IMG/VR virus record: IMGVR_UViG_3300029305_003192
Reading direction: 5' to 3' (one strand)
Length of the DNA: 64,000 nucleotides
Source of the DNA: a virus
Lineage: Duplodnaviria > Caudoviricetes
The translations under genes were made by a program, and so were the position numbers. This document shows, piece by piece, positions 1 through 64,000 of this stretch; position 1 is the first letter of the stretch, and the number at the start of each line of letters is the position of its first letter. The notes under the pieces were generated by a model. That model did no database searches, had not been told where the DNA came from, and saw only the letters and a list, made by a program, of their open reading frames with translations.

Positions 1-13
1 TTGCTAAATGACA

Positions 14-859
14 TTAGCTCACTCCTTTAAATAAGAAGGTATGTCTGATATATGATATATCAGACTCATACGGCTCTCTTAATGAGAGTTGTGGATAGTT
101 CTGGTACTTCAGAATCGAATTCTTAAATACGACTGATATGAAGTTGACCAATCTGTTATTATGTGCTTCGGCATGGCTTATAACGCCATTATCAGTTGCC
201 TGCTCGGACAGAATTAATTTGAGATACTCTGGGTCCATAGTAAATGATGCGTCCTCACCATTAATAGTACCGCAATAATCAGTCATTACCGCAACAGGCT
301 CGAATATATACTGAGTATAGTCTCCTGACAAGATATCTCCACATGTATCGTTGAGCTCCTTCATACTAGAGCTACAAACGTCTTTAAAACTATCGTAATC
401 GCGGTAGAAGAAATCCTGTCTGAGTGATGGCACTCTCATATCCATAAGAACCCTCTTACGTGCTCGGTGCTGAATCATTAATTCTGGGACTGTACCAGGA
501 GGCATTAATCTCTTCCAATTGTCACTGGCAATTGAATCGAATCGGTTCACATTATCGATGCCTCGGTTGGTATTCCAATCGCGCTCTATTTCACGAACGC
601 GCTTGATTGCATCATGCGCCATCTTGATGGATTGAATTGGATGGATTTCTCTTGATATCTCCACACCATCAAGGTTGAATCCTGTCCTCTTAACTTCGTC
701 TTCGATTGATTCGGTTCTCCACGACTCCATACCTTTAGCAATCTCCGGGTGCTCAAGGATGTCACTGAGTCTAAACTTAGGCATGAAATCTGGGTCACAC
801 CTAACCTGCTTATGTTGGTCCATATTTAATGAGCCATCCTTACCGAAATAATCTGCCAT
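14..859 (-). CDS. hypothetical phage protein (281 aa)
   Basis: Long ORF with GGAG RBS and an upstream TATATTAT motif (908-915); no recognisable family motif. Confidence 0.75.
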   Translation of the reverse strand: MADYFGKDGSLNMDQHKQVRCDPDFMPKFRLSDILEHPEIAKGMESWRTESIEDEVKRTGFNLDGVEISREIHPIQSIKMAHDAIKRVREIERDWNTNRGIDNVNRFDSIASDNWKRLMPPGTVPELMIQHRARKRVLMDMRVPSLRQDFFYRDYDSFKDVCSSSMKELNDTCGDILSGDYTQYIFEPVAVMTDYCGTINGEDASFTMDPEYLKLILSEQATDNGVISHAEAHNNRLVNFISVVFKNSILKYQNYPQLSLREPYESDISYIRHTFLFKGVS

Positions 860-974
860 ATTTTACATCTCCTTTTTATAGTCATCTCACGCGGGGTGAG
901 TGTTGTAATAATATACAATCGAAATTTAAGTTGATAAATTACCGACTGATGATATCATCAGTCGGTAATTGTAT

Positions 975-3101
975 TTAGAATCTATCGAATCTATCCTTGC
1001 GGTCAAGAGTTGGATGGTCATCAGGCAGAACGTCTGCAAGATTTGTAGCAAAGAGTGGGTCGATAGATGACGGCTCTGTCTTTGTATAGAATCTTGGGTC
1101 GAGTAACTGCTTTCTGAGATTTGTCTGACGCATGGAGTCGATAGGCGATGCTGAATTAAACAGTGAGTCATTAATAGACAAAATCTGATAATCATCATGG
1201 TCTCCAGTAGGTCCGAAGTCCGGGAAGGAGTATATATCAGAACGCTTTCTGATAAGACCACGGATAATCATTTCGTCATGTACTGCATCGATGCGGATAT
1301 CAGATTCAAACTTATTAGCAAGCATATTCTGACACAGCTCATCGATAGTAGTATTTGCGGTAGCTGCTTTAGTATTGATAAGTGCCTTGATACGTGCAGT
1401 AGAGTCAATACTGTCTTCAGATGAAACTGATACGTTGAAGATACTATCGGTTGCATCAATATCGTCAAATGCCACGAGTAACTGCTTTGTGCTCTTAGAA
1501 CGCTTAATGAGAGCCTTCAGTGAGTCTGAGAAGTACAGCTTAATTTCATGGTCAGGTACGACGTTGTAGATAACATTAGAACGTGCATCCACTACCTTAT
1601 ATTCTGTACAGTAGTACTGTACATTGTCATCAGAATCTTCTTCCTTGAAGATTTTATCGATAAGGAGATACTGGTCCTGGTCAGTGCTAGTATCGTCCTT
1701 GAGAACGATATCAGATGAGATGAATTCAAAGTCGCGATTGAATTCCTCGTTGAATGCGATGGACTCGGAGTTGGTCTGGTTAATATGCTTTGACTTCAGA
1801 GTACGCTGCTTCAATGGCTCCGTCTCAACGATACCCGCATAAGCACCAGCAGATGCAAGGTTCTGGTTATTTGAGAAGAGTTTACCGTAGCAGTACATAC
1901 AAACCATTCCATTATCAGAGTTACATGTACATGGACTTCTGAACTGAAGAGTTCTTCCGATGAGGTGCTGGTCCTTAAATCTGTCAACACACTTCATCTT
2001 ATTTCCATCCTGGTCGTCGTAATAATAACGGCCATTAAGTGCTGTTAACCACTGCTGGTCAATGATGGTGTACTGAAGCGTTCTTGTAGAGTCGCACATC
2101 TCATAGTCTGTTCGGAGAAGGACATGTGCAGCACTGTTAGCAACACGTTTAGCATATGTGCCTGGGTCCTTCATGTTAATCTTAGAGTCGATTGTAGCCT
2201 TACGAGCAGCCTGAGCATCAATAAGGAAGTCAGCCGGAGTAATCATACCATCAACGAAAATGTTGTGATTAATCATATATGGAATTACGTGACCGTCAAG
2301 GTCAGGCTTAAATCCAACGCCGACCATAACTTCCTGGAACTGACCCATAGACATAATCTTACCTGCCTTAAAGATAGGTGCCAGGTCGCAATCACTGTTA
2401 CGGATAATATCAGCAAGTTCATTGGTACGCTCTTTAAAGAATGCCTCAATTTCACTTGGCTGCCAATCCGGATTTGGTTTCTCTGTCATAATCTCCACAA
2501 TACGTGGATGTTTCTCTGCAGTCTTGCAGATGTTATATACGGAAAGTCCGCCACCTGCAATAATTGAGATATACTTAGCAACTGCAGTTATATTAAAGAT
2601 GATTTCATCGATGATTGCTGACATTGTATCTGAGTCAACCTCAATCTGTCTTACATATTTCTCATCAATGAAGTCATTGATAGCCTCGATAGGTTTATCG
2701 ATAAAGTTATATATGTAAGATTCGTCCATGATGTCCACAGAGTCTGTAGCAGCAAATGCATACCACAGAATCATGTTGGATAAGAAGTGTCTCATCTGAA
2801 GAGAATATGGCTTGGTCTTATCGGACTTACGAATCTTAAAGTGAATAATTCTTGTGCGGACTTCTTCATATTCGAAGCCCCACTTACATAAATCCCACAG
2901 GTTCTGGTATACTACGGACCAAGTGGTTTTATTCTGAAGAATCTCCTCGAGGTATAACATCTTATGAGGACCATAAAGTTCCATCAGCTCCTCGAATGGA
3001 AGAGCCGGTGGACCACTGTAGTTTATCTTCTGCAGAGCTTTCTTCTCGGATTTGCTCAGCGTGCTGGTAGCAACATGCTGAGCGAGCTTTGATTTTCCCA
3101 T
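975..3101 (-). CDS. phage multisubunit RNA polymerase beta' subunit, C-terminal part (probably non-virion RNAP)
   Basis: Bridge helix AARKATIDSKINMKDPGTYAKRV (cf. [23 protein letters not shown]), Zn site RSPCTC..GMVCMYCYG, trigger loop EPLKQRTLKSKH (cf. EPGTQLTMRTFH); lacks NADFDGD, so beta' is split. Confidence 0.9.
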   Translation of the reverse strand: MGKSKLAQHVATSTLSKSEKKALQKINYSGPPALPFEELMELYGPHKMLYLEEILQNKTTWSVVYQNLWDLCKWGFEYEEVRTRIIHFKIRKSDKTKPYSLQMRHFLSNMILWYAFAATDSVDIMDESYIYNFIDKPIEAINDFIDEKYVRQIEVDSDTMSAIIDEIIFNITAVAKYISIIAGGGLSVYNICKTAEKHPRIVEIMTEKPNPDWQPSEIEAFFKERTNELADIIRNSDCDLAPIFKAGKIMSMGQFQEVMVGVGFKPDLDGHVIPYMINHNIFVDGMITPADFLIDAQAARKATIDSKINMKDPGTYAKRVANSAAHVLLRTDYEMCDSTRTLQYTIIDQQWLTALNGRYYYDDQDGNKMKCVDRFKDQHLIGRTLQFRSPCTCNSDNGMVCMYCYGKLFSNNQNLASAGAYAGIVETEPLKQRTLKSKHINQTNSESIAFNEEFNRDFEFISSDIVLKDDTSTDQDQYLLIDKIFKEEDSDDNVQYYCTEYKVVDARSNVIYNVVPDHEIKLYFSDSLKALIKRSKSTKQLLVAFDDIDATDSIFNVSVSSEDSIDSTARIKALINTKAATANTTIDELCQNMLANKFESDIRIDAVHDEMIIRGLIRKRSDIYSFPDFGPTGDHDDYQILSINDSLFNSASPIDSMRQTNLRKQLLDPRFYTKTEPSSIDPLFATNLADVLPDDHPTLDRKDRFDRF

Positions 3102-3113
3102 AGTAATTCTCCT

Positions 3114-4952
3114 TTATTTTAAGTCAATATTAACCTGAGGATAACTCTTACGAGCTTCAGGTACCTTTTCGATAATCTCGATGGTCTCATTTGCGATATC
3201 GAAGAGGTCGTTGTATGCTTTAAGTGCTTCATCAAAGTGCTCCTTATTATCATAAGGCAATTCGATATTCCACTTAGCATCGGAAGAGATATCGATAACT
3301 TCACCAGTATTGATATCTACTGGCTGGATGTCTTCTTCAGTATATACTGATTCGCCGATAACATCTTTCCATGTCTTAACGTCCTTATATGTATCATACA
3401 TCATGTGGGAAGGTTCCCATGTTGGTGTAAAGTAGAATCTGTCGTAGATGTTGACGAATGGTGTAAATGAACCGCTCATACCGATATCGCTATTTGATGT
3501 ACAGTTAGGGTCGATGATACCTACGAAACTTGGATGGATGTCACGCATCTTGAGGATAACATTCTTCGTAGATTTCTCACCAAGTGCTTCAGGACCCTTT
3601 GTACTGTATGCGAGGTCAAGAAGCATAGTACAGTCATTTACGACATCATCTGGTTTGATAAGGTCCGAGAGATTTCTCATACCGTTAAGTATGATGCATG
3701 AGCTATAGTTGAAGAGCTCGAGGAGCGAATCGATATCGTTCTGTCTTGAGTCAGAAAGCTTTGAAATGAGTGAGTTAATCATTTCGGAAATCTTTCGACC
3801 AAGTGTAGAATCTACGATATATTCGTTCTTACGAATTCTCTTAGTAGTCACGTCAATATTGTCTTTAGCCTTGAGCTCGTCATAGTCCATCATCATCCAA
3901 CGAAGTACACAGTAGATGTTCTCCTTATGTGCTTCAGGGAGTCTAAGGCTTCTGATAGTGAGCTCTTTAAGATGTCTTTCAAACATGAGAAGTGTCGTCT
4001 TACCCTTCTCCTTGAAAGCAGTGAGACTCTTATCCTTTGCAATAGAACCTACCAGACCGAGTCTACAAATCCAGTAGTTCTTGTCATATACATTCTCCCA
4101 TGTGACTGGATGATCACGATTTGAGAGATGGTAGAGCATACCAGTCATAGACTGAATAAACTCATTATTATCAAAGAGCTCCTTGCTAACCTTAATGAAG
4201 AGCTCATCGAGTGGGAAATAATAATACTTCTCCTTAGCACTCTCACGTACAGTCTGTACGATAGTAATGGCGTCCTTTACGCCAAAGAATGCAATGGTGT
4301 CATATATACCAACCTTGGCACTCAGTACGAGCAGAGGATTGAGGAATTTATTCTTCTGCTTACCAACTCTTGCTTTAGGTCCACGACGCTTCTTAGATGA
4401 GTCCATCGCAATAGAATACTGCTTGAATGTATATGGATTACCATCAATATCTGTCATTGGACGGTTGGCCTGCTTATAGAGGGTAAGGGGCATTCTACTC
4501 TTAAGAGTAATACGACCGCGCTGAGTATATACAGACGCCTCAACGAGCTGCCATATAGCCTTAGCCCTCTTATTATTCATGAGGAAGAAGCCATCCATAG
4601 GCTTCGGAAGGAGGATGGATTTAACAATCTTTCGCTCCTCCAGATTGGTACGTACTGTGAAGTAGAACTTCATCTCAGTACAGATATCTTCATAGATATG
4701 CTTGAAGTTCGGAATTGGGTCATTCTGTTTCTTCTTCTTGTAGTTAATGTTGATACGATGCTCGTTCATGTTAATCTCGTCCATATCATTGATAACTTCA
4801 TATTTATCAAGAGTGATATTTTCGATAGCTTCGTATTCTTTCATGATACAAACTACCAATTCCTCAAATGAGTAGTCATTTTCCGACCTCAGGAATTCGT
4901 CATTATAGTCTTCCGTAGTCGGATGTTCGTAAAGGTGAATGTAATCTTTCAT
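3114..4952 (-). CDS. phage multisubunit RNA polymerase beta subunit, N-terminal part
   Basis: [27 protein letters not shown] matches RpoB [41 protein letters not shown] resembles RpoB region A. Confidence 0.85.
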   Translation of the reverse strand: [612 protein letters not shown]

Positions 4953-5052
4953 TTATTTAGCCTTCCTTCTCGCCTATCAACCGGCGAATTCTTATACCTT
5001 TTTAAGACCAATAGTACATTTTTAGCTCTAAATTATCTATGTACCGAAAAGA

Positions 5053-5088
5053 AATCACACATGACCAGAAATCTGGTCATGTGTGATT
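5053..5088. terminator. intrinsic terminator-like hairpin
   Basis: 16-bp perfect inverted repeat AATCACACATGACCAG/CTGGTCATGTGTGATT downstream of the 5099 gene. Confidence 0.7.
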
Positions 5089-5098
5089 ATATTAATCA

Positions 5099-6370
5099 TT
5101 ATACGCATTCGTTGGTACAGATGATTACGTTTCCATCTTCGGTAACGGCCCTAGGGTATGCACCATCGGTCATATTATATATATTCGGAAATGGATTATG
5201 AAGCCCGTCGATCAGTACATCTGGATCATGAACCAACTGTTCGATATCTTCGAAGCTAAGAGCATGTGAATCTATAGTACGTAATCCGGATATATCATCA
5301 AGTTCATCCGCATCAATATGATATAACTCCACCAGAGATATTACTTCATCCTTAGGCTTATCAATATATCTCGAGATAGCAACTTCATTGTTTAAGAAGC
5401 ATACTTTAACCTCAGGCTTCGGTGCTATGAGTGAAAAGTACGTTGATCTCGGAACTGCAAATTCTACCATAAACTGAGAGAATCGGCGAGGTGCTACTCC
5501 ACGGTATTTCTGTTCAGTGTCTGCTGTAAATACCAGATATCCAGATCTCGCAATATTGGCTGATATTGGGGCAACTGCTGTACCCATATTAGTTGTACAT
5601 ATTTCTCGATCGGATATAAATCTCATATTATCGTTAATAATTTTGAGCAAACTCCTTCCTCGTGATGAGTATACCGATTTATCAAACTCGTGGTTAATAA
5701 ATGCAAAATCGTCAAGCGGAATGAAACATTTAATATATTCTCCGTTTTTACAGTCATCATCACTGAAATGTGTACATAACGACAGTCTTCCGATATCATA
5801 TTCCGGCTCATTATATCTTGAACCATATACCTCCTTCTTAATAGAAATTCCCCTTCTTTCAGCATCGACCTTCTCGACTGCGTCGATAGTATCTGCAACT
5901 TCTCTTACGGCCTTAGCGAATCCTTCTGGAAGGATAGCACCATTCTTATGAGTAGCGAGGATTTCATTCTTGATACCTTCGAAATCCTTATAGAGGCCCA
6001 TCGTTCTCTCGTCTGGAAGAGCTGCCTTAGTAGCTTCTTTTTCTTCCGTATGAGCGATGATTACTGAAGCTGTCTTAACCTCCGGAAGTACAACTTCTTC
6101 CTTTACGGGTTCAACAATTTCCGCTTCTACGACTTCAACATCATGCACAGGAATATTGACTGCATTATTATGTGTAGCTACATTAGAAGCCTTCTGCTGC
6201 TTCTTGGCCTTCTTCTTACTCTTCTTAGAGTTTACCTTGTTAGTGCCAATATGCGGATTTGCCATCGCCGATTCAATAGCAGCCATAGCTGAACTTGGGA
6301 TTGATACTCCGCCCGAATTTGCGAGGGGAATAAGTGGTGTAGGTGCTGTTTTGTTGATAATTGTTGCCAT
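5099..6370 (-). CDS. hypothetical protein with Lys-rich and acidic low-complexity N-terminus
   Basis: ORF track 5099..6415; start moved to MATIINK (6370), which has an AGGAGG RBS. Confidence 0.7.
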   Translation of the reverse strand: MATIINKTAPTPLIPLANSGGVSIPSSAMAAIESAMANPHIGTNKVNSKKSKKKAKKQQKASNVATHNNAVNIPVHDVEVVEAEIVEPVKEEVVLPEVKTASVIIAHTEEKEATKAALPDERTMGLYKDFEGIKNEILATHKNGAILPEGFAKAVREVADTIDAVEKVDAERRGISIKKEVYGSRYNEPEYDIGRLSLCTHFSDDDCKNGEYIKCFIPLDDFAFINHEFDKSVYSSRGRSLLKIINDNMRFISDREICTTNMGTAVAPISANIARSGYLVFTADTEQKYRGVAPRRFSQFMVEFAVPRSTYFSLIAPKPEVKVCFLNNEVAISRYIDKPKDEVISLVELYHIDADELDDISGLRTIDSHALSFEDIEQLVHDPDVLIDGLHNPFPNIYNMTDGAYPRAVTEDGNVIICTNECV

Positions 6371-6447
6371 GGTAAAAATACCTCCTAAAATAAAATTGTA
6401 TCCCGTAAGCGTCATCGCTTACGGGATTATGGTTTATAAATGTGATG

Positions 6448-7188
6448 TTAACGCTCGGTCTTTGAGTCAGACTTTACGTTAAGTTTTGAATCCTTTGAAG
6501 GGTCACATGTGAATGTGAATGCATCCTTCTTAGGTTTATACTCGACCTTAATAGTCATGACGTCGAGTAATTCAATTTCGCACGAGTGCGCGGAATTGCC
6601 AGCCGCATTACGCATTGCGACTAACGTAGCATGCTGAATGAAAAGCAGTGCTACGATGTATATTGACCAGTCCTCGGGATTAACCCCGAACTTATAACCA
6701 GTCAATAACTTTGCTGTCTGGGTCTGGATGAAGCCGAGTGTTATTCGGTCTTCCTCACTGAAGTTCTTGACTACTGGGACATGGATAATACTGCCTCCCA
6801 GTGCGATGTCAAGCATACCAAGATTGATTGGTGTACGATTTACAATTGCATTCACAATCTCACCTGGACTTATTGTACCAACGCGATTACCTGTCTTCTC
6901 GGCAGTGTCGTTGGTTCTGGAATCAGGCTCCAGTATTAAGAGTCCTCCCACATCTAAATAGTCGTGGGTATCCAGATATACGGTACACATATAAAGATAC
7001 ATGACCGTGATGGTGTAGAGCATGTATGGTTCACCACTCAGGTCTAAACCACAATGCTTGAGTATGGGGTCATTGATAACTCCACGCTCAATCTCTTTAA
7101 TAAGGGCTTCTTGAATACCCTTCTTTGGGCGTAAGTTTTTCTTACCGCCCTGTTTGTCCAACTTTCTTACGTTATCCATTTTGACCAT
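6448..7188 (-). CDS. hypothetical protein (246 aa)
   Basis: ORF with GAAAGGA RBS and upstream TATATATCAT motif. Confidence 0.7.
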   Translation of the reverse strand: MVKMDNVRKLDKQGGKKNLRPKKGIQEALIKEIERGVINDPILKHCGLDLSGEPYMLYTITVMYLYMCTVYLDTHDYLDVGGLLILEPDSRTNDTAEKTGNRVGTISPGEIVNAIVNRTPINLGMLDIALGGSIIHVPVVKNFSEEDRITLGFIQTQTAKLLTGYKFGVNPEDWSIYIVALLFIQHATLVAMRNAAGNSAHSCEIELLDVMTIKVEYKPKKDAFTFTCDPSKDSKLNVKSDSKTER

Positions 7189-7213
7189 CCTTTCTGCTTT
7201 AATAGTCGATAGA

Positions 7214-7223
7214 ATGATATATA
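7214..7223 (-). promoter_or_regulatory. putative early promoter TATATATCAT
   Basis: One of 7 exact intergenic copies, each oriented toward a downstream gene. Confidence 0.7.
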
Positions 7224-7228
7224 CTCAT

Positions 7229-9412
7229 TTATCGAATTTTAGATAGAAAATTATCGATATCCTCTCGTCGGATAATTGGCATTCGGTGCTTTCGAGCCTT
7301 CTGTAACTTCTCAGTGTTAGCGCTTGTATTTGCCGCAATCAGTGCTATACAGTCCTTATTGAAGCCAGATATCAATTCATATCCTCGTTTATTGAGCTCT
7401 GCACGAATCTCTGCTTTGGCATCTTTACCAAAGTCTGTACATGCAAAATTACCGATGAACTTCTGAGACTCTACGATGGTAAACTCATCGAGCAGTCCCA
7501 TTATCTCTTCACTGTTATCGGCGAAGAATGATGCAACTTTTCTTGCACTGGATGGTCCTATGCTCTTAGCATCCATCATTCTGTCCATGATGGTGAATGA
7601 CCAGCCCTTCTTAAGGAGTCTTATCAATTCCTCGATAGATGTGATGTTTGCAATCTTCTTAGCAGTCTCAAGGCCAACACCAGGAATATTGAGTGCGTTG
7701 ATAAATTCAGCCTCTGTTATAGAACGCTTATACAAGCTCTCAATCTCACTAATGAATGCATCGATGTTATTATTACCCCATCCTGATACACGGGACATCT
7801 TCTCACGGAAAGCTTCTCTATCATATTTGATAGCTTTAATGAGGTCAAGTGGACTTGAAATGTGTGTATTGTCATATACATCTCCAAACGATTCATCGGA
7901 GAATCCTTCCATACCCAGACGGGTAGCAAATTCAATAAGTCTTCCTACAACTCTGCGAGAACAGTCCTTATTCGGACATACGCAGTAGTTACTTCCGACT
8001 TTATTACCGTGCTCATCGATGGTAGATGTATGATTAAGTGTGGAACCACAGTATGGACATTGCATACTGAATTTAAGTCTCTCACCGCCGTTATATTTAA
8101 CGACTCTCTTAAGCATTGGGATTACGTCACCAGATGATTCGATTTCAACCTCATCACCGATATGGATATCAAATGACATAGCCTTACTCATAGTTGAAAG
8201 AGATACATCCGTTACTACGGTCTCATTAACGATAGTCTCTGTAATCTTAAGCATCGGTGTGGCTCTACCACCTCTACCGATACTCATATAACCGTATTCC
8301 ACTATACCAGTACCGAGCTTGTCGTTAATCTTAAAGGCATATGAGCAGCTCATGGCATCGTCTCTGAATCCTTTATATGAGAACATCGGAGCTCCTGTTA
8401 TGTCACCACGATAACTGTCATAATCTGACTCTGGAGTAACATATGCTACAACACCATCAGTTCTGAATGGATAGTCAGTACTATGGTATTTATCCATAAG
8501 CTCTCTTGTTAATGAGAGTAACTCCTTTCGGAACTCTCTTTCGTCTGTCTTTGACATATAATAACCTATAGACTTCTTATGTGGTCCAAGGCATCTGTCG
8601 GTACCAATGAAGCTATAGAAATTACCATCCTTGATAACCAGTGGCATTATTGTGATATGGTTACCATACTTGATATTCTTAGGGCTTCCTACAATACCGC
8701 TTATTGCGGAACGTGGATTTGCATATATGCCCTTAAGATGCTCGAAGTCTTCTCTACTACAAAGAACTTCACACTTAATGGCACCTTTCTCAATGTGTCG
8801 TGCAAGCTTCTCGATCTCGTCAAAGTTCTTAGCTTGCTTGAGGAGCGGGAGGATGTTCTGACCTTTCGCTCCATCTTTTCTTGTAACTGCATTGACAACC
8901 CAGCCATCGACAACGTTGATACATGCAGATACACCATCGTACTTCGGAGCAAATATCACTCTAGCGTCTCCGAACATATCGATGAATTTATAGAGGTTAT
9001 CAATAAACTCTCCAATATCATGAGTCTTATTGATAGAACCCACCATATCAGGGTTCATGTGTGGAATTATATCCCACTTGGATTCCGTCTCCATACCAAC
9101 TGGCTCAAAGTCTGTAGTTGTAATCATTGGATGACCATATCTCATATAGATCTTCATGAGTTCATCATACTTAGAGTCGGATACCAGCAGATATGAATTC
9201 TTGCTGTATGTGTATACAATCATACACAGATTAATAAACTTCTTGAGAACTTGGTCACTAATGATATAACCATTCTCGTCCATATCAGTCACGTAGTCGA
9301 CATAACGGTCGAACTCAAACTGATAATTTGCCAATGCGGCGACTTCAATGTTACCATTCTTCAAGTCTTTGTAAATGGTATTGATTCTTTTCTCAACTGA
9401 ATTAATTGCCAT
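7229..9412 (-). CDS. ligA: NAD-dependent DNA ligase
   Basis: KYDG adenylation motif, TRKDG, DGVV, AFK, OB fold (SGDVIP), C4 Zn finger CPYC..C..C, HhH ALNIPGVG, C-terminal BRCT-like region; probable start MAINSV (9412) after GAAAGGA. Confidence 0.93.
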   Translation of the reverse strand: MAINSVEKRINTIYKDLKNGNIEVAALANYQFEFDRYVDYVTDMDENGYIISDQVLKKFINLCMIVYTYSKNSYLLVSDSKYDELMKIYMRYGHPMITTTDFEPVGMETESKWDIIPHMNPDMVGSINKTHDIGEFIDNLYKFIDMFGDARVIFAPKYDGVSACINVVDGWVVNAVTRKDGAKGQNILPLLKQAKNFDEIEKLARHIEKGAIKCEVLCSREDFEHLKGIYANPRSAISGIVGSPKNIKYGNHITIMPLVIKDGNFYSFIGTDRCLGPHKKSIGYYMSKTDEREFRKELLSLTRELMDKYHSTDYPFRTDGVVAYVTPESDYDSYRGDITGAPMFSYKGFRDDAMSCSYAFKINDKLGTGIVEYGYMSIGRGGRATPMLKITETIVNETVVTDVSLSTMSKAMSFDIHIGDEVEIESSGDVIPMLKRVVKYNGGERLKFSMQCPYCGSTLNHTSTIDEHGNKVGSNYCVCPNKDCSRRVVGRLIEFATRLGMEGFSDESFGDVYDNTHISSPLDLIKAIKYDREAFREKMSRVSGWGNNNIDAFISEIESLYKRSITEAEFINALNIPGVGLETAKKIANITSIEELIRLLKKGWSFTIMDRMMDAKSIGPSSARKVASFFADNSEEIMGLLDEFTIVESQKFIGNFACTDFGKDAKAEIRAELNKRGYELISGFNKDCIALIAANTSANTEKLQKARKHRMPIIRREDIDNFLSKIR

Positions 9413-9454
9413 CGTATCATTCCTTTCATAATATTGTGGTATTTGCTCATAACG

Positions 9455-9464
9455 ATGATATATA
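9455..9464 (-). promoter_or_regulatory. putative early promoter TATATATCAT (ligase)
   Basis: Exact motif ~45 nt upstream of the ligase start. Confidence 0.7.
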
Positions 9465-9543
9465 TTTTTCAATATTTACGTAAAGGTTTTTACGGTGATA
9501 AATTAATACAAAATTTCATAAAACTTAGAGGAGGAAATAAGTT

Positions 9544-10218
9544 ATGACTAAGAAGTGCAAATCATTCATCTTCATCATCAACGGCTCTAACGGCGTAGGA
9601 AAGGACACATTTATCGACAAGTTCAGAGACGAATTACGTGACTATGAATATCTCAATATATCATCTATCGACGTGGTTAAGAACATGCTTCGAAAAAATG
9701 AAATATGGGATGGGCAGAAAGATGAAAAGGGCAGACAGTTACTCGCCGAAGTAAAGGCTGCTATCAATAAGTATTCGGACTTCATCAACACCGATATCAT
9801 CATGAGGGTTGGTAGATGGAGACCAAGAACTATGATGAATAGTATCGCATTCATCCATGTAAGAGAACCCGAGCAGATCGGGATACTGTCACAGAGGCTT
9901 GAGAGTGCCTTTGGTGAGTTCTCTATGGTAGGTACTATTCTTATCAAGAGAGCATCTGCAGAGGCTGCTGCTAACAATGACGCAGATATGAATGTAGAGA
10001 ATTACAAGTACGATATCGTGCTCGAGGATAAGAACGATGAGTTCAAGTCTGCAGTGAATAATCTGACTGGATTAATTCGTATGATTAATCCTACAAGTAT
10101 CCCTCATGAGGAGGAAGTATCTGCAATGAGTCCGGAGGATAAGGCCGAGATAGATAAAATCAGAGAAAGTGCAGATGCACTACTCCCAGCCGATCCGAGT
10201 GGTAATCCATTACAATAA
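9544..10218 (+). CDS. P-loop kinase, deoxynucleoside monophosphate kinase-like
   Basis: INGSNGVGKDT Walker A, WDGQKDEKGRQLL and IHVREPEQI as in phage dNMP-kinase-like proteins; GGAGG RBS. Confidence 0.7.
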   Translation: MTKKCKSFIFIINGSNGVGKDTFIDKFRDELRDYEYLNISSIDVVKNMLRKNEIWDGQKDEKGRQLLAEVKAAINKYSDFINTDIIMRVGRWRPRTMMNSIAFIHVREPEQIGILSQRLESAFGEFSMVGTILIKRASAEAAANNDADMNVENYKYDIVLEDKNDEFKSAVNNLTGLIRMINPTSIPHEEEVSAMSPEDKAEIDKIRESADALLPADPSGNPLQ

Positions 10219-10231
10219 AAATAACAAAAGA

Positions 10232-10258
10232 AACACCGGGAGCAATGCTCCCGGTGTT
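10232..10258. terminator. bidirectional terminator-like hairpin between convergent genes
   Basis: AACACCGGGAGC-aat-GCTCCCGGTGTT. Confidence 0.7.
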
Positions 10259-10262
10259 AGTA

Positions 10263-10736
10263 TCAGACTGGTAATATCACCAGCCCGAAACTTTCTACAA
10301 GGCCTCTTTCTACAAGCCAACGTATATCAATGTATACTTTTCTCGTTTCATAACGAGGGCTTTCGGTAGGTTCTATAGGACCACCGAAGTTCGCGCGGAC
10401 CCTTCCACCGCGCCTACCGTTAGATCTAGATCTACGGCGTTCAATAGTCTCGAACATAGGCACATTGAGTGCCTGGTGAATACTCACCCATTCGTCATAT
10501 GTGATGTTTGAGCCGTTTTCGTTGATGGGTCGGCCTCTTTTAAAGAGGCGATAGCCGAATACGGCTATGTGCTCAGTTCCCATATTTAACTGCCAGGCTT
10601 CAAGCGAAGCCTGGATTTCTCCAGGGCTCATACCTGATTCATGTGGCTGTACCACGAAGCCAGCATAATACGCTCTAAGGAGCTTGCTGCTGCGGTTGAT
10701 AACTTTTGATAAACCACGGTTTCTCTTAGGTCTCAT
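10263..10736 (-). CDS. basic hypothetical protein, probably early
   Basis: Start MRPKRNR after GAAAGGAGG; TATATATCAT motif at 10820-10829. Confidence 0.65.
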   Translation of the reverse strand: MRPKRNRGLSKVINRSSKLLRAYYAGFVVQPHESGMSPGEIQASLEAWQLNMGTEHIAVFGYRLFKRGRPINENGSNITYDEWVSIHQALNVPMFETIERRRSRSNGRRGGRVRANFGGPIEPTESPRYETRKVYIDIRWLVERGLVESFGLVILPV

Positions 10737-10819
10737 AGGACCTCCTTTCTCCACCTTGCGGTGGTATGGCAGTTATATTTGACAGGGACTACCGACCCTC
10801 ATGTTATTATTACACTAAT

Positions 10820-10829
10820 ATGATATATA
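10820..10829 (-). promoter_or_regulatory. putative early promoter TATATATCAT
   Basis: Exact motif upstream of the 10736 gene. Confidence 0.68.
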
Positions 10830-11015
10830 TGCAGTATATGATGAAATCACGCCCATTTAAATTATACCACGAGCGGAACTATCTGGTAGGTGAATAACTA
10901 AAGATTATCCCAAGTAATCCTTTCACGTAAAGACCGATACCATTGGTATCGGTCTTCTTCCTCCGCCCTAGGGTGCATACAAAAAAGACAACGGTATTAC
11001 CGTTGTCTCGATTAT

Positions 11016-11366
11016 TTAAGTTGCACCACATGTTGGACATGCGGTAGCACCGTCAGGCACGCCGTTATGACAGAATGGGCACGGTGTGAACTGAAGAACT
11101 GTCTGTCTACAGTACTCTCCAGTATCCTTATTGTAATGCATAGCCACGAGGGTTATACCTCTGAAGTTGCAGACTGTAACCACTGCAAGCATCGCAGGTG
11201 TTAGACCAGTGACATACACCTTCAGATACCTGGCATTGCTGGGTATGGCATTGTTCGCAGTCTCTATCAGGGACTGAAAGTCCATTGGGTCGATACCCTC
11301 TGGGAATATAGTGTCCTTTGCTGGTGTTTCATGCCTACCGGCACAAAGTGTAAATTCGTAATTCAT
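11016..11366 (-). CDS. small alpha/beta protein with C-terminal zinc ribbon
   Basis: GRHE, VYVTGLT and HYN..TGEY motifs followed by CPFC..CPTC; AGGAGG RBS. Confidence 0.7.
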   Translation of the reverse strand: MNYEFTLCAGRHETPAKDTIFPEGIDPMDFQSLIETANNAIPSNARYLKVYVTGLTPAMLAVVTVCNFRGITLVAMHYNKDTGEYCRQTVLQFTPCPFCHNGVPDGATACPTCGAT

Positions 11367-11378
11367 AATGATTACCTC

Positions 11379-12170
11379 CTATCTGACTCTATATAATTTA
11401 TGACGCATATGGGCCGAATGCTGCCTTAAGAATTCCTTCTCAAGTTGGCTATTTATCCTAAGACATGAGTCATTAATCACATCAGAGTTAAATAATTCGT
11501 CCGCCACCGTCGCATAATATGGACGTCCTCGATACATATCATACGGGCCATATTTGTCATACATGCCAAATGATGCACATATGCGTCTAAATAATATGAA
11601 TGCAGATACGTCATCTCGAAGATCGTAGGTAGTGAACACTTCATACAATGATTTAGCAATAAGCTTCTCACCTTTACCTACAAGGTCACGGCAGTCTTTC
11701 TTCATGCATAATTCATGATGTCTGAATCTACATATCAGTTGCATCCAAGTATACGCAAATGGTCTATATCCAGAATATAATGCAGAGCACGGGCCGCTGC
11801 TATATCCATCGAATAATACCCTAAACGACTTGGAATTGGGTGCCCTGAGTTTAGAAATTTTACTGGGATGCTTATTACCGACTATATGCCTTGCTGTTTC
11901 TTGACAACGGTGTATGATCTGCCCAATCTCATCATACGTCATTCCGTCACGATATCTGTACAGTATACAGTGAACCTCTCGTTCTGATAATAATGCGAGC
12001 CAGTTGATAACCGATTCACGTTTAATATTAGGAAGTATATGCTCCCTAATCACATTAACGTCGTATGCCCATGCTGCGGCAATAACACCGCTTATCCAGG
12101 AGATATCATCTCCTACAAGATTATCAATCTCGTCGATCGGCATTTTCTTTGTTAAACTTAAATCTTTCAT
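11379..12170 (-). CDS. sigma-70 region 4-like HTH protein
   Basis: LSEREVHCILYRYRDGMTYDEIGQIIHRCQETARHI fits the sigma4 HTH pattern; regions 2-3 not recognisable. Confidence 0.65.
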   Translation of the reverse strand: MKDLSLTKKMPIDEIDNLVGDDISWISGVIAAAWAYDVNVIREHILPNIKRESVINWLALLSEREVHCILYRYRDGMTYDEIGQIIHRCQETARHIVGNKHPSKISKLRAPNSKSFRVLFDGYSSGPCSALYSGYRPFAYTWMQLICRFRHHELCMKKDCRDLVGKGEKLIAKSLYEVFTTYDLRDDVSAFILFRRICASFGMYDKYGPYDMYRGRPYYATVADELFNSDVINDSCLRINSQLEKEFLRQHSAHMRHKLYRVR

Positions 12171-12225
12171 TTTTTATTTCCTCCGTTTATATGTATTACT
12201 GATACTCCTACATATCAGCAATAAT

Positions 12226-12235
12226 ATGATATATA
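12226..12235 (-). promoter_or_regulatory. putative early promoter TATATATCAT
   Basis: Exact motif upstream of the sigma4-like gene. Confidence 0.7.
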
Positions 12236-12385
12236 CTTTCTAGGCACTTTTAAAGGCAACAATAATAATAATGGGTTGTAGGACATGTCACAGGCCTGCG
12301 CGGCAACCCTCTTATTTCCTTTTCTATTGTACCACGGAGCCCCACCCTAGCGGGACCCGTGGTACTTAGTTATATAAGCACAAAT

Positions 12386-12416
12386 ATCCCGAGTAAGCAT
12401 TTAGCTTACTCGGGAT
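12386..12416. terminator. intrinsic terminator-like hairpin
   Basis: ATCCCGAGTAAGC/GCTTACTCGGGAT 13-bp stem downstream of the 1142-aa gene. Confidence 0.7.
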
Positions 12417-12426
12417 TTAAAGTGTC

Positions 12427-15400
12427 TTATGGGACCATGTAACCGCCAGTTAATTCGATATCTTCAGAGTCTTCCCAGTCTGCATTATATGTCAAACTAG
12501 AATGTTCCAAGGCTTCGATATTCTGGGTCTTAATAATATCATCGAATATTTCCTTCGTACGAATCTCTGCCTTGAGTTTATCGTAATTCTTAATCATACC
12601 ATTACATACGAAGAATGTACCGCGTAAATCTGCAAGACTACCTGGGCTATACAGGCTTGGGTCTCTATCGAGAATACCCTGCTTACCAGAGTTAATTACG
12701 AGAGCAACAAACTGAGAGCAGAAGAGATTCTCTGGATCAGTCTTAGGGTTATTGAAGATATAGTTGATGAGTCCTCCTACATTGTAACGGTACTTCTCAC
12801 GATGAGCGAAGATGTTATCAACTGTATTCTTCACTGCCTTTATCTGAGACTCCTCAAAGAACATGACGTGGAGTGCATACTCAGTGCTTGGAGGATATGA
12901 GAAATGATTTGCCTTTGGATTGAACGATTCAATACCTGCACCGAATCCTCGGGCATTAATGATACCTTTCTTGACAACCTTATTACCAAACGTGAAGCAC
13001 TCACCCATACTTGGGTCAAATGAGATGAACGAATGTGACCAGTTCTCCTTAGTAAAACTACGAATAACTGTACCAAGTGGTGAGATATTCTTCATAAGTC
13101 CTATATAAAGCGGATAATATCTCTTGCCCTGATAGGACTGCCATAAGCGGTCGTTAAACTTAATGGGTTCATATACAAACTCGGGCATTGCTGACTCCTT
13201 TGCTACTATTCCAGAATAGGGCACGTTTGGAGCCCAGCCTGTCATTACCGAATCCTCGGCAGGTTTATAATATTTACCGAATCGATTATTCTCGCCAATA
13301 TTGATATCAGTAATACCGAACTCGGTAATCTTAGCATTGATTGCATCTGCAAGTTCCTTCTCTCTGTCCTCATTGACATAATTAAAGAACTTGATAGCAA
13401 GCATAACATGCTCAGCATCTGGCATTGGGTACTTCTTTATATCAGGAAGTCCAAAATCAGTACGTTCCTTAGAAGTTAATGCAGACTCAAGTGCAAGAAG
13501 ATATCCTTTATCGTTATCATGGGTTGCATATTTAGCATTAATTCCCTTGTCAGTTATAGGCTTAAATCCATATTTAGTATACATCTTATGTGCTACTTCG
13601 TTATCACTGTCGACTCTAAGAGCATTGCCCTTCATAGTCTTAACCGCGAAATTGAGTAACTGACTGCCAAGACCATAACCCTGGTACTCTGGACGAATTT
13701 CGAGGGTTGAAATCCAGTTATAATCTGGGTCTTTAAAGCTCACACAAGCATCACCAACGAGTTTATCGCCATCTAACCAGATACGGGAATCATGGGTTTC
13801 ATCTGCCGGCCATGCGTGCTTAAGCATTTTAGATTCTGCTTCATATTTCTTAAGCAGTGCCGGTGTCATCTTAAGACACGTGAAATCGGACAACGACTTC
13901 TTACCTTTAGATGTATAATCTTTAGATATGTTAGATTTCATTGATGATTCAGTAGCCGGCTGTGGTACATGCTCAAATACACTAGCTTCTTCAACTTCGT
14001 CCGCATGGAAGATATCCCATATTACAGATGATGCTGATGATTCAAGTGCTGTGGACTTCTCAGCATTGGTACGCATAAACTTTCTTAACTTATCAAGATT
14101 GTGATCATCCTGTGCATACCACGCCTTCATCTCGGCACGCTGTTGTTCGTCGTAGACATTGGCCTCGCGAATAGTCATACGTTTTAACGAAGTATGTTTT
14201 GACGTACCCTTAATAATCATAGGCTTGTCCTTGAGATATTCATGATCTATTCTCGCTGAGATATGAATGCCTTCCCATATAAATAACAACTCAGGTCTCT
14301 TGGTACAGTAATCAAGAAGCCAATTAAATGCACTATTGAACTTTGCGCGTTTTGTATCAAAAGAATCATCTTTCTCATAAACGCATCCTGTTTCAGCATA
14401 CATCTTACGGAATATCTGACTGACATTTTTCTGATATCCATTAGGATTCCATTTCTCATCCTGACCAAATTCACGTGTTATACGGTCGAGTTCAATATAG
14501 AACGCATCGTGAGATTTCGAAAGTTCTTCACCAAGGGTGGATTTACCAGAACCGGAAAGACCTGTGATATAGAGAATATTCTGACCTTTCTTTCTCTGCC
14601 ACTTATCGATATTGAAGTACTCGTCCTTATGATTGATAAATGCTGACTCAGTAGCAGGAGCCATACGATACATTACTTCAGTCCTACCCATATACTCATC
14701 AGTAATCTGAAGCCCATATTTCTCATACATACCAATGGCCGGAGTATTTGATTTGCGTACTTCAAGATACTTACCTCCGAGATTATTAATGGCGTAATCC
14801 AAAAGCATCGTTCCATATCCCTTACGACGTTCATTTTCATCAACCACAAGAAGTTCAATACAACCCGTATCCTGTGATATACTGAAGAAGCCTACGGGAT
14901 ATGATTTACCATCATAAAGACCGTAGCATGATATTTTGCTGAATGCCTTTGGGTTGGCTTTAAATCGTAAAAGATATGCGTCTCGCGTCATGCTAAGTGT
15001 TGATGAATCAGGAATCTTTTCGATGTCGGATTTGGTCATTGGTTTTATCTTAATACTACCAGATGCCGCTTCGGTAGCCGGAAGAAGTTCCATCTCAACT
15101 CGCTTAACCATATCATCATCTATAGCCAGCTTGCACTCAAGAAGGAATCTATAGAAGTCCTGATATTCCTTATTAACCACCTTGAAGTAGTTAACCTTAG
15201 GATTCTTAATCATTACTTCGTCCTTAACCTTTTCGGTCTTTCTGTCATATTCGACAATATGTGTGGCATGACTCTCGTTATCACCGCCATCCTTAATCTC
15301 TATCTCAAGATTGAGGTCTGGGATATAGAAGTCAGGAATATAGAAGTGCTGCTTACCTTCATACATGTATGTGTAAGTATGAGGGGATGGTCCCATAATA

Positions 15401-15855
15401 TCCTTCGACTTGAGTCCGAGTACGAACTCACATGTCATAAGGAAATCCTTCTCATAAGATGAGAGGTATAATACAGAACCACCATCTCTGAATTTATACG
15501 GCTTGCTCTTAGAAGCAAGCATTTTTCTCTGCTGGTCTGGGTCATTTAAGAGGTGTGGTACACCATATTTATCGACCATTCTCTTCTTTGCCTCAGCACA
15601 GTATTTCTTTTTGCAATTAGGGTCCGAGCAGTACCTGGAGTATTTACCAGTAGTCTCATTCCATTCAGTTGGTTTATGACACTGCACACATGAACCATGT
15701 GTCTTTCCAGTGTCCACATAATAAAAATAACGAGCAACTGAATATCCATCCGGAATTGTATCCGGATGGAGTCTTTCAATATGCTCACCCCAGCCTGAGA
15801 GAGATTTGAATCTCATACCACAGACAGGGCATTTATATACACTAACCTTTCTCAT
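12427..15855 (-). CDS. multidomain virion polyprotein: Zn-finger/TnsA-like (T4 gp4-like) nuclease, GNAT, P-loop kinase, GNAT, small helical domain, permuted papain-like (NlpC/P60, YiiX-like) domain
   Basis: CPVC..H..H; YIPDFYIPDLNLEIEIKD (PD-ExK); ERRKGYGTMLL and EYQGYGLGSQLL acetyl-CoA motifs; ITGLSGSGKST; KYPMPDAEHV; WSHS...YRYN...FCSQFVA. Confidence 0.8.
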   Translation of the reverse strand: MRKVSVYKCPVCGMRFKSLSGWGEHIERLHPDTIPDGYSVARYFYYVDTGKTHGSCVQCHKPTEWNETTGKYSRYCSDPNCKKKYCAEAKKRMVDKYGVPHLLNDPDQQRKMLASKSKPYKFRDGGSVLYLSSYEKDFLMTCEFVLGLKSKDIMGPSPHTYTYMYEGKQHFYIPDFYIPDLNLEIEIKDGGDNESHATHIVEYDRKTEKVKDEVMIKNPKVNYFKVVNKEYQDFYRFLLECKLAIDDDMVKRVEMELLPATEAASGSIKIKPMTKSDIEKIPDSSTLSMTRDAYLLRFKANPKAFSKISCYGLYDGKSYPVGFFSISQDTGCIELLVVDENERRKGYGTMLLDYAINNLGGKYLEVRKSNTPAIGMYEKYGLQITDEYMGRTEVMYRMAPATESAFINHKDEYFNIDKWQRKKGQNILYITGLSGSGKSTLGEELSKSHDAFYIELDRITREFGQDEKWNPNGYQKNVSQIFRKMYAETGCVYEKDDSFDTKRAKFNSAFNWLLDYCTKRPELLFIWEGIHISARIDHEYLKDKPMIIKGTSKHTSLKRMTIREANVYDEQQRAEMKAWYAQDDHNLDKLRKFMRTNAEKSTALESSASSVIWDIFHADEVEEASVFEHVPQPATESSMKSNISKDYTSKGKKSLSDFTCLKMTPALLKKYEAESKMLKHAWPADETHDSRIWLDGDKLVGDACVSFKDPDYNWISTLEIRPEYQGYGLGSQLLNFAVKTMKGNALRVDSDNEVAHKMYTKYGFKPITDKGINAKYATHDNDKGYLLALESALTSKERTDFGLPDIKKYPMPDAEHVMLAIKFFNYVNEDREKELADAINAKITEFGITDINIGENNRFGKYYKPAEDSVMTGWAPNVPYSGIVAKESAMPEFVYEPIKFNDRLWQSYQGKRYYPLYIGLMKNISPLGTVIRSFTKENWSHSFISFDPSMGECFTFGNKVVKKGIINARGFGAGIESFNPKANHFSYPPSTEYALHVMFFEESQIKAVKNTVDNIFAHREKYRYNVGGLINYIFNNPKTDPENLFCSQFVALVINSGKQGILDRDPSLYSPGSLADLRGTFFVCNGMIKNYDKLKAEIRTKEIFDDIIKTQNIEALEHSSLTYNADWEDSEDIELTGGYMVP

Positions 15856-15875
15856 AGGTCAATCTCTCCTATCAG

Positions 15876-17189
15876 TTAGAATTTTGCATTGATACGTCCG
15901 AGCTTAGGTGCAGCAGCTGCATTAACATCGAGATAATCGCTCTTCTTATAATTTGTCTTGGCAACAGTATTTGACACCGTCTTAGCCGCATTGGCTATAC
16001 CCCTACCAGCATTCTGGGCTTTACGTTTAACGCCCTTTCTGAATCCGAGCTCAAGTTTATCCTCATCATTAGTAAGATTACGGTCAACTGCATGCTCCTT
16101 AAACTTTCTAAGAAGTTTCTTATCCTCAACATCACTCGCTCCACCAAGGCACGCCTTAACTACCATACGGCAATTAACAAGCTGCTCCGTATATGATGAT
16201 ACAAGGAAGTTTACCATAGTAGAGAAGAAGTTGAGACTCTTAGTCATATTGAGAATCGATGTTGCGGAACCCTTCTCTGCAGTCTGCTGGGAGTTATTAG
16301 TAATGCTCTCAATATCACTCTTCATCTTATCCTGATACATCTTGAGTCTGTCGATGAAGTGATGACAGTTCTGTATACGGGTATTGAAGTTCATGATGAA
16401 CTTAGAGCAGTTATTATACAGCTGCTGGTCAAGCACCATCTCAACACTACCCTCACCTTTAGGAGCATTCTCGTTGTTATCAACAGATGCTGATATCTGC
16501 ATACCTCGATGCTTCTGTTGAATGGCTTTGATTAGATGAGAGAACGTTTCGACTTTACCAAATTCAGAACCAAGAACTCTAGCCACTTCCTTCGCAGTGT
16601 TAGCATGTACTGGCTTCTTCTTATATTCGTCCATCTTGGTATTATATTCCTCAGCGGACATCTGACCATTAATGGACTTACGATAGAGACCGATACAAGC
16701 AGTGAGGTCGTTGGTATATTCATTATATACCCTATCAAGTGCCTGCACCGCCTTATTAAGAATATCAAAGTTGTATCTTCGATTCTTCTTAACCAAGTCG
16801 AATCGGGGTTTATACTTCTTCTGAAGCTCCTTGATTTCTCTGTCATATGCAAGCTTTGACTGAGAAATATACTGAAGCTTACCCTTGATATTAGTGATGA
16901 CCTTCATTACCATATCCTGGAGGAACTGGAATATCTTCTTTATCTTCTCGATAAGATTGAAGTCTTTCTTCTCATTAGCTTCTCCAGATGCAGTGGGTTT
17001 AGCTTCATTCTTATTATCAGTAGTATTTGGTGCAGTGGTAGATGTATTGGTCGTAGATGCATTAGACGGGGTACCAGTCTGACCAGCTTCTTCCATTGCA
17101 GGACTCATTGGAATATCGTTAATGATTGCGTCCAATAAGTCATTATTGAAACGGTAGCTTTCAATAGCTTCCGATAATATAGCATTCAT
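15876..17189 (-). CDS. putative internal head/virion protein with cleavable N-terminal propeptide
   Basis: N-terminal AIES/PAMEE motifs followed by a Thr/Asn-rich linker and helical body; preceded by AACA-N6-TA. Confidence 0.55.
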   Translation of the reverse strand: MNAILSEAIESYRFNNDLLDAIINDIPMSPAMEEAGQTGTPSNASTTNTSTTAPNTTDNKNEAKPTASGEANEKKDFNLIEKIKKIFQFLQDMVMKVITNIKGKLQYISQSKLAYDREIKELQKKYKPRFDLVKKNRRYNFDILNKAVQALDRVYNEYTNDLTACIGLYRKSINGQMSAEEYNTKMDEYKKKPVHANTAKEVARVLGSEFGKVETFSHLIKAIQQKHRGMQISASVDNNENAPKGEGSVEMVLDQQLYNNCSKFIMNFNTRIQNCHHFIDRLKMYQDKMKSDIESITNNSQQTAEKGSATSILNMTKSLNFFSTMVNFLVSSYTEQLVNCRMVVKACLGGASDVEDKKLLRKFKEHAVDRNLTNDEDKLELGFRKGVKRKAQNAGRGIANAAKTVSNTVAKTNYKKSDYLDVNAAAAPKLGRINAKF

Positions 17190-17217
17190 ATCGCTTATTC
17201 CTTTCGATAAAAAATAT

Positions 17218-17229
17218 TAATGGTTTGTT
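17218..17229 (-). promoter_or_regulatory. putative late promoter AACA-N6-TA
   Basis: AACAaaccatTA upstream of the virion protein/polyprotein operon. Confidence 0.55.
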
Positions 17230-17279
17230 ACGGGGAATAAATATGAGGGTTACCCATTGTAGGGTAACCCTCATTACTA

Positions 17280-17819
17280 TTATAAACGAGTTTCTATCAT
17301 AAGCTGTATGCTATATGTACTATTACCAGGATGAACCAGTATGTCAACTGGACGATGGTCTGGGTCGGCTTCTTTACCTTTATACAGATTAGCATTTATG
17401 ATAAGGAGTCTTTCGAACTTACTCAGATCAACTCTAGTATCATTCTTCATACGGTTGACGTACTCAATGACCGCTCTCGAGCCGAAATGTAGAACCGTAT
17501 CAACATATGCGTCTCTACCATCACGGTAATCATCATAATCAATTTCTCGACCAGAAGCTTTAGCTTTGCTATCAACCCTGCGATTATGATCGATGATTGC
17601 AGTCAGATGATGTAGTAAATATACGAGCACTGCATGTGAGTTGATATTTTCAGGATTACCTATAAATTCTGGAAGACAAATGTCCGTACCTTCGGATATA
17701 TCTGAGCTATTAACGAAGAAGTCGGAATAGCTATAGATATCTTTCGTGATGATTCTATGCTTAATAGCATCATCATTATCAGTATCTGATGAAATAGTAA
17801 ATCTTATATCGTCTGTCAT
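17280..17819 (-). CDS. hypothetical protein (179 aa)
   Basis: Start overlaps the stop of the RNAP beta-C gene (translational coupling). Confidence 0.7.
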   Translation of the reverse strand: MTDDIRFTISSDTDNDDAIKHRIITKDIYSYSDFFVNSSDISEGTDICLPEFIGNPENINSHAVLVYLLHHLTAIIDHNRRVDSKAKASGREIDYDDYRDGRDAYVDTVLHFGSRAVIEYVNRMKNDTRVDLSKFERLLIINANLYKGKEADPDHRPVDILVHPGNSTYSIQLMIETRL

Positions 17820-20227
17820 TACTTCTTATCCTCCTTCTCCGACACTGTAATCATATCCTGATACTGTCCATAGATAGCATCGCGAACACAGCGTACGATG
17901 TATGATGGAATCTCAAGGAACTTGAAATCTTCAGAGTTCTTGATATCCTTAAAGATAGCTGGGTCACCTGGTGTTGCACCGTCTCTGAGAGCACGGGTGT
18001 ATCTGTCAACCAGGAATACATAGTATTTACGGTTAATCGGCGTATCGATAAAGGTATAGCCATACACCTTTATGAACTGACGGATATTCGCAATTTCATC
18101 TTCTCTTAATGAAAGATTGGTCACGAATTTATATCCGATACCCATAACCTTAAGACGAGCCTTGAGTGCAAGTACGTTATCGTTAACGTAGTTACTCTTA
18201 ATCTTAAATGAACCAATATTCATTGGGTCACCTGTAGCACTGATAATCTTACCAAGTGCCTTACGTCCAAGTACAGATGTACGTGTCCATACATTATGCT
18301 CTGCGAGTACTACTGGAGCAATCTGTGTCTGAAGGTCAGCGATTTCTGAAATACATACAGGTGTATTACTATTACATATACGATTCTCCTTCTTATCAGA
18401 TGACTTAGTAGGTAAACCCGCCTTAGATGTAGTACCAGTTGAACGTGCAGAGAAGTTCTTGTTGGATGTCTGCTTGAGCAGGAACATGTACTTGTATCCG
18501 ACAACCATCTTCTTCATGAGAGGTTTCTTCATTCCGAAGATGTTTACATAGAGCTGGTATGGCTCTACAATATCGGCATAGATCTTATAGAGTTTCTGGA
18601 ACGCGTCGAATCTGAGCTGAGCTGCAGGAGACTTAATGAAATAGTATCCATCTCTCTCAACGGATTCGACAATCTTACGCTTGATTTCCTTATCTTCAAC
18701 GTATGTGTCACCATCAACTCTTACCCTGAACTGGTGTAAGAATACCTTACACTGTTCGGCGTTGATATAGCCAATGAATCTGAGAATTTCGTCCATCTTA
18801 GTGTCAACATTATCAAGTGTAGTAATCCACTTACGGTGACATTCGGCAAGGAAGTTGAGGTCAACTTCATACAACTGGTCGGTATTCTCACGACGGAACG
18901 CACCTGTAGCATTGAGCACAATATCAAGTGGTGTACCGTCTTCCATGTAGTACATACTTTCATCATCAACGATGTCAATATGTGTGTTATTGAGATTGCT
19001 TACATCGATACCGAGGGACTCGACCAGAAGACTTGTGAATGTATCGAATTCTTCCTTGTCGATTTCCTCGTTAGGACCTCCATCACCGATAACCTTGGAA
19101 ACTACACCTTTATCACCATAACGTCCTACGAACTTACAACCTTCCTTAGGGAAGCAGGTTGTTTTTGTCTTGAAGACCAATACGATGTTAGAGAAGGGCT
19201 TGTCTCTCATTTTCCATTTCTTCGTTGGGTCATTATATCTATCGAAACGCTTACGCTGGAATGTGACATTATCTGTGTAGCGAGAACCACTCTGCTTAAT
19301 CTTAGTAGCAGCTTCGAACACCCTATCAGCGTATGTGCAGCAATATTCATAGTATTTAATGAGCTGTGCGTTATAAATTGTGTCTGGGATGGGTTCATCC
19401 CCATTATAGTACACATCGATGTCATATACTACTGTGCCGAGCTTGGTACAGTATTTATTGTCAGTATTGCAGATATCATGAACGTTCTTCTCACGGAAGT
19501 CATATGTTGCATACATGGAGTTATATCTTCTGGTAGCACAAAGAATCTCAACGTCATTGATTACTTCACCTACGTCAGGGAAGGATTTATCTCCATGAAT
19601 AAAGAGGAGAATATCGTTGTCGTTGATAGATACTGTAGTCTGTCCTACTTCAACATATCCAAAGTCCTTAAGATATCCGCGACGGATTTTGATACCGTCT
19701 TCATATGTCGCTACGTCGTTACTGTATGCGACTAAAGCATTCTTACCAAGACGATAGTTCATATGTTCATCATATGATGTAGACTTGAAGAGAATTGGGT
19801 CGGTTGTCTTATCGCCAACATTGAGGCTATCCATGCCTTCAGTATTATACTGATAGCCAAAGCTCTCTGCAATGTATCTAGCCTGCTGCTTCTCAATCAT
19901 ATCATATGTATCAGTCTCAGCGTTGTAGAGAATGAGCATATATACATTATCGTCTCCGAATTTTTGAATTTTGTCAACTACTTCCCATTCGCCTTTGAGT
20001 TCTTTATAGGCGTGAGAGTATTTACCAAATGCACGTTCATGTCCTGTCTGAACACGTGCGATGTCTGGATTAAGAAGTGTCACGTACTGCTTCTGGTTCT
20101 GAGTAGCCATGAAGAGACGTGAGCCGTTGGAGCCACCTGGGTACAAGATAGAACTTGGACCATAGCAATGCTCCATATTACTTATGCGGTGATTAACTTC
20201 CTCGTATACGCTTTTATCATATCCCAT
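17819..20227 (-). CDS. phage RNA polymerase beta subunit, C-terminal part (probably non-virion RNAP)
   Basis: SRLFMATQNQKQ, YEDGI, GCKFVGRYGDKGVVS (cf. GDKMAGRHGNKGV), DGTPLDIVLNATGAFRREN, GYKYMFLLKQTSNKNFSARSTG. Confidence 0.92.
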   Translation of the reverse strand: MGYDKSVYEEVNHRISNMEHCYGPSSILYPGGSNGSRLFMATQNQKQYVTLLNPDIARVQTGHERAFGKYSHAYKELKGEWEVVDKIQKFGDDNVYMLILYNAETDTYDMIEKQQARYIAESFGYQYNTEGMDSLNVGDKTTDPILFKSTSYDEHMNYRLGKNALVAYSNDVATYEDGIKIRRGYLKDFGYVEVGQTTVSINDNDILLFIHGDKSFPDVGEVINDVEILCATRRYNSMYATYDFREKNVHDICNTDNKYCTKLGTVVYDIDVYYNGDEPIPDTIYNAQLIKYYEYCCTYADRVFEAATKIKQSGSRYTDNVTFQRKRFDRYNDPTKKWKMRDKPFSNIVLVFKTKTTCFPKEGCKFVGRYGDKGVVSKVIGDGGPNEEIDKEEFDTFTSLLVESLGIDVSNLNNTHIDIVDDESMYYMEDGTPLDIVLNATGAFRRENTDQLYEVDLNFLAECHRKWITTLDNVDTKMDEILRFIGYINAEQCKVFLHQFRVRVDGDTYVEDKEIKRKIVESVERDGYYFIKSPAAQLRFDAFQKLYKIYADIVEPYQLYVNIFGMKKPLMKKMVVGYKYMFLLKQTSNKNFSARSTGTTSKAGLPTKSSDKKENRICNSNTPVCISEIADLQTQIAPVVLAEHNVWTRTSVLGRKALGKIISATGDPMNIGSFKIKSNYVNDNVLALKARLKVMGIGYKFVTNLSLREDEIANIRQFIKVYGYTFIDTPINRKYYVFLVDRYTRALRDGATPGDPAIFKDIKNSEDFKFLEIPSYIVRCVRDAIYGQYQDMITVSEKEDKK

Positions 20228-20257
20228 GATCCTTTTACCTCCTAGAAATTTAAGTCA

Positions 20258-20434
20258 TCATTTAGCAACGAACTTGTTGCAATTAGATATTGCTCCAGAG
20301 CAATTCATACACTTGCTAACGGGGCAATTCTTATCTTTTCCAGTAGGTCCATGGTCACACTGCATACACTTGCAAGTTGCACACGTGCCAGGGTCATTAA
20401 TTCCTCCCATGAGGAGGTTAGCAATAATACCCAT
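20258..20434 (-). CDS. small Cys-rich protein (58 aa, 8 Cys), missing from the ORF track
   Basis: Hand translation MGIIANLLMGGINDPGTCATCKCMQCDHGPTGKDKNCPVSKCMNCSGAISNCNKFVAK; strong AAGGAGG RBS; fills the gap before beta-C. Confidence 0.7.
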   Translation of the reverse strand: MGIIANLLMGGINDPGTCATCKCMQCDHGPTGKDKNCPVSKCMNCSGAISNCNKFVAK

Positions 20435-20505
20435 AATTCTTATTCCTCCTTTAATAAAAGTTAAACGACCTAATCGTTATGATTAGGTCGTTTTAAGCGT
20501 ATAAA

Positions 20506-21087
20506 TTAACTCTCGTGAAGCACGAGTTTCTTAACTGCTATCTTGAGCATTTCTCTGATTTGGGATTTAGCCACAATAATACATCCGGGTTCGAACGTAG
20601 TATCACTTTCGTTGAATTTTGGCGGATCTACTAGCATACACGAATGGGTAATTGGATGAAGAATGAATACTCTACCGAAATCATCGAGCATTTTCATGAA
20701 TCCTTCAGTGAGAGCATCAATCGCCAGACCATTAAATGGTTCAACCATTCGGGCAAGGTCTAAACATGGTATATTGATACGAACGAGAGGGTCTACCGTA
20801 AATGCCGCAGCTGAGTCGCTAGTATCCTCAAATTCGATCCACGATGCATCGGATATACTGAGAGATATTCGTCCCCTATCTTTATCGATATCCATTTTAC
20901 AAATAAACTTTGCAAGCTGCACACTATCGAAATGGATAAACATCCAGCAAAGCCTTTCAGGATGCTTTTCTATATCGAATTTCCTAGGAGCCTCAAACGT
21001 AAACTGTGATTTAGACGTCGAAGTTATTAACACATCTGCCAAGATGTGATGAGATTCATATAAAGCCGTAGGGCATATAGTAGTCAT
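20506..21087 (-). CDS. paralog array member 5 (unknown function)
   Basis: 193 aa; IPCLDL..AIDALTEGF shared motif. Confidence 0.7.
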   Translation of the reverse strand: MTTICPTALYESHHILADVLITSTSKSQFTFEAPRKFDIEKHPERLCWMFIHFDSVQLAKFICKMDIDKDRGRISLSISDASWIEFEDTSDSAAAFTVDPLVRINIPCLDLARMVEPFNGLAIDALTEGFMKMLDDFGRVFILHPITHSCMLVDPPKFNESDTTFEPGCIIVAKSQIREMLKIAVKKLVLHES

Positions 21088-21627
21088 TTACAAGACACAT
21101 CCTCTCTTATTACACTCAAAGATATTTCTGACTGCGATATCAAAGATATCAAACAACTGCTGTTCATCGAATTCTGGAGGCTCGATTGTGATTAGCGTAT
21201 TATTCGCATCCATCATATATGATGGTAGCTCACTAAGTATCATATGCTGAAATTCTTCCACCAGTATATCAATAGCGTATGAACGGCATCGGTCATTGAA
21301 CGATACTAGATCATATATTGGTATTTGTACCTCTGTAATCTTGGTACTATCTGACAAGGAATTGCCTTCAGCAACCATTAATCGTATAACGTTGAGTTCA
21401 ACAATGTCGTTGCGGTAAGAACCCATAAACACTGTCATTCTGGAAATGACTTCGTTACTTAAGAGCGATTCTGTTGTCAGATTAACTTGTATCGTCGTAA
21501 TTATGCTCGTACTATGATTATCAGTAATCGTTTCAATTGGAACGATTGTCATATTGGCTCTAGCTTTCGGTATAAACGTGTAGTTATATTTGATACACTT
21601 GATGTTAGTTACATTTGACATAAGCAT
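21088..21627 (-). CDS. paralog array member 4 (unknown function)
   Basis: 179 aa; IPIYDL..AIDILVEEF..LP motif. Confidence 0.7.
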   Translation of the reverse strand: MLMSNVTNIKCIKYNYTFIPKARANMTIVPIETITDNHSTSIITTIQVNLTTESLLSNEVISRMTVFMGSYRNDIVELNVIRLMVAEGNSLSDSTKITEVQIPIYDLVSFNDRCRSYAIDILVEEFQHMILSELPSYMMDANNTLITIEPPEFDEQQLFDIFDIAVRNIFECNKRGCVL

Positions 21628-21644
21628 TCTCCTTTGATTTAATA

Positions 21645-22214
21645 TTAGTGGGCAACGGATACCGCAGATGCAATAGCCTCGCGTAACTGAGTGGTTGTAG
21701 TAATTTGCTCTCCCAGTGTCAGAGGTGCACTACCAATTGTTAAAACGCACCTCTCAACCGCTTTAACCATATTACCATTACCCGTAACTACAAACGGTAA
21801 TTGGAATGTGACTATATCAGCAAGTTCCTCGGCGAGTATTTGCTTCGCATGCTGCATCATACGACCTCCAGAACGCATCAGATTAATGAGCGGATAGGCC
21901 GATTCATGTATCAGATAACAATCGTCCGGTCTTGGTAATGGGCGTTCATCGACGTTAATTTTATCATATATCTGCAAGTATACATCTAGGTTACCACTAC
22001 CTTTCCCAGGTGTTGCTAACCATACTTCCATATATTTGATCGGGTTTCCGTCCAGATAAATGACAAGGTTGACTAATCTCTGAGTATGATTCAAATCCTT
22101 ATTATAGCGGGCCTCTTCTTCAGAGATGGCATATAAAGCCATCTCTACACTAGACTGAGGAGTCAATAAATTTCCCACATCAATACAGTTGATTTTTCTT
22201 ATAGGCGATGCCAT
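21645..22214 (-). CDS. paralog array member 3 (unknown function)
   Basis: 189 aa; YPLINL..AKQILAEEL..LP motif. Confidence 0.7.
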   Translation of the reverse strand: MASPIRKINCIDVGNLLTPQSSVEMALYAISEEEARYNKDLNHTQRLVNLVIYLDGNPIKYMEVWLATPGKGSGNLDVYLQIYDKINVDERPLPRPDDCYLIHESAYPLINLMRSGGRMMQHAKQILAEELADIVTFQLPFVVTGNGNMVKAVERCVLTIGSAPLTLGEQITTTTQLREAIASAVSVAH

Positions 22215-22792
22215 TATACTCTCCTCCTTTTAGTGGTTTCGGGAATATCATCGGTTTCAGCACCATACCTATGTACGAGTGTATGAATGATATCAGGTTT
22301 CATATCTGCATTCTGGAAAGCATTATCCTTGCCATTACCGTCTGTATCAAGAATGCGAATAACACCCATTTTGTCTTTGATTACTATTGGAAGTAACAGG
22401 TTGGCAAACATCCATCTGATTTCTTCTTCGATAATCATTGCAGTATATTCAGTATACCTGCTATTGCCACATACACGTGTGAGCTGTCTGATTGGGAGCT
22501 GGTCAGAGGTGCAAAGAATTGTCTTTTCCATACCCCTCATGGTAAACATCTGGATGCAGAATGTGTCTATCGCGTCATTGCTCGAGTTAGGTACCAGCTC
22601 CAAATCTACATGGATTGTAGCAATCTCCCCACCCGACTCGTTGTCAATGTTTATCTCAAGCATCGATGGTGCTTGTTTCACTTCTCCCTCTGTAACGGCC
22701 TCTCTTCCAACCCAGACACAGATGCCTGAGTCGGTTTTAAATATTTCCTCTGTTTCGATATAGAATGCATGTTTCATTTCAAATACCTCCAT
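22214..22792 (-). CDS. paralog array member 2 (unknown function)
   Basis: 192 aa; LPIRQLTRVC..TEY..IIEEEI..LP motif, ends LVHRYGAE. Confidence 0.7.
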   Translation of the reverse strand: MEVFEMKHAFYIETEEIFKTDSGICVWVGREAVTEGEVKQAPSMLEINIDNESGGEIATIHVDLELVPNSSNDAIDTFCIQMFTMRGMEKTILCTSDQLPIRQLTRVCGNSRYTEYTAMIIEEEIRWMFANLLLPIVIKDKMGVIRILDTDGNGKDNAFQNADMKPDIIHTLVHRYGAETDDIPETTKRRRV

Positions 22793-22796
22793 TATT

Positions 22797-23366
22797 TTAG
22801 CAACTCATAAGTGTTATCGAATCTGCACCATACGCGTGTATCAGGATATAACGTATCGCGTCGATGAGATTGAAATTGTTAATATAATCTGCCTGCTTAC
22901 CCTGAGGTCTGATTAGGTGTCGTTTATGAGTAGGATTCATATCCGTGACTATCATGGGAAGCATCTGCGTTGTAATAGCATGTTTGATCTCATGCTCCAG
23001 CATATAACATACATACTCAGTACCGCGTCCATTACATAACTTGGTTAGCTGTACTCCCGGAATAAATGGTGTCGCACAGATAAAATCCGTCCCGCCATCA
23101 CTATTCGCAACTCTTGATATCGTGGCGTGGAAATCACCGTACTCACTCTTATCGATATCAATATTAAATACATCAATCACCGGTCCTTCGGGATATGTGT
23201 GAATACATAACTGACATACTCTTTTATCCTTGCCGAATACTCCTCCCATGTACGACTCCGCCGATGATTGGATTGTGAACACTGGGTCACAACTGTCAAA
23301 TGTGGGGTCATCTGAAATTACCATCCATGCTTTTTGCATCATAATTTTTACTCTCCTTTGATTCAT
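22797..23366 (-). CDS. paralog array member 1 (unknown function)
   Basis: 189 aa; IPGVQLTKLC..TEY..MLEHEI..LP motif, ends LIHAYGAD. Confidence 0.7.
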   Translation of the reverse strand: MNQRRVKIMMQKAWMVISDDPTFDSCDPVFTIQSSAESYMGGVFGKDKRVCQLCIHTYPEGPVIDVFNIDIDKSEYGDFHATISRVANSDGGTDFICATPFIPGVQLTKLCNGRGTEYVCYMLEHEIKHAITTQMLPMIVTDMNPTHKRHLIRPQGKQADYINNFNLIDAIRYILIHAYGADSITLMSC

Positions 23367-23373
23367 ATTTTAT

Positions 23374-24657
23374 TTATGCCTGGCTAATGATTTTAAGCTT
23401 ACCATCACTACCTTCAGTAACATTCGCTGGAACGAGGTTGCCTGCCTCATCAATAACGAAGAGCTTACTGGAGTCAATGTTGGATACAGCTGTCTCATTA
23501 TCCTTACAGCCTGCGATAGCGTCGAGTGCTGGCTGGATTGCAGCAAGCACTGCATTTCGGAACTTCTCGTCCTCCTCGAACTGCTTTCCGAATGTATTCT
23601 TAGCAAACTTTGTCACTTCTTTGTCAGTGTTAGCGAAGTAAAGAGCCTGTCCTCTACCCTCAATAAGACCGGCGTCCTTAGCGAACTGGTAGATTGAGTA
23701 TATAGGATCATATCCAATATCTTCTCTGAATACGAGGTTTACTTCACCACCGATGAATGCTGTCTTAGACTTCGCAACCTGTACTGAACACAGGAATCCG
23801 TCAAATCCATACTCTTCGACTGTGAACGCTTTAGCCTTAGCCGCAGATGGGTTCATACGGAACATTGATGATGCATAGAAGATTGGAGCTTCACCTCTTG
23901 GGAGAGCTTCAGTATCCTTAAGCATCATAAGCTGTGGCTTGGAGAAGTCAAACATATTAGCCTTAATCTTCGGTCTGAGGTGATTGATAGCGATAACGAT
24001 GATATTGTACTTAGCACAAACACCGAGCATCTTCTTATAGAACTGACCGATTTCCTTAGTTTCACGGTTAGCTGCCATACCACCTTCGAGTTCATCAACA
24101 CTGGTATCTTTAGATACGAAGGATGGTAATGAGTCGATGATAATGACCGTTGGTACATAGACTTTTACCTTATCCTTACCGAATACCCTACCATCGATGG
24201 AGTACATTGCAGCCGAACCAAGTTCTTCCTTTTCTTTAGCAATAGCATTGATTTGTGCCATTACTGTCTCAATATACGCATCGTCGTCGTTAAGAATGAT
24301 ACGTGGGTCATCTTCACTACTCTTTGTAATCTGATGAATACGTGGCTTGAATGCAGTATGCTCGCAGTCAGCAACCACCATAAGACCGTCTTCGAAGCCA
24401 TTGATGATATTATACGCCATCTGTGTGGCAAGCGTTGATTTACCGCCACCGGAACCTCCGATGATGGTAATGAACTTACCTCCCATAACGCCTGGGAGTA
24501 CAGTTACGTGTTCGGTACCATCAGCATCTTTATGATATACCTTAAACGCATTAACATAGTCGAGTGGTAAGAACCCCGTACTGTAGTTAGCGAAGATATT
24601 ATCAAACTTGAAGATACCTTTCTTGTCATTCTTTCTTAAATTATCAATAAGTGCCAT
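23374..24657 (-). CDS. uvsX: RecA/UvsX-like recombinase
   Basis: STGFLPLD, Walker A GGSGGGKST, ADCEH, Walker B IIIDSL, IAINHLR, GEAPIFYAS, KSK. Confidence 0.88.
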   Translation of the reverse strand: MALIDNLRKNDKKGIFKFDNIFANYSTGFLPLDYVNAFKVYHKDADGTEHVTVLPGVMGGKFITIIGGSGGGKSTLATQMAYNIINGFEDGLMVVADCEHTAFKPRIHQITKSSEDDPRIILNDDDAYIETVMAQINAIAKEKEELGSAAMYSIDGRVFGKDKVKVYVPTVIIIDSLPSFVSKDTSVDELEGGMAANRETKEIGQFYKKMLGVCAKYNIIVIAINHLRPKIKANMFDFSKPQLMMLKDTEALPRGEAPIFYASSMFRMNPSAAKAKAFTVEEYGFDGFLCSVQVAKSKTAFIGGEVNLVFREDIGYDPIYSIYQFAKDAGLIEGRGQALYFANTDKEVTKFAKNTFGKQFEEDEKFRNAVLAAIQPALDAIAGCKDNETAVSNIDSSKLFVIDEAGNLVPANVTEGSDGKLKIISQA

Positions 24658-24659
24658 AT

Positions 24660-24845
24660 TTATCCTTCTCCTTTCACTATTAAAGCACTTGAGCGTGCAC
24701 TGTGTATTATTGATATCAGGTCGAAAATAAAGTCGACCTTACGCCCATCTGATAACTGGTTAAATTCCGAGTCATTAGAGCATCTCAATAGCTCAGACTC
24801 AATGAATTCTGCAGTGTCATTTGGTTTGTGTGTTACTAATCCCAT
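24660..24845 (-). CDS. small hypothetical protein (61 aa)
   Basis: GGGAGGA RBS; abuts the recombinase gene. Confidence 0.6.
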   Translation of the reverse strand: MGLVTHKPNDTAEFIESELLRCSNDSEFNQLSDGRKVDFIFDLISIIHSARSSALIVKGEG

Positions 24846-24872
24846 TTTAGCATCCTCCCTTAGTTAAAGTCA

Positions 24873-25280
24873 TTATTCGTCTACCTCCACGAGTTCGTAT
24901 CTTACCTTAGCAACTCCATGATGTTCAAGGTCCCAATATGCCTTCTGGCATACTACTCGATAACACTCATCACCCTCGCATTCAAAAGTACCTTCAAGTA
25001 CCTTTGGAACATAGCAATGACAAGGTGTATCGAATATGCTGAACGGGTCGAGACTTGTAGACACAAAGAAGTCTCTCCTGTCACAATGACTGCAAGCAGT
25101 ATTCGTTACCGGGACAAGCGCGGACATTTTACTTCTTGTAGCATACGATTCGCTTGCAATCTTATTGAGCTTCTCGACCTTCTCACTTGCAAGTGGTTCG
25201 GTCATAAAGGTCTGACTTACGAACGTCTTTGTGGTAGTATTGTGGGTTTCGACAATTTCCATGATTTTGTAATGCTTCAT
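24873..25280 (-). CDS. Cys-containing hypothetical protein
   Basis: Probable start MKHYK (25280) after GGGGAG; CSHC..C.C..C. Confidence 0.6.
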   Translation of the reverse strand: MKHYKIMEIVETHNTTTKTFVSQTFMTEPLASEKVEKLNKIASESYATRSKMSALVPVTNTACSHCDRRDFFVSTSLDPFSIFDTPCHCYVPKVLEGTFECEGDECYRVVCQKAYWDLEHHGVAKVRYELVEVDE

Positions 25281-25397
25281 GTGTTTACTCTCCCCTTTAG
25301 ACAAAGCAATTATATATGGATATAAAAAATTTACGTATATCGTATCATGTTTAATTACCATCAAAGGCATAACTCCTTTGATGGTAATTAGTTGATA

Positions 25398-26183
25398 TTA
25401 CTTGCTTCTGATGATATCGCTCACACGAGCATTTCTTATGATATTAGAAGCGACTCTCTTGAGGACCTTATTGGCAATGGTCTTCTTCTCATATGGATAG
25501 TCGGTTGGATAGAGAGTTGTATCATTGCAACCTTCATATCTAACCTTAAGTGCAGTAGCGCTCTCAGCCGGTGTAAGCTGAATATGAATAGTTCTCTGAT
25601 GGAATGATGTCTTACCTTCTGGATTATCGAGAATCTTCTGAGCAAGCTGCTTGCCAATGGTTGATTCGGAAATAGTGATCTGATGGTCTTCAGATTCCAT
25701 ATTAACATTGGCAATGAGTACGAGAATCTTGTTGTATGTTGCCTTATCTTCTGCAACATCCTTTGACTCATCACTCCACATGAATGTCTTATCCTTGCTG
25801 CAGATAACGGTAGCCTTCATGATATCAACGCCTGTTGTATCAAGGGAAGTAACCATTCTCTGGACTGGAATAGCAATGAAGTATGTTACAGACTTACCTT
25901 CCATAGAAGCACATGGTCCTTCGGATAAGATGGATGTAACGTTGCACAGTCCCTTCTTGGATTCGTCACGAAGGTATGCATGTACACGCTTAGACCAGAA
26001 TGCATCGATTTCTGGAGAATCGTTGTAGTTGTCAGCGATAATGGTGATAGGACCATCTTCCTTGAGGTCACGTGGCTCAACGTTAGTCGGTTCTCTGAGA
26101 ATTGTGTCGAGTGCGAAGAGGTCGCAATCTCTCTTGTTTTTGTAAAGTTCTGCGGTGAAAAGGGCTTTGTTAATGAAATTCAT
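25398..26183 (-). CDS. hypothetical protein (261 aa)
   Basis: AAAGGAG RBS; flanked by hairpins. Confidence 0.72.
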   Translation of the reverse strand: MNFINKALFTAELYKNKRDCDLFALDTILREPTNVEPRDLKEDGPITIIADNYNDSPEIDAFWSKRVHAYLRDESKKGLCNVTSILSEGPCASMEGKSVTYFIAIPVQRMVTSLDTTGVDIMKATVICSKDKTFMWSDESKDVAEDKATYNKILVLIANVNMESEDHQITISESTIGKQLAQKILDNPEGKTSFHQRTIHIQLTPAESATALKVRYEGCNDTTLYPTDYPYEKKTIANKVLKRVASNIIRNARVSDIIRSK

Positions 26184-26252
26184 ATTTACTCTCCTTTATA
26201 TAAAAAAGAACGGATGAGTGGAGTACTCCTCCCACCCGTTCTTCATAATTAA

Positions 26253-27251
26253 TTAATCGATAAGGTTTGATACAGACAGAGGTCTGAAGAGATCATCAAA
26301 CTTGTCTCTATATCTGCAAATTGTCTTAGTGAGATTCGGATAAGCCGACTCACTGAGGCTTCTGAGGTCTACGCGAACCTCATGTTCGCCATTTTCGAGA
26401 GCTCTTGCAAGTCTCTTGATATAAACTTCAAGTACATGCTCTCGTGAATTGTTATCAGCTCTGTCGAGTGTATCGAGAGCGAACGCTGTAAGGGAATCCC
26501 ATACCTTGCGTACCTTCTTACTTGACAGTGATTCGATATGTTTGTTGGTTTCGAGTAAGATGAAGCTTGCAACTTCGTATCTTGACTCCTTGCCAAACAG
26601 AGTATCGAAGAACAGCTTCCAATCAACATCATCAAGGTCAGTATCACGATGGTCAATCATCTGATACATATTGGCAAGTACTGTATTGAGGTACACGCCA
26701 ACCTTAGGATTGTTGATGAAGCATGGGTCTGGCACCTGCTTGAGTGCCATCTTGCATACTGCCTTAGGAAGACCAGTTTCCTTAGCGAGCTTCTTAGCAT
26801 CCTTCTTAACAATGCTAAGGAGTGCATCGTTGAGTCTTTCAACGATTTCTGCATATTTGCGTACCTGGTCCTGTTTTGATTCTGCTTCTCTCTTCTTAAG
26901 ATCACCTTCAGCAAACTGTCTGTCGATGCCCTTATAAGCGGCATTAATTGAATCGATGCCGAAATTTACTACAGACAGCAGGAATGTTGCTGTAGAACGA
27001 CCGAACTTATTAGGTTCGTCTTCGATAAGCTCGCAGAGAAGTTCGAGCTTGCGTGGGTTGTCACAGATACCACCGTATACACCTTCAATGATGCCGGAGT
27101 AGTCTGTTATCTCACCTTTAGATGGATTAAATAACCATCCGTAGAAATCTGTGGAGCGAAGATACTCTCTCATGATCTTCTTCCACTTTTCTGCCTTCTT
27201 GATGTCCTTCTGGACAAAGTCCAGAAACATATTAGCATTGAACACTTTCAC
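26253..27251 (-). CDS. hypothetical all-helical protein (332 aa) downstream of tubulin
   Basis: GTG start with AAGGAGG RBS. Confidence 0.75.
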   Translation of the reverse strand: MKVFNANMFLDFVQKDIKKAEKWKKIMREYLRSTDFYGWLFNPSKGEITDYSGIIEGVYGGICDNPRKLELLCELIEDEPNKFGRSTATFLLSVVNFGIDSINAAYKGIDRQFAEGDLKKREAESKQDQVRKYAEIVERLNDALLSIVKKDAKKLAKETGLPKAVCKMALKQVPDPCFINNPKVGVYLNTVLANMYQMIDHRDTDLDDVDWKLFFDTLFGKESRYEVASFILLETNKHIESLSSKKVRKVWDSLTAFALDTLDRADNNSREHVLEVYIKRLARALENGEHEVRVDLRSLSESAYPNLTKTICRYRDKFDDLFRPLSVSNLID

Positions 27252-27337
27252 GTTCCTCCTTAAAAATTAGATTAGATAGTAGTTGCACCCAATGTGAAAT
27301 ATCACATTGGGTGCTTTCCTATCATATATCTTTGAAA

Positions 27338-28537
27338 TTAAAGACTGGATGTAAGGAAGTCTGGAAGTTCTTCAACTTCTTCATTTCCTACATTGTTTGC
27401 AGAACCCAGAATTTTGTCAACCTGTGGGTTCTTTGCATATGAAGCAAATGCCTTTGCATTATCAGCAATGCTGTAGCTTCTTTCCTTAATGGAATCCTCA
27501 TATGCATTGACTCTCTCGATACAACGATTGAGTCTGTCGTATGGCATACTCTGACCTGATACCAACATACCAAACTTAGCAGTTGGCTGGTCAGTGATTC
27601 CATAGTTTACAAAGATTTCGAACGGCTCACCGAGAGCATTGAAGAGTTCGGAATAGTCTGCCTTCTTAACTGGGTCGTCGATATTATCATCGACTTCGAG
27701 GCAGATGCCGAAATACTTCGAAAGCTTGTCTCTCTGTGGGTTTACTACAGATGTCTTTGCAAGACGAGTTGTAATAATCTTCTGAATACCATTATCAGAG
27801 ACCTCACTCATCTTGATACCTTCTGCAGAGAATGCTGTAATCATACCCTTACAGGAAATGATTGTGAGCATATTACGCTCATCAATCATACCATACTTTG
27901 TCATGATTGCATAATCGCCGCGAACTGTCTTAACGGCTCCTACGATATCTGCCGCTACCATGGTGTAAGATTCCTCAATATTATACTCAGTATACTTCTC
28001 GAGGTCGAATACCATGTATGGAATGTTCTTGCTCTTGTTGATAAGTTCAACTTCAGAGAAGAACTGAATAGCATTCTGCTGGCTATTGATAGACTCGGAG
28101 AGTCTTGGAAGGATACCAATCAGAATGATATTTTTACTAGGGTACTTGCTGGAAAGCTGGAATGCGATAGTTGGTGCAATACCAGAACCAGTACCGCCAG
28201 CGGTGGATGCAATCACGAAGATTACATCCTTATCGCTTACAAAGTCAACGAATTCGGGACCACTCATAAGCTTCTGAGACTGGTCCCATTCGCTATAGAG
28301 CTTCTTAGCGATTTCTCTGTTACGACCAGCACCTCTACCAAGAGATGCTGAGTCTTCGATGATGTAGCTTCTTACACCCTGAGGAACCACGGTATTGTCC
28401 AGGTCCCTTGCGGATGAGTTAATAAGAATGGTTTCTACACCATTCTTGTGAAGTTCGACGCCGGCCTGACCGCCGCCGTTACCAATACAGATTGCACCGA
28501 CTTTAAGTGCAACCTGATTAATTCTCTCCGTTGTCAT
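27338..28537 (-). CDS. tubulin/FtsZ-family GTPase (PhuZ/TubZ-like)
   Basis: ICIGNGGGQAG, GRGAGRNREIAK, signature AGGTGSG, ILPRLSE, IDERNM T7-like loop. Confidence 0.9.
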   Translation of the reverse strand: MTTERINQVALKVGAICIGNGGGQAGVELHKNGVETILINSSARDLDNTVVPQGVRSYIIEDSASLGRGAGRNREIAKKLYSEWDQSQKLMSGPEFVDFVSDKDVIFVIASTAGGTGSGIAPTIAFQLSSKYPSKNIILIGILPRLSESINSQQNAIQFFSEVELINKSKNIPYMVFDLEKYTEYNIEESYTMVAADIVGAVKTVRGDYAIMTKYGMIDERNMLTIISCKGMITAFSAEGIKMSEVSDNGIQKIITTRLAKTSVVNPQRDKLSKYFGICLEVDDNIDDPVKKADYSELFNALGEPFEIFVNYGITDQPTAKFGMLVSGQSMPYDRLNRCIERVNAYEDSIKERSYSIADNAKAFASYAKNPQVDKILGSANNVGNEEVEELPDFLTSSL

Positions 28538-29462
28538 TGCTTTCTTCCTCCTCAGGAATATTAGTTTCTTTTACGCTTTCGTCTTCAGCGATATCTTCAT
28601 CAAAGAGTTCATCGCCTTCAGGGCAGTATTCCTCATCATCAGATGGGCCGCAATCCTCATTTACAAATTCCTCAATATCCTCTTCATCAGAGTTATCTGT
28701 GAAGATATCATCATCTGGGTCGTCAACACCTTCGAGGAGAATATCCAATGGTTTTGATTTGATGACCTGGAAATCATATAAATAGTATTTCGTTGGATCC
28801 ATCTCTCTCTTGCATTTCTCCTCGACTTCCACCGATGGTGGGGCGATTAGGCATACTGCCTTAGAAGCATACTGGTCGCTCTTGTCGACAATATCATCAA
28901 CAGTTATTGGGCTGTTGATGAATTCCGCATGCTCGAAGAGCTTGTTAAACATCTTAAGCTTGCGAATTTCAAAGCATCTCTCGCCGCAGATGGTGAAATA
29001 GCTGGTATCAACATATTCATCGATGATGGATCGGATCACCCTTTCAAGGATGACCACTATTGAGTCATTGGTATCAAGAGCACATGCCTCATCGAACCTA
29101 TCCGCCTCCATACCAACTATTTCGAAGGTACATTTATTCTTACCTTCGGGTATGACTTTAACACCCTTCTTTACGGACATTCCAGTATAATCCCTGAGGT
29201 CCATCAGGAATGATACAGTCTCCCAGTCGTCGGTTGCCCCGTGAAGGAATACCTCTGGCCAAATACATGGTATGCTCGGTTTCGGCTGACTTTCATTCCC
29301 AATCGGGTTTGATAAAATTGGATTAGCCACAGCGCCATATGTGCTATTGAATTTAATCTGCTCCATACTGTTACGTAATGAGAGCATATCGTTCTGCTTA
29401 CGCAGATATTTAACCTTCTTACGGAGTTTCTTAAATTCCTTCTTCGATATCTTCTTAGCCAT
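28518..29462 (-). CDS. hypothetical protein, basic coiled-coil N-terminus and very acidic C-terminus
   Basis: Probable start MAKKISKK (29462); overlaps the tubulin start. Confidence 0.72.
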   Translation of the reverse strand: MAKKISKKEFKKLRKKVKYLRKQNDMLSLRNSMEQIKFNSTYGAVANPILSNPIGNESQPKPSIPCIWPEVFLHGATDDWETVSFLMDLRDYTGMSVKKGVKVIPEGKNKCTFEIVGMEADRFDEACALDTNDSIVVILERVIRSIIDEYVDTSYFTICGERCFEIRKLKMFNKLFEHAEFINSPITVDDIVDKSDQYASKAVCLIAPPSVEVEEKCKREMDPTKYYLYDFQVIKSKPLDILLEGVDDPDDDIFTDNSDEEDIEEFVNEDCGPSDDEEYCPEGDELFDEDIAEDESVKETNIPEEEESNDNGEN

Positions 29463-30225
29463 TGTTTTCTTCCTCCTCTTTGATTGTGAAGTCGATATTC
29501 TTAGTATCGTATATTGGGTTATACTCAAATGTCATAACCAGCTTCATGAGCTGGTATTCATAAGAGTACCCATTTTTTGGGACTTCGGCAGATTCGTAGA
29601 TCATAAAGTCGTCGTCGGTATTGATGTCCTCAAAGTCATTGACACCACGCAGTACTTCAAAGTCATCGACATCATCGACCATTGATGTTACCGATGCTGC
29701 GAGATTTACCAGGTTGATATTATCGGGCTTATAAGTATCAACGCTTTCGAGCAGTCTTCTCACCGCTGCGTCAATGACAGACGATGCGGTGTTGTATGAA
29801 AGACGGAGCTGATTTTCGTCATATTCACTTGATGTAGCGAAGTTGAATACTACACTCTTATCATCTTCACCATTTGGATTGAAGCTAAAGTATCTTGTGA
29901 CTGAATCACCGAGATGGTCGATGAGAACTGCTGTAAATGTCATGATGTAACCATATGGTGTTGTAAGCTTTGCAATCTTGCCGAGATTTACCTTATCGAA
30001 GTAGAAACGCATAGTTTCATCATCGTTAGGTCCACATGTCGTAGTTTCTACTGGTGACACGCGTACTTCTGGAACTCTGATTACGTCGTCTTCTTTCGGC
30101 TTATTACCGAACTTCTCAGCAATGACCATATCAGTCAATGTGCGCTGGTTGGTAGCCATATCAGCTACCAGTTTTTCAAGTGTTTTTACTCTCTTCTCGA
30201 GAGTCTTTTTGGTTTTCTTACCCAT
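29455..30225 (-). CDS. hypothetical protein with basic coiled-coil N-terminus
   Basis: Probable start MGKKTKK (30225) after GAAAGGA; first gene after TATATATCAT at 30290. Confidence 0.7.
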   Translation of the reverse strand: MGKKTKKTLEKRVKTLEKLVADMATNQRTLTDMVIAEKFGNKPKEDDVIRVPEVRVSPVETTTCGPNDDETMRFYFDKVNLGKIAKLTTPYGYIMTFTAVLIDHLGDSVTRYFSFNPNGEDDKSVVFNFATSSEYDENQLRLSYNTASSVIDAAVRRLLESVDTYKPDNINLVNLAASVTSMVDDVDDFEVLRGVNDFEDINTDDDFMIYESAEVPKNGYSYEYQLMKLVMTFEYNPIYDTKNIDFTIKEEEENNG

Positions 30226-30289
30226 AAGTAAAACCATCCTTTCTGTTAATATTTTCGAAAATATTGATGGCGTCATCGTCATCTAAGCA

Positions 30290-30299
30290 ATGATATATA
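30290..30299 (-). promoter_or_regulatory. putative early promoter TATATATCAT (tubulin operon)
   Basis: Exact motif just after a terminator hairpin. Confidence 0.7.
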
Positions 30300-30345
30300 C
30301 TTTAAAACCCCATAGCCACTGTAGGGCTATGGGGTTTTATATTAG

Positions 30346-31077
30346 TTACTTAGCTTTCTTTCTTGGAGATGCAAGCAGTTTACTACCACTAATGATGTTA
30401 GTCTTCATACCTGCAGAGGTATAATACACATCAAGGGTATTGACTGCCGTCTTATCCTCAGGCAATGATTCGAGTTCACCAAGATAACATACGCCATCTG
30501 TAGCGATTCTGTTATATGCCTGGTTCTTAGCCATCTCATCATCGGCACGGAATCCGAGGAATTCCTTAAGAGTATTATTAGCACCATATGCACTGAGGGC
30601 ATATGTCTCAACATTAGAGATTCTCGCATTCTTATCCTGACCAGATACCTGACCAGTTATAGAGCTTCTCTTATTGATACTTGTGGAACCGCTGTTCTTA
30701 TGATGAACCGTCTGTGGAAGACGTTTCTCGTGTATATAACCAACCGGAACTTTATCCGGTGTAACAACTACTGGTCCGTCTTTACCATTCAGATGTGGAA
30801 TACATACCCTTTCATAAAGAGGGATACCAAAGAGGTCTGCGGCCTTCTGAATATATTCAAGTTTCGCCGGTCGTTCATATTCGTCGATCTCCCAGTAGAA
30901 GTTGTGCTCAAATGCTTCGTCGAGCCAAAGTACCCACTTATCGAATTCCTTATCGGATACCTTGTCCCACTTTTCATGATAGAATTTAGTATTAGTACCT
31001 GTAGGGTCTAATGCATTGAAGAGTTTATCCAGGTCCGCCATGAAATCGGCTCTGGCCTTATTTGAGTATGTGGGCAT
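30346..31077 (-). CDS. second RNA polymerase beta C-terminal fragment (probable virion RNAP subunit)
   Basis: VPVGYIHEKRLPQ..RSSITGQVSG..RISNVETYALSAYGANNTLKEFLGFRADD matches the RpoB C-terminus ([39 protein letters not shown]). Confidence 0.85.
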   Translation of the reverse strand: MPTYSNKARADFMADLDKLFNALDPTGTNTKFYHEKWDKVSDKEFDKWVLWLDEAFEHNFYWEIDEYERPAKLEYIQKAADLFGIPLYERVCIPHLNGKDGPVVVTPDKVPVGYIHEKRLPQTVHHKNSGSTSINKRSSITGQVSGQDKNARISNVETYALSAYGANNTLKEFLGFRADDEMAKNQAYNRIATDGVCYLGELESLPEDKTAVNTLDVYYTSAGMKTNIISGSKLLASPRKKAK

Positions 31078-31091
31078 AATTAATCCTCCTT

Positions 31092-32369
31092 TTATCTCTT
31101 CGTCGATACTACAAGGACGAAGTAAAGATAGATTGCCTTACGATAACGATTAAGAGTATCAGGTCTTGTAGATGACCTATATGTATTGGAACCTCTTGAA
31201 AGCCATACATGACTAAGTTCCTTAATACGAATAATATTCTTATCGTTACTATTACCCTTCTTATAAATCGAGTCGCCGGCAACGAAGAACTTGTTAGAGT
31301 TTACATCACTCTTAGTTGCCTTCGGATATTCTTCAAAGAATAACTGGAAGAGGCAGTTATAGAACTCACGAACTTCACGAGCATTATTCTCATCATGTAA
31401 TAGAGAAATACATGTACGAAGTTCATTATCTGCAACTGCACAAAGTTTCGCAACTGTTGATACTACCTGGGTATTGACGCGTTCCTGGAAGAACTGCATT
31501 GTATACTGACCAGCAAGGGTATCGACAAGTGCAATGTGACTCTCTCTATCAACAAGAAAATCACCTTCGTCATTACGTTCTATAGCTTCGAAGTAACGAT
31601 TACCTTTATCGTAGTTCTTCTGATACTCACCACGGATAGACCTCATCTTATGTGCAACACGAGTCTTGAATGCGTTGATAAGATTAATGATATCCATATC
31701 GCCACATTCCTTGAGGTTTGTCTTGTATGTAGTACAAGCTACTGCCATTGTATCGTCGAGCATGCCTTCAAGCGAGCCACACTTCTTGAGGTCAAATTTG
31801 TTAGTCATATTATTGACTGTGAACTTCATACAGTCCATATTGATATTGGATTCTGAGATGAAGAATGTCGTATATACACTGAAATAGAACGAGTATGCAT
31901 AGTATAGATAAACTGCTCTGAACTTCTCGGGCTGGTCCATATAATGCGACATAGCCATGATAAGGGCAACTCTGATAGGAATGATATTAGCAGCATCACC
32001 GCCGGATGGTCCAGCTTTATCAAGCTTAACTTCTTTAAGAGTCTTCTTGAGTACTTCGGCTAATTCATCCTCATCGATACCACATGCACGGTATACTACC
32101 TTAGCATCTTCACCGCGGGTATTAAATGGAATAATCTTCTCGATGTATGGAGAAGATAAAGCTGTGATATTTCTATCACGGAATTTAGCAATATGCATAA
32201 AGAGTGCCTTCTCATTAGCAGGCTTTGATAAGTTAGTTGCCACTGTATCGTAGAATGCATTCTTCAGATTATATGAGTTGATTCTTTCTATCCCGGTTGC
32301 GGCCTCCATGGCCATATCCCAGTCATCATATTCTAAGAGATAATCAAAGAAAAAATCATAGTTTGACAT
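31092..32369 (-). CDS. putative virion protein co-transcribed with virion RNAP beta-C
   Basis: Acidic leader ending in AMEA; AACA-N6-TA motif upstream; directly upstream of the beta-C fragment. Confidence 0.55.
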   Translation of the reverse strand: MSNYDFFFDYLLEYDDWDMAMEAATGIERINSYNLKNAFYDTVATNLSKPANEKALFMHIAKFRDRNITALSSPYIEKIIPFNTRGEDAKVVYRACGIDEDELAEVLKKTLKEVKLDKAGPSGGDAANIIPIRVALIMAMSHYMDQPEKFRAVYLYYAYSFYFSVYTTFFISESNINMDCMKFTVNNMTNKFDLKKCGSLEGMLDDTMAVACTTYKTNLKECGDMDIINLINAFKTRVAHKMRSIRGEYQKNYDKGNRYFEAIERNDEGDFLVDRESHIALVDTLAGQYTMQFFQERVNTQVVSTVAKLCAVADNELRTCISLLHDENNAREVREFYNCLFQLFFEEYPKATKSDVNSNKFFVAGDSIYKKGNSNDKNIIRIKELSHVWLSRGSNTYRSSTRPDTLNRYRKAIYLYFVLVVSTKR

Positions 32370-32400
32370 AAATTATTATCCCTCGCTTTCACATAGCATT

Positions 32401-32412
32401 TAAATGCCTGTT
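32401..32412 (-). promoter_or_regulatory. putative late promoter AACA-N6-TA
   Basis: AACAggcattTA upstream of the virion RNAP operon. Confidence 0.55.
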
Positions 32413-32432
32413 CGAGCGAGGGATTTCATGGA

Positions 32433-33665
32433 TTATGTTAAGTCGTATTTTGTCCACTTATCTGACTCAAATGCACAGTCCTGTGGTGTTCCTGGTAAGA
32501 AGAGTGTCGCGAGATTATCATTATCGTCATATATCTCGATGAACGAAACCTGATAAAATACAGAGTCATGTATCATATCGTACACTTTCTTCTGTGCATA
32601 CTTGAGTATCATCTTCTTCGCTTCTTCTTCGGGCATGTTGTAGTCACACAGCTGATCGTTTGTACAATATGTCTGCACAATCTGATGATTAGTATCGTCC
32701 ACTGCGGCATGGAACCCAATACGTAGGTATTTATAATTATCAGTATTATATGCAAGATAACTACATACGTCTTCATCACTTACCGCTGATGTGATAGCTC
32801 CGTAATTAGATATGGACGTAGTGAAGAGCAAATAACCCTTGATACTGGAGTGCTTCCACAGTGTATAGATAATGTCGTCTATTTTAACGTGTACCGACTC
32901 GGCACTTGTACTATTCGGGTCCTTACACATCTCCGCAAGACGCTTGGACGTACAAACTTCCCTGAAGAATGAGAGTTTCTCGTTTGTCTCAGCATAACTG
33001 TGTGCTATACAGAACACTTCCGAATTCGTTGCGAGAATCTTATGCTTCTCATCACGAAGGAATTTGGATATATTATCGGATGCATCAGATATCTCAGTAA
33101 TTGAATACTTAGGGATATTTTTGATTCTGATAGGTCCGTTATCTGGTTCAGTGGTTTTTGTCTCTTCGGGAGATGTTTCGTCGTCATCCAAGTCAATAAA
33201 TCTTTCCGGATTTACTATATCGACCAGCTCCTGAACACGTCTGTTATTTGCAAGTATATTCACCTTATACAGACGAACCTCAATAATATCAGTTATATCA
33301 TCAGCTATGTCCTCGATAATCTTCTCGGTGTCGGGGTAATTGGCACTGTCATAGCCCTTGGTGATAGTTCTGACAATATCTGGGTCTTCATCAGTATCGT
33401 TAGCATAGAATACCTCAACGAAGAAGTTCTTAATTTCAAGCTGCTCTATGAGTTCGCACCACTTATTAACCAACATGGGTATTCTCTTGAGTGTGGTTAA
33501 TGATGCCATATGTGTAAGATTCAGATAATCGTCATCAGTACAATCCCACTCGATAGCAAGGCCTGTCTGAAGTGGTCTTATATTAAGCTTTCTTGGACAA
33601 TCGTTGGTTTTATTATTGAGTACATACTGTCCAATATGCTCAATAAATTTCTGTAAGTTCATCAT
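32433..33665 (-). CDS. hypothetical protein
   Basis: Probable start MMNLQK after GAAGGAG. Confidence 0.7.
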   Translation of the reverse strand: MMNLQKFIEHIGQYVLNNKTNDCPRKLNIRPLQTGLAIEWDCTDDDYLNLTHMASLTTLKRIPMLVNKWCELIEQLEIKNFFVEVFYANDTDEDPDIVRTITKGYDSANYPDTEKIIEDIADDITDIIEVRLYKVNILANNRRVQELVDIVNPERFIDLDDDETSPEETKTTEPDNGPIRIKNIPKYSITEISDASDNISKFLRDEKHKILATNSEVFCIAHSYAETNEKLSFFREVCTSKRLAEMCKDPNSTSAESVHVKIDDIIYTLWKHSSIKGYLLFTTSISNYGAITSAVSDEDVCSYLAYNTDNYKYLRIGFHAAVDDTNHQIVQTYCTNDQLCDYNMPEEEAKKMILKYAQKKVYDMIHDSVFYQVSFIEIYDDNDNLATLFLPGTPQDCAFESDKWTKYDLT

Positions 33666-33733
33666 AAGTATTCTCCTTCCATACTTTAAAGACCCCAAGG
33701 CAAATCGTCCTTGGGGTCATAGATAATTTTGAC

Positions 33734-36274
33734 TTATTTATCAATGCAGGCATTGATGATTAAATCTCCATTTGGTACTGGTACAAGCTTCTTGCCCTTA
33801 GCCATTCTGGAGAGTGTTGGAATGTTGGCTACATCATATGCAACCTCACCATTTGTCTGGGTGATAACGTAGAGTTTCTCATCATCATTACAGCTCTGTG
33901 CGAAGATTACTTCATCACCATCATCGACCTTGATGAGGTAAGAGTCATCCTTACGCTTAGTAGCTTCCTGAAGATACTCAGTCTCAACCTTCTTAGCGTA
34001 TCCCTTAGCTGTGAGAATAACGATATACTTATCATTATTCTCTGGGAATATCTGTCGAAGTCCAACACATCTGTCACCTTCGTCAGTTGCAATGAACTGA
34101 AGGCCAATTGTGTCCTTAAGTGCTGTAACAGGGAGTTCGGAATCCTTAACCACAATATACTTACCCTTAGCTGTATATAAGAGCAGCTTGGATGTATCTG
34201 GAGTTTCCGGATTTGATACTACCATAGTAACTGCACAAATTCTGTCATTATCTCTGAGCTTAGCTGCTCTTGCAGCATATCTCTCAGCAACATCTGTAGA
34301 GTCTCCCTGATATACATAATCAGAGAACTTGGTAGCCTTGACCATACCTTTCTCGGACAATGTTGTGAGATAGAGATTGTCATAGGATACCTTAGTTTTC
34401 TTCGCTTCCTTCTTAGTGGCATGTGCTTCATGACTGATAGCGAATCTTCCCTTAATATTACCTTCGAGCTTTGTAACATTGTAGATTGTCTCACCGATAG
34501 ATGAGTAGATAGTATTTGGAATCTCATGAACTGGCATGATTGTATACTTACCATAGTCATCTACAAGGATTACTGAGTCGAGGTTGTTTGCGAAGAATCT
34601 ACCAAGCGGTCTGTCGCCCTGAGCGAGTGTACCGATAGGATTCTTTGTGTGGTATTTGTCAGGTGTCTTAGGAACCTTCTTGATATAACCCTGGAGAGTA
34701 TTGACGATAATGTGCTCGGAGTTCATGATAACCTCATCCTTGTTAACCTGGATGATAGGTGAACGTCTTTCCACAGGTCCATACTTTCTAAGGTCTTCGA
34801 GTTCCTTAAGGATAACCTTATCAATCTTCTTTGGAGAGTATGCGATTTCTGCAATCTCATCAAACTTCTCCTGAAGCTTCTTTCTGTCAGTGATGTACTT
34901 CTCATGAGCATCTGCAGTGAATGCTGAGAGCGGCATACCAATAACAATCTTTGCCTGGTGAGATGACATACCATATTCAGACATAAGTGCATGAGCAAGT
35001 TTCTCAGCAGGTGTCTTTCTGATAATAGTGATTGTCTTCTCGAGATTCTTGCCTTCTGTAAGCTCAATCATGATGTCCTTTGTATCAATATCGGAGCGGA
35101 GCTTATTGAGGCTGTGGTTGTAGAGTGAACGCTTATAGAGTCTTCTCTGGTCAATCCATGCAAGCACAAGTGTCTTGAGTGAGCATGGAACGATGTCTGT
35201 GTCACCTACGATAACCTTAAGGCTGATAGAGAGTGTCTTCTCAAGGTCTGTAAGTCTGAAGAGGTCCGCTCTAACTCTTCTTGGGTCAAGTGCCTTGTCG
35301 AGCTTAACCACCAGCTTGGGTTCAACGAATGTGGAACCATCTGGGTTGAGATAAGACTCAGACTCATTTGCAATATGCTTAAAGTTGATAATCTTCTGCT
35401 TAGCAAGTTCGATTATCTTTGGCATAAGCTTTGCAAAGTCAACTGTATATGGAATATTAGTAATTACCAATCTCCATTCTGTATTAGTTTCTTCGATATC
35501 GATATTAGCTCTCATTCTGAGTCTACCGATACCTGTCTTACAAATATCCTCAATACCCTTAACGTCATCCACAATACAGCAACCTGTAGGGAGGTCTGGG
35601 TAAATGATGATATCTGATGCAGTTGGGTCTTTCAGATATGTCTTACATAACTCAATGATATCACTGATGTGATATGGTGGAATACATCCAAGATGTCCCC
35701 AACCAATACCACTTGTACCATTGACAAGGATATTTGGGAACTTGGATGGAAGATATTCTGGTTCTTCCAGACCAGTTACGAATGATACCATTCCAACAGC
35801 AGCTGTGCTGAAGTCACTGAAGAAACACTCATAACCATATTTGGAAAGGAATGCCTCAGTGTATCGATAAGCACCATACGCGTCTGCTGCGTCTGCTGAA
35901 CCAAAGTTAGATGGTCCAGATATATAAGGTACCGCAGTCTTCCAGTCCTGTGCCATACCAACCATTGTACCATACACGGAGATATCTCCGTGGTTGTGGT
36001 ACTTCATGGCAGTAGTTACCAGTGCAGAACACTTTGTCTTCTTTCCTGGTAATGCACCTTCCTTATAGAAGGCGAAGAGGATTCTTCTTTCAACTGGTGT
36101 AAGAGAATCCATAATGTTAACCAACTGACGGGCATAGTTCAAGTTAGCTCCGAAGATGGTCATTGACTCCGTATTGAAGTCTGAGATATCCATATCGACG
36201 ATATTGGACTCGTCGATAAAGTCGTTCTCGGTAATATTGTCCCATACTTTGGACGTTCCCTTTTTCTTGGCCAT
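33734..36274 (-). CDS. gyrA: type IIA topoisomerase subunit A (GyrA-like, with C-terminal pinwheel repeats)
   Basis: DSLTPVERRIL, YHNHGD, catalytic AYRYTE, FPNILVNGTSGIGWG, PDLPTG; C-terminal blades such as T.KGYAKK and SRMAKGKKL. Confidence 0.92.
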   Translation of the reverse strand: MAKKKGTSKVWDNITENDFIDESNIVDMDISDFNTESMTIFGANLNYARQLVNIMDSLTPVERRILFAFYKEGALPGKKTKCSALVTTAMKYHNHGDISVYGTMVGMAQDWKTAVPYISGPSNFGSADAADAYGAYRYTEAFLSKYGYECFFSDFSTAAVGMVSFVTGLEEPEYLPSKFPNILVNGTSGIGWGHLGCIPPYHISDIIELCKTYLKDPTASDIIIYPDLPTGCCIVDDVKGIEDICKTGIGRLRMRANIDIEETNTEWRLVITNIPYTVDFAKLMPKIIELAKQKIINFKHIANESESYLNPDGSTFVEPKLVVKLDKALDPRRVRADLFRLTDLEKTLSISLKVIVGDTDIVPCSLKTLVLAWIDQRRLYKRSLYNHSLNKLRSDIDTKDIMIELTEGKNLEKTITIIRKTPAEKLAHALMSEYGMSSHQAKIVIGMPLSAFTADAHEKYITDRKKLQEKFDEIAEIAYSPKKIDKVILKELEDLRKYGPVERRSPIIQVNKDEVIMNSEHIIVNTLQGYIKKVPKTPDKYHTKNPIGTLAQGDRPLGRFFANNLDSVILVDDYGKYTIMPVHEIPNTIYSSIGETIYNVTKLEGNIKGRFAISHEAHATKKEAKKTKVSYDNLYLTTLSEKGMVKATKFSDYVYQGDSTDVAERYAARAAKLRDNDRICAVTMVVSNPETPDTSKLLLYTAKGKYIVVKDSELPVTALKDTIGLQFIATDEGDRCVGLRQIFPENNDKYIVILTAKGYAKKVETEYLQEATKRKDDSYLIKVDDGDEVIFAQSCNDDEKLYVITQTNGEVAYDVANIPTLSRMAKGKKLVPVPNGDLIINACIDK

Positions 36275-36286
36275 TTTAATCCCTCC

Positions 36287-38683
36287 TTAGTTATCAAGGT
36301 CGTCGATAGTGATTTCAGCATTAGCAATCAGGTCTCTTCTTGCCTGTCTTGGTTTATTACCCTTACCATGCAAGATGAATACTGTATCAATCGCCTTCTG
36401 TCTGTCATCCATTGTAAGACGTGTAAGCTTACGTGTCTTTGGATTGAGAGATGTTGCGAACATCAGCATTGCTTCTGCTTCACCAAGTCCCTTGAATCTC
36501 TGCTCGGCTGTAATATTATATATACTGCCAATCTGATTAAAGAACTGACCAATCGTAATCTTTTCGGGGATATCCTTCTCGTCTTTATTCTTATTACAGA
36601 ATGCGACGTAAAGGCTTTCGTTCTGATTGAGAATATCGATGAAATGCTCTGCCATAGTCATAAAGCCTTCGTCGATGATAAGTCCATACTGTTCGGACTC
36701 GTAAGCACCTACGAGTGAACGAGACTCTGCATCATAAACCATTTCTGGAAGACGCTTCTTAAGGTCCTTAACCATTGCCGCTGTGCCGAGACCATGCTCA
36801 ACTACCGCATCACAAACATATTCAATGAGTGTTGGGTCACACGCTTCTCTTGTTTCAGCAAGCTTAAGCAGACGTTCGTAGTATCTCTTATTGAGCTCGA
36901 GGAAATTGATAATTTCTCTCTTATTCTGCTCAACTGGAGTACCGTCTGTATCGAATACCCAGAGGCGGATATTCTTGGAAATAATGTCATTATATTCCCT
37001 CTGGAATTCCTTCTTGTCATAGTAGAAGTTCTTCTTCATACCGTACTTCTTAACGGTACTATCAGGGAATACGTAAAGTGGTGGCATACCTGCAAAGAGT
37101 CTGCCTTCCTCAATAAGCTGTGGATACCACGTTACAAGGTCCGTAGATACAAGTGAACGAATGTTCTTACCATCGGCATCGGCGTCTTGTAAGAATATAA
37201 TCTTATTCCACTTGAAGTTATTGATGTCAAATGGCTTACCAGGTTCAATACCGAGAATCTGTGAAAGCTCTCTTGGAATTGCAGACTTGTTTCTCTGAGC
37301 GATATTGAGCTCTGCAGTATTCTTAAGCACACCCTGGGTATGGTAGATTGCCTGGAAGTCGTGGTTTACCGTCTTATTAATAGCTCCGGCTGCGGATTTA
37401 CCCTCAGTGATAATGAGCTCACGATAACCCTTCTTATTGCTATCAGAAAGCGGGATATATCTATCGATAGCGCTTTCGTCAAATACAGACATTGGCTTTG
37501 GAGGCTTGATGCCTTTCATTTGAATTGCAGCAAGTCTAATCTTTGACATCTGTCTGTAGTAACTGATGAGTTTATTAAGGAGTGCATTATTGGAGGAGAA
37601 GAATTCTGCAATAGCATTATGAATTCCCTTACGACCAATCTCGTCAATCTCCTTAGATGTTACAGATGACTTATGCTGACCTGCAAGTACTACTGAACCC
37701 CACTTACATCCAACTACCATTACGAGTCCCTTACGAACATCGGCAGCAGTTACCGGATACTTAGAATCTGGGTCAGCTACTCTTGCAGCTTTGACCATAA
37801 AGTCACAAAGTGCACTACGACATGTATTGAGGTGATAACCGCCTTCAAATGTCCATACGTAGTTACAGTAAGAGTCATTAACTTCCTCTTCAATTGCCTT
37901 GTCGTATGAGAATGACATCTTGAGGAGAAGTGCGCCTGGTTCATTAGATTCTTCCCAGTCAATGTTGATTGGGTCAAATTCGAGTTTGGAAGCAGCAAGG
38001 AACTTAACGTTTGAGTCAAGTCCTGCGTACTTGAATACTCTGTCATAAGCTATCTCAGTACAGTCACCCTTCATAGAGTAGAAGTGAATTGTGAGATGCT
38101 TAGGCATATCATATGACATGTGTCTTAACCACTCGAGACACATGTCTGTAGTAACATGTACTGGACCAAGCATGGTATCACTTGGTATAAAGTTAATCGT
38201 GAGACCGTGCTCATCCTTCTTAGCTGGTGTTGGGTCAAACTCCTGAAGTTCACAATCGATAAACTTGATAAGTTTACTCTTACCTTCACGAATTGACTCC
38301 ATGCTAAATACATGAGAATATGCATTAGTTACTTTCATACCAACACCAAAGCATCCTGCTGAGTAATAGTTGTTGGTACGGTCATATTTGGTAGATGTAT
38401 GCTTATTGGTACAGAACTCGACCATCTTATCATGCTTGATACCTCTACCATTATCAGATACAATGAAGTGCTGATATTCTTCATCGAAGTAAATCTCAAT
38501 CTTATCACATGGCGACATCACGTTTGTCGCTTCGTCGATTGAGTTATTAACGATTTCTTTGAAGAGATGTAATGCACCTTCAGTTCCCAATGTACTGATG
38601 TACATACCGGCACACTTCTGTATCTGCTCAAGCTCATTTTCTATGTGCTCGTAGTTATCATCTACGAACTGAGTCTTTGCCAT
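36287..38683 (-). CDS. gyrB: type IIA topoisomerase subunit B (GyrB-like)
   Basis: EIVNNSIDE, DNGRGI, GCFGVG..TNAYS (GHKL ATPase), ITEGKSA, DADADG (TOPRIM), QRFKGLGE. Confidence 0.93.
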   Translation of the reverse strand: MAKTQFVDDNYEHIENELEQIQKCAGMYISTLGTEGALHLFKEIVNNSIDEATNVMSPCDKIEIYFDEEYQHFIVSDNGRGIKHDKMVEFCTNKHTSTKYDRTNNYYSAGCFGVGMKVTNAYSHVFSMESIREGKSKLIKFIDCELQEFDPTPAKKDEHGLTINFIPSDTMLGPVHVTTDMCLEWLRHMSYDMPKHLTIHFYSMKGDCTEIAYDRVFKYAGLDSNVKFLAASKLEFDPINIDWEESNEPGALLLKMSFSYDKAIEEEVNDSYCNYVWTFEGGYHLNTCRSALCDFMVKAARVADPDSKYPVTAADVRKGLVMVVGCKWGSVVLAGQHKSSVTSKEIDEIGRKGIHNAIAEFFSSNNALLNKLISYYRQMSKIRLAAIQMKGIKPPKPMSVFDESAIDRYIPLSDSNKKGYRELIITEGKSAAGAINKTVNHDFQAIYHTQGVLKNTAELNIAQRNKSAIPRELSQILGIEPGKPFDINNFKWNKIIFLQDADADGKNIRSLVSTDLVTWYPQLIEEGRLFAGMPPLYVFPDSTVKKYGMKKNFYYDKKEFQREYNDIISKNIRLWVFDTDGTPVEQNKREIINFLELNKRYYERLLKLAETREACDPTLIEYVCDAVVEHGLGTAAMVKDLKKRLPEMVYDAESRSLVGAYESEQYGLIIDEGFMTMAEHFIDILNQNESLYVAFCNKNKDEKDIPEKITIGQFFNQIGSIYNITAEQRFKGLGEAEAMLMFATSLNPKTRKLTRLTMDDRQKAIDTVFILHGKGNKPRQARRDLIANAEITIDDLDN

Positions 38684-38846
38684 ACATTTTCAATCCTTTC
38701 GCGTTTTATTACTGAGTCCCAGCTATCACTCGGACTAATAATATAGTTCAGCCAGAAATAAAAATTTTCTCTCTGGGAAAATATAATACCCCAAAGCGGG
38801 GATACCGCTTTGGGGAGTAAGTATTGCCTGGCCAGGAAATACTTGA

Positions 38847-39281
38847 TTAGTTTTCGTAGTGGGCACCGCCGTGGTTACCACGTCTCTTGTTTGCCTTATC
38901 CTTCTTCTTAGCCTGTTCGCCTCTCTGCTGCTTATAAGCCTTGACGAACTTCTCAGCGTCCATAAGGAAATCAGCCTGCCATTCGCATCTGTGCTGGCCC
39001 TTTTCTGTACTTGTGTCCGTAAGCATTCGCATGAAGTCAGAAGCAGTTTCCAGCTGGTTGAGAACCTGATCCATCTCCTGGTCTGTTGGAGCCTTCTGGT
39101 CGATGATTTTATGACATTTCTTACAGCGCCATGCTGTCTTGCCGTCCTTCTGAATTACTTCGAGAAAGATTTCGCCGTTCTTCTGGTGGTCGCACATACA
39201 TCTAAAGCGACGCTTATTTTTCTCCAGTTTTTCCTGGGTAGACTCGATTTCGTTCAGAGCCTTGTGGATGTTGTTACCCAT
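38847..39281 (-). CDS. small zinc-ribbon protein, probably early
   Basis: CMCDH..CKKC; AGGAGG RBS; TATATATCAT at 39385-39394. Confidence 0.7.
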   Translation of the reverse strand: MGNNIHKALNEIESTQEKLEKNKRRFRCMCDHQKNGEIFLEVIQKDGKTAWRCKKCHKIIDQKAPTDQEMDQVLNQLETASDFMRMLTDTSTEKGQHRCEWQADFLMDAEKFVKAYKQQRGEQAKKKDKANKRRGNHGGAHYEN

Positions 39282-39384
39282 GATAGAATTCCTCCTATGA
39301 ATTGAAATTTATGGATTATGTCCATTAGAGATATTATTTCTTGAGTGGTAAGAATTAATATCCGATATGGAGTTGTCCGGCTGT

Positions 39385-39394
39385 ATGATATATA
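39385..39394 (-). promoter_or_regulatory. putative early promoter TATATATCAT
   Basis: Exact motif just after the endolysin terminator. Confidence 0.7.
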
Positions 39395-39442
39395 ACTGAA
39401 AATAAAATACCCGATGCCCATTTAGGCATCGGGTATAAACGA

Positions 39443-41569
39443 TTACTTAGTTTCCATAAGCTGTGTCCAGAGGTTAAGAATTTTCTCACCGTATCCTGTA
39501 CCTGTACACCATTTACCGTCGAGGTCAATCCATCTTGGAGCACAACCTCTTGTGACGAATTTGAATCTTGGGTCATACAAAGTTCTGCCTGCAGGAATAG
39601 CATCCTTACATGCATATGCGTACAGATGCTGCATCTGTGCTTCAACGCCGTTCTCAATAGTAACGAATGCGTTACCTGAGATACCGAGAGATGTTACACC
39701 AAGTCCGCAATAGTTATGCTGATTTGGCTTTACAGCTGTACCGCCTTCAAACTTAAACCATCCAGTTTCAACGATAGACTGGCAGATAGCAACGTCGCCA
39801 CGGATACCATAAATCGCAGAAATCTCTACGAAAGCACGAGCGATTGCTGGGTCAAAGTCAGGGTTGTGTTTCTGAATGAACTTGACCATCTGAGCTTCAG
39901 TAGCAAGTGTAGTACCACGGATAAGCTCAGAAGCTTCCGGAGTTTCGATAACTTCATCGTCTTCACTCAGGATTTCGATGACATCTGCAAGGAACTGGCT
40001 GAGGATACCGGATTTGATAGCACTGCGGATACCTTCATACTTAGGGTCACCGAGTACTTCTCTTACCCTATCCATGCCATCATCTTCTTCGATGATTTCC
40101 TCTTCAACGAGTTCCTCCTCGAGAACTTCACCGTCTTCGATAATCTCTTCCTCAAGAATCTCATCTTCAGTCTTAGGTGTTTCGACCTTGGCTGGTTTCT
40201 GGAAGAGTTCGAGATAGTTAATAGGAACCCAAGAGTTGATAGTATCAAGTTTAGCCTCGAACTGAATCTCGGACTTACCAATATCTCTCTTGATAAGGTC
40301 GATAACCTTTGTCACACACTTGGAGTTGACAGATGCGATTACTGATGTAGGAATGACTGTACCGTTGTTACCGTAATATGGAGTAAATCCGGAGCGGAAC
40401 TTAACCACATCATTCTTCTCAAGGACATACTGCTTACCTGTAGCGTCATATACAGCAAATCCTGTATAGATATTCTGCTCAAGGTTAGCCCAGAATCCAG
40501 CGGTACCTCTCTTCTTTGTGAGATTATACATACCGTTGGAGATTGCATATACGTAGTATGTACCTGGCTCTGCTTCGCCCTTGTTGTTAATCATCTTAGA
40601 TGCATCGTCAGCAGTAGAGTACTTCTTAATGTACTTGAATACTTCGTACTTTTCATTAACCTCAAGGATACCATCGCCGTCATCGTCCACAGGAGTATCG
40701 GTTTCTGGCTTTTCGTTATCGTTAGGGTTAATCCAAGCACCAGCAGTGCCTACTGTCTTTGTGAGGTTATACATACCATTATACTTCTTATAGATGTAAT
40801 ATGTACCAGCTGCAAGCTTACCCACTGCAAGAGATCCATCACCGCTTTTAGCATTATCTGCTGAAACGAACTTAGGAAGCTCGGTATAAACTGTATACTT
40901 TTCAGTATCAGTAATTTCTGTAGAAGGTACGACGATAACTTCATTACCAATGCTGGAGCTAACATATGTCACGTTAAACCAGTCACAGATAATCTTTGCA
41001 TCAACATCTGCAATCTTAGCAAGCTTTGTATCATCGATAAGCCATTTTACATCAGTTGGGTTGGAATGAAATCCATGTTCAATAAGGAAAGCTCTCTTAC
41101 ATCCAGCTGCAGCTGAATTACGGATTACACCGTAGTAGTCAAGGCCACCATTACCGATACGAGTCATAGGACCGCGGTTTCTGGTACCCATCAGTTCAGC
41201 AACTGCTGCGGAGAGATTGGTAGCAAACTTCTTATTTGGCTCAGCATCCTGGATACTATAGTATACGGATACACCATTGGCGGATGTACTTACGTAGTTA
41301 CCGATAGCATCAGAGTGAAGAGAAATAAAGAGGTCAGCCTTAGTACTTCCTGCCAACTTACCACGGTTAGCAAGAGTCGGGTCATCGGACACCTGGTTAC
41401 GGGTAAGCACCACATCAATACCTGCAGTTTCCAGCTTCTTACGAAGCATGAGTGCAAGTTTGTACATCTGAGTGCCTTCATAGAAGCCCTCAGCTGTTGG
41501 ATATGGGTTACCATACTGACCATGTCCTGGGTCGAGTACGACTTTAATCGTGCCCATTGTGAATTCCAC
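39443..41569 (-). CDS. endolysin: N-acetylmuramoyl-L-alanine amidase (Amidase_3), two cell-wall-binding repeats and a C-terminal glucosaminidase (GH73-like)
   Basis: VVLDPGHG, FYEG, ISLHSDA, LIEHGFHSN; repeated GTYY.Y...NGMYNLTK..GTAG.W; AICQSIVETGWF..HNYCGLG. Confidence 0.9.
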   Translation of the reverse strand: MEFTMGTIKVVLDPGHGQYGNPYPTAEGFYEGTQMYKLALMLRKKLETAGIDVVLTRNQVSDDPTLANRGKLAGSTKADLFISLHSDAIGNYVSTSANGVSVYYSIQDAEPNKKFATNLSAAVAELMGTRNRGPMTRIGNGGLDYYGVIRNSAAAGCKRAFLIEHGFHSNPTDVKWLIDDTKLAKIADVDAKIICDWFNVTYVSSSIGNEVIVVPSTEITDTEKYTVYTELPKFVSADNAKSGDGSLAVGKLAAGTYYIYKKYNGMYNLTKTVGTAGAWINPNDNEKPETDTPVDDDGDGILEVNEKYEVFKYIKKYSTADDASKMINNKGEAEPGTYYVYAISNGMYNLTKKRGTAGFWANLEQNIYTGFAVYDATGKQYVLEKNDVVKFRSGFTPYYGNNGTVIPTSVIASVNSKCVTKVIDLIKRDIGKSEIQFEAKLDTINSWVPINYLELFQKPAKVETPKTEDEILEEEIIEDGEVLEEELVEEEIIEEDDGMDRVREVLGDPKYEGIRSAIKSGILSQFLADVIEILSEDDEVIETPEASELIRGTTLATEAQMVKFIQKHNPDFDPAIARAFVEISAIYGIRGDVAICQSIVETGWFKFEGGTAVKPNQHNYCGLGVTSLGISGNAFVTIENGVEAQMQHLYAYACKDAIPAGRTLYDPRFKFVTRGCAPRWIDLDGKWCTGTGYGEKILNLWTQLMETK

Positions 41570-41604
41570 CTTTCATAGATAGATTATTTTGTGATTCTGA
41601 CCTA

Positions 41605-41616
41605 TACCCTCTTGTT
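41605..41616 (-). promoter_or_regulatory. putative late promoter AACA-N6-TA
   Basis: AACAagagggTA upstream of the endolysin. Confidence 0.55.
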
Positions 41617-41625
41617 TCGGAAAAG

Positions 41626-41635
41626 TATATATCAT
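41626..41635 (+). promoter_or_regulatory. putative early promoter TATATATCAT
   Basis: Exact motif on the plus strand, upstream of the plus-strand 41670 gene. Confidence 0.72.
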
Positions 41636-41669
41636 AGAGGTATACTTAACCCGGAAAGGAGTAATTAAT

Positions 41670-42176
41670 ATGGGTAAGAAGACAAAGGACAAGGTAAACA
41701 AGAAGGCAATGAAGATGATCAACGAGATCAACGAACTGCTTGACCGAAAGAAGAAGACACCGAGTTACAACAAGATTATCAACGGCAAACTCAAAGACAT
41801 TTACATCTACACGGACTTCGGTCCAGGATGTCGCAGACTTGTGAACTTTACAAACGAAATGAAGAAGTTTGTTGAGTTACATGATATGAAAGACGATAAG
41901 ATTAAGATGATTCATATTAATACGGTCATCAAGAATATCCTCCAGCGTCAGGGTTATGATATTTATGATGAAGATAGCGAGCGTTTTCACACATCGCGTT
42001 ACGTCTTCAACGATATGGGATGTAAGATCGTATCTCTGGTCCGTGACTATGAGGATGGTATTGGAGAATGCTGGGGACACCTCAGTGATTCCGAGTATAT
42101 TGGAGAGTCTCTCCCTATCCGCTGGTGTGTATCGTTCGGACCTCCAACGGGTACAGATGCTCCGGTTGACGAATAA
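41670..42176 (+). CDS. hypothetical early protein (168 aa)
   Basis: GAAAGGAG RBS; TATATATCAT at 41626-41635. Confidence 0.72.
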   Translation: MGKKTKDKVNKKAMKMINEINELLDRKKKTPSYNKIINGKLKDIYIYTDFGPGCRRLVNFTNEMKKFVELHDMKDDKIKMIHINTVIKNILQRQGYDIYDEDSERFHTSRYVFNDMGCKIVSLVRDYEDGIGECWGHLSDSEYIGESLPIRWCVSFGPPTGTDAPVDE

Positions 42177-42265
42177 CGATTGTTGGGTAGGAGGGTGTAA
42201 ATCACCCTCCGAATGACCCGACAACTTACTAAACCTATGATTTTTTTGTTATAAGAGGTGATTTT

Positions 42266-42991
42266 ATGTATCTTTTATTGGATGACGCCAATACGATTCT
42301 TCTTATCACACAGGCGTGTAAGAAGACATCTATCGGATGGCAAGTCAATAAGAATATGATAATCAGAAAGCCTGATGCGACTTTAGTCGAAGTTGACGAG
42401 GTACCTGATTATGTTGAACCTATGAAATATCGTTATATGGACGGAGTATTCTCCATATCTCCACATTGGGTTGAGCCGGTTAATGAGATGGCTGAGCTTA
42501 AGAAACAGGTTAAGACTCTCACAGCCGAACTTAATCAGGTCAATATGGATGTTAATGGTACTGACCCAAATAAGATGAATACTGAGGAATACCGCACATA
42601 TCTCAGAAGTAAAAATAACCAGCTTCTCGCCAAGTTCCTTCTTGAGAATCCACTCAAGTGGACAAATAATAAGTATTATGGGGCTACTGAGGAAGATCAG
42701 AGTCTCATGCTTAACAACTACAACGGCTGGAAGATGTTTAATCAGCTTGGTATTCCAATTAAACTCGAGTGGAATGCTGCTAACGAGGGCTGTACTGAAT
42801 GGACTGAAGAAGAATATCTGTCACTGATGGGTGCGATTTATACCTATGCTAAAAAGATGCTTAAACTTTGTCAGTGGTATAAAGTAAAGATTATCAATGC
42901 TGCCAATAAGTTTGAGATGGATGCTGTCACACTCGAGTATTCGGTCGAGAAAGCTGATGAAGTTATCCAGAGTCTCCAGGCAAATGAATAA
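42266..42991 (+). CDS. tail fibre assembly/chaperone-like protein (DUF4376-like)
   Basis: YYGATEEDQ..LEWNAANEGCTEWT..L..L; paralogous to the 52081 and 61224 genes. Confidence 0.6.
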   Translation: MYLLLDDANTILLITQACKKTSIGWQVNKNMIIRKPDATLVEVDEVPDYVEPMKYRYMDGVFSISPHWVEPVNEMAELKKQVKTLTAELNQVNMDVNGTDPNKMNTEEYRTYLRSKNNQLLAKFLLENPLKWTNNKYYGATEEDQSLMLNNYNGWKMFNQLGIPIKLEWNAANEGCTEWTEEEYLSLMGAIYTYAKKMLKLCQWYKVKIINAANKFEMDAVTLEYSVEKADEVIQSLQANE

Positions 42992-43004
42992 GAGGTGATT
43001 ATAC

Positions 43005-43769
43005 ATGCAGGTTAGTAATCTCTTAGTGAATGGGGACATGCGAGTAGATGGTAAGATATATGGTATATCTGCGATTTCTACTCGAGAAGTGGTTCAGGTA
43101 TCATCAGATGAGCCTGTTAATCTTGTTAAGATAGGCACTCTCAAAATGAAAGACTCTGTACCAGATGCTATATCCCCACTCGCCAATATTAATTTCAGTA
43201 TTATGCCCGATAGTGAGAGCATATCATCTCCATCAATGGCAACTATGGTTATTGGTGAAGAACCAGATAATACTCCGATGATGGGATCGATGCTCTTTGA
43301 CTTTGGACATAATAGTAATGATGAGGAAAAGTTGTTCGTTAAATCATCTATGGATGCTCATCTTGTTAAACTTACCTCATATGATAATTATACGGCAGAT
43401 GTATATTTGGCATTTGAAGAAACCCTCGATAGCGTTACAGTTATCGCGGATGTGGTTTTTAATAATGCCTTCTCATTCACCACAGATACTGCGACATATT
43501 TATCAAATCCGTGGGAAACTGGAACCATCGTCTCACCTGCTATTAAGAGGGTGATAGGTGGTACCATCCCAGTATTTAAAGGTGCTACAGATAGTACCGA
43601 TGGTGGTGAAGGATTAGTTCCGGCACCTGTTAAGGGTAACCCGGAACGATTCCTTAAGGTCGATGGTACTTGGGAACCTGTCGATTTCGCCACATTTGAA
43701 CATGTTGAAGATTCTGATATCAACACTTTGTTTGGAGATGAGGAGATAACTCCCATCTACTCGACATAG
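43005..43769 (+). CDS. tail fibre-associated protein
   Basis: FKGATDSTDGGEGLVPAP..RFLKVDGTW fibre motif. Confidence 0.65.
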   Translation: MQVSNLLVNGDMRVDGKIYGISAISTREVVQVSSDEPVNLVKIGTLKMKDSVPDAISPLANINFSIMPDSESISSPSMATMVIGEEPDNTPMMGSMLFDFGHNSNDEEKLFVKSSMDAHLVKLTSYDNYTADVYLAFEETLDSVTVIADVVFNNAFSFTTDTATYLSNPWETGTIVSPAIKRVIGGTIPVFKGATDSTDGGEGLVPAPVKGNPERFLKVDGTWEPVDFATFEHVEDSDINTLFGDEEITPIYST

Positions 43770-43822
43770 TTAAGATACCGGATTTCAAATAATATTTTTT
43801 ACGTGAAAGGAATGATTTTAAC

Positions 43823-44542
43823 ATGGCTGATACTAAGAAGCTTATGAACCTTGCCACCTTGACTTACTACGATAACAAGCTTAAGACATGGGTAGCAACA
43901 CAGATCGACGGCGCTATCGCTGAACTCGGTAACGTATTTACACTCCTCGGTTCTAAGAATTCCTTTGCAGAGCTTCCTGCTGAAGGCAACAACGTAGGCG
44001 ACATCTGGCTCGTACCTAACGGTAATGCTTCTGATGAATACTACTGGACTGCTGAAGGTAAGTGGGAACTCATGGGTACAACAGCTACTGACATCAGTGG
44101 TTGTGTAACTAAGGAATCTCTCTATGCTGGTGCTGACGGCACAGGTACAACAGCTGCTCCTGCTGAAGGTACAATCCTTGCAAGTATTCTTGCTAAGATT
44201 GCTGATGGCGTTACAGATGTTACTTTCACAGCTGCTGCAGAAACATCTGCTGCAGTAAGTGATACAGTTAACGGTACTGTAAAGACAACTGAAACAACAG
44301 TTGCTATCACAACTGCTGATGGTGAAGTTGACGATACACAGAAGATCGTTACTAAGTACATCGAATACGGCGCTGCTGATACAGCTAAGGACGGTCTTAT
44401 GACTGCTACTCAGGTAGCTGCTCTCAATAAGGCTGGTACAGACATTACAGCTATCGATGGTCGCGTACTTGCACTTGAACAGGCACAGCCTGACCTCATC
44501 CAGAACAACGACATCGACGCCCTCTTTACAGTCGGCGAATAA
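43823..44542 (+). CDS. tail fibre-associated protein
   Basis: LP..GN.VGD.W.V..EYYW...KWELMG module and DGLMTA repeat typical of phage fibres. Confidence 0.65.
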   Translation: MADTKKLMNLATLTYYDNKLKTWVATQIDGAIAELGNVFTLLGSKNSFAELPAEGNNVGDIWLVPNGNASDEYYWTAEGKWELMGTTATDISGCVTKESLYAGADGTGTTAAPAEGTILASILAKIADGVTDVTFTAAAETSAAVSDTVNGTVKTTETTVAITTADGEVDDTQKIVTKYIEYGAADTAKDGLMTATQVAALNKAGTDITAIDGRVLALEQAQPDLIQNNDIDALFTVGE

Positions 44543-44618
44543 TCCATAATGTCACTTATGGGCAAGACCACATTATGGTCTTGCCCATATTATTTTACAA
44601 TAAGGGAGTGATACTGAT

Positions 44619-46544
44619 ATGGCAGATACCGGAAAGAGTAAGGTATTGGACCTCGTAGGTCTTAATAAGTATGACGAATTGCTTAAGCAATTAATTACTG
44701 CTCATACCACTAACAAAGACAATCCACATGAAGTGACCAAGGATCAAATTGGTCTCGGTAGTGTTGAAAATAAATCGGTTGCAGAAATACTTGCAGCCAT
44801 GACATCTGAAGATGTTACTAAAGCCCTGGGATTTACCCCACAGAAACAGGGTGCCGGTGGCGGTGGAAGTTACGGTTTCGCAACCGAAACAGAAGCCGGT
44901 ATTATTATGTCAGGTGGGGATATCTCGGTAGGTGAAGATGGTACTGTTACAGTAAACAGCATTGGTGATATCAACGTTGGTAGTGATGTCCAGCCAGTTT
45001 ACTTCAAGGATGGAAAACCAGTAGTAGGACACTATACTTTAGCAGAAGCTGCTGGTAAGGGTATCACCAACATCACCGAATCTAGCAATCTCGGATGGGC
45101 AAATACTTCCGTAGGCGGTTTATTTGTACCATCATTAAATACACTCGCATTCTGGAATGGTGAATATGCCGAAGGAATGTCTAATATCGAGTACTTTAAG
45201 CTCGGTAAGTTTGGCTCGATGGCTACCAGAAGTAAAGATGAATATCTCGAAACTGGAGATATTGCTGATTGGGCTAAGGCTGAAAATAAGCCTGAATATA
45301 CGTATACCGAAGTGGGTGCTGACAAAGCCGGTGCTGCTGACACAGCTCTTGCATCTGCTAAGGAATATGCATTGAATACTGTTAATACCAAGATTGCAGA
45401 ACTTATCAACTCTGCTCCAGAAACAATGGATACTCTTGGTGAGCTCGCTATGCTCATGACTTCCAACCAGGAAGCTGTTGATATTCTCAATGAAGCTATT
45501 GCCAAGAAGGCTACGATAAGTGACCTTACCGCTCATACTGGAAATAAGTCCAACCCTCATGGCGTTACTAAGGCCCAGGTTGGACTTGATAAGGTTGACA
45601 ATACTGCAGATGCTGATAAGAGTGTTCTGAGAGCAACAACCGCCGGTTCTCTTGAGCCAGTAGAGTCTAAGGCGACCACTAGTGCATATGGTAACGTATG
45701 GTTTTCTGAAGAGCCAAATACTGGAAGATTGGTTGTTAAATCAACATTTCAATATGATCCCGTTACTGACACACTTAAAGTTGGAAATATCACAGGTAGA
45801 GCGAACAATTCAGCCACAGCGGATGCTCTCACAGTAGCAGCAGCCGTTGGCTCTGCAACTAATCCTGTTTATATAGATGCGAACGGTAAACCGGTGAAGA
45901 CTACATATACACTTGGAGCATCAGTTCCATCTGGTGCTAAGTTTACGGATACAACATATGCACAGGCTACGTCATCTGCTCTTGGTCTCGTTAAGATAGG
46001 ATACGATGAAAATGGTAAGAACTATCCCGTCGAGCTTAATGCCTCGGGACAGATGTTTGTTAATGTACCATGGACAGATAATAACACTACTTATTCAGCT
46101 GCTACTGCAAGTGCAGCAGGACTTATGAGTGCTGCAGATAAGACTACACTGGACAATGTCGCAAAAACGTACTTGCCTTTGGCAGGTGGTAGTATGTCTG
46201 TAAAATCTTCGATAACAATCCCGGCCGGTGGTAGCGGTAGATGGTCTAAAATCACGTACGGTGGTTTAGATTTAGGGTCGGATGCGACTAGTGGATGGGC
46301 GATTGGTATGTCATTTAAATCGAATGATGGTAATACAAGACTCGGAACAATCGGTGCACATGGTACAGCAGACTCCATGGCTTATTACTATTTTGGTGAA
46401 TCGTTTGATACCGCAAAAATTAAGGCATATAATTCAGGCGTTATGTCTATGACTAAACTGATGGCCACATCAGCTGTCATCGACGAAAAGGTAACTCTTG
46501 CTTATAGCGACACAACTGACTCACTTTCATTTAACTTTGCTTAA
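44619..46544 (+). CDS. tail fibre protein
   Basis: NPH.VTK.Q.GL..V.N repeats, LINSAPETMDTLGELA, AGLMSAADK. Confidence 0.8.
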   Translation: MADTGKSKVLDLVGLNKYDELLKQLITAHTTNKDNPHEVTKDQIGLGSVENKSVAEILAAMTSEDVTKALGFTPQKQGAGGGGSYGFATETEAGIIMSGGDISVGEDGTVTVNSIGDINVGSDVQPVYFKDGKPVVGHYTLAEAAGKGITNITESSNLGWANTSVGGLFVPSLNTLAFWNGEYAEGMSNIEYFKLGKFGSMATRSKDEYLETGDIADWAKAENKPEYTYTEVGADKAGAADTALASAKEYALNTVNTKIAELINSAPETMDTLGELAMLMTSNQEAVDILNEAIAKKATISDLTAHTGNKSNPHGVTKAQVGLDKVDNTADADKSVLRATTAGSLEPVESKATTSAYGNVWFSEEPNTGRLVVKSTFQYDPVTDTLKVGNITGRANNSATADALTVAAAVGSATNPVYIDANGKPVKTTYTLGASVPSGAKFTDTTYAQATSSALGLVKIGYDENGKNYPVELNASGQMFVNVPWTDNNTTYSAATASAAGLMSAADKTTLDNVAKTYLPLAGGSMSVKSSITIPAGGSGRWSKITYGGLDLGSDATSGWAIGMSFKSNDGNTRLGTIGAHGTADSMAYYYFGESFDTAKIKAYNSGVMSMTKLMATSAVIDEKVTLAYSDTTDSLSFNFA

Positions 46545-46560
46545 TAAGAGGTGAACTTTT

Positions 46561-48417
46561 ATGAGCTTAAAAATATGGCTTACCGGTAACGGTAATGTTG
46601 AAAACCAAGGATGTGGATTATTAGATAATCCGTTTATTACATCCCCAGTTTACGACTCTGGTAAACTGGGGAAATGTATCAAATTAACTAACACTGGATC
46701 AAATATGGTATCCCTATTGGACGAACCGACAAGTAGGACATTCTCAGCATCATACTGGGTAAGACTCGACTCGTCGTCATATACCAACTGGGCAGATATA
46801 TTTGGGTTACGATTTGTTACGGACGATGGAACGGTTAACGAATTTAGAGAGGAACTATTCATAGAGGGTTCAAAGCTCTATACAAATTTTTTCGGCCCAC
46901 CACTTACTGGTACTGCCGGTATGATTGTTAATGGAACCTCAAATCTGATGACCGTAGGAGAATGGGTACATGATGCGATAACATGTGATGGTAATAATCT
47001 CACATGGTATCGTAACAATAAAGTGATCGGAACGTATACTATTGCTAGTGATCGTAAAGGATCCGTCGATTGGCAGAGGATTCATATAGGGTCATCAGCT
47101 GCACAAATGAGCATGTGCGATTTCCGACTCTATGACCACTGCTTATCTAAGAAAGAGATTCACGAGATCTACAAATCTCTTATATTACATTACCCACTCA
47201 ATAACCCATTCGGTAACCCGAATCTTGTACCAAACACCTTTGACTGGGACGGGTTTTATATCGGTTCTGGTGGATCGATTACTGATGAATATTATCATGG
47301 CTTCAGAGTATTAAAATGTAGTGTGCTCGCAGATGATACAAGCGCTTTTCGAGACATTTGTGCTTTCAATGTCGCAGTTGAGCCATCTACAACATATACC
47401 CTCAGCTTTTATTACAAGGGGATCTTCTTCGATTCATTTTTCCATCCGTCTGTCGTCGCCAGTGGTAAAAATAATACTGGTAGCACAACTACACGGTCTG
47501 ATGGTTGTATTACTGCACCAAGTACTGACATATGGAAGAAATATACCATAACTTGGACCACTTTGAGTACAGTGGCAAGTGGTACTTCCAAACAGGTAAT
47601 TCCCGTCAGAATGTATCGTGGAGATACGGATAGATATGGATATATATGTGGTATCAAATTTGAAAAAAGCGACACTGTAACTCCATGGTGTCCAAATTCC
47701 GCTGATGAAGAATATTCATTGCTGGGATTGGATTCCAATATCATTGCGGATTGTAGCGGATATGGTAACGATGGTACGATGTCTGGTAGGTATACATATG
47801 CCCAGCTATCTCCTAGATATGATAGTTTCTGGAAACTATTAGATGGTGGGTATATAAATTGTGGTGTCGGTGCAAAAGTATCAGACACATTAACGATAAA
47901 TATATGGGCCGGTCGTGACGATTGGACTCTACCGTCCGATAGACTTATATCGTGTACAGAAACCGGTGGCTGGTCATTTCAACGCGTCATTAACAGCGAT
48001 GGAGACGACACGTACGAGTTCGTAATTTATGTCAATGATGCATATCACTTCGTACATTTCCAAACCCTTATATCTGAATTGAGCAGTGGATGGCACATGT
48101 TCACTGCGACATATGATGGATGTGAATGTAAGATATATCTCGATGGTATTTTCGAAGCATCCAAAATACTTAATACCACGAAATCCAACATAATATACAC
48201 ATGCGACAACTCTATATTCTTAAACGTCGAGTCAGCCGGAAACTCGCCATCGGCGTTGCCGGATACTACTAATTCAACGCCAAGAGCTATGAATTATTCA
48301 GATTTTCGTATATATGCAACAGCTCTTACTGCTGATGATATCAAAGAACTTTATCAGATGCCTTTCTCTATTGATAAGAATGGTAATGTCTTTGGTTATA
48401 ACTTTATGGAGGTGTGA
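46561..48417 (+). CDS. LamG/concanavalin-like lectin-domain tail protein
   Basis: Two LamG-like units (WVH.AIT.DG..DFRLYDHCLS; WHMFTATYDG..DFRIYATAL) around a carbohydrate-binding-like domain. Confidence 0.75.
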   Translation: MSLKIWLTGNGNVENQGCGLLDNPFITSPVYDSGKLGKCIKLTNTGSNMVSLLDEPTSRTFSASYWVRLDSSSYTNWADIFGLRFVTDDGTVNEFREELFIEGSKLYTNFFGPPLTGTAGMIVNGTSNLMTVGEWVHDAITCDGNNLTWYRNNKVIGTYTIASDRKGSVDWQRIHIGSSAAQMSMCDFRLYDHCLSKKEIHEIYKSLILHYPLNNPFGNPNLVPNTFDWDGFYIGSGGSITDEYYHGFRVLKCSVLADDTSAFRDICAFNVAVEPSTTYTLSFYYKGIFFDSFFHPSVVASGKNNTGSTTTRSDGCITAPSTDIWKKYTITWTTLSTVASGTSKQVIPVRMYRGDTDRYGYICGIKFEKSDTVTPWCPNSADEEYSLLGLDSNIIADCSGYGNDGTMSGRYTYAQLSPRYDSFWKLLDGGYINCGVGAKVSDTLTINIWAGRDDWTLPSDRLISCTETGGWSFQRVINSDGDDTYEFVIYVNDAYHFVHFQTLISELSSGWHMFTATYDGCECKIYLDGIFEASKILNTTKSNIIYTCDNSIFLNVESAGNSPSALPDTTNSTPRAMNYSDFRIYATALTADDIKELYQMPFSIDKNGNVFGYNFMEV

Positions 48418-49049
48418 TAAACATGTCCGTAGATTTTAAGAAAAATGGTGTAGCCACTGCTGCCAGCTTTGGCAGTACGGCTGCACCTTTACAGGAAATG
48501 GAAATAAAATACCTTGACGATGGAAGTGTATGGGCAAGAATTCACTATCTCAATGTGGCAAATACCGTCGAGTGGTTTGCTAATGATGCCGAGGTTATGA
48601 AATGTATCAATAAAAATAACCGTTATAGTCGTATGGGCATCGTCGATCTATTTAAGCAGACTGACGGCACATACGAATTTCTAATAATGTACCCAAGCAT
48701 CTCATCAACCCTTTATAATAGATGGTCTCAGACATCAAGTCCTAATGTTACTACAGGAACCGGATTTAGTGCGATAACTACTACATGGTCCGATCATATC
48801 GGACCGATTGTTTTCAATAATAATGAGCTAACATGCTATTCGTGCGATACGCCTGGTGAAAATACTTGGTTTGCCCCTATCGGGCAATTGGCTGCTTGGG
48901 ATGCCGCAAAATCTATGTACATACCATCATCGAGAGGTGATTCGGCAACATCTACTGAACTCTGGGTCAGAATTGACCAGCTTCCAGAGACTTCTATTTG
49001 TCAGATATTTGACAACTCAATAACGGCAACTTCATTTATCGAAATATAA
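48414..49049 (+). CDS. putative receptor-binding protein (fibrinogen-C-like domain)
   Basis: DGSVWARI, YEFLIMYP..YNRWSQTSSP, ELWVRID; coupled to the LamG gene. Confidence 0.5.
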   Translation: MINMSVDFKKNGVATAASFGSTAAPLQEMEIKYLDDGSVWARIHYLNVANTVEWFANDAEVMKCINKNNRYSRMGIVDLFKQTDGTYEFLIMYPSISSTLYNRWSQTSSPNVTTGTGFSAITTTWSDHIGPIVFNNNELTCYSCDTPGENTWFAPIGQLAAWDAAKSMYIPSSRGDSATSTELWVRIDQLPETSICQIFDNSITATSFIEI

Positions 49050-49067
49050 AGAGGTGAGTTATTTCTC

Positions 49068-51149
49068 ATGATTACTAAAGATTTAGTCAATATTGGTAAT
49101 GCCAGAATTACTGGTAAAGTGTTTGCCTCTAAATTTATTGGTACCTTCAACGGTACAGCGGATTCCGCTGCTGCACTTACTACGAATGCGGGTACGGCAA
49201 CGAAACCAGTCTATTTTTCTAATGGTAAACCAGTTGCGACAACTTATGCTTTACAGCTCATGACAGCAGCCTCAGCAAGTGCTGCCGGTGCGGCTGGTCT
49301 TGTACCTTCAGCTGGAGCAGGAGCTAATAAAAAGTTTCTCAGGGGTGATGCTACATGGGCATCTATCGCAGGTAATGCTTATGCTACATGCACTACAGCG
49401 GCAGCTACTGCTGCTAAAGTAGCGACGATTTCTGGTAGTGTAAATTGGGAACTTGTTACAGGCGCACAGGTAACTGTATTCTTCAGTTATACTAACAGTG
49501 CACAGAACCCGACCCTTAACGTCAATGGCACCGGTGCAAAACCCATCAAATTAGGTTCAACCACCATTGCCACAACCCATCTGTCATATGCTGCGTATGC
49601 TAACCGTGCTATCAACTTTATCTACGATGGTAGCGCATATCAGTTTATTGGTTGGTCTACGGATACTAACACAACATATTCAGCAGCTACGTCTACAGCG
49701 GCTGGTCTTATGAGTGCCGCAGATAAAAGTAAGCTTGATGGTATTCAGGCATCTGCAGATGCTGTATCATTCACACAATCACTTACCAGTGGTACTAAAA
49801 TAGGTTCAATCAGTATTAATGGTGGCCCTACTGACATTTTTGCACCGACTACAAAGCTTATTGCAGGTGCATCTGCTACTGCTACTGCAAATGCGGCGGC
49901 TTCTAACGGAAGTGCTTTTCTCAACGTTATTGAGAATGGTACTGTTAGGAGTAGTCATAAGATTGTAGGTAGTGGTGGTACGACCGTAACTACAGATGCT
50001 AATGGCGTAATCACTATTAAGTCAACCGATAATAATACCACATACACTCTCAGCAGTTTTGGTATTACTGCCACTGCGGCTGAGCTTAACATTCTTGATG
50101 GTGTTACTGTAACTGCAGCAAAGATTAACTACCTGACAGATGTTACATCCAATATCCAGGCACAGCTTAATGGCAAGGCTGCATCATCACATGGCACTCA
50201 TGTAACATATGCGACAGCAGTTCCATTGGTTGCTGGTACAGCAGCAGTCGGTACAGCAGCGAATGTTGCAAGAGGTGACCACGTTCATCCGGCACAGACT
50301 ACTATTAGTGGTAATGCTGGCAGTGCAACTAAACTTGCTACCGCAAGAACTATTGATGGTGTAAGCTTTAACGGTTCCGCAGCGATTACGCACTTCGGTA
50401 CATGTGATACAGCGGCCGGAACTGCCGCAAAGACTGTAGCACTGACGGGATTCTCATTAGTAACCGGTGCTAGGGTATTTGTAAAGTTCACATATGCTAA
50501 TACGGCAGCTAATCCAACGCTGAATGTTAATTCTACCGGAGCCAAGGCTATTATATATAGAGGCTCAGCTATCAGTGCGGCATATCTTAGAGCAAACGGT
50601 ACTTATGAATTCCTGTATGATGGTACTAACTGGAATTTTGTTGGTGATTTAAACGTGGATACTAACACCACGTATACAAATGCATCTCTCGGCCAGGGAT
50701 TCGGTACATGTGATACAGCGGCCGGAACTGCCGCAAAGACTGTAGCACTGACAAACTATGCACTTACTACTGGTGGTATAGTTTCCGTAAAATTCACATA
50801 TGCTGTACCCGCAAATGCCACGATGAATATTAACAGTAAGGGTGCGAAGTCGATTTTTTATAAGGGTGTGTCAATAACCGCAGGAGTCATTAATGCGGGG
50901 GACATCGCAACCTTCATATATGATGGTACTCAATATCATCTGATTTCGCTCGACAGTGGGGGCAGTGGTTCATCTTCCGGTGATTATATACCAACTACTG
51001 GTGGTACTGTAACCGGCAATGTTCAACAGTCAGGTGCTACTACTGACTACACGACTTATAAATTCAGAAATATTGCCGTAGGTACATCTGCTACACCAAC
51101 TTCAAATGCTACTTATGGTGTATCTGGATCTATCTATATTTATATCTAA
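49068..51149 (+). CDS. Ala/Thr/Gly-rich tail fibre protein
   Basis: Three TC.TAA.TAAK.V...V.F.Y.N...NPTLNVN.TGAK.I repeats; ATKLATARTI.GVSF.GSA. Confidence 0.82.
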   Translation: MITKDLVNIGNARITGKVFASKFIGTFNGTADSAAALTTNAGTATKPVYFSNGKPVATTYALQLMTAASASAAGAAGLVPSAGAGANKKFLRGDATWASIAGNAYATCTTAAATAAKVATISGSVNWELVTGAQVTVFFSYTNSAQNPTLNVNGTGAKPIKLGSTTIATTHLSYAAYANRAINFIYDGSAYQFIGWSTDTNTTYSAATSTAAGLMSAADKSKLDGIQASADAVSFTQSLTSGTKIGSISINGGPTDIFAPTTKLIAGASATATANAAASNGSAFLNVIENGTVRSSHKIVGSGGTTVTTDANGVITIKSTDNNTTYTLSSFGITATAAELNILDGVTVTAAKINYLTDVTSNIQAQLNGKAASSHGTHVTYATAVPLVAGTAAVGTAANVARGDHVHPAQTTISGNAGSATKLATARTIDGVSFNGSAAITHFGTCDTAAGTAAKTVALTGFSLVTGARVFVKFTYANTAANPTLNVNSTGAKAIIYRGSAISAAYLRANGTYEFLYDGTNWNFVGDLNVDTNTTYTNASLGQGFGTCDTAAGTAAKTVALTNYALTTGGIVSVKFTYAVPANATMNINSKGAKSIFYKGVSITAGVINAGDIATFIYDGTQYHLISLDSGGSGSSSGDYIPTTGGTVTGNVQQSGATTDYTTYKFRNIAVGTSATPTSNATYGVSGSIYIYI
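50394..50752 (+). repeat. 53-bp exact direct repeat within a fibre gene (50394-50446 and 50700-50752)
   Basis: TTCGGTACATGTGATACAGCGGCCGGAACTGCCGCAAAGACTGTAGCACTGAC occurs twice. Confidence 0.9.
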
Positions 51150-51208
51150 ATAATAGAAACGGATTTCTTGGGATATTTAAATAATACAAATGAAAGGAGG
51201 AATAACAT

Positions 51209-52063
51209 ATGGCTTGTGGAGGAGGGTCTTCATCTTCCGGTTGTACCGGTGCTTGTTCTTCTGATTGCTACTCATGTACCGGGTCATGTTTCGGATGTGT
51301 AGGAACGTGTGAGAAAGGTTGTCAAGGCGGATGTGGTGGTACATCATGTACGGGATGTACTGGATCTTGTTCGGGTACATGTAATAACACATCCAGTGGT
51401 TCTTCAGGATGTTCAGGCTGTACGGGATGTACTGGATGCTCAACGTCATGTGCAACCGGTTGCGCTTCATATACTTCGTGCTCATGTTCGGGATGTTCCG
51501 GTACATGCAGTGGAACTGCATCTGGCAGTACGGCTACACCTACCAGTTGCTCTGGTACCTGCACCACCACATGCTATTCTGCATGTACTGGTGGTTGTGG
51601 CACCACTAATACCGGGGGCGTATTATTTAAGATAAATAAAAACGGATCATGGTCTACTACAACATCAGGTCTTTGTGCAAACTGCACGGCATCGTGTTCC
51701 AGCGGGTGTACCGGTTGTTCTGGCGCATGTTTAGGCTGTACCAATACATGCAGTTCTGGCTGTACCGCAACATGCGGGGGTTATTGTAGTTCTGCATGTG
51801 GTAGATCGTGTATTGCTACTTCAGGAGGCACGTCTAGTGAAGGTTGTACAACATCGTCATGTATGAGCGCATGTACTGGTTGTGCTGGAAATTGTACCGG
51901 AGGATGTAGCAATAACTGCATCAAAGGATGTTCGAGCACATGTACCGGTGGACTTGGCGGATCCAATCTGGCCGCATCGTTGAAAGTTAATAAGGGCGGT
52001 ACGTGGACCAAGGCATCTGCTATCAGTATAAATCGTAATGGCACATGGTCCAATAAATCATAA
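51209..52063 (+). CDS. Cys-rich CxxxC/CxxC-repeat protein with tail-tip-like beta motifs
   Basis: GAAAGGAGG RBS; dozens of Cys in C-T/S-G-x-C periodicity; FKINKNGSW and LKVNKGGTW..INRNGTW. Confidence 0.8.
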   Translation: MACGGGSSSSGCTGACSSDCYSCTGSCFGCVGTCEKGCQGGCGGTSCTGCTGSCSGTCNNTSSGSSGCSGCTGCTGCSTSCATGCASYTSCSCSGCSGTCSGTASGSTATPTSCSGTCTTTCYSACTGGCGTTNTGGVLFKINKNGSWSTTTSGLCANCTASCSSGCTGCSGACLGCTNTCSSGCTATCGGYCSSACGRSCIATSGGTSSEGCTTSSCMSACTGCAGNCTGGCSNNCIKGCSSTCTGGLGGSNLAASLKVNKGGTWTKASAISINRNGTWSNKS

Positions 52064-52080
52064 TTAAGGAGGTAATTCAA

Positions 52081-52899
52081 ATGCTTTCATATAATGTATC
52101 ATTCAAGGGGTTTGACCCTATCGACGTAATTACCGTTTTTAATAACGGCGTAGAAGTGAGCGTAAGCACACAGGATACTATCGCAACTGCGGAAAGAAAT
52201 TGTCTCGAATTTCATTTTGCTCAGGGAGTCGATAAACTCAAAGTTCTCGAAATTTCCGAGACCGATTCAGCTCTCTCAGAAATCACTATTTCCACACCAT
52301 CTGGTGAAATATATGTGCATCTCAACTACAACATCATGACAAAGTGTGCATATGAAAACTATAATGGTGAAGGATATAGATGGATTCTTAAGCTTCACCA
52401 GCTTAATGAAACTGATATCCAGCTTAGAAAGATTGCTGGTAAGGCTGTGAATGACAGAGATGTCCTGACACTTGATGAGTATAAGGTATATAAGGTCGAT
52501 GAGTCCAAGACACTCCTCGCACTCTGGCTTGCAGCTAATCCGATCCTCTTTACAGACGGTAAGTATTATTCCGTTACTGAAGAGAAGCAGGCACTTCTTA
52601 ACAGTAACCTTGCTTCCTACGAAAGAGCTACTGCTGCTGAAGTTCAGTACCCACTTAAGTGGAACGCGTCTGGAGAGGAATGTGTTGCATGGGAATATGA
52701 AAAACTTCTCGAACTTTCTCTTGCAATTGCGGCATATGTTGCTGAACGCGTGAGTGTACAGCAGGCATATGAAATTGCGGTATATGCTGCTGAAGATAAG
52801 ATGAGTATCGATAACATGGTTCTCGATTATGATCTCGAAACAACAGCTACAGAAGTAGATACCGAAACAGAGACTGAAACTTCATCCGAAGCTGAATAA
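52081..52899 (+). CDS. tail fibre assembly/chaperone-like protein (DUF4376-like C-terminus)
   Basis: YYSVTEEKQ..LKWNASGEECVAW..LLEL..I..YV. Confidence 0.6.
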   Translation: MLSYNVSFKGFDPIDVITVFNNGVEVSVSTQDTIATAERNCLEFHFAQGVDKLKVLEISETDSALSEITISTPSGEIYVHLNYNIMTKCAYENYNGEGYRWILKLHQLNETDIQLRKIAGKAVNDRDVLTLDEYKVYKVDESKTLLALWLAANPILFTDGKYYSVTEEKQALLNSNLASYERATAAEVQYPLKWNASGEECVAWEYEKLLELSLAIAAYVAERVSVQQAYEIAVYAAEDKMSIDNMVLDYDLETTATEVDTETETETSSEAE

Positions 52900-52963
52900 T
52901 TTAAGTAATTAACCCTACCGGGACAATCCGGTAGGGTTAATATTTTCAATAGGAGGTTTAACG

Positions 52964-54241
52964 ATGACAAGAAAAGAATTCGCAGAGTCCATCATGATTG
53001 GACATAATATCGGCAACGCTCTTGAGTGTATCGAGCCATACCGATATAATAACACTGTTAAATCATTCAACGTTGAGCGAGAGGTTAATGATATCAATGG
53101 ATATCATGACTTCAGAATATCAGTGCAGCTGGATGATGATAAGTATGAACTTCATTATTCATATGAAGAAATATGGTCAAATACGCCCATTACAACTGAA
53201 TATTTGGCAAAGCTTAAAAGTTTTGGAATACAGGCGGTACGTCTCCCGTTTAATCTGATAGGCCATATTATAGATCCTACTAATCATACGGTTGATCCTC
53301 TTTGGCTTAAGAGAATTCGTGAGGTTGTCGAAATGTGTATTGATAATGGTCTTAAGTGTATACTGAATATGCACACTGACTATGCAGCAGCATGTAAGAC
53401 ACCTTCACTTTTATCAATTATTGATACTACCAGGGACCCATATACTGATACAATGGGACGGTTAATGTCCGTTTGGGCACAATTGACAGAGTATCTCAAT
53501 GATATATCGGTAGAAGATTTAGCATTTGAACTCACTAACGAGTTTCAGCTGACCGATATCGAAAATAGGACGGATGCTGATACTCTGGCATCATATGCTT
53601 CAAATCTTTATAGATATCTTTTCACATCTATTCGTAATGTAGGTGGTAATGCTGCTGAAAGATTTCTACTTATTGGCGGTTATCGTAATGATATATGGTA
53701 TTCGATATCTACATTCATAGATTTAATTAATACTGAGCTGGACGATAAGTGCTTGCTCACAACCTGTTATTATACTCCATGGCAATTTACCGTCGGCGAC
53801 AGAGTGGAATGGGAGTACTCTGGTGACACTAAGGTCGAAATGGATAAACACTATCAGTACATTCTCGATACCATCAACTCTACCGAAATACCATTCGTTA
53901 TTACTGAATATGGTGCGGGATTACCATCCAAGAACCATTTCGATTCGGTGAATTACACATATCATAACATGAAATGGGCATATGATAATAGTATACCAGC
54001 GTTCGTATGGGACCCTGGTTATATTCTACATCGCAACACTCTCGAATACGGTATCCCGTTCTGGGAAGATATGGTACGTTCGGTTATTAACGGTACTGAT
54101 TATGATATTACATCGGCATATGATACGTATAAAGATAGTATCACATTCGACAGATGTACTGAACAGACGCTTTTGACATATATGGATATATCACAGCTTG
54201 ATAATCCTGCAAATATTAAGAAATATGCATCACAGTTCTAA
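52964..54241 (+). CDS. glycoside hydrolase family 5 (cellulase superfamily), copy 1
   Basis: GHNIGNALE, AVRLP, ILNMH, FELTNEF (acid/base), YYTPWQF, ITEYG (nucleophile), FVWD. Confidence 0.88.
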   Translation: MTRKEFAESIMIGHNIGNALECIEPYRYNNTVKSFNVEREVNDINGYHDFRISVQLDDDKYELHYSYEEIWSNTPITTEYLAKLKSFGIQAVRLPFNLIGHIIDPTNHTVDPLWLKRIREVVEMCIDNGLKCILNMHTDYAAACKTPSLLSIIDTTRDPYTDTMGRLMSVWAQLTEYLNDISVEDLAFELTNEFQLTDIENRTDADTLASYASNLYRYLFTSIRNVGGNAAERFLLIGGYRNDIWYSISTFIDLINTELDDKCLLTTCYYTPWQFTVGDRVEWEYSGDTKVEMDKHYQYILDTINSTEIPFVITEYGAGLPSKNHFDSVNYTYHNMKWAYDNSIPAFVWDPGYILHRNTLEYGIPFWEDMVRSVINGTDYDITSAYDTYKDSITFDRCTEQTLLTYMDISQLDNPANIKKYASQF

Positions 54242-54249
54242 TAGGAGGC

Positions 54250-55560
54250 ATGATACTAATGACTAGACGAGAATTTGCAGAAAGTATTCGTATTGGCCAC
54301 AATCTTGGCAATGCACTTGAATGCATTGAGCCTGTGTGTAATAACGGGCTTGCCGTTACTGTTGATAGAGAAGTGACCGATATTAACGGATACCATGACC
54401 ACAGAATCATCATTAAATATCCTGATGGCTCATATAGCTATTACTACAGCTTCGAAGAAATTTGGTCGAATGTACCAATTACTCAGGAATGGTTTAATAT
54501 CTTAAAATCTATCGGCGTGCAGGCTATTCGTGTTCCTATGAATCTTTCGGGGCATCTTATAGATGGCATTAATCATACTATTGACCCCCTCTGGCTTAAA
54601 AGAATCCGTGAAGTAATCAACATGTGTATCTCTGCAGGATTAAAATGCGTCCTGACACTTCATACTGATTTCGTCATTATGTACAGAGTGGGAAGTTATC
54701 GTTCACTCATTGATACTACAAGAGACCCGTCCACGGATGGTGTTGGTAGACTGATGAGTGCATGGAAGCAGATGGCTGAATATGTCAATGATATATCAGT
54801 AGAGGACCTGGCATTTGAACTTACTAACGAATTCAGATTATATGATATCGATGGAAATGAACTTGCCACATATAACGAGGATGCTACTGATGAAGAAAAG
54901 GCAACGTATGCTGCCAGACTGAATAAGCATTTATTCGATGCTATCCGTAGCGTCGGTGGTAATGCTGCTGAAAGATTCTTACTTATTGGCGGATATGGTA
55001 ATAACCCGGATACATGCCCCGATATTCTCATCAACTCAATCAAAAATGATATGGATGATAAGTGTATCATAACAGCGTGTTATTATACACCGTGGGAGTT
55101 TACCGTATCAAGCATTAATACTACCTGGGAATATTGTAAGCGTATGAGGGATATTATGGATAATCATTTCAATCGTCTGCTTGCAGTAAGTAATGATAAC
55201 GACATCCCATTGGTAATTACCGAGTTCGGTATTGGTTGTGATGAGGGTGCTATGGCTAAGAAGGAGAAGTTCTCGTTCTGCAGTTATATCTTCACAGTAA
55301 TGAATATGATGAAGGAGCACAATGTTCCTGCATTTATTTGGGATCCTGGATATATTCTCAGAAGGGATAGTATGACCTTCGGATTACCATTCTACCCATC
55401 ATTGGTTGAGAGTGTTGCTAATGGTACACCTTTCGATCCATACAATGCATATCTGGAGACAATTGACAATTATAATATCGAAAGATTAACATATCGTGAC
55501 GAATTAACCCTCGAGGACATTCAGGCTCTCGATAATCTCCAAAACTCCGAGGAGGTGTAA
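54250..55560 (+). CDS. glycoside hydrolase family 5, copy 2
   Basis: GHNLGNALE, AIRVP, FELTNEF, YYTPWEF, ITEFG, FIWD. Confidence 0.88.
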   Translation: MILMTRREFAESIRIGHNLGNALECIEPVCNNGLAVTVDREVTDINGYHDHRIIIKYPDGSYSYYYSFEEIWSNVPITQEWFNILKSIGVQAIRVPMNLSGHLIDGINHTIDPLWLKRIREVINMCISAGLKCVLTLHTDFVIMYRVGSYRSLIDTTRDPSTDGVGRLMSAWKQMAEYVNDISVEDLAFELTNEFRLYDIDGNELATYNEDATDEEKATYAARLNKHLFDAIRSVGGNAAERFLLIGGYGNNPDTCPDILINSIKNDMDDKCIITACYYTPWEFTVSSINTTWEYCKRMRDIMDNHFNRLLAVSNDNDIPLVITEFGIGCDEGAMAKKEKFSFCSYIFTVMNMMKEHNVPAFIWDPGYILRRDSMTFGLPFYPSLVESVANGTPFDPYNAYLETIDNYNIERLTYRDELTLEDIQALDNLQNSEEV

Positions 55561-55563
55561 TGT

Positions 55564-56844
55564 ATGACCAGGGAACAATTCGCAGAGAGAATCCGCATAG
55601 GGCATAACCTTGGTAATGCCCTTGAATGCATCGAACCTGTATATGATTCGGCCGCTACTATAAAGATCGACAGAGCAGTTACCGACAAGAATGGCTATCA
55701 TGACCACCGTATAATCATTCAGTATCCGGATGGTACATATAGCTATTTCTACAATTTTGACGAGATATGGTCAAATGCACCAGTAACCGAGGATTTCTTT
55801 AAAATCCTGGCAGACATCGGGGTTCAGTTAGTGAGAATTCCAATGAATCTATCTGGTCACATAATCGATGATAATAACACCGTGGATCCTTTATGGCTTA
55901 AGAAGATACGGTCCGTCGTCGAGATGTGTATTAATAACGATATGGTAGCTAATCTTTGTCTGCATACAGACTTCGTAAAATATTACAGAGAAACTCAGTT
56001 CGAATCGCTATTTGATCTTCAAAATGATCCAAATGATGATGCTGTCGGAGTTCTTATGTCAGTATGGAAGCAGATGGCTGAATATGTCAATGATATCCCA
56101 GTAGACGTATTGTGCTTCGAGCTGACCAATGAATTCCGAATTCATGATATGGATGATGATTTAAGCCATCCAAATGGTAGAGTATTAACTTTCCAGGAGA
56201 AGGCTATGTATGCTGCACGTTTAAATAAGTACCTGTTTGATGCAGTACGCAGCGTCGGTGGAAATGCGGCTAAAAGATTCTTATTAATTGAAAACTATGC
56301 TAACTGTGCTGATATGGATAAGCAGACATATATAGAGAGTTTCAAGAACGATTTTGATTCCAGATGTCTTATGACAGCATGTTATTATTGCCCGTGGGAA
56401 TTCACGGTGTGCGATAGGCACAACACGTGGGAGTTAAATTCTGCAATAAAACCTATCATGGAACGAGAAATGAATAGACTCAAATATATCCGTGAGGAAT
56501 CAGGAGTCCCACTCGTCATTACAGAATATGGCGTCGGTTGCGATAACTCTGGTATGGAGCATAAAGACAAATTCTCAATATGCAGGTACTTGTATACCGT
56601 AATGAAGATGATGAAAAATGAAGGATTTCCTGCATTTATTTGGGATCCTGGATATATCATCAAGCGTATCGATTATCATTACGGTATCCCGTTCTGGAGA
56701 GAAATGCTGAGGGGTATATACTTCGGAGAACCTTTCGATCTCTACGAATCGTTTACAGAACACTCCGAGCATTTACTCTTTACACGACATTATTATGGCG
56801 TCTCCAGAACTGCTGAAGATATCCGAGCACTCGACGATATATAA
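55564..56844 (+). CDS. glycoside hydrolase family 5, copy 3
   Basis: GHNLGNALE, VRIP, FELTNEF, YYCPWEF, ITEYG, FIWD. Confidence 0.88.
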   Translation: MTREQFAERIRIGHNLGNALECIEPVYDSAATIKIDRAVTDKNGYHDHRIIIQYPDGTYSYFYNFDEIWSNAPVTEDFFKILADIGVQLVRIPMNLSGHIIDDNNTVDPLWLKKIRSVVEMCINNDMVANLCLHTDFVKYYRETQFESLFDLQNDPNDDAVGVLMSVWKQMAEYVNDIPVDVLCFELTNEFRIHDMDDDLSHPNGRVLTFQEKAMYAARLNKYLFDAVRSVGGNAAKRFLLIENYANCADMDKQTYIESFKNDFDSRCLMTACYYCPWEFTVCDRHNTWELNSAIKPIMEREMNRLKYIREESGVPLVITEYGVGCDNSGMEHKDKFSICRYLYTVMKMMKNEGFPAFIWDPGYIIKRIDYHYGIPFWREMLRGIYFGEPFDLYESFTEHSEHLLFTRHYYGVSRTAEDIRALDDI

Positions 56845-56849
56845 AAGAC

Positions 56850-56879
56850 AATCCACCAAGGGAATTCCCTTGGTGGATT
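56850..56879 (+). terminator. intrinsic terminator-like hairpin after the GH5 triplet
   Basis: AATCCACCAAGGG-aatt-CCCTTGGTGGATT. Confidence 0.65.
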
Positions 56880-56946
56880 TATACTGTCGGTGGAGCTAAC
56901 TCCGAAACCTATACTTAATATATCATGACAAGAAAGGAGAATAAGT

Positions 56947-58266
56947 ATGTCAACCGAACGTGACAATTTACCTGTCATACTGAGCAATTTAGCTCATTAT
57001 GATGCCATGATAAAAGGTTATATCAAAAATCGTCAGGATGAGATGGCTCCACTTAAACATACCCATGTTAAAAGTGAGGTCGGATTATCTAATGTAGATA
57101 ATACTGCCGATAAAAATAAATCAGTTGCATCCGCTACTAAGTGGACAACTCCAATGACCCTTACAGTTACTGGGGCTATGAACGGCTCAATGAGCTTTGA
57201 TGGGTCAACCGCATCCACTCTCAAGTTAACAGAAGGGGATGTGTCGTTCAAGAATAGTCTGACCATGATTACTGGCTCAGCAGATTGGAATCTGATAATA
57301 ACTCCAGGATGTTATAACGTTAATAACATGGGCGATTATGCTACTTATCATACACCTAAGCAGTATAGTACGAATATTAATGACCAGGGACTATTATTGG
57401 TATTTAAAACTGCACTGGCAAATGTATCTGCCAATCAGAATAATCGGGTAGAGTATTATAAGACAATTCAGATATACTTCCCGATACCAGGTTCCAAGCT
57501 TCATACAATCGTTACACGCATGCTTAGTTCCGCAGATGTTAGTACCGGAGATTATATTTGGACCGAGTGGAAATCGTTATCTGCAGACATTGCGAATGAA
57601 ATGTATCCTGGGCTCGTTAAGTCCGGTGGAGACGTAACTATTTCTGAGGACGGTCTGATTAGTGTAAATGATGACAGTCACAATCACGTGATAGGTAATA
57701 TTGATGGTCTTCAAGAATTACTTGACACATTTGAAGCTAACGGTAGTGCAGATGGTGCATATGCCAAAGCTGTATCGTATACTGATAGTAAGATCGCAGA
57801 CCTTATCAACTCGGCACCGGCAACTCTCGATACGCTCAAAGAATTAGCAGATGCAATAACCTCCAATCAAGAGGTTATTGACGTTTTAAACTCTGCTATA
57901 ACTGAGAAACTCCCTCTTGCAGGTGGTACTATGAATACAAATGCCACCATCATTTTTCCAAATGGTGCTGGTATGAGTTCATCGATGATTAATAGTTCCA
58001 AGCTCCAATTTACTGCCGCATCCGGAGATGGGTGGGCAAGAGGTATTTCTTATTACAGTAATGATGGTACTATCGGATTGGGCTCTATCGGCGCATTTGG
58101 TACTGGTGACAGTCTCGATTACTTTTATATCGGAAGCAGGTGGGATACTGCAAAGGTTAAGATATATAATGACGGTAACACCAAAGCAGAGAAATTCACA
58201 GTTAAAGATAAAGTTGAGCTGGATTATAACTCCACAACTGACTCTTTAACTCTAAACTTCCTTTAA
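56947..58266 (+). CDS. tail fibre protein, paralog of 44619..46544
   Basis: VGLSNVDNTADKNKSV, LINSAPATLDTLKELA, LPLAGG.M; C-terminus STTDSLTLNFL. Confidence 0.78.
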   Translation: MSTERDNLPVILSNLAHYDAMIKGYIKNRQDEMAPLKHTHVKSEVGLSNVDNTADKNKSVASATKWTTPMTLTVTGAMNGSMSFDGSTASTLKLTEGDVSFKNSLTMITGSADWNLIITPGCYNVNNMGDYATYHTPKQYSTNINDQGLLLVFKTALANVSANQNNRVEYYKTIQIYFPIPGSKLHTIVTRMLSSADVSTGDYIWTEWKSLSADIANEMYPGLVKSGGDVTISEDGLISVNDDSHNHVIGNIDGLQELLDTFEANGSADGAYAKAVSYTDSKIADLINSAPATLDTLKELADAITSNQEVIDVLNSAITEKLPLAGGTMNTNATIIFPNGAGMSSSMINSSKLQFTAASGDGWARGISYYSNDGTIGLGSIGAFGTGDSLDYFYIGSRWDTAKVKIYNDGNTKAEKFTVKDKVELDYNSTTDSLTLNFL

Positions 58267-58284
58267 GATTTATCATTAAAAGAG

Positions 58285-59379
58285 GTGATAAATATGATAA
58301 CTAATGATTTATTAGTAAGGGGTGACCTTCAGGTCAATGGAGAGATTCATGGTGTTTATGATTCATTCATTGGTATCACTAGAGGTAATCCCATAAACAT
58401 AGATTCGAATATAGTATATCCTTTTCTGAGCGTTACTATATATGGTAAATCGGTAATATCTCCTAGCTCCATATTGGTTACTAACACTATAGCTAATGAG
58501 GGATGGCATTATACATACTCATCGTCTTCTGGTAGCGGCGGTATTGACCATACAGATGCACCCGGTGGTACCGAATATATTCTGAGGGGGATTCCCGAGT
58601 TATCCGGTTCGATATACAAGGACCCTGAGAGAGTGTATGTCGATACATCCAACATTGCTATGATATGTGACACTGTTGAGTGGGATGTAGATAATGCCCA
58701 GGTTATTACCAGAAGATTAAACCAGGTGAATATCCTAGGGACCGAACAGATAGTTCAGGTACCTACTGGTACAACTGGAAAAAGTGCATGGGCCATCAAA
58801 ATCGGTAAACTTGCAAGATACGCGGATGATAACACGAAGCCAAATATCGCCGTAAGCAAGTCTGTACCAACGGTATCAGTATCCGATATTAATAATTGCA
58901 ACGAAGGTTTATCAGTGTGTAATAGTAACTACGGTAGTGTTAAGGCAGGCTGGCTGATGTTATATAAAGAGGATTATGCTACTATGACATTAGATGAGGT
59001 TAAATTGGCATTATCTTCAGATATTATTGTAGTAATATATGAACTGAAAACTTATGAGATGAGTAGATCCAATAATGGATTCGTCCTTGGAAACGTAGGT
59101 ACCGTTAATGGTAACTGTCAATTGAGTCATAACAGTGAGTACGATATAGTGGTCAAGTATGCCAAGTCAGCGACTCTTGAACAGGCAATTTACTACTCTG
59201 AAGTCGGTCAGACTTTAAGAGAGCATATAAAAAATCACCCATCCGGTAGTGGCTCTGGAGGCGACGGTGGATTGGGTGGAGACGAAGGATCCGGTGGAGA
59301 TACTGGCTCTGGAGGCAACTTTGTTTATCAGGGGTCTAATATAGATGTATTAGACCGTATCAGAATAGGAGGTATTTAA
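58285..59379 (+). CDS. tail-associated protein
   Basis: N-terminal DLLVRGDLQVNGEI motif shared with other fibre genes; LRGIP..ICD..VIYEL; Gly-rich C-terminus. Confidence 0.6.
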   Translation: MINMITNDLLVRGDLQVNGEIHGVYDSFIGITRGNPINIDSNIVYPFLSVTIYGKSVISPSSILVTNTIANEGWHYTYSSSSGSGGIDHTDAPGGTEYILRGIPELSGSIYKDPERVYVDTSNIAMICDTVEWDVDNAQVITRRLNQVNILGTEQIVQVPTGTTGKSAWAIKIGKLARYADDNTKPNIAVSKSVPTVSVSDINNCNEGLSVCNSNYGSVKAGWLMLYKEDYATMTLDEVKLALSSDIIVVIYELKTYEMSRSNNGFVLGNVGTVNGNCQLSHNSEYDIVVKYAKSATLEQAIYYSEVGQTLREHIKNHPSGSGSGGDGGLGGDEGSGGDTGSGGNFVYQGSNIDVLDRIRIGGI

Positions 59380-59382
59380 AAT

Positions 59383-61209
59383 ATGGTAACTCCAAAGATG
59401 CTCGGTCACGTTAGACCGGACTACCTTTTCAATTATTCAAGTAAACCAGGACGAGTTTATCCTGGTACAGATGCGAATTTCTTCTGCATACACGATGGGT
59501 ATGCATATGAGTTTTTTACGGCTGCTAATAAGATTATCGCCATATATAAAGTAATAACCGATGAAGATGATTATATCATAGATTTCGAATTTGTCAAAAT
59601 TATATCCATTGGCAATATTAATAAAAGCTATAGATGGGTGGTAATTGATGGTTATGCAATAGCATTTACGGTTTCAGGTTCATCGACCTCGGCACCAAAT
59701 AGTAGCAATAATTCATACAGGGTTTCGGCATCCGCGACTTCCAACTTACAATTATCGTTATTCAAGCTGAATGGTACCAGTGTAATAGAAAGCTATATTA
59801 ACCACGGGACAATAGCGAGCGCTAGCTCATCTGCTAACGCTCCAGATGCGATTACGGATGCCAGTGATAAACGAATCGACCTCAAGTTTATGATATACGA
59901 CGATGTAAATGTACGTATAGCCGTGTATGCCTATGCCAAAGCGAGTGGAACGTATACATATAATGGTTCTACATCATCATGTAACGGATCGGCATCTAGT
60001 ACATCGGCAATAGTTCATTTTAATATACGCGATATTATTTCAGCCATTGAGAGTGGTGGGGACGCATCAGCTTTAGTTGTCAAAGAGTCAGGTACTGGTA
60101 ATTTGTATATGACCGGATTAAATGATTATGTGATGTATAGCAGGCAGATCCAGGATGGTACAACTAGTGCAAAAAATGGTTTGTGGAAATATACAATTAA
60201 TGATGACAATTCATGTACTATCGATACCTCTGCGGTAACAACCGCCCCGACTAATATTCCCACTGTATTCACATTAAATGGATACCAGTTTGGTGAATAT
60301 GACCAAATGTCCGGTAGATATTTATATACCGACAGTAATACCAATGCTGTAAATCAGGTGCCTTGGTACGTGGTATGGTTAGGTAGAAGTGATAAAAGTT
60401 ATAGTAATGTGGTCGGTTTTAAAGGCGGACAGGTCGCATTATCAAAAAATATTCCTACCATGGATAGCATAGGCGATTATTTCCTCAATTATGATGGTAA
60501 AAGATATGCACAGACATTAGCATATGATATAGTCAATAACACCAACCTTATTAGCACTATTGCAGAACGTACAATGGATCAGATTTCTACTATCATGTAT
60601 GCTTCTAAGATAGATACCTCGATTGATAGTATTTGTTATTATATCGAGTATAAGAGATTACCATTACTAAAACTTGCCGGTGGACATATCGTCACATATA
60701 ATGGTAGGTGGTATTGTATTGGTATGCAGCACACCACTAATGGATTCATATCCAATTCGGCGATTGCCGGTGATACCGTAAACGACCTATACGGTAAGCT
60801 TATTTTTACAACCATCGAGTATGATGAAGATACCGATGAATTCTATAATGTATTTAGAAGTCGAAAACCTGCAGTGTCGGCAGATAATAGTATAGTTGAA
60901 ATCACACGCATGGATTATATACTTAATACCTCCGAGTTCAGCATATCCACACCAATTATATACATACTTGATGCCGATGAGGATGATAGAGTAAGCATAG
61001 TAACATATAGAGAGGTATTCACTTCGAAAACTGCTTATACTTCAGAAACTTATATAAATGCTTACGGTACGATCGATTTCAGTAGTCATCCATTAATTAT
61101 TAATCCTGGGCATAAACTATATATATGCTACGGTACACCAGATGCTCCTGCAGTATATCACATATATCCAGAGTTTACAATTTATGGATGTAAATTGACT
61201 AATTCATAA
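59383..61209 (+). CDS. beta-rich putative receptor-binding protein (608 aa)
   Basis: Tyr/Ser/Thr/Ile-rich ORF within the fibre cluster. Confidence 0.55.
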   Translation: MVTPKMLGHVRPDYLFNYSSKPGRVYPGTDANFFCIHDGYAYEFFTAANKIIAIYKVITDEDDYIIDFEFVKIISIGNINKSYRWVVIDGYAIAFTVSGSSTSAPNSSNNSYRVSASATSNLQLSLFKLNGTSVIESYINHGTIASASSSANAPDAITDASDKRIDLKFMIYDDVNVRIAVYAYAKASGTYTYNGSTSSCNGSASSTSAIVHFNIRDIISAIESGGDASALVVKESGTGNLYMTGLNDYVMYSRQIQDGTTSAKNGLWKYTINDDNSCTIDTSAVTTAPTNIPTVFTLNGYQFGEYDQMSGRYLYTDSNTNAVNQVPWYVVWLGRSDKSYSNVVGFKGGQVALSKNIPTMDSIGDYFLNYDGKRYAQTLAYDIVNNTNLISTIAERTMDQISTIMYASKIDTSIDSICYYIEYKRLPLLKLAGGHIVTYNGRWYCIGMQHTTNGFISNSAIAGDTVNDLYGKLIFTTIEYDEDTDEFYNVFRSRKPAVSADNSIVEITRMDYILNTSEFSISTPIIYILDADEDDRVSIVTYREVFTSKTAYTSETYINAYGTIDFSSHPLIINPGHKLYICYGTPDAPAVYHIYPEFTIYGCKLTNS

Positions 61210-61223
61210 ATGGAGGTGATAGT

Positions 61224-61931
61224 ATGTATCTTATCTACGATATCGTATGTGGTGATTGTTTGAATATCTACGATGGCGATATTCGAACGTTCGATAAGTC
61301 GTTTAAAACGGGTACTGCTTACTATAATTCGGAATCGTTCGGATATATCGAGGTTCCAGAAGACTGTGTTGAGAATATAAATACAAACGGACTCGATAAT
61401 TACAAGGTTATCGATGGTGAAGTAGTATATGAAAAGCCCGCGGCAGAAATTATTCCCGATCCAGAGGAACCACCTACTGAGGAGGATAATGTAGTAGTTG
61501 GTGAATCTGCTCTCGAATATATGATTACTATGAAATGTGAAGAGATTAATAATACATGCCATGCTGCCATCATTGCAGGTATAGACGTGGAAACATCTTA
61601 TGGTCTCGAGCATTTCAGCCTCACTAAAGATGATCAGTCTAATATTCAGCAGTGGTATGCAATTGCTAAGACAACTGATGTCAATCTTCCATATCATGCA
61701 GATGATGGTGATTGTAAGCCCTATACAAATACCGACATCATTAAGATTGGTAGTATGGCCACAGCTCATATTACACATCATACAACTTACTGTAACCAGT
61801 TAAAGAAGTATGTAAAGTCACTTACATCTGTAAAGGATGTATTCGATGTCGAATACGGAGTTACTCAGTTAACGGGCGAGTTCCTCGAGAAGTACGAAAC
61901 TTGTATGGGACTCCTTGCGGTGCTTAATTAA
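61224..61931 (+). CDS. tail fibre assembly/chaperone-like protein (DUF4376-like)
   Basis: C.AAI.AGIDV..HFSLT.DDQ.N..PYHAD..C..Y..HTTYCNQLK.Y..V.YG. Confidence 0.68.
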   Translation: MYLIYDIVCGDCLNIYDGDIRTFDKSFKTGTAYYNSESFGYIEVPEDCVENINTNGLDNYKVIDGEVVYEKPAAEIIPDPEEPPTEEDNVVVGESALEYMITMKCEEINNTCHAAIIAGIDVETSYGLEHFSLTKDDQSNIQQWYAIAKTTDVNLPYHADDGDCKPYTNTDIIKIGSMATAHITHHTTYCNQLKKYVKSLTSVKDVFDVEYGVTQLTGEFLEKYETCMGLLAVLN

Positions 61932-61942
61932 CAAAAAAAAAT

Positions 61943-61975
61943 GAATCGAGTAGGCTAATGAAACCTACTCGATTC
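61943..61975 (-). terminator. intrinsic terminator with a U-tract on the minus strand
   Basis: GAATCGAGTAGG/CCTACTCGATTC stem; the A9 run on its left reads as a T9 tract after the hairpin on the minus strand. Confidence 0.75.
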
Positions 61976-62395
61976 TTACCCTATATTCCACTCAAAGTGT
62001 GCTGGGTTAATAGCCACCAGTGACGAGTATCGGATAGTCCCATAGTCTTTATCACTATGGGAGTCCGTACCATTTGTCACCGGCGTTTGACGCTTTGAGC
62101 TTCCTACCGGGTGTGATGAATAACAACCTAATGTGTGGTACGTACCACCCTTTCGGCCAGGTCGTACCAATCAGAGGTAAGTGCCTTCATTGCTGAAGGT
62201 TGAACCCTCTGATATGAGGTAGGTTGTTTTCAAGACCGTACCAGTATCTCACGACACAAATACGGTCAAGCAAGCATATCCTATTACTGAGATATACTTT
62301 GCGTTCACCCTAGTAGGCGTAGCTTTATATATAAACAGTGCAATTCAATGCACAGGTATTATAGTAGTTTCATCACGATACTATCTATAACGCAC
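61976..62395 (-). ncRNA. candidate large structured non-coding RNA (~420-450 nt)
   Basis: No credible ORF; many nested helices, GCAA and GAAA tetraloops on the minus strand, a possible pseudoknot; promoter-like TATATATGAT upstream and a terminator downstream. Confidence 0.6.
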
Positions 62396-62459
62396 TAATA
62401 TCATATATATTTGAACCCTCTGACAATTTTAATAATTATTAAAAAGGAGGAATCTTATT

Positions 62460-62834
62460 ATGACACCAGCTCAGAAAATCGCCGCAAATTATAAGGCAAA
62501 AAATATGCAGGAACCTGACCCTAACGCGGTTCCAGAGAACAAAACTACATTACCGGTTGAGGAGGAAACACCAATGGCAGAAGTAAATACAGCCCCAGTA
62601 CAGGAAACTGCTCCAGGATCTGCTCAGGAACAGGTAGTGGTGATTCCAGTAACAGGAATCTCCGCACTTATCAACGCACTCAATGACACTCAGAAGAACC
62701 TTATGGAATTTAAGTTCCATGATGTAACTGCAGGAGAGCTTACCGATTATCTTGCAAATATTACAAATATTCAGCAGTGCGTACAGTATCTCGGTGAAGT
62801 TGTTAAGGCAAACTACGAGAATCTTCATAAGTAA
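62460..62834 (+). CDS. hypothetical protein (124 aa)
   Basis: AAGGAGG RBS. Confidence 0.75.
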   Translation: MTPAQKIAANYKAKNMQEPDPNAVPENKTTLPVEEETPMAEVNTAPVQETAPGSAQEQVVVIPVTGISALINALNDTQKNLMEFKFHDVTAGELTDYLANITNIQQCVQYLGEVVKANYENLHK

Positions 62835-62847
62835 TCGGTGATATAAT

Positions 62848-63012
62848 ATGGCAAGAAAATCATCAGGGAATTTCTTTACCGTTAAAGAAGCTGCAGAATT
62901 TCTCGGAGTGTCAACTGTTACAATGTACCGTTATATAAAAGACGGTGGAGTAGAGGCGGTAAAGCCATTAATGAAACTGACTGGTCTCGATAACGACAAT
63001 GCTGAGAAATAA
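62848..63012 (+). CDS. small excisionase-like (HTH_17/MerR-type) DNA-binding protein, missing from the ORF track
   Basis: Hand translation MARKSSGNFFTVKEAAEFLGVSTVTMYRYIKDGGVEAVKPLMKLTGLDNDNAEK. Confidence 0.75.
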   Translation: MARKSSGNFFTVKEAAEFLGVSTVTMYRYIKDGGVEAVKPLMKLTGLDNDNAEK

Positions 63013-63054
63013 AAGAGTAAATAGAGGAAAGCGAATCATCGCTTTCCTCTATTT

Positions 63055-64000
63055 TTATATCTCTTGGAAGTTAGTACATTCAATATGGTCCTTGTATGCC
63101 CTGAACCCATTTTCAGATTCGATAATATCTGATTTGACTACACCATTAGCACCAAATGCTATCTGGTCAGTATTGGGTTCGATGTTATGAGCATATAGGT
63201 TACCCTTATTATCTACACCAATCTTTGCGATATATAAATCATTTAGATCGTCCATAGACAACCTCATTGCGTATACTCGCATATCATACAACGAAAGTCC
63301 GTTGGCAAGATTACCCTCGAGATCTTTGCCAATAATCATATTACCAGTACCGGTTTCAACATTACTTGTCTCATCGAACTGAGTTCCATATGCTTCATTA
63401 TCGTCAACGCGGACTTCAACGGAACCTTTATAATACGATACGGAGAAGAAGTGCCAGCCATCGGTAAGGGTACTAACATCATACGAATGATTACAATAGG
63501 AATCTTCGGTTTCGATCACAACTTCTATGGAACCGTTAAGAAATTTTATCTCTGTCAGGTCATTCTCGAATGATAAAACGGGATATGATTGACCTTGTGT
63601 CATACCAGACCAGCTGGCCACCTTAGCCCAGAATGTATAATTACACCCTGGTGTGTTGAGTTCAATATTTGGTGTAGAGAAATATCCACGACCATCGAAC
63701 GCGACGCTACCATATGACAGAGGAGAGTTCGATTGCCATACTACAATACCGTCGATAACTGTATCATGGCCAAATCCACTTAAGTCGGATAATCCATATG
63801 ATGCATACTCATCAGTATTATATATGAGCGGGTCCGCTCCTCTAGACAAAAGCTGCCTGAATATAAGGGGTCTTGAAATTATATCTATCTCTTTGGTAGA
63901 TAAGCAGTGGTCATATATACGAATATCACTATATCTGAAATCAGTTCGTGTGATTGTAATTGGTATATTTATGGAATAGTCTGTCCACTGTACAGTATAG
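63055..64000 (-). CDS. LamG-domain tail protein, 5' end probably outside the window; paralog of 46561..48417
   Basis: The frame continues upstream of the tracked start as SDIRIYDHCLSTKEI (cf. CDFRLYDHCLSKKEI); WHFFSVSY..DMRVYAMRLS. Confidence 0.72.
   Translation of the reverse strand, partial: YTVQWTDYSINIPITITRTDFRYSDIRIYDHCLSTKEIDIISRPLIFRQLLSRGADPLIYNTDEYASYGLSDLSGFGHDTVIDGIVVWQSNSPLSYGSVAFDGRGYFSTPNIELNTPGCNYTFWAKVASWSGMTQGQSYPVLSFENDLTEIKFLNGSIEVVIETEDSYCNHSYDVSTLTDGWHFFSVSYYKGSVEVRVDDNEAYGTQFDETSNVETGTGNMIIGKDLEGNLANGLSLYDMRVYAMRLSMDDLNDLYIAKIGVDNKGNLYAHNIEPNTDQIAFGANGVVKSDIIESENGFRAYKDHIECTNFQEI

Follow-up and report, generated by a model that had tools for sequence, protein, structure and literature searches.

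Six unrelated enzyme domains and a protease motif at their joints in a late protein of an uncultured jumbo phage

Why a phage should join six unrelated enzyme domains in one polypeptide and place the same short motif at their joints is the question raised by an open reading frame in the window, the 64,000-nucleotide stretch of IMG/VR record IMGVR_UViG_3300029305_003192 analysed here. The encoded protein, P0001, is a late protein of an uncultured jumbo phage and was found in identical form in 24 contigs, the longest of about 239.6 kb. Domains were called with Pfam and PHROG profiles, and folds were assigned from AlphaFold2 models. Together with structure matches, these bore out the preliminary description of a six-domain protein of 1142 aa, with a Zn-finger/PD-(D/E)xK nuclease, a GNAT, a P-loop kinase-like module, a second GNAT, a DUF6582-like module and a YiiX-type permuted papain-like domain from the N to the C terminus (Table 1). 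We think it rather probable that P0001 is a late cargo polyprotein of an AR9/phiKZ-like jumbo phage, which is packaged, cut by the prohead protease and ejected with the DNA.

Table 1. Features of the P0001 gene and its upstream region (window positions; the slash follows the Glu after which cleavage is proposed)
Feature	Position	Strand	Basis or remark
P0001, whole ORF, 1142 aa	12427..15855	(-)	ORF translation
Residues 1-259: C2H2 finger, second Cys4 ribbon and PD-(D/E)xK nuclease	15079..15855	(-)	phrog_15137, DUF7487
Joint 1, A260-T-E/A	15067..15078	(-)	motif; pLDDT<50 over 255-266
Residues 264-400: GNAT acetyltransferase 1, RimI/NAT-like fold	14656..15066	(-)	Pfam and structure match
Joint 2, A401-T-E/S	14644..14655	(-)	motif; pLDDT<50 over 403-407
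Residues 405-602: P-loop kinase-like module	14050..14643	(-)	AAA_18/AAA_33 below cut-off; well folded in model
Joint 3 (A603-L-E/S), 27-aa disordered spacer and joint 4 (A634-T-E/S)	13945..14049	(-)	pLDDT<50 over 600-640, both models
Residues 638-787: GNAT acetyltransferase 2	13495..13944	(-)	Pfam; Foldseek and VIA matches to RimI, Naa50
Joint 5, A788-L-E/S, abuts last GNAT strand, without long linker	13483..13494	(-)	motif and model
Residues 792-884: small DUF6582-like module (M3)	13204..13482	(-)	Pfam and model
Joint 6, A885-K-E/S	13192..13203	(-)	motif; pLDDT<50 over 866-893
Residues 889-1114: YiiX-type permuted papain-like (NlpC/P60-like) domain, His941 and Cys1047	12514..13191	(-)	structure match, alignment
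Joint 7 (A1115-L-E/H) and conserved disordered acidic 24-aa tail	12430..12513	(-)	motif, model, alignment
P0002, 437 aa, upstream operon gene	15876..17189	(-)	A-I-E/S at 8-11, A-M-E at 30-32
AACA-N6-TA, late-promoter match	17218..17229	(-)	matches AR9 late-promoter consensus; ~30 nt before P0002 start
GC-rich hairpin and T-rich run, terminator of preceding gene	17245..17272	(-)	read from sequence; just upstream of promoter match

The N-terminal domain opens with a C2H2 finger that is weakly matched in Pfam and PHROG (residues 6-30). The endonuclease family phrog_15137 covers residues 6-242 (E 3.9e-53), and DUF7487 is matched at 28.9 bits against a Pfam cut-off of 27. The nuclease residues are E135, D175 and E186-x-K188; across 41 sequences, D175, E186 and K188 show no variation and E135 almost none. 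Acetyltransf_1 matches the protein twice above the curated Pfam cut-off (E 2.3e-26, 92.8 bits; stretches ~313-400 and 679-766), and both GNAT copies align with RimI-type structures at Z 11.7-14.0 (for the first copy, 14.0 to 9mto_B and 13.9 to 5isv_A). The P-loop at residues 420-480 matched AAA_18/AAA_33 below both Pfam cut-offs, and comparison of this module with the PDB gave weak kinase matches only. Its similarity to the guanylate kinase encoded by an adjacent gene in phage DC4 does not extend beyond the P-loop.

DUF6582 was matched in module M3 at residues 799-832 (E 0.003). The tail of this module, from residue 869, copies the conserved N-terminal peptide of the phage's capsid protein; in two putative polyprotein/capsid pairs, no covariation of the peptide was seen. 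The C-terminal domain (903-1090) superimposes on YiiX 2if6_B (Z 13.0, rmsd 2.8, 144 aligned residues) and on the cysteine peptidase 3kw0_A (Z 12.5), with a collinear, weak match to the 3kw0 profile (E 0.041), and Pfam gave no match to residues 888-1142 at E <= 0.1. Among homologues, His941 is fully and Cys1047 almost fully conserved, in the permuted order of His before Cys. Plausible activities of these modules would be the acetylation of proteins or small molecules, phosphorylation and the hydrolysis of amides.

Seven motifs lie at the domain boundaries, A-x-E-[S/A] at residues 260, 401, 603, 634, 788 and 885 and A-L-E-H at residue 1115. The chance expectation is 0.58 motifs, and in 20,000 shuffles a count of six was never attained. 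The earlier observation that nearly every junction carries the motif holds position by position, the C-terminal A-L-E-H included. The AlphaFold2 models place the joints between folded domains: the motifs at 260, 401, 603, 634, 885 and 1115 are in, or at most two residues from, segments with pLDDT<50, and that at 788 directly follows the last strand of the second GNAT (pLDDT ~75). Since the codons differ from site to site, what the joints share is a peptide motif, and an origin as a DNA repeat can be ruled out. Internal translation starts at each module were likewise rejected, as only Met890 has a good Shine-Dalgarno sequence, which is located within the A-K-E-S codons. Not every A-x-E-S is a linker, because in 22 homologues one lies within the papain-like fold itself, at a conserved Glu column where P0001 has G-I-E-S; these occurrences were rejected as linkers. 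A location inside folded domains, which would have spoken against the preliminary description, applies to the papain-like fold of these homologues and not to the joints of P0001.

Homologues were compared in two regional alignments (A2 and A3), the full-length alignment including fragments (A1) being badly misaligned. The N-terminal domain is matched by 1258 representative clusters; among the best 150 representatives the nuclease is always N-terminal, and 145 carry C-terminal extensions. The cargo found among homologues comprises GNAT, kinase, transglutaminase-like, SNF2 helicase, NUDIX and metallophosphatase modules. When 120 homologues were cut in silico at the motif, modules of tight length were obtained that recur in different orders, and the ends of BLAST blocks cluster at the joint motifs. 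Strain variants sharing 87-98% identity differ in entire modules, which are gained or lost precisely at the motif, and A-x-E-S is the majority consensus in front of the kinase module (82 aligned sequences). The variable cargo with conserved linkers that had been predicted is therefore found, with the nuclease kept and the modules swapped at the motifs. A difference in cargo even between near-identical strains would be expected of effectors in an arms race. A megablast search of cultured phages gave no match, and tblastn of cultured relatives returned the standalone N-domain nuclease only and no polyprotein. One such standalone homologue, phiR1-37 g237, is annotated as a phage structural protein; the available part of the phage DC4 virion proteome tables, which has low sequence coverage, contains no sign of an N-domain homologue.

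The same phage is represented by a 239,607-bp JGI contig with identical P0001, which was followed via exact-protein matches; in one direction the stretch followed is bounded by a 3396-aa gene. It encodes a prohead serine protease (L028:8940-9812) that matches S77 (30.1 bits, cut-off 27), S80 (26.7 bits, cut-off 23.4) and phrog_3014 (E 3.7e-12). Searches with PF03420 found no protease in the 59% complete genome G000 or in two complete relatives. Beyond its catalytic domain the protease carries A-S-E/S at 215 and A-M-E/S at 250, A-R-E/S occurs once in the capsid protein (phrog_20655), at residues 101-104, and the portal protein has three clustered motifs. The motif also marks scaffold-like proteins and a second polyprotein, whose 20-aa leader ends in A-T-E/G. 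At least three motifs occur in 10 of the 201 proteins, and these ten, which are head-module proteins and the two enzyme polyproteins, hold 57 of the 87 motifs of the proteome.

The prohead protease gp245 of phage SPN3US cuts at A-X-E, with a preference for Ser at P1', and also trims its own C-terminus (PMC10052503, PMC5694885). The resemblance of the joints to head-protease sites is thus well founded, given this published specificity, the S77/S80 protease of the phage and the motif shared by its head proteins. In phage G004 (25.7% GC), [ILV]-x-E-[SAG] takes the place of A-x-E as the motif enriched in the polyprotein homologue, in a head-module protein and in the portal, the reverse of what is seen in the phage of P0001; this covariation of joints and head proteins is drawn from two lineages only.

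P0002, the upstream gene, belongs to no known family in Pfam or PHROG. Its stop codon lies 20 nt before the ATG of P0001, with an AGGAG site between them. The late-promoter motif is intergenic in 15 of its 38 occurrences in the contig scanned for it, though intergenic sequence makes up 7.4%. The late-type promoter and the operon with an AME-bearing protein, both claimed previously, are supported by the AR9-type match and by the A-M-E of P0002. The neighbours of the P0001 gene are RNA polymerase and replication genes, not the head module.

According to the explanation that we favour, P0001 would be expressed late, its constant Zn-finger/PD-(D/E)xK nuclease carrying a string of swappable enzyme modules. 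The entire chain would be built into the prohead, where the S77/S80 serine protease would cleave the A-x-E/S joints on the C-terminal side of Glu, and up to seven released pieces would remain in the head and exit with the DNA. Several observations count against this prohead route. P0001 lacks an N-terminal leader such as is found in the second polyprotein of the phage and in the internal proteins of T4; joint 5 is without a free linker; the gene lies outside the head module; and motif density is higher in homologues with the papain-like domain. Moreover, the dissection into several retained enzymes would exceed the measured cases, because all known cuts in SPN3US remove N-terminal propeptides.

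An unlikely alternative is that the chain is never cut and acts as one multidomain enzyme in the late cytoplasm or the virion, A-x-E-S being a preferred junction kept by descent or by recombination tolerance. The N4 virion RNA polymerase, a packaged polyvalent protein, stays full length, and the folded strand next to joint 5 would suit such a chain. However, the peptide sequence of the motif is preserved although its codons differ, its P3 residue shifts together with that of the head proteins in another lineage, and within the phage it is confined to head proteins. Furthermore, the double sites, with a 27-aa spacer between two of them, would serve no obvious purpose if the chain stayed whole.

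The conserved His/Cys pair raises the question of whether the C-terminal YiiX-type peptidase itself cuts the joints, in cis or in trans and before or after delivery, with the prohead protease uninvolved. Autoproteolysis of polyvalent proteins by their peptidase domains was predicted by Iyer et al. 2017 (PMC5512222), and the 61 of 120 homologues with the papain-like domain have 4.6 motifs per 1000 aa compared with 1.3 in those without it. This difference may, however, reflect relatedness only, and seven homologues without the domain (P0061, P0063, P0068, P0097, P0104, P0118 and P0120) still carry 4-6 motifs. The domain occurs in no other protein of the phage, yet the capsid and portal proteins, the protease tail, the scaffold-like proteins and the second polyprotein share the motif, and the joint motif equals the published prohead-protease site. 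Self-processing is for these reasons improbable.

The preliminary description had also likened the N-terminal domain to T4 gp4 and the TnsA fold. The conserved PD-(D/E)xK residues stand, with E, D and E-x-K in register between the two cores, whereas hhalign links the domain to gp4 itself only weakly (E 9.6e-4, probability 22%). Two additional zinc modules are present in P0001, and the Pfam search gave it no match to PF08722 (Tn7_TnsA-like_N); T4 gp4 belongs to this family, and AR9 g233 matches it below the cut-off (E 0.0057). That the domain is a head-completion nuclease acting in DNA packaging or head-tail joining like T4 gp4, and not a loading anchor, with the cargo being secondary, is doubtful: the standalone homologue in AR9 and Staphylococcus phage DC4 does adjoin, and is divergent from, a baseplate-wedge gene, like T4 genes 4/53, but the similarity is marginal and such a role leaves the joints and the cargo swapping unexplained, while being compatible with packaged and cleaved cargo.

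Two known kinds of system are close to P0001, namely polyvalent proteins and T4 Alt with the internal proteins, and P0001 is a variant with putative prohead-protease sites at the joints. Polyvalent proteins combine 2-15 unrelated enzyme domains per polypeptide, and their packaging and injection have been predicted (Iyer, Burroughs, Anand, de Souza, Aravind 2017, PMC5512222). P0001 likewise has multiple unrelated domains in a phage context, its content varies among homologues, and its family draws on a shared domain pool (GNAT, NUDIX, SNF2 helicase, papain-like peptidases). In contrast, polyvalent proteins were proposed to be processed by their own peptidase domains, and the P0001 family has putative prohead-protease sites at the joints, a Zn-finger/PD-(D/E)xK nuclease as its anchor and AR9/phiKZ-like jumbo phages as its hosts. 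No description of the P0001 family or of DUF7487 was found among the searchable papers.

T4 Alt and IPI-III are packaged in the head, trimmed after Glu by the prohead protease gp21 and injected, and Alt modifies host proteins. A similar fate as Glu-cut, injected enzyme cargo is proposed here for P0001 from its sequence. The T4 proteins are, however, single-domain with an N-terminal targeting peptide of ~10 residues, and P0001 has no such short peptide, its first site being at residue 260 and its zinc finger starting at residue 6. For the giant-phage prohead proteases (phiKZ gp175, 201phi2-1, SPN3US gp245; MEROPS S80), capsid and portal proteins are substrates, and several sites per protein are possible. 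The phage of P0001 shows the same A-X-E/Ser P1' pattern at the sequence level, but the sites in P0001 would separate complete enzyme domains, none of which is obviously disposable.

Temperate phages have MuF-anchored polymorphic toxins, in which the N-terminal domain is constant and virion-associated and the C-terminal cargo varies. The MuF-like variation suggested earlier holds as an analogy only: the P0001 family shares the constant N-terminal domain and variable C-terminal cargo, but P0001 has no MuF domain (Pfam, PHROG), carries many cargo domains instead of one toxin, and has joints that resemble protease sites.

More tentatively, AR9/phiKZ-like jumbo phages may share a general system for loading cargo, exemplified by P0001, with a gp4-like nuclease as anchor, interchangeable cassettes, a capsid-like docking peptide, and maturation as activation; this possibility we rate below an even chance. 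The copied N-terminal peptide of the capsid protein would then dock the cargo to the capsid protein or present it to the protease, and capsid maturation would double as the activation of evolvable, strain-specific, injected host-modifying enzymes. Since the joints would be the prohead protease's own sites, a newly recombined cassette could be processed without further adaptation.

If P0001 is indeed dissected in the prohead, the role of the S80/S77 protease would go beyond the known removal of propeptides and include the dissection of polyproteins. Virion-delivered effectors could then be sought in metagenomes by a sequence rule, the occurrence at module borders of the motif of the lineage's own protease. 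The maturation of jumbo-phage heads would, furthermore, also free a programmable set of enzymes that enters the cell with the DNA, before phage gene expression.

P0001, the 1142-aa polyprotein, is encoded by a single ORF. The preliminary description had divided it into six unrelated domains, and all six are real as judged by Pfam and PHROG matches, conserved residues in the family alignment and a YiiX fold match. Residues 6-242 comprise a C2H2 finger and a DUF7487/endonuclease domain (Pfam, PHROGs; phrog_15137, E 3.9e-53). The family alignment made a second Cys4 ribbon visible in this N-domain, and D175, E186 and K188 of its PD-(D/E)xK site are invariant, E135 nearly so. Two GNATs and one P-loop module were matched by Pfam and PHROGs, and DUF6582 was matched weakly by Pfam at 799-832, within module M3 (residues 792-884). 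The C-terminal domain matches the fold of YiiX (2if6_B; Z 13.0, rmsd 2.8, 144 aligned) and of the cysteine peptidase 3kw0_A (Z 12.5), with an invariant His941 and a nearly invariant Cys1047 in permuted order.

Coordinates of features in the window, in the IMG/VR record of this phage (G000) and in the DNA loci read (L)
Feature	Coordinates	Strand
P0001 ORF	window 12427-15855	-
Capsid-like peptide of P0001	window about 13204-13251	-
Joint 6 codons	window 13192-13203	-
RNA polymerase beta-type fragments	window 975-3101, 17819-20227, 30346-31077	
NAD-dependent DNA ligase	window 7229-9472	
PhuZ-like tubulin	window 27338-28537	
Topoisomerase II, two subunits	window 33734-38683	
Two-domain endolysin	window 39443-41569	
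575-aa protein	G000:C1:30394-32121 = L002:12394-14121	-
phrog_6085 run and radical SAM enzyme	G000:C1:55190-66133 = L004:1190-12130	
Second polyprotein	L020:7214-9982	+
Acb2/Tad1-hairpin protein	L028:1286-1657	-
STIV_B116-like gene	L028:10001-10396	+
Capsid protein	L028:13323-15173	

In P0001, A-x-E-[S/A] occurs at residues 260, 401, 603, 634, 788 and 885 and A-L-E-H at 1115 (joints 1-7, proposed cut after Glu). The chance expectation from composition is 0.58 motifs, and six were reached in none of 20,000 shuffles. In two AlphaFold2 models built from family alignments (mean pLDDT 79 and 71), six of the seven sites lie in, or at most two residues from, segments with pLDDT below 50 (255-266, 403-407, 600-640, 866-893 and 1119-1142), and site 788 directly follows the last GNAT2 strand. 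The earlier view that the motifs separate domains holds for P0001 but not throughout the family, as 22 homologues have A-x-E-S inside the papain-like fold; there it is a conserved Glu column of the domain, where P0001 reads G-I-E-S. The codons of joint 6 (A-K-E-S) include AAGGAG, spaced six nt from the downstream in-frame Met890 ATG, a possible internal start that would give the papain-like domain alone.

A word-indexed search yielded 134 homologues, and searching exhaustively with the N-domain returned 1258 representative clusters, 663 of them at E <= 1e-30. Among the best 150 of these 1258, the N-domain was always N-terminal, the median length was 714 aa and only five proteins had 300 aa or fewer. 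The cargo of the homologues includes GNATs, P-loop kinases, transglutaminase-like domains, SNF2 helicases, NUDIX domains and metallophosphatases. Cutting 120 homologues at the motif resulted in modules whose lengths fall in narrow ranges and which recur in varied number and order, and BLAST block ends accumulate at the motifs of P0001. Entire modules distinguish variants with 87-98% identity over what they share: a transglutaminase-like module is inserted, or GNAT1 or GNAT2 is absent, and the junctions fall exactly at the motif. More distant members carry V/I/M-x-E-S at the same junction. These data bear out the suggestion that cargo may vary between phages; the N-domain is constant and modules are swapped at the motif.

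Prohead protease gp245 of SPN3US cleaves after A-X-E, with a preference for Ser at P1', and also shortens its own C-terminus; Glu also precedes the cut for the phiKZ, 201phi2-1 and T4 proteases (PMC10052503, PMC5694885). Twenty-four contigs encode a protein identical to P0001, the longest being ~239.6 kb. Given that the IMG/VR record around the window (141 kb, 41% GC, 59% complete) has no head module, head genes were read on a 239,607-bp JGI contig with identical P0001. Its 290-aa protease (Peptidase_S77 30.1 bits, Peptidase_S80 26.7 bits, both above cut-off; phrog_3014) carries A-S-E-S at 215 and A-M-E-S at 250, both past the catalytic domain. The major head protein (616 aa, phrog_20655) has A-R-E-S at 101-104 only, the portal three motifs, and scaffold-like neighbours four or five each. 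Of the 87 motifs in the 201 proteins read, 57 fall in the ten proteins with at least three, while tail, replication and transcription proteins have none or one each. In those ten, 67% of A-x-E occurrences are followed by S, A or G, versus 19% elsewhere. A second polyprotein of 922 aa, encoded outside the window, starts with an acidic 20-aa leader ending in A-T-E-G, contains a GNAT at 439-538 and has nine motifs, often doubled (A-K-E-S-x-A-M-E-G), which bound modules of 137-196 aa.

G004, a phage of a second lineage (228 kb, 25.7% GC), encodes a protease, capsid protein, portal and polyprotein homologous to those described here. Its polyprotein homologue, portal, one head-module protein and a few further proteins are enriched in [I/L/V]-x-E-[S/A/G] but not in A-x-E; the window's phage shows the reverse. 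Between these two lineages, joint and head-protein sites change together, which argues for a single trans-acting enzyme with a lineage-specific preference. That P0001 works as an uncut chain appears unlikely. Self-processing by the C-terminal cysteine hydrolase, the main rival, is in our estimate quite improbable: a papain-like domain is present in 61 of 120 homologues and motifs are more numerous in those, but homologues without it keep four to six, and the motif also occurs in proteins of this phage that lack such a domain. A DNA repeat as the origin of the motif is ruled out by the different codons at each site, which mark it as a peptide signal.

P0001 shares with the capsid protein a peptide that there directly follows A-R-E (residue 104) and hardly varies among 120 capsid homologues. 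Elsewhere among the 201 proteins it was found only at residues 869-880 of P0001, within the stretch 869-884 of the disordered linker that precedes joint 6, and homologues repeat it in the tail of module M3. The likeness consists of an 8-residue pattern within a 12-residue resemblance (two of 201 proteins). Judged from sequence, this peptide may serve in docking or recognition.

A standalone N-domain of ~240 aa exists in cultured relatives (AR9/PBS1 and Staphylococcus, Listeria and Yersinia jumbo phages), and its homologue g237 of phiR1-37 is annotated as a phage structural protein. The nuclease gene of AR9 and DC4 stands beside, and divergent from, a baseplate-wedge gene, similar to T4, in which gene 4 adjoins gene 53. 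T4 gp4 aligned weakly with the nuclease core (E 9.6e-4, probability 22%), with the catalytic residues in register; Tn7_TnsA-like_N includes T4 gp4, and AR9 g233 matches the same family below threshold. In Staphylococcus phage DC4, a guanylate kinase gene follows the standalone nuclease gene, which suggests that the nuclease-kinase fusion arose from genes adjacent in this way.

The proposed operon behind a late-type promoter, shared with another AME-bearing protein, was recovered. A 437-aa gene ends 20 nt before the polyprotein ATG, AGGAG lies in the gap, and the upstream protein has A-I-E-S at residues 8-11 and A-M-E at 30-32. The pair is preceded on its 5' side by a terminator hairpin followed by the consensus of AR9 late promoters, AACA-N6-TA (PMC5312081). 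On the 141-kb contig this consensus is about three-fold depleted (38 copies versus ~130 expected); 15 of the 38 are intergenic, in a contig with 7.4% intergenic sequence, and twelve stand 20-90 nt ahead of genes, among them genes for virion structural proteins. This distribution agrees with selection on an AR9-type late promoter. A match also precedes the gene of a 575-aa protein with 11 A-x-E-[SAG] motifs (0.44 expected) and no family match, which may be a scaffold or an internal protein of the head.

Based on its split multisubunit RNA polymerase, PhuZ-like tubulin, T4-type portal and chaperonin, the window's phage is an AR9/phiKZ-like jumbo phage. It also encodes a run of phrog_6085-matching proteins followed by a 653-aa radical SAM enzyme, and on the 239.6-kb contig a gene of 3396 aa that weakly matches Peptidase_C39_2 separates the head module from the portal region. 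A STIV_B116-like (AcrIII-1/DUF1874) gene between the protease and head genes, and the gene of a 123-aa Acb2/Tad1-hairpin protein adjoining the DNA polymerase, are putative anti-defence genes that would counter cyclic-nucleotide signalling.

Earlier publications cover both polyvalent proteins and prohead-protease motifs (prohead motif: PMC10052503, PMC5694885). Our literature search retrieved no paper combining them, no description of the P0001 family and no mention of DUF7487. The in silico evidence for P0001 as a probable protease-jointed polyprotein is strong.

Follow-up and report, generated by a model that had tools for sequence, protein, structure and literature searches.

Introduction

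PapB, the SCIFF maturase (CteB) and QhpD are enzymes that form thioethers on cysteine. PapB does so repeatedly, connecting Cys to an acceptor residue within short C-x3-acceptor windows. To our knowledge, radical-SAM thioether cross-links are known for small peptides and, among cellular proteins, for a single one, CrpA, reported in 2026. In Methanococcus voltae, the TIGR04463 radical SAM/SPASM enzyme CrpC puts ranthionine links on CrpA, a Cys-rich protein of 28.8 kDa; a companion protein raises the yield of this modification, and the authors also weigh a metal-related role for the thioether-modified, Cys-rich protein (PMC13692751). Because CrpC modifies a protein of this mass, protein-sized substrates have a precedent. 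A further system, the CXXX-repeat system of NCBIfam/TIGRFAMs, has been catalogued in silico. Its TIGR models reportedly originate from an in-silico paper of 2011. In the literature we found no experimental study of TIGR04115 or CXXX-repeat maturases, no biochemical or proteomic data for the phage described here or for any TIGR04115 enzyme, and no paper on radical SAM-modified phage fibres or on a phage CXXX cassette.

Could a phage use such an enzyme on a part of its own tail? We describe P0001, a gene of a giant phage of gut-type anaerobes, whose product is most likely a leaderless, internally duplicated target of the CXXX class, modified in trans and serving as a fibre-associated part of the virion.

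P0001 lies in a tail-fibre operon

The window, by which we mean the whole stretch of 64,000 nucleotides analysed, is the minus strand of G000:69940-133939. G000 denotes the IMG/VR record, which has 141,310 bp and is 59% complete by CheckV. An identical P0001 protein is encoded on at least 24 other contigs, one of them 239,607 bp long. When six P0001-bearing contigs from six samples were compared, their DNA proved 99.94–100% identical, with the 855-nt frame intact and identical in each. Judged by this identity, the P0001-bearing contigs, at least 24 in number, are the same strain, and from the length of the longest we place the phage genome at about 240 kb. Genome-wide statements made here cover 141 kb of it. 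Since all copies come from the same strain, the conservation of P0001 is uninformative on selection, and no dN/dS is given. The features around the gene are listed below in positions of the window, except for the last line.

49068..51149, plus strand: 693-aa fibre-like protein, ending 59 nt before P0001
51193..51200, plus strand: ribosome-binding site AAAGGAGG, 8 nt before the P0001 ATG, read from the letters
51209..52063, plus strand: P0001 coding sequence, an uninterrupted ORF whose translation is a 284-aa CXXX-repeat ("cysteine ladder") protein
51215..51598, plus strand: Cys array 1, C3-C130, 29 Cys, ending ...CTTTCYSAC..., delimited by Cys positions and grammar
51626..51652, plus strand: motif 1, FKINKNGSW, aa 140-148, which separates the two arrays and aligns with motif 2
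51674..51943, plus strand: Cys array 2, C156-C245, 22 Cys, delimited in the same way
51980..52006, plus strand: motif 2, LKVNKGGTW, aa 258-266, from the translation
52022..52048, plus strand: motif 3, ISINRNGTW, aa 272-280, from the translation
52081..52899, plus strand: 272-aa DUF4376-like protein, beginning 17 nt after P0001
52908..52941, plus strand: terminator-like hairpin with a 15-bp stem and a T-rich tail, closing the unit of fibre gene, P0001 and 272-aa gene
52964..56844, plus strand: tandem array of three GH5 paralogues (cellulase family), also within the fibre block (Pfam PF00150, 91-106 bits)
G000:81877-82731, minus strand: P0001 in the whole record

Is the open reading frame a gene at all? 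It might be an unexpressed, non-functional by-product of repeat DNA, a reading that we find hardly credible. The DNA is indeed of low complexity, with long open frames on both strands, and no divergent orthologue of P0001 is known. Such a by-product would not be expected to follow a strong consensus Shine-Dalgarno sequence, AAAGGAGG, at the ideal spacing of 8 nt, nor to be packed tightly between its neighbours on the strand shared by all of them. The grammar of the repeats is position-specific at the protein level, whereas blastn detects no DNA-level copy of the gene, either internally or elsewhere in the genome. Across the six contigs compared, of the at least 24 that carry it, the reading frame is also unbroken and does not vary.

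P0001 is housed in a 20-kb plus-strand block with several "tail fiber" PHROGs, a Laminin_G_3/CBM protein and the three GH5 paralogues. The 693-aa ORF upstream has relatives in 59 phage loci and contains an internal triple repeat; its gene carries an internal DNA repeat (50394-50530 / 50700-50833), and its sole PHROG match is a family that has no assigned function. Downstream, the 272-aa ORF matches Pfam DUF4376 weakly (17 bits, cut-off 25), and its Atlas structure matches DUF4376 clusters with TM scores of 0.51 and 0.66. Because part of these clusters also bear Caudo_TAP or XkdX domains, a fibre chaperone is a plausible identity for this product. On comparison the 272-aa protein proved unrelated both to the helper of the maturase operon and to the other DUF4376 gene, and a search for related loci through it returned none. 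The sequence-only reading, which had set P0001 between a tail fibre and a fibre chaperone, thus holds for the fibre-like upstream neighbour and is plausible for the DUF4376-like downstream one.

P0001 is a duplicated cysteine ladder

Glycine (20%), serine (20%), cysteine (18%, 51 residues), threonine (16%) and alanine (7%) together account for 81% of P0001. Consecutive cysteines stand 4 residues apart in 30 of the 50 gaps and 3 residues apart in 11; CC does not occur, CxC occurs once, and there are 9 aromatic residues. Placing 51 Cys at random, 20,000 times over, gave at most 23 of 50 gaps of 3 or 4 residues, as opposed to the 41 of 50 observed, so the periodicity is far beyond chance.

Each array is followed by the motif K-x-N-K-x-G-x-W (motifs 1 and 2). 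The protein is a tandem duplicate of one module, composed of a Cys array, TGG-x-G-x-x-N and phi-K-phi-N-K-x-G-x-W: aligned with each other, its halves score 269, compared to 148±13 for shuffles, and the tails alone score 94, compared to 40±7.5. Both the C/S/G/T/A protein with CxxxC/CxxC periodicity and the two blocks with a motif after each, as described by the sequence-only reading, are borne out by these counts and by the array and motif positions listed above. K-x-N-K-x-G-x-W, which the sequence-only reading had likened to motifs at fibre tips, was found nowhere else in the genome, nor in 166 fetched loci. We considered kinship of the motif with the LNVNGTGAK repeat of the 693-aa fibre and rejected it, the resemblance being too weak by eye.

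The AF2 model of P0001 has a pLDDT of 38. Strands are predicted at residues 259-262 and 265-268, within a block of pLDDT 66 that is the sole part of modest confidence, and it is a guess that the K-x-N-K-x-G-x-W hairpins might act as a docking element. The Atlas model reaches a confidence of 0.42, at which the fold matches listed for it are meaningless; among PDB sequences P0001 finds nothing. The translation begins MACGGG..., with Cys from residue 3 and without a leader, a signal peptide or a transmembrane segment.

Do the cysteines bind metal? P0001 could be a metal-binding Cys array for Zn, Cu, Fe or Fe-S, metallothionein-like and acting as a store or sensor, in which free thiolates would stand alone or beside a few cross-links. 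The Cys content and the many CxxC/CxxxC pairs are what such an array would show, and a metal-related role is also considered by the authors of the CrpA study (PMC13692751). P0001 is unlike one, however: its 284 residues include a single CxC, 9 aromatics and not one CC, and metallothionein and ferredoxin families go unmatched even at E up to 10; nor does a position in a fibre operon suggest metal handling. We therefore regard metal binding as unlikely, and the metallothionein-like option put forward in the sequence-only reading gains no support from residue pairs, aromatics, length or family matches.

The record encodes one TIGR04115 maturase, interrupted by an intein

As the sequence-only reading had noted correctly, radical SAM genes are absent from the window; the record's single one is located outside it, at G000:64172-66133, in the following operon.

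G000:57023-66133 (L001:7024-16134), plus strand: CXXX operon including the maturase, from an ORF scan
G000:57023-63433, plus strand: six CXXX-repeat ORFs of 388, 69, 333, 968, 100 and 271 aa, from a Cys-content scan of all ORFs of the record
G000:64172-66133 (L001:14173-16134), plus strand: 653-aa TIGR04115 radical SAM/SPASM maturase, from an HMM match

The 653-aa ORF matches TIGR04115 ("radical SAM peptide maturase, CXXX-repeat target family") with 438.7 bits (E 2e-131, cut-off 350). In a search of the whole record the match is unique (432 bits), while all 14 control genomes stay below the cut-off. The genome-wide search for a TIGR04115-like SPASM enzyme that had been suggested from the window alone is accordingly positive, at 432–439 bits against a cut-off of 350. 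Directly upstream of the maturase the six CXXX ORFs stand head to tail, followed by a 215-aa ORF at L001:13487-14134 and then the 653-aa ORF itself. Together with P0001, which is encoded 15.7 kb from the maturase on the opposite strand, in a late transcription unit of tail-fibre genes, the phage has seven CXXX genes. The 968-aa class member continues, after two arrays, into a C-terminal domain of 400 aa, in the style of fibres.

The cluster motif of the maturase is interrupted: CNLRCTY is followed by a 149-aa insert and only then by C. The insert has Cys1, TPNH and VHN followed by C+1, the canonical residues of inteins. Against Pfam Hint, with its cut-off of 29.7 bits, the whole 653-aa protein reaches 35.4 bits and the insert by itself 33.6 bits. 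Six aligned maturase homologues lack the insert, which sits exactly between CNLRCTY and C. From its intein residues, its Hint score and its absence from the six homologues, we conclude that the insert is a mini-intein inside the CxxxCxxC motif. Only with the insert removed does CxxxCxxC become contiguous, as predicted for splicing. A PF04055 profile search of the record gave no match, a false negative that we attribute to the intein splitting the cluster motif.

How does the maturase relate to characterised enzymes? Its nearest characterised families are those of PapB, with 171 bits, of the SCIFF maturase, with 100 bits, and of QhpD, with 98 bits. The PapB and SCIFF scores lie far below the cut-offs of these families, and TIGR04463, the CrpC family, reaches only 42 bits. 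The nearest solved structure is CteB (5WGG/5WHY, E 5e-18). The repeats of P0001 have no conserved Asp, Glu or Gln acceptor of the PapB or CrpC kind. Possible acceptors include a Ser, Thr or Gly of the same unit and the following Cys, which stands at i+4, the distance seen with PapB.

P0001 shares the grammar of CXXX targets

In the CxxxC units of P0001, S or T is preferred at x1, G at x2 and T, G, A or S at x3. CxxxC and CxxC units occur 30:11, and the second position of CxxC is G in 81%. The corresponding values are 239:56 and 71% for the six CXXX proteins of the phage's own operon, and 2001:572 and 79% for 57 maturase-adjacent proteins of other phages. Residue preferences within the unit are identical across the three sets, and the unit ratio is similar (3–4:1).

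We built a custom CXXX profile, a 17-column HMM of 606 windows taken solely from maturase-adjacent proteins of other phages, and ran it with null2 off. P0001 scores 243 bits, compared to 64±15 and a maximum of 124 for composition-matched shuffles; the own-operon proteins score 104–429 bits. Under the default HMMER null2 correction, 250–480 bits of "bias" are subtracted from every class member, leaving scores that are negative or small. At E up to 10, P0001 matches nothing in NCBIfam (including TIGR04114, cut-off 20 bits) or in Pfam, and two of four maturase-adjacent positive controls likewise miss the curated models. The silence of Pfam and NCBIfam on P0001 and on these two controls is explained by the null2 composition correction. 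The sole family match of P0001 is phrog_6085 (E 2.5e-4), a family also matched by bona fide targets: a 265-aa protein of locus L019 (62 bits) and the 271-, 388- and 333-aa proteins of the phage's own operon (43, 31 and 24 bits).

P0001 differs from most phage targets in two respects. It is not adjacent to the maturase, with which it co-occurs in one genome, and it lacks the N-terminal domain of about 120 aa that most of them carry. Leaderless proteins that begin "MAC..." nevertheless form a subclass encoded next to maturases elsewhere (L019:8730-9527, L055, L012 and L067), and by its translated start P0001 is a member of it. With 284 residues and Cys from residue 3, P0001 does not conform to a RiPP precursor of the ranthipeptide or sactipeptide type, a short peptide of leader and core.

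Close relatives are scarce. A tblastn search of P0001 against GenBank phages gave nothing, a word-indexed search of 5.8 billion proteins gave nothing at E <= 0.001, and a search for related loci through P0001 itself gave none. An exhaustive phmmer search of 1.84 billion representatives gave one borderline match, a bacterial CXXX protein with a Tat-type signal, followed by a gene that is not a radical SAM gene. This match aside, the 5.8 billion- and 1.84 billion-entry searches contain no divergent orthologue of P0001.

Ladders and maturase occur together

Relatives of the maturase were collected from 67 viral and 33 bacterial loci. A large CXXX ORF lies beside the maturase in about 60 of the 67 viral and about 30 of the 33 bacterial loci, and nearly all maturase loci have one to three large CXXX ORFs next to the enzyme. 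As a negative control, 59 maturase-free fibre loci with relatives of the 693-aa ORF were searched; none contains a CXXX ORF. All ladders of four bacterial genomes, 12.7 Mb in total, and of four other large phage genomes belong to maturase loci. Within the genomes examined, then, ladders do not occur without the maturase. A distal ladder copy like P0001 was present in none of these four large phages. This coupling bears on metal binding as well: ladders occur solely with a TIGR04115 maturase, and a plain metal binder would not need an enzyme.

The bacterial loci belong mostly to gut Clostridia (Oscillospiraceae, Lachnospiraceae, Neglectibacter timonensis, Eubacterium pyruvativorans, Blautia wexlerae). 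Cys-rich extracellular structural proteins are usually disulfide-bonded, and the many cysteines of P0001, at short and regular spacing, would fit a fibre element that owes its stiffness to disulfides, arising spontaneously or through host oxidoreductases and independent of the radical SAM enzyme. The sequence-only reading had listed this option, which we now judge very unlikely. The maturase relatives are found in strict anaerobes, where cytoplasm and habitat are reducing, and radical SAM enzymes require anoxia. The 141,310-bp record contains no thioredoxin-fold gene; the search for Erv1 was run without a working control. Disulfide bonding would, moreover, leave the strict coupling of ladders and maturase unexplained.

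Smaller phages and prophages show the gene order phrog_6 (baseplate wedge), phrog_1160 (baseplate), phrog_1780 (tail collar fibre), one or more CXXX genes, a helper of about 110 aa, the radical SAM maturase, more fibre-like genes and an endolysin. By this order, the CXXX cassette of other phages occupies a tail-fibre slot. Most class members begin with a conserved helical N-terminal domain of about 120 aa that ends SSCRGACTGLC (alignment A1). It is modelled by AF2 with a pLDDT of 79.5. Against the PDB it has no significant match, the best being the TssK N-terminal domain (E 2.6), and in BFVD it matches solely uncharacterised homologues of gut phages.

Is P0001 nonetheless a CXXX protein that never enters the virion? 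It might serve as a scaffold during assembly, engage the maturase as a decoy or regulator, or be set free at lysis to act on other cells. The N-terminal domain, a possible anchor of other class members, is missing from P0001, whose nearest match, the bacterial protein with the Tat-type signal, implies that some members of the class are exported. P0001 itself, however, has neither signal peptide nor transmembrane segment. Its gene lies at short distance from the fibre-like gene before it and the DUF4376-like gene after it, a terminator ends their common unit, and the cassettes of other phages lie between baseplate and lysis genes. The 968-aa member from the same phage bears two arrays on a C-terminal domain of 400 aa like that of fibres. 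A non-virion role is, on this evidence, somewhat unlikely.

Discussion

Our preferred reading, to which we assign a probability of roughly 0.5, is that P0001 is a leaderless and duplicated member of the CXXX class that is cross-linked in trans by the phage's own TIGR04115 maturase and placed on the tail-fibre apparatus. The phage, in other words, probably staples a tail part chemically. The maturase precursor would first splice out its 149-aa intein, restoring CxxxCxxC. The enzyme, perhaps together with the 215-aa helper encoded beside it, would then act on P0001 in trans and recognise the C-[ST]-G-x / C-[ST]-G repeat itself, a mode of recognition that we propose because P0001 has no leader domain. 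Many intramolecular cross-links would be installed, presumably thioethers by analogy with PapB, CteB, QhpD and CrpC. The stapled protein would be redox-insensitive and protease-resistant, and would be built into or onto the tail-fibre apparatus, where the K-x-N-K-x-G-x-W hairpins may dock it. The sequence-only reading had already proposed a CXXX target cross-linked in trans; maturase, grammar and profile now lend this strong genomic support, while the modification of P0001 in trans, its thioether chemistry, its place in the virion and the docking role of the motif are inferences.

Four observations are new: an orphan, leaderless, duplicated CXXX target within a separate fibre operon; a seven-gene CXXX expansion in one phage; an intein-split maturase; and the demonstration that composition correction hides the CXXX class from curated models. 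Standard HMM searches erase the class through this correction, so that it goes systematically unannotated. If P0001 is modified, a target that has no leader and is encoded at a distance would establish the repeat itself as what the maturase recognises. If phages do apply this chemistry to tail-fibre components, it would represent a new kind of virion maturation. It would explain how phages of anaerobes could have rigid, protease-resistant fibres without disulfides, and would offer a large natural library of protein-sized thioether scaffolds. More tentatively, phages of anaerobes may in general build host-recognition parts from enzyme-stapled Cys ladders, with one maturase in this phage serving seven substrates through recognition of the repeat; such a system would be the first RiPP-type cross-linking of virion structural proteins and a thioether counterpart to disulfide stiffening for anoxic life.

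How does the proposed system compare with those already described? The substrates of PapB (freyrasin) and CteB (SCIFF) are peptides of less than 60 aa that have leaders and Asp or Thr acceptors at defined positions, and P0001 differs from them in these properties. Metallothioneins resemble P0001 in their high Cys content and in the Gly, Ser and Thr between the cysteines. With about 60 aa, abundant CxC and CC, and no aromatic residues, they contrast with P0001 in its greater length, lone CxC, 9 aromatic residues and lack of any family match. With CrpA/CrpC the proposed phage system would have in common a SPASM enzyme and a protein-sized, Cys-rich repeat substrate. CrpA is an archaeal, cellular protein with a 17-residue repeat, C-x-x-Q/D acceptors and a leader-like N-terminus of 47 aa (PMC13692751). 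P0001, unlike CrpA, is viral, has repeats of 3–4 residues, and carries neither an acidic or amide acceptor nor a leader.

The CXXX system of NCBIfam/TIGRFAMs (TIGR04115; TIGR04114/TIGR04117, PF27846) is likened to P0001 by the maturase in the genome, by the periodicity and by the position-specific residues. Unlike its catalogued targets, P0001 is protein-sized and leaderless, is encoded in a fibre operon 15.7 kb from the enzyme on the other strand, has two arrays each with a beta-hairpin motif, and scores below the curated HMM thresholds. Closest of all in enzyme family, repeat grammar and fibre-module setting are the CXXX/maturase cassettes of other phages, for these three are the same in P0001's phage. 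There, the target lies beside its maturase and usually has the N-domain of about 120 aa, whereas P0001 is an orphan copy without this domain, and its phage is set apart from the other cassettes by seven class members and an intein-split maturase.

A CXXX operon and an intein-bearing maturase

The TIGR04115 radical SAM maturase of this phage record and a helper-like 215-aa ORF lie directly 3' of an operon of CXXX-repeat genes, and the maturase itself carries an insertion.

L001:7024-13434 (G000:57023-63433), beyond the window: six CXXX-repeat ORFs in one operon (lengths 388, 69, 333, 968, 100 and 271 aa; Cys 10-23%)
L001:14335-14781 (G000:64334-64780), outside the window: predicted Hint-type mini-intein, 149 aa, inserted within the maturase

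The 968-aa ORF consists of an array, a segment resembling the N-domain (the N-terminal helical domain of most phage CXXX-repeat proteins), a second array and a C-terminal domain of 400 aa. Within the radical SAM motif CxxxCxxC, the mini-intein separates CNLRCTY from the third Cys at their exact junction, and six homologues are devoid of this insert. The role of +1 extein nucleophile would fall to this third Cys; the maturase can be active only once the predicted intein has been spliced out.

Other ladder proteins

In locus L019, the gene of a 176-aa protein with N-domain and short array (8190-8720) ends 9 nt ahead of the gene of a 265-aa ladder protein that has no leader and begins 'MACS...' (8730-9527). 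Similar gene pairs recur in approximately 25 loci, which suggests that ladder proteins with and without the N-domain act jointly.

Why is the class largely without annotation? The null2 composition correction of HMMER takes 250-480 bits off every CXXX-ladder protein, and most true members therefore escape the curated HMMs TIGR04114 and PF27846. Among 1.84 billion representatives, phmmer tied a single protein, P0002, to P0001, the 284-aa ladder protein of the window.

L167:3054-3635: P0002, bacterial 193-aa protein with CXXX arrays and a faint PF27846 match

Its arrays are preceded by a twin-arginine-type signal (SRREFFKK...), suggesting export of some cellular members of the class.

Other genes of the fibre block

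Window 50394-50530 and 50700-50833, + strand: internal DNA repeat of ~135 nt (80.6% identity) within the 693-aa fibre-like gene
Window 52964-56844, + strand: three tandem GH5 (cellulase-family) paralogues (425, 436 and 426 aa) within the tail-fibre block

The DNA repeat corresponds to a threefold protein repeat, ...N(V/I)N(G/S)xGAK...YDG..., of the fibre-like protein. The GH5 paralogues are possible glycan depolymerases carried on the virion.

A second radical SAM/Cys-rich pair

L008:15366-17702: radical SAM gene and Cys-rich gene, 5 kb downstream of a CXXX cassette in a phage record of 229,764 bp

The first gene encodes a 405-aa radical SAM protein with the motif CNLRCTYC. Its partner, a 364-aa protein of 22% Cys, follows an Asp-rich CxC/CxxxC grammar (CSCNSDCADGCGSDC...), and the pair is unlike the CXXX cassette.

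Follow-up and report, generated by a model that had tools for sequence, protein, structure and literature searches.

A putative early structured RNA gene, with an AR9-like promoter, in a jumbo phage of the ruminant gut

Results

Genomic context

The stretch of DNA analysed here (64,000 nt, hereafter the window) belongs to a 141-kb IMG/VR virus record that derives from ruminant gut metagenomes and has a completeness estimate of 59%, so the full phage genome is probably about 240 kb. By a topoisomerase II subunit, the nearest isolates are the AR9/PBS1-like jumbo phages of Bacillus, Staphylococcus and Listeria, at ~26% identity. Two ORFs of the record resemble RNA polymerase beta subunits (PF00562), one at 17819-20227 on the minus strand (802 aa) and the other at G000:C1:22259-22786 (an open frame of ~1474 aa), in agreement with the pair of multisubunit polymerases that phiKZ/AR9-like jumbo phages have.

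As a preliminary description of this DNA had stated, the largest coding gap of the window lies near its end: between ORFs of 100 aa or more there is none larger, and it spans 528 nt (61932-62459). Both flanking genes are on the plus strand. Upstream is a tail-fibre-type gene with a DUF4376 domain (61224-61931), which ends in its own stop codon at 61931; downstream is a 124-aa ORF (62460-62834), with its own ribosome-binding site and an ATG at 62460. The 124-aa gene is divergent from the minus-strand RNA described below and accompanies it in all three lineages in which the RNA was found. No family match was found for the 124-aa protein, and its structure model is of low confidence (pLDDT 59.8), consisting of a helical hairpin and a disordered acidic linker; as modelled, with that linker, the protein does not look like an RNA binder. 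Together with a small excisionase-family DNA-binding gene that is present in some copies, the RNA and the 124-aa gene make up a small island flanked by two structural operons that converge, and the RNA strand is antisense to both. A 16-bp hairpin with T runs on both strands (63019-63054), likely a bidirectional terminator, separates the small genes of the plus strand from the Laminin_G_3 gene that converges on them.

Homologues and distribution

Eight close relatives of the 124-aa protein (66-93% identity) were identified, and one distant relative (32% identity) came in addition from a profile search among 1.8 billion cluster representatives. All homologues come from ENA or Logan gut-metagenome assemblies. 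Because every copy of the RNA was reached via these proteins (P0001-P0009), the linkage between the RNA and the 124-aa gene is partly built in. In every contig that reaches far enough, a gap of ~520 nt adjoins the 124-aa gene, giving 12 distinct gap copies in three lineages, all from ruminant gut samples. The copies of the window's own group (lineage 1) are 79-98% identical to one another; the gap of lineage L102 is ~61% and that of lineage L104 ~48% identical to the window's.

Other searches returned no further copies. BLASTN, which had been suggested as the route to homologues, gave no match for the region among 50,697 phage genomes, and no relatives were found in IMG/VR by single-protein searches with both flanking proteins or by a profile search with the small protein. 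Exact-pattern scans for the conserved hairpin gave no match in IMG/VR or GTDB genomes, in either its strict or its L104-fitting form, and the strict form gave none in JGI metagenomes. A joint pattern of invariant motifs 1 and 2 (described below) gave nine hits in high-GC DNA, which we regard as chance, the other motifs being absent from all of them; a scan for a repeated 7-nt word at the RNA's spacing returned 83 stretches, taken for chance or repeats. R1, a covariance model of the RNA's second domain, gave no hit in AR9, Staphylococcus phage SA1 or Listeria phage LPJP1, nor in three more distant relatives obtained via a conserved neighbour of 590-750 aa. At the syntenic place these distant relatives have neither the gap nor a domain II match, and L121, where this was compared, also has no homologue of the small protein. 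In relatives (L121:2635-4182, L122:1-4604 and L123:3170-4708), the conserved tail-region gene of 590-750 aa is closely preceded by a radical SAM enzyme gene beside genes for Cys-repeat proteins. No second copy of the RNA region was found in the 141-kb record.

The region is conserved without a conserved reading frame. Short ORFs of 28-85 aa occur on both strands, and they vary in frame, start and length among the homologues. A 199-aa ORF beyond the terminator, considered as a downstream antisense gene, is not conserved. In five of seven comparisons the RNA was more identical than both flanking genes: 88% against 70% and 75% in L091, 94% against 75% and 76% in L097, and 94% against 49% and 82% in L090. 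In the last of these, an unrelated 262-aa gene (L090:351-1139) replaces the upstream gene (49% nucleotide identity to window 61224-61931), which puts a mosaic boundary at the terminator shared by the two. A search for trans targets by complementarity found matches of at most 14 nt to the rest of the genome, which is the chance level.

Promoter and terminator

Within the gap we place a minus-strand RNA gene of ~459 nt, running from a predicted start at 62393 to about 61935. Early promoters of phage AR9, which serve the injected virion polymerase, follow the consensus AAATATATATTAT-(6N)-G+1 (PMC5312081). On the minus strand, the sequence at 62412-62393 agrees with this consensus at 12 of the 13 positions of an AT-rich element (62400-62412), which is followed by a 6-nt spacer (62399-62394) and by a G at 62393. 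It is by the AR9 rule that this G is the predicted transcription start, 2 nt before the first helix, P1, and with consensus, spacer and G at +1 the element has the makings of an AR9-type early promoter. Its 10-nt core (62409-62400), already noticed as a promoter-like motif, is kept in 12 of 12 homologues apart from a single base, which is G, C or A. Since the promoter matches the AR9 early consensus with its spacer and G+1, the RNA is probably an immediate-early transcript of ~459 nt.

There are 19 copies of the promoter motif in the 141-kb record; the base 7 nt downstream is a G in 12 and an A in 5 of them (a purine in 17 of 19), and one copy is upstream of an NAD-dependent DNA ligase gene. 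Copies in the window lie on the minus strand at 7214-7223, 9455-9464, 10820-10829, 12226-12235, 30290-30299 and 39385-39394, and on the plus strand at 41626-41635. This recurring 10-nt AT-rich motif, often followed by a 6-nt spacer and a purine and placed after terminators, looks like the phage's own version of the AR9 early promoter.

Two other candidates were rejected. A sigma-70 promoter at 62387-62358 falls inside helix P1. A 13-nt exact direct repeat (62200-62212/62411-62423), considered as a pairing of the RNA with the leader, is present in only the window's closest relatives and is not conserved; one copy is in the P6a arm and the other in the spacer that precedes the RNA promoter, and the repeat is probably due to chance.

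At its 3' end the gene is closed, as had been claimed, by a hairpin and a T9 tract. The intrinsic terminator (61933-61975, minus strand) comprises a stem of 12-14 bp (61975-61943) and a U tract (61941-61933), and a terminator scan placed a 14-bp hairpin with a T9 run behind it at 61975-61933 on this strand. It is present in all homologues, and five pairs of its stem have changed on both sides while 100% of cells remain paired. The terminator abuts the upstream gene's stop codon and is bidirectional in some relatives.

Predicted secondary structure

RNAalifold on ten copies, followed by curation, gave a fold of 17 nested helices and one pseudoknot, arranged in two domains. The full predicted transcript (62393-61935, minus strand) has a folding energy of -186.5 kcal/mol as compared with -118 +/- 6 for dinucleotide shuffles (z -10.9), a comparison that had been put forward as a check. 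For the core (61975-62330) set against dinucleotide shuffles, z was -8.27 on the minus and -5.72 on the plus strand. All features below are on the minus strand.

The 5' hairpin P1 (62358-62391) pairs 62391-62380 with 62368-62358; 94.5% of its cells are paired in the MAFFT alignment, and equivalent hairpins of other sequence are found in L102 and L104. Part of its loop enters the pseudoknot, whose 5' arm (62369-62376) pairs with a 3' arm (62113-62120, read as 62120-62113) in the linker between P6 and P7, that is, between the two domains. Its eight pairs are standard in 98.8% of cells, with one change on both sides, and the helix is also predicted by RNAalifold. It measures 8 bp in the window's group, 7 bp in L102 and 5 bp in L104, where the outer pairs are kept and two pairs have been exchanged for others through changes of both partners. 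We estimate the chance of a 5-bp match in L104 alone at roughly 1 in 20, and because that match could be accidental, the pseudoknot is well supported by the sequence comparison but not proven.

P2 (62338-62353) shows a change from A-U to G-C, and a G-U that is compatible with the minus strand only; at its place, L104 has an unrelated 7-bp hairpin. The first of three invariant motifs (17 nt, 62305-62321) can be drawn as a small hairpin, P3, by pairing 62319-62315 with 62310-62306. In all homologues, including L104, whose adjacent protein is just 32% identical, 15 of the 17 positions are the same, the two variable ones being in the loop. Since the paired positions of P3 never vary, its pairing is beyond the reach of covariation; a flanking helix extends it in L102 and L104. 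P4 (62270-62302) has twelve pairs, two of them changed on both sides (97.5% paired), and P5 (62234-62267) has fourteen, five of them changed on both sides (99.3% paired), with a GUGA loop in the window copy.

A three-way junction domain follows (62122-62228), composed of P6 (62228-62220 with 62130-62122, three pairs changed on both sides), P6a, P6a' and P6b. The P6a/P6a' arm (62170-62213) carries invariant motif 2, a conserved internal loop of 5+5 nt (62205-62201/62182-62178) and a GNRA tetraloop (62193-62190). The stems of this arm covary, the fourth pair of P6a appearing as four pair types, and the loop letters are identical in all lineages; the P6a' tetraloop is GCAA, and GCGA in L102. This tetraloop and a GAAA loop at about 62154-62151 are the two minus-strand GNRA loops that had been pointed out, and both are present. 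P6b (62136-62169) is longer in L102 and absent from L104, and is therefore a variable peripheral element. A 10-nt perfect palindrome (62147-62138) lies inside the P6b stem, and a 6-nt word containing GUAC was seen four to five times in the RNA.

Domain II (61978-62112) stacks P7, P8, P9, P9a and P9b and has a side hairpin, P10. Invariant motif 3 (62026-62071) is its P9a/P9b hairpin, which has a 7-nt loop (62053-62047) and conserved bulges; within it, a stretch of 39 nt (62028-62066) is identical bar one position in the ten aligned homologues, L102 included. In L104 the loop and outer stem are kept and four stem positions differ. When the whole fold was mapped onto L104 by coordinates, 116 of 116 pairs were standard.

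Six of the seven helices listed in the preliminary description are recovered here with support from covariation, namely 61991-62000/62090-62099 (P8), 62038-62046/62054-62062 (P9b), 62122-62130/62220-62228 (P6), 62170-62177/62206-62213 (P6a), 62184-62189/62194-62199 (P6a') and 62234-62240/62261-62267 (P5). The seventh, a long-range pairing of 62103-62107 with 62313-62317, had no two-sided change, and its variable pairs break in variant homologues. A pseudoknot proposed between 62245-62251 and 62288-62294 fared no better, with one two-sided change, many broken cells and no support from covariation. The bases of these two pairings are used instead by P3, P7, P4 and P5.

Covariation and strand

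Pair counts were made on a plain MAFFT alignment of the ten copies that was not fitted to the structure. Standard pairs occupied 96.9% of 1473 cells, as compared with 35-46% when the 3' partners were slid by 1-3 columns. Changes on both sides were seen in 38 of 149 pairs, against 12.8 +/- 2.5 in shuffled alignments and 2-8 in the slid controls, and for four of five measures, the number of two-sided changes among them, none of 500 shuffles reached the observed value. The covariation among homologues that had been called for is thus present, and two-sided changes occur in P1, the pseudoknot, P2, P4, P5, P6, P6a, P6b, P7, P8, P9, P9a, P10 and the terminator. The covariance model R1 of domain II was built from nine copies, leaving out L104; it finds L104 across all 137 positions (40.9 bits, E ~6e-10), exactly where that copy had been placed by eye. 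In the R1-guided alignment of domain II that includes L104, pairing holds in 94.2% of cells, and 18 of the 47 pairs have changed on both sides.

Four observations bear on the strand. Paired columns contain 153 G-U cells as compared with 8 A-C cells. The minus strand is more stable by 12-37 kcal/mol in nine of nine homologues tested, and it is also more stable in L104. The R1 score is 158 bits for the minus strand, as against 15 bits for the plus strand. In every case a long U tract follows the terminator on the minus strand. On these grounds the RNA is assigned to the minus strand, which settles the doubt about strand that had been voiced earlier.

The tolerance of G-U but not A-C speaks to whether the gap holds an RNA-level feature at all. 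Its many inverted repeats, and the short ORFs of 28-85 aa on both strands, could be those of a palindromic DNA element (an origin, packaging site or protein-binding site) or of a decayed or small coding region. However, duplex DNA would not favour G-U over A-C, a preference that indicates selection on one RNA strand; moreover, two-sided changes keep the pairing, the ORFs are inconsistent among homologues, and promoter and terminator are both conserved. We regard this explanation as scarcely credible. The locus has the features of structured ncRNA genes in general, with compensatory pairs, strand-specific G-U, a promoter and terminator, and no conserved ORF, and the earlier claim of a structured ncRNA gene of ~450 nt is upheld at ~459 nt with a fold supported by covariation.

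The same strand data weigh on a role in cis. The gap is directly upstream of the 124-aa gene and its plus strand also beats shuffles (z -5.7), as would suit a 5' leader of that gene, and the terminator that abuts the upstream stop codon, bidirectional in some relatives, would suit an antisense or convergent regulator of the tail-fibre operon. Against both, the G-U to A-C ratio and the folding energies favour the minus strand everywhere, and the transcript stops short of the upstream gene, so that it runs into no coding sequence. The RNA of L090 is still 94% identical with another gene (49%) in the upstream position, and neither the 13-nt repeat, a possible RNA/leader pairing, nor the downstream antisense ORF is conserved. 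Beyond the terminator the minus strand has no conserved ORF, which is not what is expected of a riboswitch or other cis-acting leader. A cis element is accordingly very unlikely in our judgement, and we proceed with an RNA gene of its own on the minus strand.

Searches against known RNA families

Across the whole window there was no Rfam match at gathering thresholds, and with E-values up to 10 and lax filters there was none in the region or in its counterparts in L091, L102 and L104, nor did any weak hit recur between lineages. ARAGORN reported no tRNA or tmRNA. RNase P RNA, tmRNA, SRP RNA and 6S RNA were without an Rfam match, and ROOL, GOLLD, OLE, raiA and HEARO were not among the Rfam matches up to E 10 in these four sequences. 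Nor was there a match to a group I or group II intron core; no host gene is interrupted, and the RNA is on the strand opposite to the flanking ORFs. The statement that hallmarks of tRNA, tmRNA, RNase P and group I/II introns are missing thus holds for the window copy, and the lack of any known family extends to the three other homologues. As for guide or template RNAs (omega RNA, retron, DGR), no RVT_1 or TnpB-type match exists in the 141-kb record (59% complete), and no gene for a reverse transcriptase, TROVE protein, TnpB-like protein or sigma-70 was found there.

The RNA might nonetheless be a very divergent member of a known family, such as group I introns, RNase P RNA, tmRNA, ROOL, GOLLD or omega/guide RNAs. 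Some short words in it resemble what we take to be T-loop-like sequences, and several group I introns occur in AR9-like phages (PMC5312081). This must be set against the empty Rfam (to E 10, lax filters) and ARAGORN searches and against the flanking ORFs, which are both complete, one having a stop codon and the other a ribosome-binding site of its own. In addition, the 141 kb encode no reverse transcriptase, no TROVE protein and no TnpB-like protein. We allow divergence from a known family a slight chance, smaller than that of a cis element.

Discussion

We consider it very probable that the gap encodes a real and new structured early ncRNA gene. The complex, tertiary-type fold, the invariant and partly unpaired motifs, the RNA's own early-type promoter and terminator, the lack of above-chance complementarity to targets and the independence from the upstream gene point to a folded RNA that acts in trans. 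We propose that the RNA would be transcribed from G62393 directly after infection, by the injected virion RNA polymerase, and that its transcription would be antisense to, and independent of, the adjacent late tail-fibre operon. The RNA would then act in trans through its tertiary structure, the invariant motifs most likely being binding surfaces for a host or phage protein, and might serve as a scaffold or decoy in host take-over or counter-defence. A partnership with the divergently transcribed 124-aa gene is conceivable. The scaffold or decoy mechanism taken by itself is tentative, and we would sooner doubt it than assert it; the explanation as a whole, in which the gene claim and the mechanism are blended, we judge somewhat probable.

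The invariance of the three motifs would also suit a catalytic core or contacts between molecules, and the RNA may work alone, as a large ribozyme or as a self-assembling RNA-only particle of the kind formed by ROOL and GOLLD, two large RNAs that are associated with phages and assemble into homo-oligomers (PMC12286853). In keeping with this, the fold is complex, with junctions of several helices, a pseudoknot, GNRA loops and internal loops that do not vary. However, no conserved self-complementary loop was seen through which the RNA could oligomerise, the 10-nt palindrome of P6b being within a stem and missing in L104; there is no sign of a substrate, a cleavage site or an interrupted gene; and 459 nt is less than the size of ROOL or GOLLD. 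An RNA that works alone is in our view unlikely, and a scaffold or decoy is preferred over RNA-only assembly or a ribozyme.

It is doubtful, but would be of consequence, that this is the first large tertiary-structured RNA made by a jumbo phage virion polymerase in the first minutes of infection, and hence a new functional class. If that were true, the RNA could be an RNA-only machine (a ribozyme or self-assembling particle) or a decoy that disarms a host defence or a take-over target. From the position of the RNA behind a promoter class that the virion polymerase transcribes in AR9 comes the idea that Firmicutes jumbo phages may use folded RNA, besides proteins, as an immediate-early effector. 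Few large structured RNAs without an assigned function have been described in bacteria and phages, and such classes have repeatedly yielded new biology. For a metagenomic find the candidate is unusually well defined, with boundaries, strand, fold, pseudoknot and motifs backed by the comparison of homologues, and its size of ~459 nt and clear domains suit chemical probing and cryo-EM. Its immediate impact is limited by a narrow distribution (three lineages, ruminant gut) and by the lack of a cultured host.

The packaging RNA (pRNA) of phi29 (RF00044) is a folded RNA of ~170 nt that works in a protein complex, has its own early promoter and is confined to small phi29-like phages. The window RNA is likewise a structured, phage-encoded RNA behind its own early-type promoter, in this case a predicted one; it differs in having no Rfam match, and nothing ties it to packaging.

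With the early promoters of AR9/phiKZ-related phages, the promoter of the RNA shares the extended AT-rich element (12 of 13 positions), the 6-nt spacer and the G start, and it also recurs before DNA-metabolism genes. We infer that the virion polymerase would recognise it, although the common core here ends in CAT and not in TAT as in AR9, whose proteins are only ~26% identical. Small RNAs of phiKZ-like jumbo phages, such as sRNA005 of 201phi2-1, are also non-coding transcripts, one of them conserved near tail genes (PMC11512511). The mapped jumbo phage sRNAs were filtered to <250 nt, and 8 of 11, including sRNA005, come from the 5' UTR of a gene on the same strand (PMC11512511). In contrast, the window RNA has 459 nt, is a stand-alone gene on the opposite strand and has a multi-domain fold.

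ROOL (RF03087) and GOLLD (RF01998) are large, ORF-free RNAs that are encoded as separate genes in Firmicutes phages and prophages, and ROOL was first sighted in rumen metagenomes (PMC12286853). Like them, the window RNA is large, intricately folded and without an ORF, and it is a separate gene rather than a leader. Unlike them, it is shorter (~459 nt), has another architecture with no match to theirs in sequence or structure, has no adjacent tRNA genes, and stands behind an early promoter of the virion-polymerase type in a lytic-type jumbo phage. We rate it as a new family of large phage RNAs, in the same general class as ROOL and GOLLD but belonging to neither of those families.
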